Source of the DNA: an uncultured Actinomycetota bacterium
GTDB lineage: Bacteria > Actinomycetota > Actinomycetes > Mycobacteriales > Mycobacteriaceae
Reading direction: 5' to 3'
DNA: 32,000 nt
Assembly: GCA_963735655.1 (NCBI GenBank)
Contig: CAVTLW010000026.1
Coordinates: forward strand, 130,871-162,870
A program made the position numbers and the translations under genes. The notes beneath the pieces were generated by a model. It did not search any database. It worked only from the letters and a program-made list of their open reading frames with translations, and was not told the DNA's origin. Below, one piece after another: positions 1 through 32,000 of the stretch. Positions within the stretch are counted from its first letter, which is position 1, and the number at the start of each line of letters is the position of its first letter.

Positions 1-843
1 TAGGATCGCGCAGGTGAGGCCGTCGTCGAGACTGGCGACCAGCGACGAGATCAAACCGCCGAGGGAGATGCCGTTGACGCCGATGGTGGCGTCGGGCTGC
101 TGCGCGCGGATCCACGACAACAGGCGCCGGATATCCCACACCGCCTGAGCGGTGCCGTGGACGCCGTTGAGCACGTCCTCGCTGGGGTACGCGACGCCTT
201 GCGGCAGCCCGCGCGCTCGGGGGCCGTGCATGGGTAGCACGGGAAGCACGACGTTGAGGCCGAGGTCCCGGTACAGATGCCAGGCGTGAAACAGCATAGG
301 GTCGAGCGCGGCCCGTCCCATCTCGGCGCCGTGGATACAGATCAGCCAGGGTCGCGGCCGGCGGTGTCGGAACACCAGGGCGTATTCGCGGTTGTTGGCG
401 GTGTAGGTCAACCAGCGATCCCGGCCCGCTTCGCCTTGATGCGGCTCGTACTCGCTGTCGAAGAACAGCCGCTCGTAGGTGCGGCCCATGCTGCTGACGC
501 GCTTGACCGTGACATCGGTCAGGGGCGGGGGTGGGGCGAAGAACCCCTCGGGGTTGTCGAGCCAGCCCCTGTCGCCGTAAAAGTCTTGCGCCGCAAGCAC
601 TTCGCGATCGATGCGTTCGAGGGTGGTCGTGTTGGGGGCCGAACGCAGCAAGCTGAACCCCGCCAGCAGGATTTCGTCGCGGAACGCCTGTGCGGCAAGC
701 GCGATAGTGGGCCGGGCCACCGGTAGCTCGTCGGGCTGGCGATCCAGGTAGGTGCCCCAGGAGCGGGCGTAGAAGCCGCCGGTCCGGGTGAACGGCCCCA
801 GCACCTGAGACATGGGGTTGGCGCGGTGCTCGGTATCTGGCAT
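1..843 (-). CDS. alpha/beta-hydrolase fold protein (esterase/lipase-like); 3' end lies outside the window
   Basis: My own minus-strand translation from ATG 843-841 (alternative in-frame ATG 813-811) reads MPDTEHRANPMSQVLGPF...ICIHGAEMG...VNGISLGGLI. The GxSxG nucleophile elbow is at nt 49-78. The frame stays open to position 1. The start codon abuts the stop of the upstream P450 (TAGATG junction). Confidence 0.7.
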   Translation of the reverse strand, partial: MPDTEHRANPMSQVLGPFTRTGGFYARSWGTYLDRQPDELPVARPTIALAAQAFRDEILLAGFSLLRSAPNTTTLERIDREVLAAQDFYGDRGWLDNPEGFFAPPPPLTDVTVKRVSSMGRTYERLFFDSEYEPHQGEAGRDRWLTYTANNREYALVFRHRRPRPWLICIHGAEMGRAALDPMLFHAWHLYRDLGLNVVLPVLPMHGPRARGLPQGVAYPSEDVLNGVHGTAQAVWDIRRLLSWIRAQQPDATIGVNGISLGGLISSLVASLDDGLTCAIL

Positions 844-2097
844 CTAGCCGCGTTTCATCCCGGGGGTGAAGGTGACCGGCAGCGTGCCCAGCCCGGTCAT
901 GCTCGGGTTGCCGCGATATCGATGGACGCCGTCGAGGTCGACCTGGTAGTCGGGGATGCGGTCGAGCACCGCCCTGACCATCACCTCGGACATCAGCCGC
1001 GCCAGGTGTGATCCGATGCAGCGGTGTGGCCCCAGTCCGAAGGCGAGGTGGCGGTTGGGTGAGCGATCCAGCACGACTTCGTCGGCGTGCTCGAACTCCC
1101 GCTCGTCGTGGTTGGCGGCCAGCCAGCTGATGATGACGCGGTCGTTGCGTCGTAGGTGTTGGCCTCCGACGGTGACGTCGCGGGTGACCGTGCGGCTCAG
1201 CTGCTGGTTGACCGAGAAGTAGCGCAGGAATTCGTCGATGGCGGTGCGGTACAGCTCGGGGTGGTCGATGAGTTGTTGGCGCAGCTCCGGGTGGGTGCCC
1301 AGGTGCAACAGGGTCAGCGCGGTCTGCGAGGTGGTGGTGTCGACGCCGCCGCCGATGAGGTTCCAGACGATGTTGAGCAGCTGTTCGTCGGTGAGGCGCC
1401 GACCGTCGAATTCGAACTGGATGAGGAAGCTGGTCAGGTCGTCGCGGGCCTCGGCGCGTCTTTTCGCCGCGAAGTCGAGGACGTCCTGCATCATGGCGGG
1501 GACTTGGGAGATGGCGTTGATGTAGTCGGGGCTGTCTTGGGGGACGGCCATGACGGAGTGGAAGAGGTTGGCGTAGAGCTGCCAGTTGTCGTAGGGCAGG
1601 CCCATCATCTTCATGGTGAGGATGGCCGGGACCGGGCTGGCGTAGTCGAGCACGAGGTCCATCTGCCCGTCGCCGATTTTTTGGTCGAGGAACTGGTGGG
1701 CTTGTTCCTCCATGAACGGCTTCATCTTGTCGACGGCGCCCGGTGAGAAGAACGGGGCCAGGGCGTGCCTTAGGGCCAGGTGGTAGGGGCCGTCGACCTC
1801 GCCGATGCCCAGGGCCGGTTGGCCTTCGGGACGTGGGACGCCCATCTCGCCCTGGTAGTCGACGCCGTTGGGGGCGTTGGGTTCGTATTTGTGGGAGAAG
1901 GTGTCGTCGTCGCGGGCGGTTTGGCTTACCGCGTCGTAGCTGCTGAGGAACCAGAAGCCGTCGTAGTTTTCGTTCCACGCGACCGGGCATTTTTGGCGCA
2001 GCTCGGCGTTGATCGTGCGTTGGTTTTGGTTGAAGTCGTCGGAGTGGTGGTCGAAATCGACTATTGCGTCGTCGGTGACGTCGGGACGGGTTGTCAT
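844..2097 (-). CDS. cytochrome P450 monooxygenase
   Basis: ORF 844..2118. The heme-binding loop FGLGPHRCIGSHLA and the I-helix GGVDTTT are present. I prefer ATG 2097 (MTTRPDV) because GGAGGA lies 8 nt upstream. Confidence 0.9.
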   Translation of the reverse strand: MTTRPDVTDDAIVDFDHHSDDFNQNQRTINAELRQKCPVAWNENYDGFWFLSSYDAVSQTARDDDTFSHKYEPNAPNGVDYQGEMGVPRPEGQPALGIGEVDGPYHLALRHALAPFFSPGAVDKMKPFMEEQAHQFLDQKIGDGQMDLVLDYASPVPAILTMKMMGLPYDNWQLYANLFHSVMAVPQDSPDYINAISQVPAMMQDVLDFAAKRRAEARDDLTSFLIQFEFDGRRLTDEQLLNIVWNLIGGGVDTTTSQTALTLLHLGTHPELRQQLIDHPELYRTAIDEFLRYFSVNQQLSRTVTRDVTVGGQHLRRNDRVIISWLAANHDEREFEHADEVVLDRSPNRHLAFGLGPHRCIGSHLARLMSEVMVRAVLDRIPDYQVDLDGVHRYRGNPSMTGLGTLPVTFTPGMKRG

Positions 2098-2185
2098 CTG
2101 AAACGTCCTCCACCGCAATGAGAGCTTTGCTTTCTACACTATCTTTGCATTATTACGCTCTTGGGTTCTGTCGAGAAAGGCCGGG

Positions 2186-2635
2186 ATGAGTAGTCACCGG
2201 ACGACCTTCAACCACGTCGGATTGTGTGTCTCCGATCGCGAGCGGTCGCGGCGGTTCTACGAGTCTCTGCTTGGGTTTCAGTTCTGGTGGGAGCTTGATC
2301 CGCCCGACGGCCCCACCGCCAAGCTGGTGCAGCTTCCTGCGCCGCTCGGGGTGCATGCGACCTACTTGGTGCGCGACGGGTTTGTGCTCGAACTCATGGA
2401 CTACTCGAAGCGTCAAGTTCATACCGGGTCGGAACGCGTCATGGATCAGGTTGGGCTGACACACATCTCGTTTTCGGTGTCCGATCTCGAGGGCGTGTTG
2501 GAGAAGGTCGAGGAGTTCGGGGGAGCGGTGGTCGAGGGGACGGTGACCGAGGCGATGGCGATGATCCGCGATCCGGATGGGCAGTTGCTTGAATTGCTTT
2601 CGGATGGCTGGCTTGCGGCCTTGCCGCCTCGGTGA
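2186..2635 (+). CDS. VOC/glyoxalase-bleomycin resistance-dioxygenase superfamily protein
   Basis: 149 aa. FNHVGLCVSDRERSRRFYESLLGF is a typical VOC beta-alpha-beta-beta-beta N-terminal module, and a second half-module (THISFSVSDLEGVLEKV) follows. GAAAGG lies upstream of the ATG. Confidence 0.85.
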   Translation: MSSHRTTFNHVGLCVSDRERSRRFYESLLGFQFWWELDPPDGPTAKLVQLPAPLGVHATYLVRDGFVLELMDYSKRQVHTGSERVMDQVGLTHISFSVSDLEGVLEKVEEFGGAVVEGTVTEAMAMIRDPDGQLLELLSDGWLAALPPR

Positions 2636-2789
2636 CTCATGATCGGACCAACCGAACGATCTTCAGGCGGCCGCAGACTGTGGCCACGGTTCTTCACGGG
2701 ACATCATTGCATCCGCATTGCAACGCTGTCTGTCCGGCCGTAGAGACACGAAACACGCCGCAGGCCATGTGATTTACATCAGCGCGGCG

Positions 2790-2964
2790 GTCGGTGCGTC
2801 TGAGCGGCGCTTCGGGGCGGCGATGGACCGGCGGGCGACCGGGCACGGGGGATTGACTCCGGCCGACGCCGACGCCATCGTGGCCACAGCCATGCGGGCA
2901 CTGGCCAGCTGATCAGTTAGAGCGGGGCTAAGCCCTGAGCGCCGCTCCGCTCAGACGCGCCGAC
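2790..2964. repeat. imperfect inverted repeat pair (18 nt arms, 1 mismatch) in the intergenic region
   Basis: GTCGGTGCGTCTGAGCGG (2790-2807) pairs with CCGCTCAGACGCGCCGAC (2947-2964), whose reverse complement is GTCGGCGCGTCTGAGCGG. The arms are about 140 bp apart. Confidence 0.6.
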
Positions 2965-3039
2965 CGCAGCGGCTTTTGAACGTGTGGCACGACGAAGAGG
3001 GCCTGCTCGTCGCCCGATGAACACGGTCATTGCCCAGCA

Positions 3040-6000
3040 TTGTCGCCGCGATCCGCTAACGTCCAGCTGGTGCACAGGGGGATATACGAGTCGCTGCTGA
3101 CGGATCAGCTCAATCATCAGCTCGAGCAACAGGACCACCTGCGGGCCGAGTACGGCACTGTTGACGAGGCCGAGCAGGCGCTGGCGATCGCGCGCCATCT
3201 CGCGCCGATCATCGAACGTGCAATGCTTGGCGCCGGCACCGCCGAGGACCGCGTAGAACTCGTTCGGCGGATTCTCGAGGTCCTGCCCGACGCTCACGCT
3301 GTCGGCGAGGCGCTGCACCGGGTCGAGCCGGGCAAGATCACCCGGCTCGACGAAGTGGCGAGCTCGAGCGCCCTTGGTAGTGGTCGTCTGCCACGGCCTG
3401 CCACCCCGTTCTCCGACGCCGCGCTCATGACTAACGCGCGCAATGAGCCGACACTGGCCGCCGAATTGCGCGCCGAGCTCGCGAGCGCCGACCACGTCGA
3501 CCTGCTGTGCGCGTTCGTCAAGTGGCAGGGCCTCCGACTGCTCGAGGACCAGCTCAATGAACTGTGTCGGCGGGGCATCCCGCTGCGTGTCATCACAACG
3601 ACGTACCTCGGCGCCACGGATGCTCGTGCTCTTGATGCTCTAGTCAACGAGTTCGGGGCTGAAGTCCGCATCAACTACGAAACCGACCGCACCCGCCTAC
3701 ACGCCAAAGCTTGGCTGCTGCGGCGCAACAGCGGGTTCCACACCGCCTATGTTGGGTCCAGCAATCTATCTCATGCCGCGCTCGTGGATGGACTGGAATG
3801 GAATGTCCGACTGTCAGCAGTGTCGACACCCCACCTCCTGGAGAAGTTTCGGGCTACCTTCGACTCCTATTGGGAGAACAGGGAATTCGAGTTATACAGG
3901 CCATCACAGGACGGCGACCGCTTACGAGCGGCGCTCGAGACCGCATCGGGAAGTCGAGCGCGTGATGGGATCACCGTCACCCTGTCCGGCCTCGAGGTTC
4001 ACCCCAAGCCGTTCCAAGCCGAGATACTCGAAGAACTTGACGCAGAGCGCACGATTCACGACCGTCATCGCAACCTGATCGTCGCGGCGACCGGCACAGG
4101 GAAGACCGTCATCGCAGCCTTGGACTACCGCCGACTCGCCCGCGACAGCCACGGTCGCGACCTCACACTGCTTTTCGTGGCCCACCGCAAGGAGATTCTG
4201 CTGCAAGCGCGGCGGATGTATCAAGAAGTCCTCACTGAGCCCACCTTCGGTGAGCAGCTCGTCGATGGACAGGAACCGGCCAATTGGCGCCATGTGTTCG
4301 CCAGCATCCAATCCCTCTCGCAGGCCAGGCTTTCCGGCATCGCACCGGATCACTTCGACGTTGTGGTGATCGACGAGTTCCACCACGCCGAAGCCGCGTC
4401 TTACCGGCGGTTGCTTGACCACGTGCGTCCAATCGAACTGGTCGGACTTACCGCTACCCCCGAGCGCGCCGACGGTGTCGACGTCCGCGAGTTCTTCGGT
4501 GGCCGGGTCGCCGCCGAACTCCGATTATGGGAAGCACTGGAGCAGAACCTGCTGTGCCCGTTCCACTACTTTGGCATCCACGACGGAACAGATCTTGAAT
4601 CCGTCCAGTGGAGGCGTGGCGGCTACGACCTAGCTTTTCTAAGCAGCGTTTACACGGGCAACGATGCCCGCACCCGCATTGTGCTCAAGGAGCTCAATGA
4701 CAAGGTCGCCGACATTGCGGCCATGCGTGCCTTGGGATTCTGTGTCAGCGTCGAGCACGCGCGGTACATGGCGCAGCGCTTCGTCGAAGCCGGTATCCCT
4801 GCCCGCGCCGTGTCCGCTGAGACTTCCGCGGCCGATCGTCGCGACGCGCTCACCGCGCTGCGCAACCGCGAGATCAACATCCTCTTCGCGGTCGACCTCT
4901 TTAACGAAGGCCTCGACATTCCCGAGGTCGACACCGTGCTATTCCTGCGCCCCACGGAGAGCGCGACCGTATTCCTGCAGCAGTTAGGGCGCGGCCTGCG
5001 GCTTACTAGGGGTAAGACCGTACTGACCGCGCTGGACTTTGTTGGGCACCAACGCCGTGAGTTCCGGTTCGATCAACGTTTTCGAGCGATGAGCGGCATT
5101 GGCGGGAAGGCGCTGCAGCGTCAGGTCGAAGAGGGCTTTCCGTTCCTGCCCTCGGGCAGTCAGATCGTGCTCGACCCAGTCGCGCGGGATCTCGTATTAG
5201 AGAACATCCGACAGCAGGTCGCTCCGAGATGGGCGGTGCTGGTATCCGAAGTGCGTGCACATCCGGACAATCGGCTGGCGTCCTACCTCGATGCGTCCGG
5301 ACGTGGCCTGGAAGACGTCCTAAAGAACAATCGATCGTGGACGTCGCTGTGTCGCGACGCCGGCAAACTCGGTTCGGAACCCGGTCAGCGCGAGGCCGAT
5401 CTCGTCAAACGTGTTCGCGCGGTCGCCCACGTCGACGACCGTCGTCGGTGGACTGTCTACCGCTCGATCCTCGACGGCACCGTTGACATGGACAGCCCCA
5501 TCGAGCGGCGCCTTGCCGAGATGCTGTTCTACTCGTTGAACCCAAATGGCGGCGGATTCAACAGTCCTGCAGCAGGACTCGATGCGCTCCAAGGCGAAGC
5601 GGTCGTCGACGAGCTGCGCGAAGTGATCGACATCGCATTCGACAGTGCCCGCCGCAGCACCTACGAGTTGGGAAGCCTCGTCCCCGAGCTCGCCCAGGTG
5701 CCGCTCGAAGTTCATGCAAGTTATTCCCGAGAGGAAATCCTTGCGGCCCTGGGGTTTGCGTCACTGCGTCGCACGCCTAGCACAATGCGAGAAGGGGTGG
5801 CGTGGTGTGAATCAGTCAACGCCGATGCCTTCTTGATCACGTTGAAGAAGTCCGACCGCGACTACTCGCCGACAACGATGTACCGCGACTTCGCGTTGAG
5901 CCCGAGCCTTTTTCACTGGGAATCCCAATCGACCACGTCTTCGACCGCACCGACCGGGCAGCGATACATCCATCATCGGGAACAGGGTTGCCACATACTG

Positions 6001-6171
6001 CTTTTCGTGCGGCAAGCAAAAACCAACGCACTTGGAACAGCGCCATATGTATTCCTGGGTCCGGCTGACTACGTCTCACACGAAGGGGACCGGCCGATGG
6101 CGATCACCTGGCGGCTGCGTCAGCCGATGCCGACCGAGGTGTACCAGGCGTCAACGGTAGCGGTGGCATAG
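3040..6171 (+). CDS. SauUSI-like type IV (modification-dependent) restriction enzyme: N-terminal PLD nuclease, SF2 helicase/ATPase, C-terminal DUF3427
   Basis: 1043 aa. The HKD motif reads RLHAKAWLL...AYVGSSNLS. Helicase motifs are I AATGTGKT, II DEFHH, III GLTATPER and VI QQLGRGLR. The C-terminus (FHWESQS...ILLFVR...YVFLGPADYVSHEGDRPMAITWRL) matches my memory of DUF3427. The start could be TTG 3040 or GTG 3070. Confidence 0.85.
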   Translation: MSPRSANVQLVHRGIYESLLTDQLNHQLEQQDHLRAEYGTVDEAEQALAIARHLAPIIERAMLGAGTAEDRVELVRRILEVLPDAHAVGEALHRVEPGKITRLDEVASSSALGSGRLPRPATPFSDAALMTNARNEPTLAAELRAELASADHVDLLCAFVKWQGLRLLEDQLNELCRRGIPLRVITTTYLGATDARALDALVNEFGAEVRINYETDRTRLHAKAWLLRRNSGFHTAYVGSSNLSHAALVDGLEWNVRLSAVSTPHLLEKFRATFDSYWENREFELYRPSQDGDRLRAALETASGSRARDGITVTLSGLEVHPKPFQAEILEELDAERTIHDRHRNLIVAATGTGKTVIAALDYRRLARDSHGRDLTLLFVAHRKEILLQARRMYQEVLTEPTFGEQLVDGQEPANWRHVFASIQSLSQARLSGIAPDHFDVVVIDEFHHAEAASYRRLLDHVRPIELVGLTATPERADGVDVREFFGGRVAAELRLWEALEQNLLCPFHYFGIHDGTDLESVQWRRGGYDLAFLSSVYTGNDARTRIVLKELNDKVADIAAMRALGFCVSVEHARYMAQRFVEAGIPARAVSAETSAADRRDALTALRNREINILFAVDLFNEGLDIPEVDTVLFLRPTESATVFLQQLGRGLRLTRGKTVLTALDFVGHQRREFRFDQRFRAMSGIGGKALQRQVEEGFPFLPSGSQIVLDPVARDLVLENIRQQVAPRWAVLVSEVRAHPDNRLASYLDASGRGLEDVLKNNRSWTSLCRDAGKLGSEPGQREADLVKRVRAVAHVDDRRRWTVYRSILDGTVDMDSPIERRLAEMLFYSLNPNGGGFNSPAAGLDALQGEAVVDELREVIDIAFDSARRSTYELGSLVPELAQVPLEVHASYSREEILAALGFASLRRTPSTMREGVAWCESVNADAFLITLKKSDRDYSPTTMYRDFALSPSLFHWESQSTTSSTAPTGQRYIHHREQGCHILLFVRQAKTNALGTAPYVFLGPADYVSHEGDRPMAITWRLRQPMPTEVYQASTVAVA

Positions 6172-6177
6172 GTCTGT

Positions 6178-6221
6178 TGAGACCCGGCTTGGCTCAAATT
6201 CGTGCACACCGTCGGGTCTCA
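6178..6221 (+). terminator. possible stem-loop terminator after the restriction gene
   Basis: TGAGACCCG (6178-6186) and CGGGTCTCA (6213-6221) form a 9-bp stem with a 26-nt loop, starting 7 nt after the stop codon. There is no U-tract. Confidence 0.3.
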
Positions 6222-6462
6222 CCAGCGACACCGGGTGTCTCTGGCAGTTATTGCGGCGGGGCCGCGAGATGGTTCGCAGTGATGTACGACCGGAGCCGCG
6301 CAGCAACCGAAGGTGGCAAGTCGCCGTACTTGACTCCGCCAACCGCGACAGTTCTCTTCCATTGGTGATTGAATCGCGTTGGGCTGTGCAGCCTTCGTTT
6401 GGCCTGCAAGACGAGGACTTCTGACTCTGATCGCAGGCTTCTAGGCGGCGGATAGTGACGGG

Positions 6463-7944
6463 ATGGAGCATTTGTCGCCGCTTGATGCAACTTTCCTCGA
6501 AGTCGAAGACACCGATCCGCATGTGAGCCTGGCGATCGGCGGCGTGTCGATCATGGAGGGGCCGCCGCCGAGCTACGACGAGTTCGTCTCTTCCTTCAGC
6601 GACCGGGCGTCGTCGATTCCGCGCTGCGGGCAGGTCGTGCGGACTCATCCGCTCGATCTCGGTTCACCCGAATGGGTGGATGACCCGCACTTCGACATCT
6701 CGCGGCACCTGCACCGCCTCGCGCTGCCACATCCTGGCGGCGACGCCGAACTGTTCGAAATGATCGCGACGGTGATGGAGCGCCGGCTCGACCGCGAGCG
6801 CCCGCTATGGGACTGCTTCCTCATCGAGGGGCTGAGCGATGACCGGTGGGCGGTGCTGACCAAGCTCCATCACTGCATTGCCGATGGCATCGCGGCCACG
6901 CAGATGTTGGCGAAGTTCAGCGACGACGACGGCGGCGGTACCTTCGCCACGGACATTGGCGCCGCCAAGGAGCCGGACCGGCAGGGGCTGGGCCTGCCGG
7001 GGTTTAGCCTCAACCCGTTGAACTGGGTGAGTGGGATCGCGCGGAGCGCCTTTAGTGCGGCTGTCGCCGTCGAACACGTCGCGGTGGGTGCGGCCGAACT
7101 GACGGCCAGTGTGCTGAGCCCGGCGCCGGAAACGTCGTTGAACGGACCCGTCACGACGATGCGGCGCTACACAGCGGCGCGGGTGCGACTAGCTGACCTG
7201 CGCGAGGTTGCTTCGGCATTTGACGTGACGCTCAACGACGTGGCGTTGGCGGCGATTACCAATAGTTACCGCGAGGTTTTGCTTGCTCGCGGGGAACAGC
7301 CCGGACATAACTCGCTTCGCACGCTTGTTCCAGTTTCGGTTCGCGGGATGAACCACTTCAACATGACCGACAATCAGGTCTCGGCGCTGCTGCCGCTGTT
7401 GCCCGTCGATGAGGCGGACCCGGAGAAGCAGCTGGAGCTCGTGCACCGCCGGCTCGTCGAGGCCAAAGCCAGCGGACAACGCGAAGGCGGCAGTGCGCTG
7501 CTCTCGGCCGCCAAGAACGTCCCATTTGCGTTCTCGGCGTGGGCCGTTCGCGTGCTCACCCGTCTGCCGCAGCGGGCTGTTGTCGCCTTGGCGACCAACG
7601 TTCCCGGTCCGCGCGCCCAACAGAAACTAATGGGGCGTCGCGTGCTGGAGATCCTGCCGTTCCCCCCGATCGCTCTGCAGGTGCGCACCGGTGTCGCAAT
7701 GGTGAGTTATGCCGATAGTTTTGTTTTCGGCATTACCGGCGACTACGAGACCGCACCCGACATCGAGTCGCTCGCTTCAGGGATCGAGGACGCGGTGGCG
7801 CGGCTGGTCGCGGTAAGCCGCACGCGGCGAGGCAAGCGGGACTCCGGGCGCCGCGGCGGTGAACGGACCACCGGGGGATCGGCTGCTGGGTCCGAAGCTA
7901 GCCACACGACGTCGGCGCCTCAGCGGCGGCCGCTGGCGCGGTGA
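6463..7944 (+). CDS. wax ester synthase/diacylglycerol acyltransferase (WS/DGAT) family protein
   Basis: 493 aa. The N-terminus LSPLDATFLEVED and the catalytic HHCIADG (HHxxxDG) motif are present, along with NDVALAA and a conserved C-terminal half. Confidence 0.9.
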   Translation: MEHLSPLDATFLEVEDTDPHVSLAIGGVSIMEGPPPSYDEFVSSFSDRASSIPRCGQVVRTHPLDLGSPEWVDDPHFDISRHLHRLALPHPGGDAELFEMIATVMERRLDRERPLWDCFLIEGLSDDRWAVLTKLHHCIADGIAATQMLAKFSDDDGGGTFATDIGAAKEPDRQGLGLPGFSLNPLNWVSGIARSAFSAAVAVEHVAVGAAELTASVLSPAPETSLNGPVTTMRRYTAARVRLADLREVASAFDVTLNDVALAAITNSYREVLLARGEQPGHNSLRTLVPVSVRGMNHFNMTDNQVSALLPLLPVDEADPEKQLELVHRRLVEAKASGQREGGSALLSAAKNVPFAFSAWAVRVLTRLPQRAVVALATNVPGPRAQQKLMGRRVLEILPFPPIALQVRTGVAMVSYADSFVFGITGDYETAPDIESLASGIEDAVARLVAVSRTRRGKRDSGRRGGERTTGGSAAGSEASHTTSAPQRRPLAR

Positions 7945-7983
7945 CACCGGGCCTGTTCGGCTGTGCTTTGACGCGACTTAGGG

Positions 7984-9909
7984 CTACCACCACCTCTCCG
8001 GGCCGAGTCGGAGGCACTTCTGCAGGTCGGCGTCGGCGGCGCGCACTGTGGCTTCTTTGACGCGGTAGGCGGCAGCGATGTCAGCGAAGCGGCCGGTTGT
8101 CAGGTTCGCTCGTTGGCACACCATTCGTTCGATTCCGGCCGCGACCGCCGCGGGGCCGTGCGAATTAAGGAAGACGTCCTCGTCGGGCAGCCGCCACAGC
8201 GCGGCGAGGCAGCGCAGCACGCCGGGCAGGCCAAACGTGGGAATCACGCGCCGCCACAGCAGTTCGCCGACAGGGCCGAGCGGGATCCGGGGCTGCGGCG
8301 GCGCGTGCACGGCCTTCAGACCGGGTCCATGGGCCCATCGGCGCAGGTGCGCCGGCTCGAACGGCCGGTCATAGGGCAGGATTTCGTCGATCTGTCCGGT
8401 GCCCCCCGGCGCCTGCCACCGAAGCAGGAACGGGAAGCGACGACCAGCCGCTGTATCGACGCAGCCGCTGGACGCATGGCGTAAGCCCGTCGACGCCGTT
8501 GTCGTGCGGGCGGCGAACGCGACCGGTTCGTCGGTCGGCGAGATCCCCACCGCCCACGCGGCGCCCGACGGACCGTACAGCCGGATCGCCGCCGCCGCGG
8601 GCGAATCCGGCGCACAGATACGCGCCAGCCGCCGGTCGTTGCGGACCACCGCGTCCCACACCTTTCCGATCAGCTTGTCGCCGAGTTTCGGAAGCTTGGC
8701 CGGCAGTGGACTGGGATGGGCGCTGGGATCGGTGCGCACCGGCGACGGGTGCTGCCTCGGTGTCGGCGGTTGCGTGACAACCTGTTTCGCCTTCGCGGCT
8801 GGCTCGAACTTCGGGTCAGCCGGCGGTCTGGTGGGCTCGGGCACGAGCCGGGCGATCCGTGGGGGAACGCAGCTGGCGCACCCGAGCCGCGTCTTCGTCG
8901 CGACCAGTCGCTCATCGGCACCGCAGTGTGGGCAGGCGATGTCGGTGAAACGGGTTAGCGGGATGAGCCAATCGAGCGTCAGTGGGTAACGTCGGTCGCC
9001 GCGGCGGACGTCGACCGGCAACCGCCATACCGGCACCTCGTAGATGTGCAGCCGATAGGGCCGGACCTCGTGGCTCGCCTGGTACTTCTCCCGAGTCTCG
9101 CCGATCCGCCGGGCGCGCTCGTTCCGTACGCTGTCGGCGCGTGCGTCCAGCAGCTCCCGGCGATCGGCAGGTGCTTGCGCGCGCCGACGCTCGATCGTCG
9201 CGAGCGCATCGCGGTAGTAGACCTCGACGCGTTCAAGCTCCGCGTCGCGCGCCTTGTCGATGTCATCACCGAGTTCGGATCGCCGCCGCTCGGCGCACTT
9301 CTGGATAACCCGGTCCGCGAAGCCAATCGCCCCCGTCAGGCCCGTCAGGCCGGCGAGCGACGGCGAACCATCTTTCGGCACTGTCGGCAAGGCGGCGAGC
9401 TTCATACTGACGTGGGTTGGGAGCTGGCGTTGCGACTGCACATCCACCCAGCACTCGGCGCATTCCTGGTAGTGGTCGTCGCTGGACAGCGTGTAGTCGA
9501 CCAGCGCCCCGACACGCAGAATCGCGCGAACCGACCGGGTCGGTGCGCCCGTGGCGTCGATCCGTCCGTGATCGACGGTGAACTGGTCGCGCGCCATCGC
9601 CTGCAGGTGCTCAGCGGGGGGTGGTGGCGCCGCGGCCACCGGAACGGCCATCGCGGCGACGTCACCCACCGCCAGCACCTCGTCCGCGGTGCGACCCAGT
9701 GCGGGATGCCCGGCCGAGAGGAAGGTCGCACCGTCCTCGCGAGCGACATCGGGATCGGCGGTGACCTGCAGCACCTCCGGCAGCTCCAGCATCGTCTGCA
9801 GGGCCGGTGGGAGCATCACCAGCGTCGTATCGCCGCCGAATTCGGTGAGCCCGCCGCTCGCCTCGACATACCGCAGCCAGAAGTCCAGCGCCACATCGGT
9901 GCTCGTCAC
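7984..9909 (-). CDS. 641-aa protein of unknown function, translationally coupled to the SNF2 ATPase
   Basis: GTG 9909-9907 overlaps the SNF2 stop codon (GTGA). An Arg/Glu-rich helical segment spans aa ~205-280. A zinc ribbon CPHC-x14-CASC spans aa 326-347 (nt 8869-8934). A Pro-rich linker spans aa ~350-405. The C-terminal domain is Trp/Arg-rich. I recognise no catalytic motif. Confidence 0.75.
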   Translation of the reverse strand: MTSTDVALDFWLRYVEASGGLTEFGGDTTLVMLPPALQTMLELPEVLQVTADPDVAREDGATFLSAGHPALGRTADEVLAVGDVAAMAVPVAAAPPPPAEHLQAMARDQFTVDHGRIDATGAPTRSVRAILRVGALVDYTLSSDDHYQECAECWVDVQSQRQLPTHVSMKLAALPTVPKDGSPSLAGLTGLTGAIGFADRVIQKCAERRRSELGDDIDKARDAELERVEVYYRDALATIERRRAQAPADRRELLDARADSVRNERARRIGETREKYQASHEVRPYRLHIYEVPVWRLPVDVRRGDRRYPLTLDWLIPLTRFTDIACPHCGADERLVATKTRLGCASCVPPRIARLVPEPTRPPADPKFEPAAKAKQVVTQPPTPRQHPSPVRTDPSAHPSPLPAKLPKLGDKLIGKVWDAVVRNDRRLARICAPDSPAAAAIRLYGPSGAAWAVGISPTDEPVAFAARTTTASTGLRHASSGCVDTAAGRRFPFLLRWQAPGGTGQIDEILPYDRPFEPAHLRRWAHGPGLKAVHAPPQPRIPLGPVGELLWRRVIPTFGLPGVLRCLAALWRLPDEDVFLNSHGPAAVAAGIERMVCQRANLTTGRFADIAAAYRVKEATVRAADADLQKCLRLGPERWW

Positions 9910-11615
9910 GACGGGTCACCCACTAAGAGGTCGACACCTTCCCTGGTTCGGACATAGCTGCGTCTCGCCTCGGCGAGCGCGTTGCCGAGAGCGTCGAGCC
10001 GTCGCTCGAACTCGTCGTCGTCGACGGCATCGACGAACGCATCGAAAACCTCGTTCTCGAAATCGAAGTCGTCGTCGACCCGGCCGAGGATCATGTCAAG
10101 TTCACCGACGACGAGCTCGAACAGGTTGATCTTTGCGTCGAGCACGTGCATGACCTGTTGTTCGATGCTGCCCCGGCAGACCAGGTTGGTCAGCGTCACG
10201 TCGTGTTCCTGCCCAATCCGGTGCAGCCGGCCGAGCCGCTGCTCGATTTGCATCGGGTTCCACGGCAGATCGAAGTTCACCATCACATGGCAGAACTGGA
10301 GGTTGCGACCCTCACCCGCTGACTCGGTCGACAGCAGGATGGGCGTTTCGGCGCCGAACTCCGCGATCGCCGACTCCTTCTCCGCCCGCGTGAGGCTGCC
10401 GTGATACAACGCCGACGACAGCCCGGCACGCTCGACCGCAGCGACGAGCACATCCAGTGTCTGCCGAAACCCGGTGAACACCAACACCTTCTCGTCCCTG
10501 TTGACGTGGCGTCGAAGGAGTTCGACGAGCACACGCACCTTGTCCGGTTCCCGGATGGCCCGGGCCCGTTCCGCGAGGTCGTTCCAGCCGAGCTTCGCCA
10601 GCGTCGGTCCGGCGGCCGCGGGGCTGGAGCCGGCTAGCCGGGTCAGGCCGCGCAGGGCCAACCGGCTAGGTCCCGACCCGGTTGCCGCTGCCCTGACTCG
10701 CCGGACGATGTCGGCGTACAGGCCGGCCTCGTCGATGCCGGGCGTCACCAAGATCGTCTCGGCGAGGCGCGGCGGCAGCATCACGGCAACCTCGCTGCGG
10801 CGATGTCTGACCATCACCTCTCGGGTGCGTGCGCGCAGCTCCTCGGCGTTGTGCGGCCTCGACTCGACCGACGCCGCGCCATGTGTGGCGCGGAACTGGG
10901 CGGGTGTGCCGAGCAGTCCGGGCGCGACGAGGCTGACCAGCTGGTACAGGTCCGACAGCTTGTTCTCCACCGGCGTTGCGGTCAGCATCAACAGATAACG
11001 GGCGCGGAGCCTGCGCGCGAGCTTGCCTGACGCGCTTCGGGGGTTGCGGAGCCGGTGCGCCTCGTCGAAGATCACCAGGTCCCAGTTGGTGTCGGTCAGC
11101 CTACCCAGCAGCGGATCGCGGCGAGCGGCGGCGAGCGACGCGATAGTGACCGGCCGGTCCATCCCAATCTCGCGGGCAGGTGTCGACCCGGATTGGGCGA
11201 TCGTGGTCGGCAACCCGAACTTCCGCTCGAGTTCGTCGCGCCATTGGTCGACAAGTCCCGCCGGAACGATCACCAGCACTTGGTCGGCGAGCCCGCGCAT
11301 GCGTAGCTCGGACAACACCAACCCGGCCTCGATCGTCTTGCCGAGCCCGACCTCGTCGGCCAGGATGCCCCGGCCGCGCATCCGCTGCAGCACGGTCCGC
11401 GCGGCCCGCAGCTGATAGTCGAACGGCTCGAACCGCAACCGCGGTATCGCAAGGAAGGTGTCGAACCCCGGCCGTGCCCAGACGTGGACGGCGTCATCGA
11501 CGATCGCGGACCAATTCGGCTGCGGCCGTGCGCCATTGCGCAGCCGCGCCAGCAACGGTAGGTAGGCGGACAGGTCTGCTGTCGACGTCTCGCCGGCGGC
11601 GATCGTCACGGTCAT
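9906..11615 (-). CDS. compact SNF2/Rad54-family ATPase
   Basis: Motif I is DEVGLGKT, II is FDEAHRLRN (DEAH), III is LTATPVENKLSDLYQL and VI is QIEQRLGRLHRIGQ. The track ORF starts at 11678. I prefer ATG 11615 (MTVTIAAGE) because GGGAGG lies 5 nt upstream. Confidence 0.9.
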   Translation of the reverse strand: MTVTIAAGETSTADLSAYLPLLARLRNGARPQPNWSAIVDDAVHVWARPGFDTFLAIPRLRFEPFDYQLRAARTVLQRMRGRGILADEVGLGKTIEAGLVLSELRMRGLADQVLVIVPAGLVDQWRDELERKFGLPTTIAQSGSTPAREIGMDRPVTIASLAAARRDPLLGRLTDTNWDLVIFDEAHRLRNPRSASGKLARRLRARYLLMLTATPVENKLSDLYQLVSLVAPGLLGTPAQFRATHGAASVESRPHNAEELRARTREVMVRHRRSEVAVMLPPRLAETILVTPGIDEAGLYADIVRRVRAAATGSGPSRLALRGLTRLAGSSPAAAGPTLAKLGWNDLAERARAIREPDKVRVLVELLRRHVNRDEKVLVFTGFRQTLDVLVAAVERAGLSSALYHGSLTRAEKESAIAEFGAETPILLSTESAGEGRNLQFCHVMVNFDLPWNPMQIEQRLGRLHRIGQEHDVTLTNLVCRGSIEQQVMHVLDAKINLFELVVGELDMILGRVDDDFDFENEVFDAFVDAVDDDEFERRLDALGNALAEARRSYVRTREGVDLLVGDPS

Positions 11616-11811
11616 GCGGCCTCCCCACGAGCTTGTGCATGCTTGCTTGCGCCGGACGGTACCGGCGACCACCGACACGACCGACGACCCACGCCGACAT
11701 GTGACTAATGAGGCGGATGTGATTCTCTCCGATGCCCCGCCTGACGAAATCAGATCACCGTCAGGTTATGCGCGCCGGCGTGGCGGACAGCGTCGATGGG
11801 AATCGACTGAT

Positions 11812-12259
11812 CCAGAGTCGCGATGCGATGCCGTCGATCCACGCGCGGTAGTCGTCGGCCGTCGCCAAGCCACCCGCAGCGAAGCTGCCACAGTCGCGGT
11901 GGGGGATTCCATAAAGCGTCAGAACCGGGATGGCGCCGGCAGCTGCGCGTCGCCGGTGTACTTCGCGACCGTAGCTGCTGAAGAGCCCGGGACGATCCAG
12001 TACGCCTGCGGCGTGTTGGCGATGGCGGTCAACTCGGAACTCGGCGGATCGGCATGCTGCGCGGCGCGCATAGCCGCCGAGGTGGGATTGACGTAGAAAG
12101 GCATGCCGGCCAACGGGTTGACCTCACCGGCCAAGCGCACCGCCGGGGCGGACCGACCCGCACCGGGTCGGCAAGAAAACCCATGCCGGCAACGGCCGCA
12201 ACCGTTAGGAAGGGGGCGATCCACTGCGCGACTACACCAGCAGCTGAGAACATCACCAC
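11812..12259 (-). pseudogene. GH6 cellulase (CelA1-like) remnant, frameshifted and truncated at its 3' end
   Basis: Three minus-strand frames read in succession give MFSAAGVVAQWIAPFLTVAAVAGMGFLADPVRVG, then SAPAVRLAGEVNPLAGMPFYVNPTSAA...TPQAYW...AKYTGDAQLPA, then GAIPVLTLYGIPHRDCGSFAAGGLATADDYRAWIDGIASRL. GH6 similarity stops near 11812, leaving about 170 of an expected ~380 aa. Confidence 0.6.
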
Positions 12260-12482
12260 AGGAAAATTAGTATTCCAGAAACATTGAGCGCCAATCGCCG
12301 ACGGCCGAGCGCCGATCGCGCCATCAGCTCGGATGCCGCCACCTCACCCACTACCGAATCGCTGACTGCTCCACCGCGGCGCACTCCACACCATGGTCAA
12401 TGCACTCTGAATTACGAAGAGCCGCCATACCCCGCGGTACGCGATTCCGGGCGGCCCTAAACGTCGTGGCGAAATCCAATGT

Positions 12483-12875
12483 CTAAGCGGCGACGACCGC
12501 GACATCATAGGCAGAAAACTGGTCATCCGCGGTGATGATTGTCAGGTCGAGCAGCTGCGCCTGAGCGACGAGGATACGGTCGAACGGATCCCGATGGTGA
12601 TCAGGAAGATCAGCGGTCCTCAGCGTGTGCGGATGGTCGACCGGCAGCGGAGAGGTGCCGGAGCGGCGCATGCGATCAGGGACATATGAGGCCGGCGGTT
12701 CGGGTAACGGGAGTTTGCCCAGCCGATACTTGATCGCGATTTCCCAGGCACTGGCGGCCGAGAAGAGAATGCCGGTGCGGACGTCCTGAACGATTGCACG
12801 GGTTTCGTCACATAACCGGTCAGGGTCGGACTGCATCCATAGCCAAACATGGGTGTCGATGAGGTAACGCTTCAC
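12483..12875 (-). CDS. vapC: PIN-domain toxin (VapC family)
   Basis: 130 aa. YLIDTHVWLW, SAASAWEIAIK and HRDPFDRILVAQA are typical PIN acidic-residue motifs. The start overlaps the upstream antitoxin stop by 4 nt. Confidence 0.9.
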   Translation of the reverse strand: MKRYLIDTHVWLWMQSDPDRLCDETRAIVQDVRTGILFSAASAWEIAIKYRLGKLPLPEPPASYVPDRMRRSGTSPLPVDHPHTLRTADLPDHHRDPFDRILVAQAQLLDLTIITADDQFSAYDVAVVAA

Positions 12876-13117
12876 CGATGGAAGCTTTCGAGAACATCGT
12901 CCGGCAACGGAGCGTCGAAATCGTCGGGCACGGTATACACCCCGTGGTCTGTGCCTAAGCGGCGGGTGTTCTGGGGGTGGAACGGCACAAGCTTCGCAAC
13001 GGGTTCACCCCCGCGGGCAATTTCGACCTCCTGCCCACCGTCGACGAGCCGCAGCAGCTCCGACAGGCGGGTCTTCGCCTCGTGGACACCGACCCTGATC
13101 GCGGTGGACTTAGTCAT
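12872..13117 (-). CDS. Phd/YefM-type antitoxin
   Basis: 81 aa. VGVHEAKTRLSELLRLVDGGQEVEIARGGEPVAKLVP is a Phd/YefM-like fold signature. The stop overlaps the start of the PIN toxin by 4 nt. Confidence 0.85.
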   Translation of the reverse strand: MTKSTAIRVGVHEAKTRLSELLRLVDGGQEVEIARGGEPVAKLVPFHPQNTRRLGTDHGVYTVPDDFDAPLPDDVLESFHR

Positions 13118-13332
13118 GAACTTAGTTTATCCCAGCCTTCGGTGGGAGGCCCCCGCCCACAACTCTCCTTGTATGACCTCGGCTGATCCCCCAGAGCAGC
13201 ACGACCACCTTCTCCACGCCCCGAAACGACGTGGCGACTCAGCTGCGGATGTCCAAAAACGTTACTGCGATCACAATATGGTGGGTATTTCAAAGCCCCC
13301 AATGTGTTTGGCAGCCGGTGGAGGTAGGGAAC

Positions 13333-14727
13333 ATGACCAACGAACAAGACCGGTCCACCGTCGAAGGGCCGCCCAAGCAGCAACCACGCCGCGACCGCAC
13401 GCATTGGCTCTACGTCTCCGTGCTCGTCGCCGTGGTCGCCGGCGTGGTGCTCGGGCTGCTGGACCCGTCGGTCGGCAGGAAACTCGGTGTGCTCGGCAGC
13501 ATGTTCGTCGACCTGATCAAGATGATGATCACCCCGGTGATCTTCTGCACGATCGTGCTGGGAATCGGGTCGCTGCGGAAGGCTGCGACCGTCGGCAAGG
13601 TCGGTGGCCTGGCCCTTGCCTACTTCCTGACGATGTCGACGTTCGCTCTCGCGATCGGCCTCGTGGTGGGCAACCTGCTCAGCCCCGGCACCGGCCTGAA
13701 CGTGTCCAACGATACGTCCGGTAGGGCCCGCGAGCTGGCGGAACAGGCCCACTCAGCAGGCGGACTCGCGGATTTCATCCGGTCGATAATTCCGCACACC
13801 CTGTTCTCGGCGCTGACCGCCGGCAACGTGCTGCAGGCGCTGTTCGTTGCGCTGCTCACCGGGTTCGCTATCCAAGCGCTGCCGCGCAACGCCGCCGAAC
13901 CTGCCCTGCGTGCCGTCGACATCCTGCAGAAAGTGGTGTTCAAGGTGCTGAGCATGATCCTGTGGCTGGCGCCGATAGGAGCGTTCGGTGCGATCGCCAA
14001 CGTCGTCGGACAGACCGGCTGGGCCGGGGTGACCCAGCTGCTGACCCTGATGGTGGGCTTCTACATCACCTGCATCATCTTCGTGTTCGGCGTGCTCGGC
14101 ATTGTGCTGCGGATGGTATCCGGGGTCTCGATCTTCAAACTGGTGCGCTACCTGGCGCGCGAATACTTGCTGATTGTCGCGACCGCGTCGTCGGAGTCCG
14201 CGTTGCCGCGGCTGATCGCCAAAATGGAACACCTCGGCGTCGACCGCAGCACCGTAGGCGTCGTCGTCCCGACCGGGTATTCATTCAACCTCGACGGCAC
14301 CGCGATCTACCTGACGATGGCGTCGCTGTTCATCGCCGATGCGATGGGCAAACCGTTGTCCATCGGCTCGCAGATCGGCCTGCTGGTGTTCATGATCGTC
14401 GCGTCCAAGGGCGCTGCCGGTGTCACTGGCGCCGGGCTGGCGACGCTGGCCGGGGGGCTGCAGGCGCACCGGCCCGAGCTGCTCGACGGTGTCGGCCTGA
14501 TCGTCGGCATCGACCGGTTCATGTCTGAGGCGCGCTCGCTGACGAACTTCTCGGGCAACGCGGTCGCCACCATGGTGGTCGGTTCGTGGACGAAGACCGT
14601 CGACAAGGCACAGGTGGAAGCGGTGCTGCGCGGTAAGGATCCGTTCGACGAGATGTACATGCTCGATGAGGACGACGAACGCCGCCTGGAAGCGCGAGAG
14701 CGCGGGGAGAAGCTGGCGCACGCCTGA
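13333..14727 (+). CDS. dctA: dicarboxylate/amino acid:cation symporter (C4-dicarboxylate transporter DctA-like)
   Basis: A polytopic protein carrying the DAACS signatures ASSESALP, GYSFNLDGT and DRFMSEARSLTNFSGNAV. I prefer ATG 13333 because GGAGG lies upstream; the track ORF starts at 13231. Confidence 0.85.
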   Translation: MTNEQDRSTVEGPPKQQPRRDRTHWLYVSVLVAVVAGVVLGLLDPSVGRKLGVLGSMFVDLIKMMITPVIFCTIVLGIGSLRKAATVGKVGGLALAYFLTMSTFALAIGLVVGNLLSPGTGLNVSNDTSGRARELAEQAHSAGGLADFIRSIIPHTLFSALTAGNVLQALFVALLTGFAIQALPRNAAEPALRAVDILQKVVFKVLSMILWLAPIGAFGAIANVVGQTGWAGVTQLLTLMVGFYITCIIFVFGVLGIVLRMVSGVSIFKLVRYLAREYLLIVATASSESALPRLIAKMEHLGVDRSTVGVVVPTGYSFNLDGTAIYLTMASLFIADAMGKPLSIGSQIGLLVFMIVASKGAAGVTGAGLATLAGGLQAHRPELLDGVGLIVGIDRFMSEARSLTNFSGNAVATMVVGSWTKTVDKAQVEAVLRGKDPFDEMYMLDEDDERRLEARERGEKLAHA

Positions 14728-14860
14728 CGCCCGGTAAACGTTCGAGCGTCCCGCGCAAGGTGTTCCCGCCGACTCAGAGACCGGCAAGCGTCGCCGCGAC
14801 GTCCTTGGTCCCATATGGCACGTATTCAGCTGGCAGCCGCGCTGGTGTAACGGTCGGCCG

Positions 14861-16012
14861 TCAGCCGGACAGCCGCACCGGCAACGCCTTGGGTCCACGA
14901 ATCGACGGGGTGTTGAAGTACGACAAGGTGTCGGCCATAACCCTGTATTCCGGAAAACGGCGGAGCAGTTCTTCGAATGCAACCCTGGCTTCGAGGCGCG
15001 CGAGGTTGGCGCCCATGCAGAAGTGGATACCGCTGCCGAAAGCAATATGTTTTCGGCCCACGCGATGGATGTCGAAACGGTCGGCGTCGTCGAAGATCCG
15101 GGGGTCGCGGTTGGCCGCGGCCAACAGGAGCATCACCTTCTCGCCGGCGCTAATGGTGTGTCCCCGTAGTTCGACATCGGTCGTCGTGGTCCGCGTCAGT
15201 GTCGGGACGGGCCCCTCGAATCTCAGCACCTCTTCGATCGCGTTGGGCAGCAACGAGATGTCTGCGACGATCTCCGCGCGGGCGTCGGGGTGAGCGGCCA
15301 GCACGGTGGCAGCGTTGCCGATCAGATTGGTCGTGGTCTCGTTGCCGGCGATCAGCAGAAGAGCACAGAAACCGAGGATGTCGTCGTCGGTGAGTTTGTG
15401 CTCGTCGATCTCGGCCTGCACAAGGGCGGTGACCAGGTCGTCGCGCGGGCTGGTGCGGCGAGCGGCGATGACACCGCGGAAATAGTCGAAGATGTGGTCG
15501 TAGTTGCGAACCAGCGATTCGTAGTCGCCAGCCGTGGTTGCCATGATCCCGTTGGACCATTCTTTGAACAGGTCTCGATCGTACGGATCGACGCCCAGCA
15601 TTTCGGCGATCACCATGATCGGGAATGGTCCTGTGAACGTCGACACCAGGTCGACTTCGTCTTCGCTGGCTATCGCGTCGAGCAGGGCTCGGGCGGTATG
15701 CCGGATCAGGCTTTCCTGCGCACCTATTCGCTTGGCCGTAAACGCCTTCTGCAGCACTCTCCGCAACTCGGCCTGTCGGGGCGGATCCATCAGGATGATC
15801 ATCGGCTTAATCCCGGAGAATCCATCTAAGGTGATGCCGCTCGCAGAAGAAAAGACCGGCCATTGGCGCAATGCAGCCTCGACATCCTCGAAACGGCTGA
15901 TCGCCCAGAATCGCGGCCGGTCGTTGAGGTGAACCGGACGCTCCTCGCGCAGCGCGGCGTAGACCGGGTGGGGATTTCCAAGGTGCGAACGAGAATAGGG
16001 ATTGAAATTCAT
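14861..16012 (-). CDS. cytochrome P450 monooxygenase
   Basis: 383 aa. The heme loop FGSGIHFCMGANLA, the I-helix AGNETTT and the ExxR motif (EEVLRFE) are all present. Confidence 0.9.
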   Translation of the reverse strand: MNFNPYSRSHLGNPHPVYAALREERPVHLNDRPRFWAISRFEDVEAALRQWPVFSSASGITLDGFSGIKPMIILMDPPRQAELRRVLQKAFTAKRIGAQESLIRHTARALLDAIASEDEVDLVSTFTGPFPIMVIAEMLGVDPYDRDLFKEWSNGIMATTAGDYESLVRNYDHIFDYFRGVIAARRTSPRDDLVTALVQAEIDEHKLTDDDILGFCALLLIAGNETTTNLIGNAATVLAAHPDARAEIVADISLLPNAIEEVLRFEGPVPTLTRTTTTDVELRGHTISAGEKVMLLLAAANRDPRIFDDADRFDIHRVGRKHIAFGSGIHFCMGANLARLEARVAFEELLRRFPEYRVMADTLSYFNTPSIRGPKALPVRLSG

Positions 16013-16089
16013 GATCTCTCAAGGGTTTCGGTTCAGGCTGCATCGCCGGGGCACCCAATAGGCTTGTCTGCGCGCCACCGTCGCGCATG

Positions 16090-16119
16090 CATGCTATCAC
16101 TAGCATGGCCGTGATATCA
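16090..16119. promoter_or_regulatory. palindromes upstream of vapB, a candidate autoregulatory operator
   Basis: CATGCTA-tcac-TAGCATG lies at 16090-16107 and the 8-bp palindrome TGATATCA at 16112-16119. The second ends 7 nt before the vapB ATG at 16127. Confidence 0.3.
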
Positions 16120-16126
16120 TAGCGGC

Positions 16127-16423
16127 ATGAAGCAGCTTCTGCTCCGGGTGCCCGAGGATATTCACCGCCGGTTGGCCGCGCGTGCTGCGCGCGAGGGGCG
16201 CAGCCTGAACGCAGTCGCAACCGAGATCCTCGACGCGGCCGCCGACGCCGACAGTGGTGATCGGCGCGCGCAGCTGCGCGCCGCGGCGGCCGCCGCGGGC
16301 ACGTTACGCCGCGTGAACGCGCGCCCGGTGAGTGCGGACCGACGGCGGCGAATCATCGAGTCGACCCACGGCCTCGGTCCGCAGATCGACCAGTTGCTCG
16401 CACAAGAGCGCGAACGACCGTGA
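16127..16423 (+). CDS. vapB: ribbon-helix-helix antitoxin (VapB-like)
   Basis: 98 aa. The N-terminus MKQLLLRVPEDIHRRLAARAAREGRSLNAVATEIL is a CopG/RHH signature. The stop overlaps the PIN gene start (GTGA). Confidence 0.8.
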   Translation: MKQLLLRVPEDIHRRLAARAAREGRSLNAVATEILDAAADADSGDRRAQLRAAAAAAGTLRRVNARPVSADRRRRIIESTHGLGPQIDQLLAQERERP

Positions 16424-16854
16424 TCGCCTACCTGGACTCCTCGGTTCTGGCCCGTGCGTACCTTGTCGATGAGGACGGGCACCAGGAGGCAAGTGTGCTG
16501 CTTGCTGACCCAGACATTGCAACCGTCACCGGGACGTGGACAAGGATCGAGGTCTCGGGCGCGCTGGTGCGTGCCGCGCGCGCAGGCCGCGCTGATGAGA
16601 AGGGCTTGCTCGCGCTGCTGGACGGCGACCTCGCGGGCCCCGTGATCGTGCTCGGAGCGCCTCAAGACCAGGTTGAGCAGCACGCCCTCCAACTCGTCCG
16701 CCTGCACGCGCTGCGCGCGATGGACGCCTGGCATCTGGCGGTGGCAGCCATCGTCGTTCCGCCGCTGCTGGGGCCCGGCGAACTGAGAGCGTTCGCCTCG
16801 CGCGATGAAGCACAACGCGAGGTCGCAGAAGAGCTTGGGTTCGTTCCGATCTGA
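16420..16854 (+). CDS. vapC: PIN-domain toxin (VapC family)
   Basis: 144 aa. The conserved acidic positions appear in AYLDSSVL, TRIEVSGAL, AMDAWHLAVA and SRDEAQ. The gene is coupled to the upstream RHH gene. Confidence 0.85.
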   Translation: MIAYLDSSVLARAYLVDEDGHQEASVLLADPDIATVTGTWTRIEVSGALVRAARAGRADEKGLLALLDGDLAGPVIVLGAPQDQVEQHALQLVRLHALRAMDAWHLAVAAIVVPPLLGPGELRAFASRDEAQREVAEELGFVPI

Positions 16855-17029
16855 TCGTTCAAATCCAAAGTTGTGAGACCGGCGTGGTGACTACTCAGGC
16901 AGCAGAGGAAAACTCGGTTCGACCCGTCGCAAAAGTTGCCTCGAAACTCTGTGCAGTCGCAATCCCTGCACGCCCCACACGGCCAGCCCCAGCACAACCC
17001 GTCAGAGTCGAACCCGTCGTGGTCGTCAG

Positions 17030-17243
17030 GCGTTGCGCCGACGTCGCTGCTCCAGCACCGTCGGCGACCACGCGCAGCAAGCTACTGATCTCGCATGCGC
17101 TCGACACCGTCGAGGCTGCCGACCTTGCCGCGGTGGCCTGGAACCGCCGACGTGCAGGGCCTAGAATTGGCAACCCTCAACGTGCGGCATTTCCCATGTT
17201 CGAACGTTTGCAACCACCGTTTGCGATCACGGCAAGCCCGTGA
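17030..17243 (+). pseudogene. remnant of a second VapC-type PIN toxin (C-terminal part, frame-switching)
   Basis: The characteristic VapC C-terminus is split across frames. ...TADVQGLELATLNVRHF is in one frame and PMFERLQPPFAITASP* in another (a missing base near 17190). The preceding AADLAAVA is again in the second frame. Confidence 0.45.
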
Positions 17244-17258
17244 AGCTGGGATCGCTGT

Positions 17259-17440
17259 TCATGTTGATCCCGAAGTCGTGGTTTTTGCATTGGACCGCCC
17301 GCCTCGTGGGCCCCACGTCCAGCCCGGCAACTCCTCGAGCCGCATTGAGCGATCGGGGTCGAGAATGCCCCGTGCGAAGCTGCTGCGTTGGTCTATGACC
17401 CATGCGCCGAGCCGGTCTCCGTCGGGGGTGGTGTGAGAGC
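17259..17440 (-). pseudogene. isolated helicase-associated (HA) domain fragment
   Basis: The minus-frame peptide GHPRL...DGDRLGAWVIDQRSSFARGILDPDRSMRLEELPGWTWGP matches the HA-domain pattern (GH.rvP...LG.Wv..QR....G.L...R...Le.lpGw.W). No helicase body is attached. Confidence 0.4.
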
Positions 17441-17549
17441 GGGTCTTCGGCGATGGAGAGTCTGCGCCTGCACGCAGTCGTGGGTGACCAGGCCGTGGGC
17501 TGATTGCCGCTGCGTAGGCATTTAGGGTTAACACCGGCACGATAGGCAC

Positions 17550-19374
17550 GTGGTGCTCTCGCCGAACGAGCCAGCACACTCGGTACAGGTCGAGCGTGCC
17601 GAAGAAAGCCCGGCCAGGCTCCGGCGGTGGACCAGCGGGCGCCGCGGCGGCTTCACCGCGCTCATCGTCTACCTACTCGGAGCCGTCGTCCTCACGCTCG
17701 GCGCCTGGAGCGACCCGAGATCCGGCTGGGCCGGCAGCTGCTGCGACCAGGAGCAGACAATCTGGTACCTCGGCTGGACGCCACACGCGCTCGCCCACGG
17801 CCTCGACCCGTTTTTCACCAGCCAGATCGGTGCGCCCGACGGCGTGAACCTCATGTGGAACACCCCGATGACGCTGCTCGGGCTGCTCGGCTGGCTCCCA
17901 GCCAAGAGGTAGCCCGATCTTCGGATTCAACGTCCTCATGGTCGTCGGCATCGCCCTCAGCGGCTTCACCGCCTGGCTCGCGATCCGCCGCTGGACCGGC
18001 GACGGTCTGGGCCCTATGGTCGGCGGCGCCGTCTACGCCTTCTCGCCATACGTCGCCTCGCATGCGGCCCTGCACCTGAACCTCGCCACGGCCTGGGTGC
18101 CGCCCCTCTTCCTGCTCGTCCTCGACGAACTCCTGGTGACCCGGCGTCGACCGCCGTGGCAGGCGGGCTTGGCGCTGGGAGTCCTCAGCACCGCCCAGCT
18201 CCTGATCACCGAGGAGATGCTCGCCACCAGCGTCGTGGCAGCCGCGGTACTCGTCGGCGTCATGGCCTTCGCGCGTCGCGACGGGCTCAGGGCGCGGTGG
18301 CGCGAAGGAGCGGCCCGGCTGGTCCCCGCGCTCGCGGTCGCCATGCTGACGTTCCTGTTGCTCGCGGGCGGGCCGCTGGCCGCCCAGTTCTTCGGACCGC
18401 AGCGGATCAGCGGGCAGGTCCAGGACCCGAAGACGTACTCGACCGACCTGCTGAACCTCGTCCTTCCGACGCCATACCAGCTGCTCGCCCCCGACGCGGC
18501 GACGCGGGTGTCCCACGAATTCAGCGGCCTCTATCACGAGGCGACGGGCTACCTCGGCCTGCCGCTCCTCGTCCTGCTCGTCGTCGTGGCTATTCGCCAA
18601 TGGGACGACCTGCGGATCCGCGTCGCGAGCGTCACCGGGGCGCTGCTGTTCGTGCTCTCGCTCGGGCCGTGGCTGCACGTCGGCAAGGAAGCGCTCCACG
18701 TCCCGCTTCCGTGGCTGCTCTTCAGTAGGCTGACGCTGCTCAAACATGTTCTGCCGTCCCGCTTTACGCTCTTCACCTGGTTGGCGGTCGCCGTGATCGT
18801 CGCGATCGTCATCGCGCGCGCGACCCAGCTCGCCCCGCGACCGGCGGCGCAGTGGCTGCTCGCCGTGGTCGCGGCGCTCGTCGTGATCCTCCCGGCTCCG
18901 CTGGAACGGGTACCGGCATTCACACCCCCCTACTTCCGGGAGTGGGCGAGCCACCACATCGGGCCCGACGAGACCGTCCTGGTCGCCCCGTATGCCACCG
19001 ACGGGGCACTGACCGCGCCGATGCTGTGGGCGGCCGAGACCGACTACGGACTCAAGATGCCGGAGGGCTACGCCTACATGCCCTGGCCGGGCGGCGGAAC
19101 AGGGGATGGGCCGCCGTCAACGCGGCTTTCCACGATCATGCGAACGATCCAGGGCGGCGAGGCCGCACCCATGGCGCGCGGCGAGACTCGCGCACAAGTC
19201 GCCGCCGACCTCCACGACGCGGACGTGCGGCACGTGATCGTCGGGCCGATGCAGGCCTGGGAGGCGATGCTCGCGTTCTTCACCGACCTCTTCGGCCGGG
19301 CGCCCGAGCGAGTCGGCGGCATCGCGATCTGGCGCGACATCAACGTGCGGGGCGTTGTTCCGCCGCCTGCCTAG
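17550..19374 (+). pseudogene. large polytopic membrane protein (GT-C-like topology, function unknown) split by one frameshift
   Basis: ORF 17550..17912 ends ...NTPMTLLGLLGWLPAKR*. The next frame opens at about 17870 and reads ...GSPIFGFNVLMVVGIALSGF..., continuing into ORF 17938..19374. There are at least 9 hydrophobic helices followed by a soluble C-terminal region of about 150 aa. Confidence 0.6.
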
Positions 19375-19395
19375 CCGGCCGCAACGCGTTCGACC

Positions 19396-20358
19396 TCAAA
19401 ACCCAAGCGTCAGTTGGTCTCCGAGCGACTCAACCTTGACCTTCGGCGAAACAACAGATTCGTGAAACAGTTCTTCGAGGCGGTTGACGTCGGGCAGTTC
19501 GGCGGCACCGCGCCGGACCAGGGCGCTGTTGCCCGCGCCGCTACCCGGACCAATCCACGAGACGACGCGACCGTAACCATTTTTGAGGGCCTCAATTGCC
19601 CCCGCCCACGTTCCGCCCGTCTCGTGGTCGCTGGCAACCACAATCGTGCAGCGTGAGAGACCGTAGATGATCTTGTTGCGCCCCATCGCATTTCCGACAG
19701 AGAACGGAGCGCTGGGCGTGAACGGCGTCACCAGGCAGATTCGACCGTCAGCCACACCGCGTCGGGTGCCCCGTCGGGTAACAGAGCGCTCCAGGGCGTC
19801 CGCGAGTACGCCAACGACCTGGCCGCCCACCTCGAATGCAGCGTTCATCGCGTCCCCGTCGACGCCTCGTGCCGCTCCGGAAATGACGGGTAGCCCGGAC
19901 TTCACTGCGCCCTCGGCGATCTCGCGTGCGATCTGCGAGCCTTCGGCCGAGATGTCCCGTGAGCCGACCACGCCGACACCGTCAGTATCGAGCAAAGAAG
20001 TGTCGCCCACGCCGTGAAGCACCACCGGCGCCGAGTCGCCAAGCTGGGCTCGTAGCCGCTGGGGGTAGCGCTCACCGGTGCCCGTGATCGTCCAGATGCC
20101 GGAGTGGTCGAGTTTTTCGAGAGCGATCGCAAGGCCGGCAGCCCGGTCGAAAAGCGTGGCAATCCGCTCGGCATCCTCGCTGGGGATCGATAGCTCGGCG
20201 GCGATCTCGCTGGCGGTCATTCCCTGCAGTGTTGATGGTTCAATGCGTCGGCGCAGCGCCCAAAACTCCCGTGCAGGCATAGGTTTCGTCGCCGATTCGA
20301 CCAAGCGGCTGGTCAGCGCGAGCGCAGCCAAGTCCTGTTCGTCGAGAAGCATTTTCAT
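19396..20358 (-). CDS. DprA/Smf-fold protein (PsyrA/RqlI-like putative antitoxin)
   Basis: VVGSRDISAEG...LPVISGAARGVDGDAMNAAFEVGGQVVGVLADAL...GRNKIIY is the DprA Rossmann core. I prefer ATG 20358 (MKMLLDEQ) because it overlaps the RecQ-PRTase stop as ATGA. Confidence 0.85.
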   Translation of the reverse strand: MKMLLDEQDLAALALTSRLVESATKPMPAREFWALRRRIEPSTLQGMTASEIAAELSIPSEDAERIATLFDRAAGLAIALEKLDHSGIWTITGTGERYPQRLRAQLGDSAPVVLHGVGDTSLLDTDGVGVVGSRDISAEGSQIAREIAEGAVKSGLPVISGAARGVDGDAMNAAFEVGGQVVGVLADALERSVTRRGTRRGVADGRICLVTPFTPSAPFSVGNAMGRNKIIYGLSRCTIVVASDHETGGTWAGAIEALKNGYGRVVSWIGPGSGAGNSALVRRGAAELPDVNRLEELFHESVVSPKVKVESLGDQLTLGF

Positions 20359-22402
20359 CCCTTTGCCTTGCCCACAGTAAACGGATAAACCGGGCCGCTG
20401 CCAGCCGACAGCAGCAGGTCGCCCAATACCGTCATTGTCCACCGGGAGTCCACTACGTCGTCGACAAGCAAGATTGGACCGCTGGGCGCCTTCGCCCGGA
20501 ACCCGAACACCTCATCGACATTGCGGAGCTGTTGGGCGCTATTCTCCATCAGCTTCTGGGGAGCGTTGCGTCGCAGCTTGACCAGGCAGTCGGACACTTG
20601 CACGTGAAGTAAATCGGCAAGTCGGTCCGCGAAGTTCTCGACCAGCGTGCGGGTGGGATCGAGACTGGGCACATAGACGACCGTGCCGCTGAATTCGGGC
20701 ATCCATTCGTTGATCAGCGCGGCGGAAGCCTCGACGAGTACGTCGCTCAGCTGTCGGTGGCCGCGTTTTGCCTCAAGCAGCTGATCACCCCATCCCGGGT
20801 CGGTCAGGTAGCACAAGGACCGGCCGGTCTCGAGAAGGTTTCCGATACTGCCGCGTCGGTGTCCCACCCACACCTTACGAGGCTCGATGGTGATCGGGCG
20901 CTGCCTGATAAAGCTCAGGGCTTGCCCGACCAAACTTGGGTCCGTCTTTCGGTCGTATCGATTACCCGTGCAGTTATCGCACCGGCCGCACGAGTCGACT
21001 GCGTTGTCGTCGAGGACATTTCGCAGGAATGCCATGCGGCATGCTGACGTGGTCGCGTAATCGCGCATGGCCTGGTGCTCCGCCAGTCGAGCATTCCTTA
21101 CACGCTCGATCCGCGCAGTGTCGAAGCTCCACGGGCGCAGAGTGCGACGGTATTTTGACCGCTCCTTTTCGACCGCACCCTCGACCTCGAGCACTTTGAG
21201 TAGACCTGTGATCCGGGAGGTGGGCATGTTGACGTTCACCTCGATGTCGCGCTGTCCGACCCAATCGCCTTCGGCCTCGAGATACTCGACGACCTGCTCG
21301 GCATGCCATTGGATAGGAAGGCCGTGATCGAGAAAGTACTGCCAGATGTCCTCGTCGTGTTCACTCCACAGCAAGACCACTTCTGCATGGTCGACGGCGC
21401 GGCCCGCGCGGCCCACTTGCTGGTAGTACGCGACGGGAGAGTCGGGTGACTGAAAGTGGATCACGAAGGCGAGATCGGGCTTGTCGAACCCCATACCCAG
21501 CGCCGACGTTGCGGCGACGACCTTCAGATCATTCGACTTGAGTTGCCTCTCGATCTCCATTCGTCGTTCTGGATCTGTCTCGCCCGAATACGCGGCCGCC
21601 GGAATTCCCTTGGCGTTCAACCAGTCCGCAACTCGTGCGGTGTCTGCGACAGTCAGGCAGTAGACGATGCCCGACCCCGGCATTCGCGGGATCCGCTGAG
21701 CAAGCCACGCGAGCCGCTCGACAATGGTGGGGATTCGATCGAAGACAGCGCCAAGCTTTCGCGGTCGAGGCTGCCGCGGCTCAGCTTGAGGTCGGCGCCC
21801 AGCTGGCGGCGAATGTCTTCGACCACGCGGTCGTTTGCTGTTGCCGTTGTGCACAGCACGGGAACTCCTGGCGGCATGAACTCGAGCACGCGGACGAGAC
21901 GGCGGTAGTCCGGGCGAAAGTCGTGGCCCCAGTCGCTGATGCAGTGTGCCTCGTCGATGACGAGAAGGCCCGCACTGCGACTGAGCGGCCCGAGCAACCT
22001 GTCCCTGAAGTCGAGGTTGTTGAATCGCTCGGGGGACATCAGCAGGAGATCGACGCTCCGCGGCGAAGGTTGCGCTCGATCTCCTCCCACTCTCGCGTGT
22101 TGCTGCTGTTGATCGTTACTGCGTTTAGTTGCCGGCCGAGTCGCCGCTTCGATCTGATCGCGCATGAGCGCCAACAGCGGCGACACGATGATCGTGGTGC
22201 CTGCGCCCCTATCCCGCAGCAAGCGGGTGGCGACGAAGTAGACGGCGCTCTTTCCCCAGCCGGTGCGTTGTACGACTAGAAGGCGGCTGCGCTGTTCCAC
22301 GACGGCCTCGATGGCTTGCAACTGGCCGTCGCGGAATTCCGCTGAAGGTCCCAGTGCCCGCCGCAGGACCGCCAGCGCAGCGTCCTCGAAACCCATCGTC
22401 AA
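20355..22402 (-). pseudogene. RecQ-family helicase fused to a C-terminal ComF-like phosphoribosyltransferase (PsyrT/RqlH-like), frameshifted
   Basis: The N-terminal ORF 21653..22402 carries FRDGQLQAIEAV, QRTGWGKSAVYF, SPLLALMRDQ and VIDEAHCISDWGHDFRPDY. ORF 20355..21854 carries GIVYCLTV, motif VI YYQQVGRAGR and the Zn motif CRMAFL...CGRCDNC. The C-terminal GPILLVDDVVDSRWTM is a PRPP-binding loop. The two ORFs are in different frames (shift near 21746). An internal segment at about 22058-22143 is also out of frame. Confidence 0.8.
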
Positions 22403-22510
22403 GTCGTGAGCCCCTTCTGAGCGAACGTGATCAGGAGGGGAGCGTAGCGGGCCAGGGTGACAAGCGGTTGGCTGCTTGAGCTCATTTCGGGCGCCGGCGG
22501 CTGACCTGCA

Positions 22511-23593
22511 TCACGCCCACCAGGGCGGAAAACCGATGTCCAGCCGCTCGCTTTGCTTGTATCCCGACCAGGTCGGCACGCCCGGCGGTTGCCCACGATA
22601 AATCCCTCGGGCTGCCGCTACGACACGGTCATGCTGTGTAGGCCATTGCAGCTCGGAAGCGATCTCCTCCAGTACGTCACGCTTCCGCTCGAGCACACGG
22701 TTGACGATCTTCACTGACGGTAATGCCCCGCCCTTGTCGCCGTTGCAGCGCGCACAGGACAGCACCAGGTTCGACAGCCCGTCGATCCCAACTAACGACC
22801 ACGGCAACACATGGTCGAGTGGGTTGTTCGTTGGCAGATGCGTTCCGCAGTAGAAGCAGTGCGGGCCGAACGCTTCTTTGAATGGCTGACGGAGGGCAGC
22901 GAGTGTAGTGCGTTCCCGGCCGAACAGATGGCCCGCAATGTCGGGCACATCGGCGTCGAGAAACTTGTTCATCCGCCGGACATCATCGACCCACATGATC
23001 TCTAGAGCAGGCTTCAACAGGCCCGCTAGCCTCGCCAGGCCATGGGCGACACCGGGTTTCAGCACTATTGCGTCTCCGTGGGCACGAAGCGTCGACCGCG
23101 AGACATTCTCGCCCAGAAACGAGTCGTCGTACAGAAACGGATCGCTAACCGACGACCCGGGCAGCTTCTGCAGGCGGGGCAAGGGTTGCTTGGCCAACGC
23201 GATCACGATCCCATTGATCGCCTTCTGATATGCGTCCGGCCTTCGCATGATCGCCACCTCGAGCGACAGACCACGACCGCCTGCTCCGGTTGCTGCGCGA
23301 AGTTCTTTGGTGGCGGCGATAATTCGTGATTTCGATCCGGTACGGCGTTGGGCCAAGTCATGCCCCTCGAACGGGCGGACCTGTTGCCAGTAGATCGCCA
23401 GCACCCGGTGCGCCAATTCGGGAATTGCGACCCGCAACGGGTCGCCTGACCGCTCTGGCAGGTTTTCGATGCAGTGCTCGATCACCGCCATCAACAGGGC
23501 GAGTTTGTAGGTCGCATCACGCTGACCTGTCTCGAGGATCGCGACCACGCGTTGTCCCAGGAGCAGCGGATCGGCAGAGTTACCGTCCACCAT
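22511..23593 (-). CDS. HNH endonuclease with a ~240-aa N-terminal domain of unknown function
   Basis: 360 aa. The HNH motif reads CFYCGTHLPTNNPLDHVLPWSLVGIDGLSNLVLSCARCNGDKG. The N-terminus contains the helix ATYKLALLMAVIEHC. The gene is co-directional with the RecQ-PRTase gene and about 110 bp upstream of it. Confidence 0.85.
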   Translation of the reverse strand: MVDGNSADPLLLGQRVVAILETGQRDATYKLALLMAVIEHCIENLPERSGDPLRVAIPELAHRVLAIYWQQVRPFEGHDLAQRRTGSKSRIIAATKELRAATGAGGRGLSLEVAIMRRPDAYQKAINGIVIALAKQPLPRLQKLPGSSVSDPFLYDDSFLGENVSRSTLRAHGDAIVLKPGVAHGLARLAGLLKPALEIMWVDDVRRMNKFLDADVPDIAGHLFGRERTTLAALRQPFKEAFGPHCFYCGTHLPTNNPLDHVLPWSLVGIDGLSNLVLSCARCNGDKGGALPSVKIVNRVLERKRDVLEEIASELQWPTQHDRVVAAARGIYRGQPPGVPTWSGYKQSERLDIGFPPWWA

Positions 23594-23662
23594 GCACCCG
23601 CGATATCAGCGTCAAGCGGTGTGGCGGCATCGTCGCATTATCGTTGCGGTGGGTGACGGGAC

Positions 23663-25249
23663 TCAGTTGTATGCGGTGCTGCCCGCGACCGGATGTGTGG
23701 TGCTGATGATCTTCGCGATGCAATGATCCCGATCAAATCCTTGGCCTCTGCACCACGCCAGTGCGCCTGCGGAGTCTTGAAAAGTAATGTCCGCCACGGT
23801 AACCCAGAAGTTCGCTTCGGAGAAAGTTGACCAATCGCCGGACCAAAGCAGCCTGGCCCCGTACCGCTGCCGTAGCTGGAGGTGCTCTTGAAGCGCCATT
23901 GCGTTATCCCATGTGACTCCATTGTCCTTGATGCCTGGTCGCTTGGAGCTGAGCTGTGGAACCCAGCGGTCAGCGAGCTGCGCGGACACGAACGAGCGGT
24001 CGCCACTTACGATTTGCCGCAGTTGCTGCTCGGGGTCTGCGGGTGCGGAGGTGACCGTAGTCGGAACGTGGACCGGTCGCGTAGGTGACGATGTGTCCGA
24101 CGGATAGGTCGGCGTGGAATACGTGGGTTGATTGGTGGGCAGTCCGGAGGAGGGGTAGGCGTTCGTCGGGGCAGGATTGTCCGAGCCGGAGTTTCGATTG
24201 GTGAGGACACTGATCGCCAGGACAACAACGGCTACGAGCAACACAGCCGCGACCGCGATCAAACTCGGTAGTAGAAATCTCCCCGCGGGTGCATCCGGGT
24301 GGTGGCCGCCAGCCACAAAGTCAGGACCCGTTGCAGGATAGTCGAATTGAGCATTAAAGGGCGGATGACTACTCGGTGCCGCCGCGCTTTGCGGAGCCTG
24401 CATCGTTGGTGCGGATGGCGGGTAAGACGACTCTGCGGAAAGTGCCCGCTTCGCCGCGCGTCCCAACGCGCCGGCACTGCCGTATCGGTCATCAGGGTGT
24501 TTGGCCATGCCGCGAGCGATGACGCCATCAAAGGACGCGGGAACACGCGCATTCACGAGACTCGGTTGCGGAGGTGGCGACGACACGTGACCCGCGATGA
24601 CTTGGTCGCTGTGACCCGGAAATGGCTTGCCGCCCGTCAATGCTTCGTAAAGCACACAGGCCAGCGAGTAGATATCTACTGCCGGTGTGGCCTCCTGGTC
24701 GCCGAATCTTTCGGGCGCCATGTAGTCCCAGCTGCCCACTTGGTAACCGGTCTTCGTCAGATGCGTGTCGCCCCTGGCCTCGGCTATACCAAAGTCCACT
24801 AGGTAGGCGAAGTCATCTGGCGTGACGATGATGTTCTGCGGCTTGACATCACGGTGAATGAGGCCTTCGGCGTGCGCGGCGTCTAAAGCGGCTGCAATCT
24901 GCCGAATGATGTCGGTAGCTCTTTCGGGTTCAAGGGGACCCGTTTTGAGCATGTCGTGCAGGGTCTTACCGTTGACCAGTCGCATGTCGATGTAAAGCTT
25001 GTGGTCGATCTCGCCCCAATCGTGGATTGGGATGACGTGCGGCTCCTGAAGGATGGCTGCGGCGCGGGACTCGCGCAAGAACCGCGTCCGGAATCCTTCG
25101 TCGTCGGAGTACTGATCGGGGAGCAACTTCAGAGCGACGCGTCTGCCCTTGTCGGTGTCAAACGCCTCGTACACCTCACCCATGCCGCCTTTGCCGAGCA
25201 GCCGGTTGATTTGGTATTTGCCAAATGTCTCGTCAACGAGCGACTTCAT
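23663..25249 (-). CDS. transmembrane Ser/Thr protein kinase (Hanks-type) with a C-terminal extracytoplasmic domain
   Basis: The kinase motifs are GKGGMGEVY, VALK, HRDVKPQNI, DFGIA and APE. A single TM helix (LLPSLIAVAAVLLVAVVVLAISVL) is followed by a Pro/Ser/Thr linker. The ectodomain is about 140 aa and has two Cys residues. Confidence 0.9.
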   Translation of the reverse strand: MKSLVDETFGKYQINRLLGKGGMGEVYEAFDTDKGRRVALKLLPDQYSDDEGFRTRFLRESRAAAILQEPHVIPIHDWGEIDHKLYIDMRLVNGKTLHDMLKTGPLEPERATDIIRQIAAALDAAHAEGLIHRDVKPQNIIVTPDDFAYLVDFGIAEARGDTHLTKTGYQVGSWDYMAPERFGDQEATPAVDIYSLACVLYEALTGGKPFPGHSDQVIAGHVSSPPPQPSLVNARVPASFDGVIARGMAKHPDDRYGSAGALGRAAKRALSAESSYPPSAPTMQAPQSAAAPSSHPPFNAQFDYPATGPDFVAGGHHPDAPAGRFLLPSLIAVAAVLLVAVVVLAISVLTNRNSGSDNPAPTNAYPSSGLPTNQPTYSTPTYPSDTSSPTRPVHVPTTVTSAPADPEQQLRQIVSGDRSFVSAQLADRWVPQLSSKRPGIKDNGVTWDNAMALQEHLQLRQRYGARLLWSGDWSTFSEANFWVTVADITFQDSAGALAWCRGQGFDRDHCIAKIISTTHPVAGSTAYN

Positions 25250-25439
25250 GGCATCCCCCTGCCTCTCCTCCCAGCGGTCAGTATCACCGAGTCGGTTGGG
25301 TTACGCAGGCGTTTGCCGGTGTAGCCCGTCCAGGACCGAAGCAAGCGTCGTGACCGTTCGAGTCCCATGCCCCAATACCGGACTGTCGGATAGCCGGGGA
25401 AGTCTGGGGCAGACGCACGGGGAGGCGCGGTCGCGTGGC

Positions 25440-25689
25440 TCAACACTCGCAGGCCAAGCCGTCGTTGTCGCGGTCCTGGCTGGGGCAGTAGGCCGGGGTC
25501 ATCCCTCGTGATATTGCATCTACCGTGAGCCTTCGCGTCGCTGCAGTTCTTGTAGACGCAGCTGCCTGAACTCATCTCGGTGCAGTTCGCGTCCGAAGGT
25601 TCTGCCCATGCAGTGGGGGCGACTCCGACCGTGATGGCCCAACCTGCGGCCGTGATTGCTACGGCGACGCGTTTTGCACGAATCCTCAT
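25440..25689 (-). pseudogene. small secreted Excalibur-domain protein, frameshifted near its 3' end
   Basis: The signal peptide is MRIRAKRVAVAITAAGWAITVGVAPTAWA/EP. The sequence then reads CVYKNCSDAKAHG...RDDPG. The expected ending YCPSQDRDNDGLACEC* (stop at 25440-25442) is in the +1 frame, with an extra base near 25490-25494. As written, the ORF runs on to 25246. Confidence 0.55.
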
Positions 25690-26253
25690 TGATTCGCTCC
25701 TTTAGAGGTATGGCCGACCTCGCGATTTCGGAGCCTACGCCCGCTTTGCTGACCGCACAATTGTCTGCATAGTCGGTACCCATTTAGGGCGTGAATCTGC
25801 ACGGATGGCTATTGGCTGCCGTTTGAGAGGGCGTTGCTGTGTGCGCGCGGTCCGACGCGTCGAATCTTTTCAGTACTGGTTTGGCTCTGGGTATTTCATA
25901 CTCGCCGCGGGCGTGGGCTGAGGTAGCCATACGTCCGGCAAGTACGGCCAAGCTCGACAACGAGATACCACGCTGGCGGCCGCGGCCACTACAGACAAAG
26001 CGACCGCTCATTTGTTACTAAGCCGTCGCTTATCTTGCCTGGTTGACGCCAAATCAGCGAAAAATATTGACACGCAGAGAATCTCGTTCCACCCCCTGCG
26101 CCTATGAATCACGTAAGTTCGTCACTAAGTAAGGAACCGCGGAACCGTTAGCGGAGTTAAACGATCGAGCAAGGGGGCTCGGCCGTCGATCACGCACCGC
26201 CGATGGCGCAAGCACGCAGAAATTCGGGCATAGATGTCCGCGGGGAGGAAACC

Positions 26254-27518
26254 ATGGCGATTACGGATGTTCCGGCCTTCGCCCACCTGACTGACGCCGA
26301 CATCGAGAATTTGGCCGTAGAGCTCGACGCGATCCGGCAGGACATCGAGGATTCCCTGGGCCAGCGCGACGCCCGCTACATCCGGCGCACCATCGCCGCC
26401 CAACGCGCCCTCGATGTCGCGGGCCGGCTCATCCTGGCCGCCAGCTCGAAACGCTCGGCGTGGTGGGCGGGAACCGCGACCCTTGCGCTGGCCAAGATCA
26501 TCGAGAACATGGAGATCGGCCACAACGTCATGCACGGCCAGTGGAACTGGATGAACGATCCAGAGATTCACTCCACGACCTGGGAGTGGGACATGAGTGC
26601 GGCGTCCAAGCACTGGCGCAACGCCCACAACTATCAGCACCACAAGTACACCAACATCCTCGACATGGACGACGACGTCGGCTACTTCATCCTGCGCGTC
26701 ACGCGCGACCAGACCTGGGCCCCGACAACCTCGGCAACCTGCCGTACAACGCCATCCTCGCGCTGGCATTTGAGTGGGCAATTGGCTTGCAGACCGTCGA
26801 CCTCGAGAAAGTTTTCGAGGATGGCCCCGACGGCGACATCGCCCGTGAGCGCACGCGCGAGTTCACCACCAAGGCCGCCAGACAAACCGTCAAGGACTAC
26901 GTCGCGTTTCCGGCGCTCACCTCGCTGTCGCCGGCGGCGACCTACACATCGACACTGAAGGCCAACGCGGTGGCCAACGTGATTCGTAGCTTCTGGTCCC
27001 ACGCAGTGATCGTCTGCGGCCATTTCCCCGATGGCGCAGAGAAATTCACCAACACCGACATGGCGGGCGAAACCAAGGGGGAGTGGTACCTGCGCCAGAT
27101 GCTGGGCAGCGCCAACTTCGAAGGCGGGCCCGTGCTGCGATTCCTGAGCGGCAACCTGTGCCACCAGATCGAACATCACCTGTTTCCCGATCTGCCCAGC
27201 AACCGGCTGCACGAGATCTCGGTGCGGGTGCGCGCGTTGTGCGACAAGTACGACTTGCCTTACACCACAGCCTCTTTCCTGACGCAGTACGGCAGGACGT
27301 GGCGCACGATCGCCAAACTGTCGCTGCCGGACAAGTACTTGCGCGCCACCGCCGACGACGCCCCGGAGACCCGCAGCGAGCGGATGTTCGCTGAATTGGA
27401 GCCCGGTTTCGCCACGACCGACCCCGTCACAGGGTGCAGGCGCGGGCTCAACACGGCGATAGCAGCGGTCCGCCAGTGGCGTCGGGAAAAAGCGCGATCA
27501 ATCGCGTCCCCAATCTGA
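26254..27518 (+). pseudogene. desA3: membrane fatty-acyl desaturase (DesA3-like), one frameshift
   Basis: MAITDVPAFAHLTDADIENLA... is followed by the His boxes HNVMHG and HNYQHHKYTN in frame 1. After ILRVTRDQTW the sequence continues in another frame (PDNLGNLPYNAILALAFEW...HQIEHHLFPDLPSNRLHEI...). The switch falls at a C4 run at 26720-26723. ATG 26254 has GGAGGA upstream. Confidence 0.85.
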
Positions 27519-27747
27519 CTTGGCTCGCGATTCACGGACCGGCGGGTTTGTCGCGCAGCAGGTCGAAAAGTGTGCACTAACCCAAACCCATGAACGCACA
27601 TCAGGAAATATGTTGGCGTGCGCCACCGTTTGCAGGGGCCGCACGGTCCGCAGCAAATTTGGCCGTGTGATGCGCGGACCTTGGGCGCGCCGCCAGTCCC
27701 ACCAGCCACTGCGGCCACCTGGAGTTCGGGTGTGTCTTTTTGTCCAC

Positions 27748-27802
27748 CTATCAGCGACAAATTAGTCTGCTGCACAACGGCTTTGGAGATTGTCGCTGAT
27801 AG
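27748..27802. repeat. perfect 13-bp inverted repeat (stem-loop or operator candidate)
   Basis: CTATCAGCGACAA (27748-27760) and TTGTCGCTGATAG (27790-27802) are separated by 29 nt. The repeat sits in a 500-bp non-coding gap about 220 nt upstream of the SPFH gene. Confidence 0.7.
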
Positions 27803-28020
27803 CCGGGCAAAACAACAACCGTGTCTGCGCCAGTGGCACATGTGACGCATGGGATTAGCAGTTCCGGCCGGCAAAGGCACGACCGGCGAGCGCGGCATGA
27901 CCCCGATCGGGGCTTGAGCACGTCTCGACTGATCGGTCCATACTGGAGGGGTTGTCGGTGTTTCATCGGCTGTAAGTCGCCCGCTTGCCGAGAAGTGCCG
28001 AGGCGGAAGTGGAGGACAAC

Positions 28021-28899
28021 ATGATCATCCTTTATGCACTGGCCGCAGCTTTCGGCCTTGGTGCGCTCTGGCTGGGCACAAGCGTCCGGGTCGTCAAGCA
28101 ATTCGAACGAGGCGTCGTCTTTCGTTTCGGACGTGTGCAAACCGGTGTCCGCGGACCGGGGCTCACGCTGCTGATGCCGGTCGCCGATCGCCTCGAGAAG
28201 GTGAACATGCAGATCATCACCATGCCGGTGCCCGCCCAGGATGGCATCACCCGCGACAACGTGACCGTGCGCGTGGATGCCGTCATCTATTTCAATGTTG
28301 CGGACCCGGTGCGTGTGGTTGTCGGCGTACAGGACTATGTGTCCGCTATTGGCCAGGTCGCGCAGACATCGCTGCGTTCGATCATCGGCAAGAGCGACCT
28401 GGACGACCTACTCTGCAACCGCGAGGGTCTCAATCAGGGCCTGGAGTTGATGATCGACAACCCGGCGGCGGGCTGGGGTGTTCAGATCGACCGCGTGGAA
28501 ATCAAAGATGTAGTACTGCCGGATTCGATGAAGCGGTCGATTGCGCGCCAAGCCGAGGCCGAACGTGAGCGTCGGGCGAGGGTTATCACGGCCGACGGTG
28601 AACTGCAGGCGTCTGAGAAACTGGCCCAAGCGGCCGAGACGATGGCCGTGCACCCGGCTGCGCTTCAGTTGCGGCTCCTGGAAACCGTGGTCGAGGTCGC
28701 CGCGGAGAAGAACTCCACCCTGGTGCTTCCCTTCCCCGTCGAACTGCTCCGCTTCTTGGAACGAGCAACACCGTTGGAACGAGCTCCGCAAGTATCCGAA
28801 AGCCGGGACGACGAAGCCGCGACGACCTCCGCCTCGGCCGCACTTCCGACTGAGCCGGCAGCGAAAAGGCTAACGACAAGATCCTCATCGAATTTGTAG
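28021..28899 (+). CDS. SPFH/band-7 (stomatin/slipin-like) membrane protein
   Basis: An N-terminal TM helix is followed by VVKQFERGVVFRFGR...GPGLTLLMP...DGITRDNVTVRVDAVIYF. A coiled Ala/Glu-rich region (ARQAEAERERRA) follows. I prefer ATG 28021 because GGAGGA lies 5 nt upstream. Confidence 0.9.
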   Translation: MIILYALAAAFGLGALWLGTSVRVVKQFERGVVFRFGRVQTGVRGPGLTLLMPVADRLEKVNMQIITMPVPAQDGITRDNVTVRVDAVIYFNVADPVRVVVGVQDYVSAIGQVAQTSLRSIIGKSDLDDLLCNREGLNQGLELMIDNPAAGWGVQIDRVEIKDVVLPDSMKRSIARQAEAERERRARVITADGELQASEKLAQAAETMAVHPAALQLRLLETVVEVAAEKNSTLVLPFPVELLRFLERATPLERAPQVSESRDDEAATTSASAALPTEPAAKRLTTRSSSNL

Positions 28900-28933
28900 C
28901 TGCCCCAACATATCTGACGGAGCCGCGGGGCCG

Positions 28934-29176
28934 CTATGTCGAGGCGTGACCCGCCCGCACGGCGGCGCGTCGTGCGGCTTCCGTGTGCTCGGCGGCGGTG
29001 ACGACCACCGCGTCAGACCCGGGGTACACCGTCGCCTCGTGCCCCGTCACCAGCCAACGCACCACGTATGGCGGAGAGCCGTCTTCACAGCGCACCTCGA
29101 GGATCTCAGCGTGTTGATCATGCCGTTCCGTGGTTGTGCCCTTCACCACGAGGTAGTCGCCGACATTCGCCTTCAT
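28934..29176 (-). CDS. DUF1918 domain protein (Rv2302-like)
   Basis: 80 aa. MKANVGDYLVVKGTTTERHDQHAEILEVRCEDGSPPYVVRWLVTGHEATVYPGSDAVVV is close to the M. tuberculosis Rv2302 sequence as I remember it. Confidence 0.85.
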   Translation of the reverse strand: MKANVGDYLVVKGTTTERHDQHAEILEVRCEDGSPPYVVRWLVTGHEATVYPGSDAVVVTAAEHTEAARRAAVRAGHAST

Positions 29177-29317
29177 CGCCCGCTCCCTTCGCGTCGCGGT
29201 GAGACCGCGGACTCATCCATCGTGCGCGCGTTCATCACTTAACGGAAGCCTGAGCAACTACCGCAGCTCTTCGGCGAGGCCGGAAACGGGGTTTTGATTC
29301 CGTGGCACACTAATGGC

Positions 29318-29554
29318 ATGAACCGCATACGGCTGAGCACTACTGTTGACGCCGAGCTGTTGGCCTGCGCGCGAAGCGTGCGGTCAGGGATCACCGACGC
29401 TGCCCTCGTTGATGAGGCTCTTGGCGCTTTGCTCGCTCGTTATCGATCGGCGGAGATCGAGGCAGCCTACGCCGCCTACGACGAGCAGCCGGCTGATCAA
29501 CCCGACGAGTGGGGCGACCTAGCGTCGTGGCGCCGGGCTGCCGGCGCGTCGTGA
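29318..29554 (+). CDS. mazE: MazE-like antitoxin
   Basis: A small acidic protein, [16 protein letters not shown]...[16 protein letters not shown]. Its stop overlaps the GTG start of the MazF gene (GTGA). Confidence 0.7.
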
Positions 29555-29880
29555 GCACACTTCCTGCACGCGGCGAGGTTTGGTGGTGCGAGCTGGCCGA
29601 GGTTGGGCGGCGCCCAGTTGTTGTGCTGTCTCGTGACGCGGCGATCCCTCGACTTCGACGCGCACTCGTCGCACCATGCACCACCACCATCCGGGGGCTT
29701 GCCAGCGAGGTTGTGCTTGAGCCCGGGTCAGACCCGATTCCCCGTCTTTCGGCGGTGAACCTGGACTCGGTTGAAAGTGTTTCGGTAGCGACATTGGTCA
29801 GCCGACTCGGCCGGCTTGCCGACACCCGGATGCGCGCAATCTGTGAGGCGCTGGAGGTCGCGGTCGATTGTTCGCGGTGA
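29551..29880 (+). CDS. mazF: MazF/PemK-family endoribonuclease toxin
   Basis: [10 protein letters not shown]...RPVVVLSRD...[17 protein letters not shown]...NLDSVESVS is the typical PemK/MazF pattern. Confidence 0.85.
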
Positions 29881-30039
29881 CCGATGCACATTACAGAAGT
29901 GACTGTCAGGCGCGGTGACACGGCCACGTCGACACCGCGATTGTCAGAGGTCGGGTGGTGACAGAACAATTCGCGGCTGCGTAAGCGCATGGGGGCGACG
30001 AACAGATCAGCCAGGTGCGTAACCGCAACCGGCGACGCT

Positions 30040-30396
30040 TGGCCGGCATATTGGGAGGCCGGTGGAGCGACGGCGCTGTTCATCGCCGGCTGTGGCGCGT
30101 TCGGCTAAGCCACCCGCACCGATCTGTCCGGCGTCGCGCGGGTCAGCTTCGGGGCGCTGCTTGTCCTGATCGTGTTTGGCATCGTGTTGATCTTCGTGCA
30201 CATACCCGGCGGTGCGGTCATCTACTCGATCCTGGGTCTTATCGTCTTCGCCGGCCTTACCATGGTGGACTTCCAGCGGCTGCGGCGCTCAACTGACCTT
30301 GACTCGGCGCCATTCATCGCAGCATCGATATTTCTGGATGCGCTCAACGCGTTCCAGTTCTTCCTGCAGCTGGTCGGGGGCAGGAACCGGGGCTGA
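30040..30396 (+). pseudogene. Bax-inhibitor-1/YccA family membrane protein remnant (C-terminal ~3 helices, in-frame stop)
   Basis: The frame reads ...GGATALFIAGCGAFG*ATRTDLSGVARVSFGALLVLIVFGIVLIFVHIPGGAVIYSILGLIVFAGLTMVDFQRLRR.... A TAA at 30106-30108 sits where the family has Tyr (GY.T..DLS). The N-terminal helices are absent. Confidence 0.55.
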
Positions 30397-30507
30397 CTTG
30401 CCAAGCCCGAGGCTCACAGCGACAGGGTCTAGGCTCCGCCTGGTACGCGCCAGTGTCAGCTGGCCCGGGTGCCAGGCATCGGGGCTTCGACCGCGAAAGG
30501 CCAACCA

Positions 30508-32000
30508 ATGAGCGATAAACCGAACATCCTGATCATCTGGGGCGACGACATCGGGCAGAGCAACCTCAGTTGCTACAGCAACGGGCTGATGGGATACCGG
30601 ACGCCCAACATCGACCGGGTCGCCGCCGAAGGGGTGCTGTTCACCGACTATTACGCGGAGCAGAGTTGCACCGCGGGACGGGCGGCGTTCATCACCGGCC
30701 AGAACCCGTACCGCACCGGCCTGACCAAGGTGGGCCTGCCCGGGGCGCCGCTGGGCCTGCAGGCCCAGGACCCGACGATCGCGACGGCGCTCAAGGCGCA
30801 GGGCTACGCCACCGGCCAGTTCGGCAAGAACCACCTCGGCGACCGCGACGAGCACCTGCCGACCATGCACGGCTTCGACGAGTTCTTCGGCAACCTGTAT
30901 CACCTCAACGCCGAAGAGGAACCCGAACAGCCGGACTATCCCAAGGATCCTGAATTCCGCAAGAGAGTTCGGGCCGCGCGGCGTGCTGCACACCTGGGCC
31001 AACGGCGACGGCACCCAGCGCATCGAGGACACCGGCCCGCTCACCAAGAAGCGGATGGAAACCTGCGACGGCGAATTCCGCGATGCCGCAGTCGATTTCA
31101 TCAAGCGCCAGCACGAAGCCGAAACTCCGTTCTTCGTGTGGTTCAACACCACGCACATGCATTTCCGCACCCACACCAAGCCCGAAAGCGTGGGCCGCGC
31201 GGGGCGCTGGCAGTCGCGCTACCACGACACGATGCTGGATCACGACGACACCGTCGGCACCATGCTGGATCTGCTCGACGAGCTGGGCATCGCCGACAAC
31301 ACGATCGTCATGTACTCCACCGACAACGGTCCCCATATGAACAGCTGGCCCGACGCCGGCATGACCCCGTTCCGCAACGAGAAGAACTCCAACTGGGAAG
31401 GCGCCTACCGCGTCCCGGCGCTGGTGCGCTGGCCGGGGCACATCCCGGCCGGGTCGGTGTTGAACGGCATCGTCAGCCACAACGACTGGTTCGTCACGCT
31501 GTTGTCGGCGGCGGGCGTGCCCGACATCGCCGAGCGGCTGCGCGCGGGCACGGACCTCAACGGCACGACCTACAAGGTGCACCTCGACGGGCACGACCAG
31601 TTGCCGTACATCACCGGCGAGGCCGACGAGAGCCCGCGCAAGCACTTCTTCTATGTCTCCGACGACGGTGACCTGACCGCACTGCGCTACGACAACTGGA
31701 AGTTCGTCTTCCTCGAGCAGCGCTGCGTGGGCACCCTGCAGATCTGGGCGGAGCCCTACGTGCAACTGCGCGTGCCCAAGCTGTTCAACCTGCGCACCGA
31801 TCCGTACGAGCGGGCCGACATCACGTCGAACACTTACTACGACTGGATGATCGACCGCATCTTCTTGTTCGTTCCGGCCCAGGCTTACGTCGCGAAGATG
31901 CTGGAGACGTTGATCGAGTTCCCGCAGCGGCAGAAATCGGCGAGCTTCAACATGGATCAGGTGATGGCCAAGTTGCAGGACGCTACTGCCCGCAGCAGCT
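30508..32000 (+). pseudogene. type I arylsulfatase (AtsA-like), one frameshift; 3' end lies outside the window
   Basis: [16 protein letters not shown]...[21 protein letters not shown] is the Cys-type sulfatase signature, and GKNHLGD follows. After DPEFRK the conserved sequence ([16 protein letters not shown]...MYSTDNGPH...[24 protein letters not shown]...) continues in the +1 frame to the window end. The shift lies at about 30964-30967. Confidence 0.85.

Follow-up and report, generated by a model that had tools for sequence, protein, structure and literature searches.

What do a compact SNF2 ATPase and the Zn-ribbon protein encoded next to it do together in a 32,000-nucleotide stretch of mycobacterial DNA, the window of this analysis? 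A sequence-only reading of the window had proposed a candidate two-gene module in a defence-type neighbourhood and could not fit it to the SNF2-containing systems known to that reader. RapA-type motors free stuck RNA polymerase, and our analyses point to the two genes most likely being the two halves of one such molecular motor, a variant of a known enzyme rather than a system of a novel type.

Gene pair and SNF2 ATPase

Both genes lie on the minus strand, as read earlier from the sequence. The ATPase gene occupies positions 9906..11615 and the partner gene positions 7984..9909, the latter encoding 641 aa from a GTG start. At their junction, cGTGAcg, the SNF2 stop TGA (9908-9906) and the partner GTG (9909-9907) share four nucleotides, so that a GTGA overlap (9906..9909, minus strand) provides translational coupling. 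Related loci numbered 41, and in all 39 for which upstream DNA was present, the only ones counted for adjacency, the partner followed directly 3' of the SNF2 gene. Of 33 evaluable loci, 27 retained a 4-nt GTGA or ATGA overlap; in the others the spacing ranged from -11 to +7 nt. No third gene was conserved in the 41 loci; the SNF2 and partner families were the sole widely shared ones. The proposal of a real, translationally coupled module thus holds, and the conserved overlap suggests that the two chains are co-produced in matched amounts. The existence of both open reading frames and their layout is far beyond chance, since for the partner family one search returned 411 homologues and another 703 clusters at 50% identity, and four cysteines are invariant in 48 diverse members. 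Between orders, identity in both protein families of the pair loci is 42-66%.

The SNF2 open frame extends over 9906..11678 (minus strand), 590 aa from GTG 11678. ATG 11615, giving 569 aa, appears the likelier start, because a Shine-Dalgarno-like GGGGAGG (11620..11626, minus strand) can be read 4 nt upstream and distant SNF2 homologues align only from residue ~19-36 of the long frame. All motifs quoted before, GLGKT, DEAH, LTATPVENKLSDLYQL and QRLGRLHRIGQ, are present in the translation, and Pfam matches were SNF2-rel_dom (8e-37) and Helicase_C (1e-23). The protein lacks a Tudor-like N-domain, and its C-terminus is a short acidic/helical tail. Similarity over the full length was found to a Nostoc plasmid SNF2 (41%), Rhodovastum (42%), a haloarchaeal SNF2 (38%) and Brevibacillus YqhH (36.5% identity over 520 aa, E=4e-116), and we class the ATPase as YqhH type. 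E. coli RapA matched only in two core fragments (35-41% identity), and all NCBIfam equivalogs scored below their cut-offs, the RapA model with 190 bits against 576.

Partner protein

The partner matched no Pfam, NCBIfam or PADLOC model, and standard HMMER found neither PF12137 nor PF11079 in it. Its AlphaFold2 model (mean pLDDT 75.8) bears out the domain layout drawn up before: a beta-rich part (residues 83-190), a helical hairpin (191-275), a beta hairpin (279-315), the Zn ribbon, a disordered stretch (352-398) and a compact domain (403-641). Residues 1-320 (8950..9909, minus strand) form a module that, by Foldseek, hhalign and hmmsearch, resembles the Spacer and C-terminal domain of RapA and is also YqhG-like. 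It begins with a [VI]T-D-VA-RED-A...HP...L..GD motif region, continues with a beta-rich alpha+beta domain and ends with the 85-aa helical hairpin and the beta hairpin.

When the partner model was searched with Foldseek, a check that the sequence-only reading had suggested, RapA took the first two ranks among PDB entries, with 8so8 (E=1e-3, probability 1.0, 254 columns) before 6bog_A (E=2e-3). The TM-scores were low (0.12-0.15) because only a portion of the multi-domain model takes part in the RapA match. Two independent profile comparisons, hhalign (10-91) among them, aligned partner residues 10-94 to RapA 718-803 with the common motif [VI]T.D..VA.RED.A.F...HP......D..L..GD. Against RapA_C, hhalign gave probabilities of 9-50%, and E=1.6e-4 with more diverse partners added. 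In hmmsearch with filters off, partner profile positions 8-239 were collinear with RapA 717-951, and 64 of 121 RapA_C sequences ranked above all 2,500 decoys (best E 2e-6); against shuffled decoys of matched composition, just 2 of 20 RapA_C sequences scored better than the first decoy. Taken alone, the sequence link between partner and RapA_C would be marginal. Furthermore, collinearity extends to the split point: residues 359-475 of the SNF2 protein correspond to RapA 490-608, a further 94 residues follow in that protein, and RapA 717 is matched by partner residue 8.

Bacillales YqhG (PF11079) was matched by hhalign with 87.5% probability (E=3.6e-6, 254 columns) and again in a reciprocal HMM search, while the partner stays below the PF11079 threshold with HMMER. 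The whole length of YqhG aligns with partner residues 1-286, and judged by these profiles the partner N-region is homologous to YqhG. The partner can hence be placed after all: its N-terminal ~320 aa would be the RapA Spacer and C-terminal domain in a separate gene.

Downstream of this module, the Zn ribbon C326-x2-C329-x14-C344-x2-C347 (8869..8934, minus strand) was assigned from cysteine conservation; the CPHC-x14-CASC pattern noted previously is present in the translation as C326-P-H-C329-x14-C344-A-S-C347, and its four cysteines are the invariant ones mentioned above. Partner-family members gave weak matches to Zn-ribbon Pfam families, and the same C-terminal CxxC...RLGCxxC element is found in the partners from Rhodovastum and haloarchaea. 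The Pro-rich disordered linker (aa ~350-400; 8710..8862, minus strand; pLDDT <50 at residues 352-398) varies in length and sequence in the partner alignment. It leads into a lineage-specific C-terminal domain (aa 403-641; 7987..8703, minus strand) made of an NTF2-like half and a six-helix bundle, which is missing from ~350-aa short forms of the partner and whose last residue, Trp, is invariant in the 23 full-length members of A1. The confident model of this domain (pLDDT 88.4, pTM 0.88) gave only weak NTF2-like matches in Foldseek (E~0.1, target-normalised TM ~0.5), with no match to a sigma or HTH fold. A sigma-70 region 4 HTH, tentatively suspected at the partner C-terminus, is thus unsupported by Pfam or by the fold search.

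Identity and proposed mechanism

Because the partner is RapA/YqhG-like, the ATPase YqhH-like and the relatives carry a downstream partner of the same kind, we regard the pair as an actinobacterial split enzyme of the RapA/YqhH-YqhG type. By sequence comparison it is the counterpart of Bacillales yqhH-yqhG, with a Zn ribbon, Pro-rich linker and NTF2-like/helical domain gained. Both motors are compact ATPases of ~560-570 aa without a Tudor N-domain, and in both systems the partner is encoded by the gene that follows on the same strand, the Brevibacillus YqhH gene adjoining that for YqhG. In contrast, YqhG lacks the three additional parts, a gap of 71 nt separates the Brevibacillus genes in place of the 4-nt overlap, and Bacillales yqhH-yqhG sits at a fixed chromosomal site by gcvT-PA-PB, whereas the flanks of the actinobacterial pair are variable. 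E. coli RapA has the same order of parts, namely motor, Spacer-like motif region and an alpha+beta domain bearing a long helical hairpin. However, RapA (PDB 6BOG, 8SO8; RapA_C PF12137) consists of one 968-aa chain that carries a tandem Tudor-like N-domain, whereas the pair is two chains without that N-domain and with a Zn ribbon and a C-terminal domain gained.

A compact SNF2 with a ~350-400-aa partner is also found in Nostoc and Oscillatoria plasmids, in the alphaproteobacterium Rhodovastum and in haloarchaea. The most similar ATPases found (40-41% identity, full length) are encoded on the mobilizable plasmids NZ_CP151105 of Nostoc and NC_019731 of Oscillatoria. Their 346-aa partner shows significant similarity to the N-module (E=8e-13 and 7e-11). 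It no longer carries the Zn ribbon and is devoid of the C-terminal domain; the annotation of these plasmid-borne pairs goes no further than 'SNF2-related protein' and 'hypothetical protein'.

Structurally and evolutionarily, the pair is with high probability a split RapA/HepA-type Swi2/Snf2 enzyme, and the fuller account, a two-subunit enzyme with the mechanism below, is our favoured and fairly probable explanation. Its function we infer as follows. The break in the enzyme would fall in the linker that joins the motor to the C-terminal accessory domains. Gene 1 would supply the ATP-driven double-strand-DNA translocase core, compact and of YqhH type, without the RapA Tudor-like N-domain. Gene 2 would start where the RapA Spacer starts, and its first ~320 aa would contribute what RapA has in cis, namely Spacer-like and C-terminal alpha+beta/coiled-coil domains, before the Zn ribbon, a flexible Pro-rich tether and the NTF2-like/helical domain of the actinobacterial lineage are added. 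The N-module might dock on the motor as in RapA to give a heterodimer, and the tethered Zn ribbon and C-terminal domain could be a targeting or regulatory part that replaces the missing N-domain. The pair would then remodel or displace a protein–DNA complex at the expense of ATP, likeliest stalled or post-termination RNA polymerase, as for RapA.

RNA polymerase as the target is a tentative assignment by analogy. The RapA N-domain contributes to RNA polymerase binding and autoinhibition, and since it is absent here, the association is extrapolated. The RapA Spacer touches the zinc-binding domain of RNA polymerase beta', and deletion of this domain nearly abolishes RapA ATPase activation (PMC8501970). 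B. subtilis YqhH, although poorly characterised, has been called HepA/RapA and listed among translocases interacting with RNA polymerase (PMC7385302).

Genomic context and alternative explanations

Against our favoured explanation counts that the pair is patchily distributed with flanks unrelated between loci, which is unlike a housekeeping factor. Variable presence had been anticipated; the sequence-only reading had, however, set its proposal against a RapA-like factor at a core, syntenic locus, and we find the RapA-like identity at a locus that is neither. Nucleotide homology of the window to other loci is confined to 7981-11823, and 96.5% nucleotide identity to locus L001 breaks off no more than a few bases from the pair. 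At its upstream limit, the common block has a 3' remnant of a vapC (PIN) gene (11749..11823, minus strand); a complete 147-aa VapC (TIGR00028, E=5e-34) stands at this site in L002, L003, L005, L008, L020, L021 and L034, and it is truncated in the other loci. The neighbours named before were confirmed, that is, a type IV methyl-directed REase gene (3040-6171; PADLOC, 1096 bits), a PIN/Phd pair (12483-13117) and a ~60-aa GH6 N-terminus fragment (11919-12224, minus strand; M. tuberculosis Cel6 1UOZ, E=2.4e-17), but a WS/DGAT gene (6463-7944) between the restriction gene and the pair had been omitted.

These features could also fit a self-contained anti-phage or anti-plasmid module, in which the SNF2 motor translocates on invading DNA and the partner, which combines a degenerate REase-like domain with the Zn ribbon and C-terminal domain, detects the invader or brings in an effector. 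The pair would then be a minimal relative of the BrxHII (BREX type 3), DrmD (DISARM) and DUF499-centred BR (Hma) helicases, which gave the best PADLOC/NCBIfam scores for the motor core (PADLOC: BrxHI|BrxHII 244 bits, DrmD 230 bits, HmaA 198 bits), but only over the motor. RapA, BrxHII and BR/Hma helicases are reported to have a common Tudor, SNF2, inactive-REase and alpha+beta architecture (PMC12839542). Haloarchaeal plasmid loci with DUF1156 methyltransferase and DUF499 or AAA ATPase genes, a Hma/BR-type setting (PMC12839542), carry a split SNF2 with a partner that ends in a Zn ribbon and is of like design; the similarity of these partners to the actinobacterial one is not significant by HMMER (E~0.4). 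Besides the patchy distribution and the abrupt end of identity, TA genes, an IS630 fragment and the destroyed GH6 gene at the borders speak for defence, as do the type IV REase gene and the clustered DprA-like, RecQ-like, HNH and kinase genes of the window. The window is thus rich in such genes as claimed, but no defence-island enrichment was seen among 144 non-redundant flanking genes of the 41 loci, which are mostly metabolic or regulatory, any one PADLOC family matching only one or two of them. Neither methyltransferase, DUF499, PglZ, DrmABC nor ZorAB genes accompany the pair in the window or are common to the 41 loci; the pair is not DISARM, Zorya or HelZ/SWIM, as stated before. Moreover, no active nuclease motif can be recognised in the partner; searches of phage, viral-contig and plasmid collections yielded no relatives; and Bacillales yqhH-yqhG is a chromosomal pair by the gcv operon. 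We hence consider defence unlikely.

Still less probable is a translocase for DNA repair or replication–transcription conflicts that acts on lesions or structures directly and not via RNA polymerase. A B. thuringiensis yqhH knockout was more UV-sensitive, and the purified protein had ATPase and unwinding activity (PMC10054049), but this is a single study in a distant organism, and no linkage to repair genes was seen in the 41 loci. In the partner, the first, RapA-like alpha+beta domain, described as a degenerate PD-(D/E)XK fold, could bind nucleic acid (PMC12839542), and D83 and E149 are conserved in the partner family next to nearly invariant H114, E152 and D156. However, the acidic residues form no canonical D...(D/E)xK motif, and D83 lies opposite a non-acidic position in the YqhG alignment. 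Finally, a neutral or decaying helicase remnant, orphaned when the methyltransferase and ATPase of a larger BR/Hma- or BREX-like system were lost, is very improbable: the related haloarchaeal split pairs do belong to multi-gene systems and SNF2 or partner frames are interrupted in the MAG loci L013, L023, L027, L034 and L035, but most of the interrupted copies stem from a single long-read MAG project and could be due to misassembly, whereas in most loci both frames are intact, with the identity between orders, the invariant cysteines and motif residues and the overlap all maintained.

Results

A gene pair inherited as a unit

The two minus-strand frames described in the sequence-only reading, 9906–11678 and 7984–9909, are present, and at their junction (cGTGAcg) four bases are common to the SNF2 stop and the GTG start of the partner gene (7984–9909). 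The motifs listed in that reading were likewise found in the translations, i.e., GLGKT, DEAH and QRLGRLHRIGQ in the SNF2 protein and CPHC-x14-CASC in the partner. The SNF2 gene probably occupies 9906–11615 on the minus strand (569 aa). ATG 11615 is a likelier start than that of the longer ORF from 11678, because GGGGAGG lies 4 nt upstream of it and alignments of distant homologues begin no earlier than about residue 19–36 of the longer frame. The protein features a Swi2/Snf2 core with helicase motifs I–VI, as judged from Pfam (SNF2-rel_dom, 8e-37; Helicase_C, 1e-23) and from the motifs in the translation. It scored far below every curated NCBIfam cut-off, and its PADLOC matches, to BrxHI|BrxHII, DrmD and HmaA, covered the motor portion only. 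The partner had no match to Pfam, NCBIfam or PADLOC models, and together with 48 relatives it returned only generic zinc-ribbon noise. The G+C content is 66–70% in the pair and 61–66% in the flanks.

Partner homologues amounted to 411 in a collection of 5.8 billion proteins and to 703 clusters at 50% identity in a representative library. Scanning one genome per species yielded 41 loci, a census that is a lower bound because the scan rested on two peptide patterns. Hosts of these loci were Mycobacterium (many soil MAGs, as well as M. ostraviense, M. innocens and M. gastri), Pseudonocardiales and Streptosporangiales; the homologue search additionally named M. kansasii and Mycolicibacterium doricum. 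The two genes, previously proposed to form a module, occur together in all 39 loci with upstream DNA, each time with SNF2 immediately upstream of the partner. Among the clustered flanking ORFs of the 41 loci, SNF2 and partner were the sole widely common families, and a third gene is therefore not conserved. The pair is inherited as a unit that is tightly coupled at the start/stop junction: a 4-nt GTGA/ATGA overlap was found in 27 of 33 evaluable loci, with spacings of −11 to +7 nt in the remaining ones. Between orders, the motor is 62–66% identical as against 42–44% for the partner.

SNF2 and/or partner frames were interrupted at five loci (L013, L023, L027, L034 and L035), all from 'MFD' long-read MAG assemblies; the interruptions may reflect pseudogenes or frameshifts introduced during assembly. 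At L020, from Mycobacterium sp. HUMS_1102779, a second and far larger SNF2 protein (11981–15289, plus strand; 1102 aa, SNF2 domain at residues 645–926) is encoded directly downstream of the partner gene.

Anatomy of the partner and its likeness to RapA

An AlphaFold2 model of the partner had a mean pLDDT of 75.8. The first ~80 residues were poorly predicted, followed by a beta-rich alpha+beta region (83–190), an 85-residue helical hairpin (191–275) and a beta hairpin (279–315). The four cysteines of the zinc ribbon are invariant in 48 diverse members. Behind it, a Pro-rich linker (352–398) is modelled as disordered and leads to a compact C-terminal domain that, modelled alone (400–641), reached a pLDDT of 88.4 and a pTM of 0.88. 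This domain consists of a first half with weak resemblance to NTF2-like folds (Foldseek, E~0.1) and a second half formed by a six-helix bundle. Numerous family members of ~350 aa end just past the zinc ribbon; this makes the C-terminal domain optional and leaves the N-module of ~320 aa and the zinc ribbon as the family core.

An early suggestion that the last ~40 residues resemble a sigma-70 region 4 HTH was not borne out. No Sigma70_r4 or HTH match appeared for the partner or among the 25 commonest Pfam families listed for 48 relatives, nor was one among the best 50 Foldseek PDB matches of the 400–641 model (pLDDT 88), although a small helical motif could escape such a comparison. The final residue, W641 (7987–7989), is a Trp in all 23 full-length members of the family alignment and sits in a conserved ...LQ..L.L....W-COOH ending.

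The pair had been said to fit no known system. Foldseek comparison of the AlphaFold2 model instead placed the partner with E. coli RapA, which provided the best two PDB matches of the full model, 8so8 (E=1e-3, probability 1.0, 254 columns) and then 6bog_A. The remaining listed matches were at E ~0.05 or worse and mostly NTF2-like proteins aligned to the C-terminal domain. In profile comparison, partner residues 10–91 aligned with RapA 718–803 over a common motif, [VI]T.D..VA.RED.A.F...HP......D..L..GD. The same region matched the RapA_C (PF12137) alignment with E=3.4e-3, and with E=1.6e-4 after cyanobacterial and alphaproteobacterial partners had been added. With HMMER filters off, the partner profile was collinear with RapA 717–951, and 64 of 121 RapA_C sequences ranked above ~2,500 decoys (best E 2e-6); under the stricter control of composition-matched partner shuffles, just 2 of 20 RapA_C sequences outranked the first decoy. 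PF12137 was not reported by Pfam at E<=10 for the partner or the 48 relatives, and when PDB sequences were searched with the family HMM, coiled-coil noise alone was returned (SPX domain). Taken alone, the sequence signal is marginal, and the link to RapA, a remote relationship, therefore rests jointly on this signal, the fold hit and collinearity. SNF2 residues 359–475 correspond to RapA 490–608 with 94 residues left over, and the partner match begins at RapA 717; the gene boundary thus falls at the RapA motor-to-Spacer transition.

Apart from the N-domain, the pair reproduces the domain order of RapA, with which the SNF2 protein shares the Swi2/Snf2 ATPase core. E. coli RapA aligned with it in two core fragments only (E~1e-21), and in the NCBIfam RapA model it reached 190 bits against a cut-off of 576. 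The tandem Tudor-like N-domain (RapA 1–107) is absent, with ~60 aa ahead of the motor: residue 82 of the SNF2 ORF (~61 from ATG 11615) aligns with RapA profile position 151, and blastp begins at RapA residue 157. Unlike in RapA, Spacer and RapA_C are not part of the SNF2 polypeptide, which stops ~94 aa past motif VI. The next gene encodes the equivalent of Spacer and RapA_C, which is thus supplied in trans rather than in cis.

Related pairs in other phyla

When plasmids were searched by tblastn with the SNF2 protein, compact SNF2 genes of ~570 aa that align over their full length were found. Their products were 40–41% identical for Nostoc, Calothrix and Oscillatoria plasmids, 42% for Rhodovastum and 36.5% for Brevibacillus, and ~37% for some twenty haloarchaeal plasmids. 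We inspected seven loci, of which two are cyanobacterial, three haloarchaeal and one each from Rhodovastum and Brevibacillus; in every one of them, SNF2 is directly followed on the same strand by a gene of 346–401 aa. Similarity to the N-module is significant for the cyanobacterial partners (E=8e-13 and 7e-11), in which the zinc ribbon has been lost; the Rhodovastum partner matches the actinobacterial profile with E=1.9e-4. A C-terminal CxxC...CxxC cluster is kept in the Rhodovastum and haloarchaeal partners; in the haloarchaeal ones it ends in G-C-x-x-C, as in the window. The haloarchaeal partners were not significant against the actinobacterial profile (HMMER, E~0.4) and agree in architecture and the RLGCxxC ending alone. 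In three haloarchaeal plasmid loci (L045, L046 and L047), SNF2 overlaps a partner of ~385–397 aa by 8 nt, and the partner ends in CxxC-x17-CxxC. The haloarchaeal pairs adjoin genes for a DUF1156 methyltransferase and a DUF499 or AAA ATPase; the Hma/BR-type helicase therefore appears to be split in haloarchaea. A 2026 analysis described RapA, BREX type 3 BrxHII and the DUF499-centred BR (Hma) helicases as one architecture of Tudor, SNF2 and inactive REase domains and then an alpha+beta domain, and term searches of it found no mention of 'split', zinc ribbon or YqhG (PMC12839542).

In Brevibacillus, the partner belongs to the YqhG family (PF11079, E=1e-73, 248 bits). The Brevibacillus SNF2 gene adjoins gcvT-PA-PB, the yqhH-yqhG arrangement of B. 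subtilis. There the adjacency of yqhH and yqhG is evident (PMC6123443). The window SNF2 protein is 36.5% identical to Brevibacillus YqhH over 520 of 569 aa (E=4e-116), and the order of the top NCBIfam matches is near-identical for both. Like YqhG, the window partner lies directly downstream of SNF2, with homology at the profile level only: hhalign aligned the partner profile with the YqhG alignment over ~255 columns, i.e., the whole N-module, at 48% probability (E=1.8e-4), rising to 87.5% (E=3.6e-6) with the cyanobacterial and alphaproteobacterial partners added. In a reciprocal HMM search, 12 of 48 partners scored above all decoys. The window partner differs from YqhG in missing the PF11079 gathering threshold, with no match at E<=1, and for 48 relatives, searched at E<=10, the listed top families did not include PF11079. 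A direct comparison of YqhG with RapA_C was not significant (hhalign E=0.2), which makes the actinobacterial partner family the bridge between the two.

Discussion

Our comparisons argue strongly that the pair is a split enzyme of the RapA/YqhH-YqhG type. For its function, which we infer throughout, the partner N-module probably docks on the motor, as the Spacer and C-terminal domain of RapA do in cis. The low model confidence of partner residues 1–82 is consistent with a surface that takes up its fold against the motor subunit. Zinc ribbon and tethered C-terminal domain could serve as a targeting or regulatory element that replaces the missing Tudor N-domain. The outcome would be ATP-driven remodelling or eviction of a protein–DNA complex, most plausibly one with RNA polymerase, although by analogy the polymerase is only a tentative candidate for the target. 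In RapA, the Spacer touches the zinc-binding domain of the RNA polymerase beta' subunit, a domain whose deletion nearly abolishes ATPase activation (PMC8501970). B. subtilis YqhH was listed as HepA/RapA among RNA-polymerase-interacting translocases and called poorly characterised (PMC7385302), a yqhH knockout in B. thuringiensis was UV-sensitive (PMC10054049), and yqhG was described as of unknown function (PMC3487849).

The RapA-like Snf2 family is already known, so the pair is no new kind of system. New within the searchable literature are the reading of the uncharacterised partner, and with it YqhG, as a separate subunit equivalent to the C-terminal half of RapA, and, for the actinobacterial branch, the added zinc ribbon, linker and NTF2-like/helical domain. 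About 700 unannotated protein clusters of soil Actinomycetota, the M. kansasii complex included, hence gain a known enzyme type, and Bacillus YqhG may be identified as the C-terminal half that the RapA-like ATPase YqhH lacks. Should the two chains form one enzyme, a Snf2 motor and the accessory module for its regulation or targeting would be genetically separable. This would offer a natural system for probing the roles of the RapA Spacer and C-terminal domain, and also how RapA-like helicases get reused in BREX-related defence. We know of no well-defined RapA in mycobacteria, so an accessory RapA-like factor, present in some species, may be relevant to transcription recycling and stress tolerance.

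A more far-reaching combination, which as a whole we regard as improbable, would comprise three parts. Two-subunit RapA-like Snf2 enzymes would be a widespread class for which we found no description in the literature, spanning Bacillales (YqhH-YqhG), cyanobacterial plasmids, an alphaproteobacterial plasmid, haloarchaeal BR/Hma-type loci and Actinomycetota; the zinc ribbon and tethered NTF2-like/helical domain of the actinobacterial subunit would retarget the motor, e.g., to an RNA polymerase state or to foreign DNA; and the pair would be a horizontally mobile stand-alone remodeller, possibly for defence or against plasmids.

The main rival to a split RapA-like enzyme is a stand-alone defence role, which we consider unlikely. 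The accessory or defence setting proposed from the sequence appears to hold within the window. Here a type IV methyl-directed REase gene (3040–6171, plus strand; 1043 aa with PLD, ResIII, Helicase_C and DUF3427) appears intact and matches PADLOC mREase_IV over its full length (1096 bits). A WS/DGAT gene and a PIN/Phd pair also lie near the pair. A minus-strand gene run (19396–25249) may be a second defence-type cluster; it holds a DprA-like/SLOG gene (19396–20442), the C-terminal part of a RecQ-like helicase (20355–21854, possibly split from ORF 21653–22402), an HNH endonuclease (22511–23593) and a Ser/Thr kinase (23663–25249). Ordinary metabolic genes are present as well, i.e., two cytochrome P450 genes (844–2118 and 14861–16012, minus strand) and a sodium:dicarboxylate symporter gene (13231–14727) between the pair and the second P450. 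The flanking genes of the 41 loci are not enriched for defence. Single PADLOC families matched one or two of the 144 non-redundant flanking ORFs, which are mostly metabolic or regulatory (TetR, MMPL, acyl-CoA ligases, oxidoreductases). The locus is syntenic within the M. kansasii complex, where amidohydrolase, TetR-thioesterase and Phd antitoxin genes lie nearby. Searches of phage genomes, viral contigs and plasmids for partner relatives were negative.

The pair does not fit the described systems compared here. Hma/BR differs in its DUF1156 methyltransferase and DUF499 ATPase genes, which are absent from the scanned window ORFs, from the families common to the 41 loci and from the 25 commonest flanking-ORF families in each of two scans. 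DISARM and Zorya had been set aside from the sequence, rightly so, since scores remain under the cut-offs (225–234 bits against 610–950 for DrmD, 99 against 1500 for ZorD; NCBIfam) and companion genes are missing: neither DrmABC with a methylase, PglZ/BrxC/PglX nor ZorAB was found in window ORFs or across loci. For DISARM, BREX type 3 and Zorya, the helicase-model match is moreover limited to the motor. A SWIM zinc-finger partner as of mycobacterial HelZ was also discounted correctly, as the partner lacks CxCxnCxH and a Pfam SWIM match and CxxC-x14-CxxC is its sole conserved Cys cluster.

Next to the SNF2 promoter region, the window carries the last ~25 codons of vapC (11749–11823, minus strand) and the ~60-aa N-terminus of a GH6 cellulase (ORF 11919–12224, minus strand; E=2.4e-17 to M. 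tuberculosis Cel6, 1UOZ). This junction (11749–12224) marks a rearrangement that destroyed both genes. Nucleotide homology with other loci is confined to 7981–11823, with up to 96.5% identity and unrelated flanks. The shared block ends downstream at the partner stop codon and upstream at points scattered over ~150 nt within the vapC 3' end. We therefore rejected a discrete mobile element with defined ends at 7981–11823, because the upstream breakpoints scatter and the shared upstream stretch is itself the vapC 3' end. In our view, the operon and its promoter region were preserved through repeated rearrangement or transfer, with no defined mobile element.

Seven loci carry an intact vapC; in the window and at other loci the gene is truncated. 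On a mobilizable Nostoc plasmid (L043, 3371–7614), the order is small ORF, PIN toxin, SNF2, partner, RelE/ParE and antitoxin. A PIN toxin as conserved third component was rejected, because the PIN protein of the Nostoc plasmid is unrelated to mycobacterial VapC (blastp E=0.15) and vapC is often truncated; recurring adjacency of toxin–antitoxin genes may merely reflect their abundance. Ten loci (L001–L008, L021 and L027) have in common a fragment encoding ...DTTTLFAALNVLTGVVIGR... ~60–180 nt past the partner stop, which is missing in the window and presumably represents the middle of an IS630-family transposase.

Follow-up and report, generated by a model that had tools for sequence, protein, structure and literature searches.

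The locus described here raises the question of whether the phage defence system RqlHI/PsyrTA, a two-gene operon elsewhere (PMC4670107), can include an HNH nuclease as a third component. It lies within a 32,000-nucleotide stretch from an uncultured member of the Mycobacteriaceae (henceforth the window), in which an HNH gene is followed by rqlH and then rqlI. A sequence-only reading had proposed a three-gene arrangement with the nuclease as effector or sensor, or alternatively an independent enzyme alongside the helicase module. The ORF list places all three genes on the minus strand at the positions that reading gave, and its spacing of about 110 bp between HNH and helicase genes on the same strand is 108 nt, from the HNH stop codon to the TTG start of RqlH (22402).

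22511-23593, minus strand: HNH nuclease gene, 360 aa, with an N-terminal domain of about 240 aa and a C-terminal zinc-type HNH domain
[quoted passage not shown]
19396-20358, minus strand: rqlI/psyrA, a DprA-like putative antitoxin, 320 aa from the ATG at 20358

Overall we consider it quite likely that the locus consists of the known two-gene RqlHI module and an independent HNH nuclease, and that the indels interrupting rqlH are more probably assembly errors.

The identity of the pair is clear. As given, rqlH is split into ORFs of 249 aa (21653-22402) and 499 aa (20355-21854), which match positions 6-222 (E 3e-89) and 224-684 (E 8e-149) of the 689-position PADLOC PsyrT profile; the Pfam families DEAD (E 9e-24), Helicase_C (E 3e-17) and RecQ_Zn_bind (E 3.7e-7) are also found in these ORFs. 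With the frame repaired, a protein of 682 aa emerges that is free of in-frame stops, aligns without gaps to the intact orthologue of locus L001 at 88% identity and retains every motif. These comprise motifs I, II and VI of the RecQ-like superfamily 2 helicase core (GWGKS48, DEAH150 and QQVGRAGR328), the zinc module motif CGRCDNC472 and VDDVVDS647, while Pfam searches found no HRDC domain in RqlH or its homologues. A family profile searched against the PDB retrieves RecQ catalytic cores, E. coli RecQ (1oyw) with E 3e-74. In the tail, where the PsyrT match runs on to position 684 of 689, residues 409-493 of the ORF have weak NCBIfam matches to GntX (E 8e-4) and ComF (E 9e-3), the single-sequence PDB search gave a marginal match only, and Pfam Pribosyltran matches 25 of 32 RqlH homologues (best E 3.8e-6). 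The PRPP loop ILLVDDVVDSRWTM claimed for the C-terminal part of the RecQ-like protein does occur in the sequence, and the repaired translation contains the PRPP-binding loop LLVDDVVDSRWT.

The downstream gene has its longest ORF at 19396-20442, and the start consistent with homologues is the ATG at 20358. Together with the rqlH stop codon this ATG forms an overlapping ATGA (20355-20358), the coupling that had been read from the sequence, and a 4-nt overlap or a 3-nt gap also separates the two genes in orthologous loci. RqlI matches the PADLOC profiles PsyrA (E 4.8e-90, positions 1-308 of 398) and ShosA (E 6e-27), Pfam DNA_processg_A (E 8e-36) and, in the PDB, DprA (3uqz, E 7e-11) and ShosA (9vzo, E 2e-8). 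The DprA-like gene is assigned as the antitoxin because of the ATGA overlap and the similarity to DprA and ShosA. The proposal that a RecQ-PRTase protein and a DprA-like protein here constitute RqlHI/PsyrTA is thus upheld by the PADLOC PsyrT and PsyrA profiles run on the locus, by Pfam and by the literature (PMC3378886; PMC4670107; 10.1101/2022.05.11.491447).

The rqlHI pair of the window is an ordinary member of this defence module. It shares with E. coli F11 RqlH-RqlI and Pseudomonas syringae PsyrT-PsyrA the helicase, the zinc module, the PRTase-like domain and the PRPP loop, as well as the order of toxin before antitoxin with the DprA-like gene directly downstream and translationally coupled. 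[quoted passage not shown] The RqlH of Mycobacterium smegmatis (MSMEG_5935; 691 aa versus 682 aa here) belongs to the same genus-level clade and has the same domain order of ATPase, linker, tetracysteine zinc module and ComF/PRTase-like tail, again without HRDC (PMC3378886). M. smegmatis is reported to have no RqlI orthologue (PMC4670107), whereas RqlI is present in all nine mycobacterial-type loci considered here, which come from genomes other than that of M. smegmatis. ShosTA likewise combines a DprA-fold antitoxin with a PRTase-domain toxin, but ShosT, unlike RqlH, lacks a RecQ-like helicase, and it couples PRTase with pyrophosphatase activity (PMC11961720).

The HNH protein is of a different kind. 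Its catalytic and zinc residues are intact (C246-x2-C249, D260-H261, N275 and C280-x2-C283-N284), and in an alignment of 91 sequences all of these except C280 are invariant, C280 itself being conserved to at least 90%. Pfam HNH (E 9e-8), HNH_4 and HNH_5 match residues 246-292 only, and for residues 1-240 a search at E<=10 still gave no Pfam family, in agreement with the earlier remark that some 240 N-terminal residues have no assigned family. With the AlphaFold2 model (pLDDT 92), Foldseek matches were confined to two HNH domains, those of Cas9 and of the Gme nicking enzyme (probability 0.96-1.0), and judging from the model the N-terminal domain is new and mostly helical, with a winged-helix-like start. 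The protein belongs to an uncharacterised actinobacterial family centred on Mycobacteriales and living in defence islands. Its distant relatives pair with methyltransferase, HIT or MazG-like genes and are coupled to small nucleotide-processing enzymes.

Whether this nuclease and RqlHI form one system can be judged from how they travel. In mycobacteria they share a neighbourhood far above chance, and the usual order is HNH, RqlH, RqlI. This order, on one strand and with short gaps of 73-120 nt, occurs in L001, L100 and Mycobacterium duvalii (L173) as well as in the window, and is hence kept in at least four lineages; L170 adds a 3' remnant of the HNH gene directly upstream of rqlH. RqlH identity across these loci ranges over 72-92%, with which an accessory relationship of long standing would be compatible as well. 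A terminator-like site was not found in the 108-nt gap between HNH and rqlH, and read-through transcription is therefore possible. Nuclease-helicase pairs are known in defence, for example in Hachiman (10.1101/2024.02.29.582594). These observations speak for a mycobacterial three-gene variant of RqlHI, with the HNH protein as an accessory effector or sensor acting with RqlH and co-transcribed or co-regulated with it. The wider survey nevertheless makes such a variant improbable. Searches with tblastn and the family HMM found the HNH gene in none of 80 diverse RqlH loci, and no conserved gene of any kind lies upstream of RqlH, the largest cluster holding three of 56. From the other side, RqlH follows the HNH gene in three of the 51 informative HNH lineages and is missing from the remaining 48, and in other genomes members of the HNH family have different partner genes. 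Six mycobacterial RqlHI loci collected by way of RqlH include one with an intact HNH gene directly upstream, the L170 remnant, one with the gene on the other side, 3.6 kb downstream of RqlI (L175), and three (L171, L172 and L174) with no HNH within 6 kb. Identities to the window are also incongruent between the two genes (L100, HNH 79% and RqlH 92%; L001, HNH 87% and RqlH 88%).

A further point against the three-gene variant is a conserved promoter-like block in front of rqlH itself.

22441-22462, minus strand: promoter-like block TGTCACCCTGGCCCGCTACGCT, of putative function, lying 60 nt ahead of the RqlH start

Its TACGCT hexamer fits the mycobacterial -10 pattern TAnnnT. Six of the nine mycobacterial-type RqlH loci carry the pattern TGTC[AG]-N8-14-[CT]TA[CG][GAT]CT at a distance of 59-66 nt from the RqlH start on its upstream side, and three of these six have no upstream HNH gene. 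In the whole window the pattern occurs a single time, both strands counted. To judge from these sequences, rqlHI has its own promoter-like element in addition to its translational coupling. The HNH protein is accordingly a neighbour of RqlHI and not its third component, because it usually occurs without RqlHI in other genomes; the effector or sensor role does not survive the neighbourhood survey, and the independent enzyme that had been offered as the alternative is the better-supported reading. Its presence beside RqlHI in some mycobacteria would reflect a common defence-island neighbourhood rather than one machine.

If not RqlHI, a possible partner of the nuclease is a type IV restriction enzyme encoded in the same window.

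3040-6171, plus strand: SauUSI-like type IV restriction enzyme gene, 1043 aa, with PLD nuclease, SF2 helicase and DUF3427

This gene is outside the row picked out by the sequence-only reading, and is of relevance here only as the usual neighbour of HNH. Its product combines Pfam PLDc_2, ResIII, Helicase_C and DUF3427 in a single chain, the architecture of Staphylococcus aureus SauUSI (PMC3141236), and matches PADLOC mREase_IV (PDLC03659) over its full length, from position 15 to 940 of the 945-position profile, with 1096 bits. In the window it lies 16.3 kb from the HNH gene with the convergent orientation kept, while orthologues (<=94% identical) adjoin HNH in 24 of 80 metagenome loci. It is the commonest HNH neighbour; of 64 dereplicated lineages, 19 have it no more than 3 kb away. 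The HNH protein might thus be a modification-dependent type IV enzyme of the McrA kind that works with the SauUSI-like enzyme and not with RqlHI. It shares with EcoKMcrA and ScoMcrA the layout of an N-terminal domain, which in those enzymes recognises DNA, followed by a C-terminal zinc-type HNH; it is a solitary gene with no cognate methyltransferase adjoining it in the window; and several database sources name its homologues 'McrA'. We regard the idea as rather unlikely all the same. 'McrA' is the generic name of the HNH orthologous group. Pfam and Foldseek recognise no modification-reading domain (McrA-N, SRA, PUA/EVE, DUF3427 or SBD) in the mostly helical N-terminal domain, which differs in this respect from the McrA N-domain and the sulphur-binding domain, and against EcoKMcrA (6ghc) Foldseek gives no significant match (E 0.17, TM 0.15). 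The arrangement with the SauUSI-like gene is also inconstant, being convergent, on the same strand or upstream, with 0-4 genes between.

There remains the state of the toxin gene. The sequence-only reading had correctly taken the RecQ gene to be broken, but assumed one break, whereas comparison with the intact orthologue reveals three 1-nt indels.

22132-22133, minus strand: indel 1, one extra base, CGGCCGGCA here versus CGGCTGCA in relatives
22055-22056, minus strand: indel 2, one base missing, GCGTCGAT versus expected GCGGTCGAT in the alignment to L001
21736-21737, minus strand: indel 3, one base missing, ATCGAATC versus expected ATCAGAATC in the alignment to L001

Between helicase motifs Ia and Ib, 26 codons are out of frame before indel 2 brings the frame back, and indel 3 is the break that divides rqlH into two ORFs and interrupts the PADLOC match at profile position 222/224. 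The breaks are probably assembly errors rather than real decay, since similar 1-nt indels break two other genes of the window, encoding a fatty-acid desaturase (26720) and an Excalibur-domain protein (25495), while the near-identical assemblies L008 and/or L009 have these genes intact. The extra base of indel 1 is lacking in L001 and in L009, an assembly 99.8% identical to the window. Indels and substitutions stand at about 1:1, a proportion that assembly error typically gives, and rqlH is otherwise undamaged. The alternative is that rqlH is a true pseudogene, its toxin inactivated by frameshifts, so that a decayed remnant of the module is left with an orphan DprA-like antitoxin beside an intact HNH gene. 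This we rate as the less probable account, albeit one to be taken seriously. The indels are unevenly spread, with three inside 400 bp of rqlH and none in the roughly 6.8 kb of intact genes next to it; HNH, rqlI, the kinase gene and the SauUSI-like gene are all intact. The indels fall outside long homopolymers, and the loss of a toxin gene is readily tolerated. In addition, L009 breaks off inside rqlH, where homology ends at about position 22093 and unrelated sequence lies beyond; the toxin gene may have been disrupted there in an independent event. The clustering in rqlH and the end of L009 within it therefore leave room for targeted inactivation of the toxin.

As a member of the RqlHI/PsyrTA family, the module would operate along lines worked out elsewhere. 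RqlH is a 3'-5' DNA helicase with a ComF/PRTase tail (PMC3378886), the PRPP-binding PRTase-like C-terminal domain is its genotoxic part, and the DprA-like RqlI binds and restrains it (PMC4670107); the pair acts in phage defence (10.1101/2022.05.11.491447). Toxicity, neutralisation and phage defence are known only from homologues in E. coli and Pseudomonas (PMC4670107; 10.1101/2022.05.11.491447). Phage infection may free or outcompete RqlI, for instance via ssDNA or replication intermediates, and RqlH would then damage DNA or nucleotide metabolism and the infected cell would be halted. The HNH enzyme, for its part, would most likely cut foreign DNA, alone or together with a SauUSI-like or similar partner. 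Should the rqlH indels be real, the toxin would be dead and the antitoxin alone would remain.

The row comprises a known two-gene system, RqlHI (PsyrTA), beside an independent and uncharacterised nuclease. [quoted passage not shown] The row and the element in its first intergenic gap are as follows.

22511-23593, minus strand: HNH gene, 360 residues
22441-22462, minus strand: promoter-like block TGTCACCCTGGCCCGCTACGCT, between the HNH gene and rqlH
21653-22402 and 20355-21854, minus strand: rqlH, the second gene, as two overlapping ORFs (PADLOC PsyrT, Pfam)
20358 (ATG) to 19396 (end), minus strand: rqlI, the third gene (PADLOC PsyrA, Pfam DNA_processg_A)

The two rqlH ORFs cover consecutive pieces of the PADLOC PsyrT profile, one matching positions 6-222 at E 3e-89 and the other 224-684 of 689 at E 8e-149; the Pfam families DEAD, Helicase_C and RecQ_Zn_bind are matched as well. 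The rqlI product matches PADLOC PsyrA at E 4.8e-90 and Pfam DNA_processg_A at E 8e-36, and among solved structures it matches DprA and the ShosA antitoxin. The PADLOC profiles thus uphold the assignment of the pair to psyrTA/rqlHI. The gene arrangement was also read correctly: the rqlI start codon at 20358 overlaps the rqlH stop codon as ATGA, and rqlH follows the HNH gene on the same strand after 108 nt, a distance put at about 110 bp in that reading. The PsyrT match extends to the C-terminus of RqlH, where the tail contains the PRPP loop LLVDDVVDSRWT and weakly matches ComF and GntX in NCBIfam. A single-sequence search of the tail against the PDB was marginal (PRPP synthetase, E 0.28); support for the PRTase domain comes instead from family-level matches, Pfam Pribosyltran being found in 25 of 32 homologues (best E 3.8e-6). 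A compositional island was considered and rejected; GC content at 19-24 kb (0.61-0.67) equals that of the surroundings, and no tRNA gene was found across the window.

Six of nine mycobacterial-type loci carry the pattern TGTC[AG]-N8-14-[CT]TA[CG][GAT]CT at 59-66 nt before the rqlH start; three of these six have no upstream HNH gene. In the whole window the pattern occurs once. Mycobacterial -10 elements follow the pattern TAnnnT, and the TACGCT hexamer of the block fits it, which on sequence grounds points to a putative promoter. A scan for sigma-70-type promoters, whose consensus is ill-suited to mycobacteria, returned nothing in the row, and no terminator-like site was found in the HNH-rqlH gap. 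The promoter-like block and the ATGA overlap together point to rqlHI as a self-contained two-gene unit.

Aligned to the intact orthologous metagenome locus L001 (82% nucleotide identity), the row differs by three single-nucleotide indels in rqlH and by none in the HNH gene or rqlI.

~22133, minus strand: rqlH indel 1, one extra base relative to L001
~22055, minus strand: rqlH indel 2, one base missing, restoring the frame after 26 wrong codons
between 21737 and 21736, minus strand: rqlH indel 3, one base missing, splitting the ORF

With these three bases corrected, rqlH encodes 682 residues that align to the L001 protein at 88% identity and with no gaps, and the repaired protein keeps Walker A, DEAH, motif VI, the four zinc cysteines and the PRPP loop. 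The indels cluster in rqlH while about 6.8 kb of neighbouring genes are clean, and L009, one of two assemblies near-identical to the window (L008 and L009, 99.8% identity), leaves rqlH homology at ~22093 and enters unrelated sequence; on these two points the toxin gene may be truly inactivated. Against this, indel 1 is absent from L009, and comparable single-base indels break a fatty-acid desaturase gene at 26720 and an Excalibur-domain gene at 25495, which yield ORFs of 438 and 82 residues when undone and are intact in the near-identical assemblies. The rqlH frameshifts are therefore somewhat more probably assembly errors than biology. The indels at 26720 and 25495 suggest that the source assembly carries such errors, which calls for caution with any further apparent pseudogene in the window; single-base indels are a warning against pseudogene calls from this assembly. 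In L009 itself (GCA_049697775.1), the 141 nt at the contig end (4641-4781) that replace rqlH from window position ~22093 match neither the window nor any of the fetched loci, and five differences are bunched in the final 55 nt before the break inside rqlH. Either an insertion in the rqlH of that strain or a chimera at the end of the contig could account for the break.

The HNH gene had been proposed as a possible third component of the module, and its association with RqlHI was surveyed from both sides. A scan of species-representative genomes gave at least 80 RqlH loci at 43-61% identity, those listed coming from Actinomycetota, Chloroflexota, Cyanobacteria, Pseudomonas, Streptomyces and others, with no Mycobacterium among the matches listed. 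RqlI lies directly 3' of RqlH in 35 of the 73 informative loci among the 80 listed. An HNH relative was found in none of these 80 by tblastn or with an HNH-family profile, and no gene is conserved upstream of RqlH in the loci listed, the largest cluster holding 3 of 56 upstream ORFs. Starting from the HNH gene, a scan of metagenomes gave 80 loci that are 70-85% identical; once these were dereplicated at 97% identity and joined by earlier-fetched loci, 64 lineages resulted, and RqlH follows the HNH gene in 3 of the 51 with enough downstream sequence. Judged by co-conservation, the test that the sequence-only reading had itself named, the 0/80 and 3/51 counts argue against a three-gene system.

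Mycobacterial contexts were gathered separately, by a protein search and six contig look-ups (L170-L175), whose RqlH proteins are 73-87% identical to that of L001. All six loci carry RqlI, and the position of the HNH gene varies. M. duvalii (L173) has the three-gene HNH-RqlH-RqlI arrangement. In L170 just the last ~60 HNH codons remain directly upstream of rqlH (5516-5734), and a second, frameshifted copy lies ~5 kb downstream (13330-14045) after a MazG/PRA-PH-like gene, evidence of HNH duplication and decay in that neighbourhood. The HNH gene of L175 is found 3.6 kb downstream of rqlI, behind an SMC-like ATPase gene pair, and in L171, L172 (M. setense) and L174 it is absent within 6 kb. Of the six loci in which both genes occur, five share one strand and the order HNH, RqlH, RqlI, the gap being short, at RqlH identities of 72-92% across the same-order cases; this order and the lack of a terminator-like site in the gap are what speaks for a link. 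The two proteins are incongruent in their identity to the window: the three-gene locus L100 has 79% for HNH and 92% for RqlH, and L001 has 87% and 88%, respectively. The shared order is best explained by one ancestral island arrangement followed by frequent loss and rearrangement, and it is improbable that the HNH protein is an accessory to RqlHI in some mycobacteria. Adjacency was seen at roughly 30-50%, which together with the variable placement supports two genes that share a defence island. Overall, the sequence-only interpretation is partly supported: the RqlHI pair stands, and the tempting three-gene reading is removed as unsupported.

The alternative, an independent enzyme alongside the helicase module, fits the neighbours that the HNH gene keeps. 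With neighbours clustered over all loci, the commonest is a protein of ~1040 residues, present in 24 of the 80 metagenome loci and, counted by lineage, within 3 kb in 19 of 64; it is mostly convergent with the HNH gene and directly adjacent. Its orthologue is present in the window.

3040-6171, plus strand: intact SauUSI-like gene, 1043 aa, up to 94% identical to the commonest HNH neighbour

This gene lies 16.3 kb from the HNH gene, with mostly metabolic genes between and the convergent orientation kept. Its product has the SauUSI architecture (PMC3141236) of PLD nuclease, SF2 helicase and DUF3427, and matches the PADLOC type IV restriction model over its full length (1096 bits). Genes for a MazG-like pyrophosphohydrolase, a GIY-YIG nuclease, an SMC-like ATPase pair and a small SAM-dependent methyltransferase also recur near the HNH gene. 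An SMC_N/AAA ATPase (~810-820 aa) with a ~109-aa protein lies divergently upstream of the HNH gene in several mycobacterial loci.

L173, 2000-4794: SMC_N/AAA ATPase upstream of the HNH gene
L175, 9774-12556: the same
L100: the same

Distant full-length relatives (24-27% identity) are plasmid-borne in Proteobacteria and Paenibacillus, their hosts being Acinetobacter, Pseudoalteromonas, Polaromonas, Aromatoleum, Paenibacillus and Marinomonas, and BREX or McrBC genes often adjoin them.

L176, 5403-6999: distant HNH relative locus
L177, 5574-7041: distant HNH relative locus
L178, 5357-7098: distant HNH relative locus
L179, 2645-4017: distant HNH relative locus
L180, 3085-4347: distant HNH relative locus
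L181, 1291-6789: distant HNH relative locus
L182, 2052-4050: distant HNH relative locus

Six of the seven are tightly coupled to a gene for a small nucleotide-processing enzyme, namely a ~195-aa class I SAM-dependent methyltransferase (three), a HIT protein (two) or a MazG-like pyrophosphohydrolase (one); PADLOC lists no system pairing an HNH protein with such an enzyme. Two of these partner types, the MazG-like and the small methyltransferase genes, recur beside the mycobacterial HNH copies too. This neighbour record, from the SauUSI-like and MazG-like genes to BREX and McrBC, makes the HNH gene a defence-island gene with habits of its own. A phage origin was rejected, since none of 50,697 phage records holds a match. 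Elsewhere in the window (7984-11678, minus strand), a 590-aa SNF2-family helicase with strong PADLOC matches to BrxHI, DrmD and ZorD-type helicases is encoded by a gene that shares 4 nt with the next one downstream, whose 641-aa product has no Pfam or PADLOC match; the two could be a further two-gene defence candidate.

In the HNH protein, Pfam HNH, HNH_4 and HNH_5 match residues 246-292 and no other part matches a known family; residues 1-240 have no Pfam match even at E<=10, in agreement with the unassigned N-terminal domain of ~240 aa first read from the sequence. An AlphaFold2 model built on a diverse 91-sequence alignment is confident (pLDDT 92, pTM 0.91); an initial model from 31 close homologues was discarded (pLDDT 59.5, meaningless Foldseek matches). 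Residues 9-242 are predicted to fold into a largely helical domain with a winged-helix-like unit at its start, the beta-beta-alpha HNH comes next, with invariant C246, C249, D260, H261, N275, C283 and N284, and the modelled protein ends in a helical tail with a beta-hairpin. Foldseek matches to the PDB and to viral models are confined to the HNH part. The N-terminal domain alone retrieves 969 representatives at 50% clustering, 450 of them at E<=1e-10, including longer proteins in which it is fused with helix-turn-helix or other His-Me finger nuclease domains. The family, spread across Mycobacteriales and Kineococcus at 40-99% identity, is not among the named PADLOC systems. Its function is most likely that of a DNA-targeting defence nuclease; a modification-dependent mechanism is possible, to which the predicted fold lends no support. 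The family is large and highly conserved, resides in defence islands, is absent from PADLOC and has an N-terminal domain without detectable relatives, all of which makes it a reasonable candidate for experimental testing. The family has ~970 clusters at 50% identity; its members habitually neighbour a gene for a small nucleotide-processing enzyme (MazG-like, HIT or small SAM-dependent methyltransferase), and the PRTase-bearing RqlH with RqlI might fill this nucleotide-enzyme partner position in some mycobacteria. We doubt that the HNH protein is more than a bystander in this sense; if it were, the row would be a genuine three-gene variant, with nuclease activity tied to the nucleotide chemistry of RqlH.

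The rqlHI pair adds one more mycobacterial example of an already catalogued defence and toxin-antitoxin module. The ComF/PRTase-like tail of RqlH is not needed for unwinding (PMC3378886). In E. coli the two genes form one operon and RqlI binds RqlH, which in the absence of RqlI causes SOS induction, filamentation and mutagenesis, effects that require residues of the PRPP pocket (PMC4670107), and PsyrTA protects against phage (10.1101/2022.05.11.491447). At this locus RqlI would hold RqlH in check until infection upsets the balance, and the helicase would then bring the PRTase activity onto DNA, damaging replication. M. smegmatis has been described as having RqlH and lacking RqlI (PMC4670107). 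Among the mycobacterial-type loci examined (L001, L170-L175, L100 and window 19396-20358), a DprA-like RqlI of 315-352 aa directly follows rqlH in every one with downstream sequence. Unlike the PsyrA profile, mycobacterial RqlI lacks the last ~90 positions, which may explain why RqlI was overlooked in M. smegmatis, or M. smegmatis may differ. The DprA-like partner in these loci bears on the role of the mycobacterial RqlH that has been studied biochemically, as a repair helicase or as a defence toxin.
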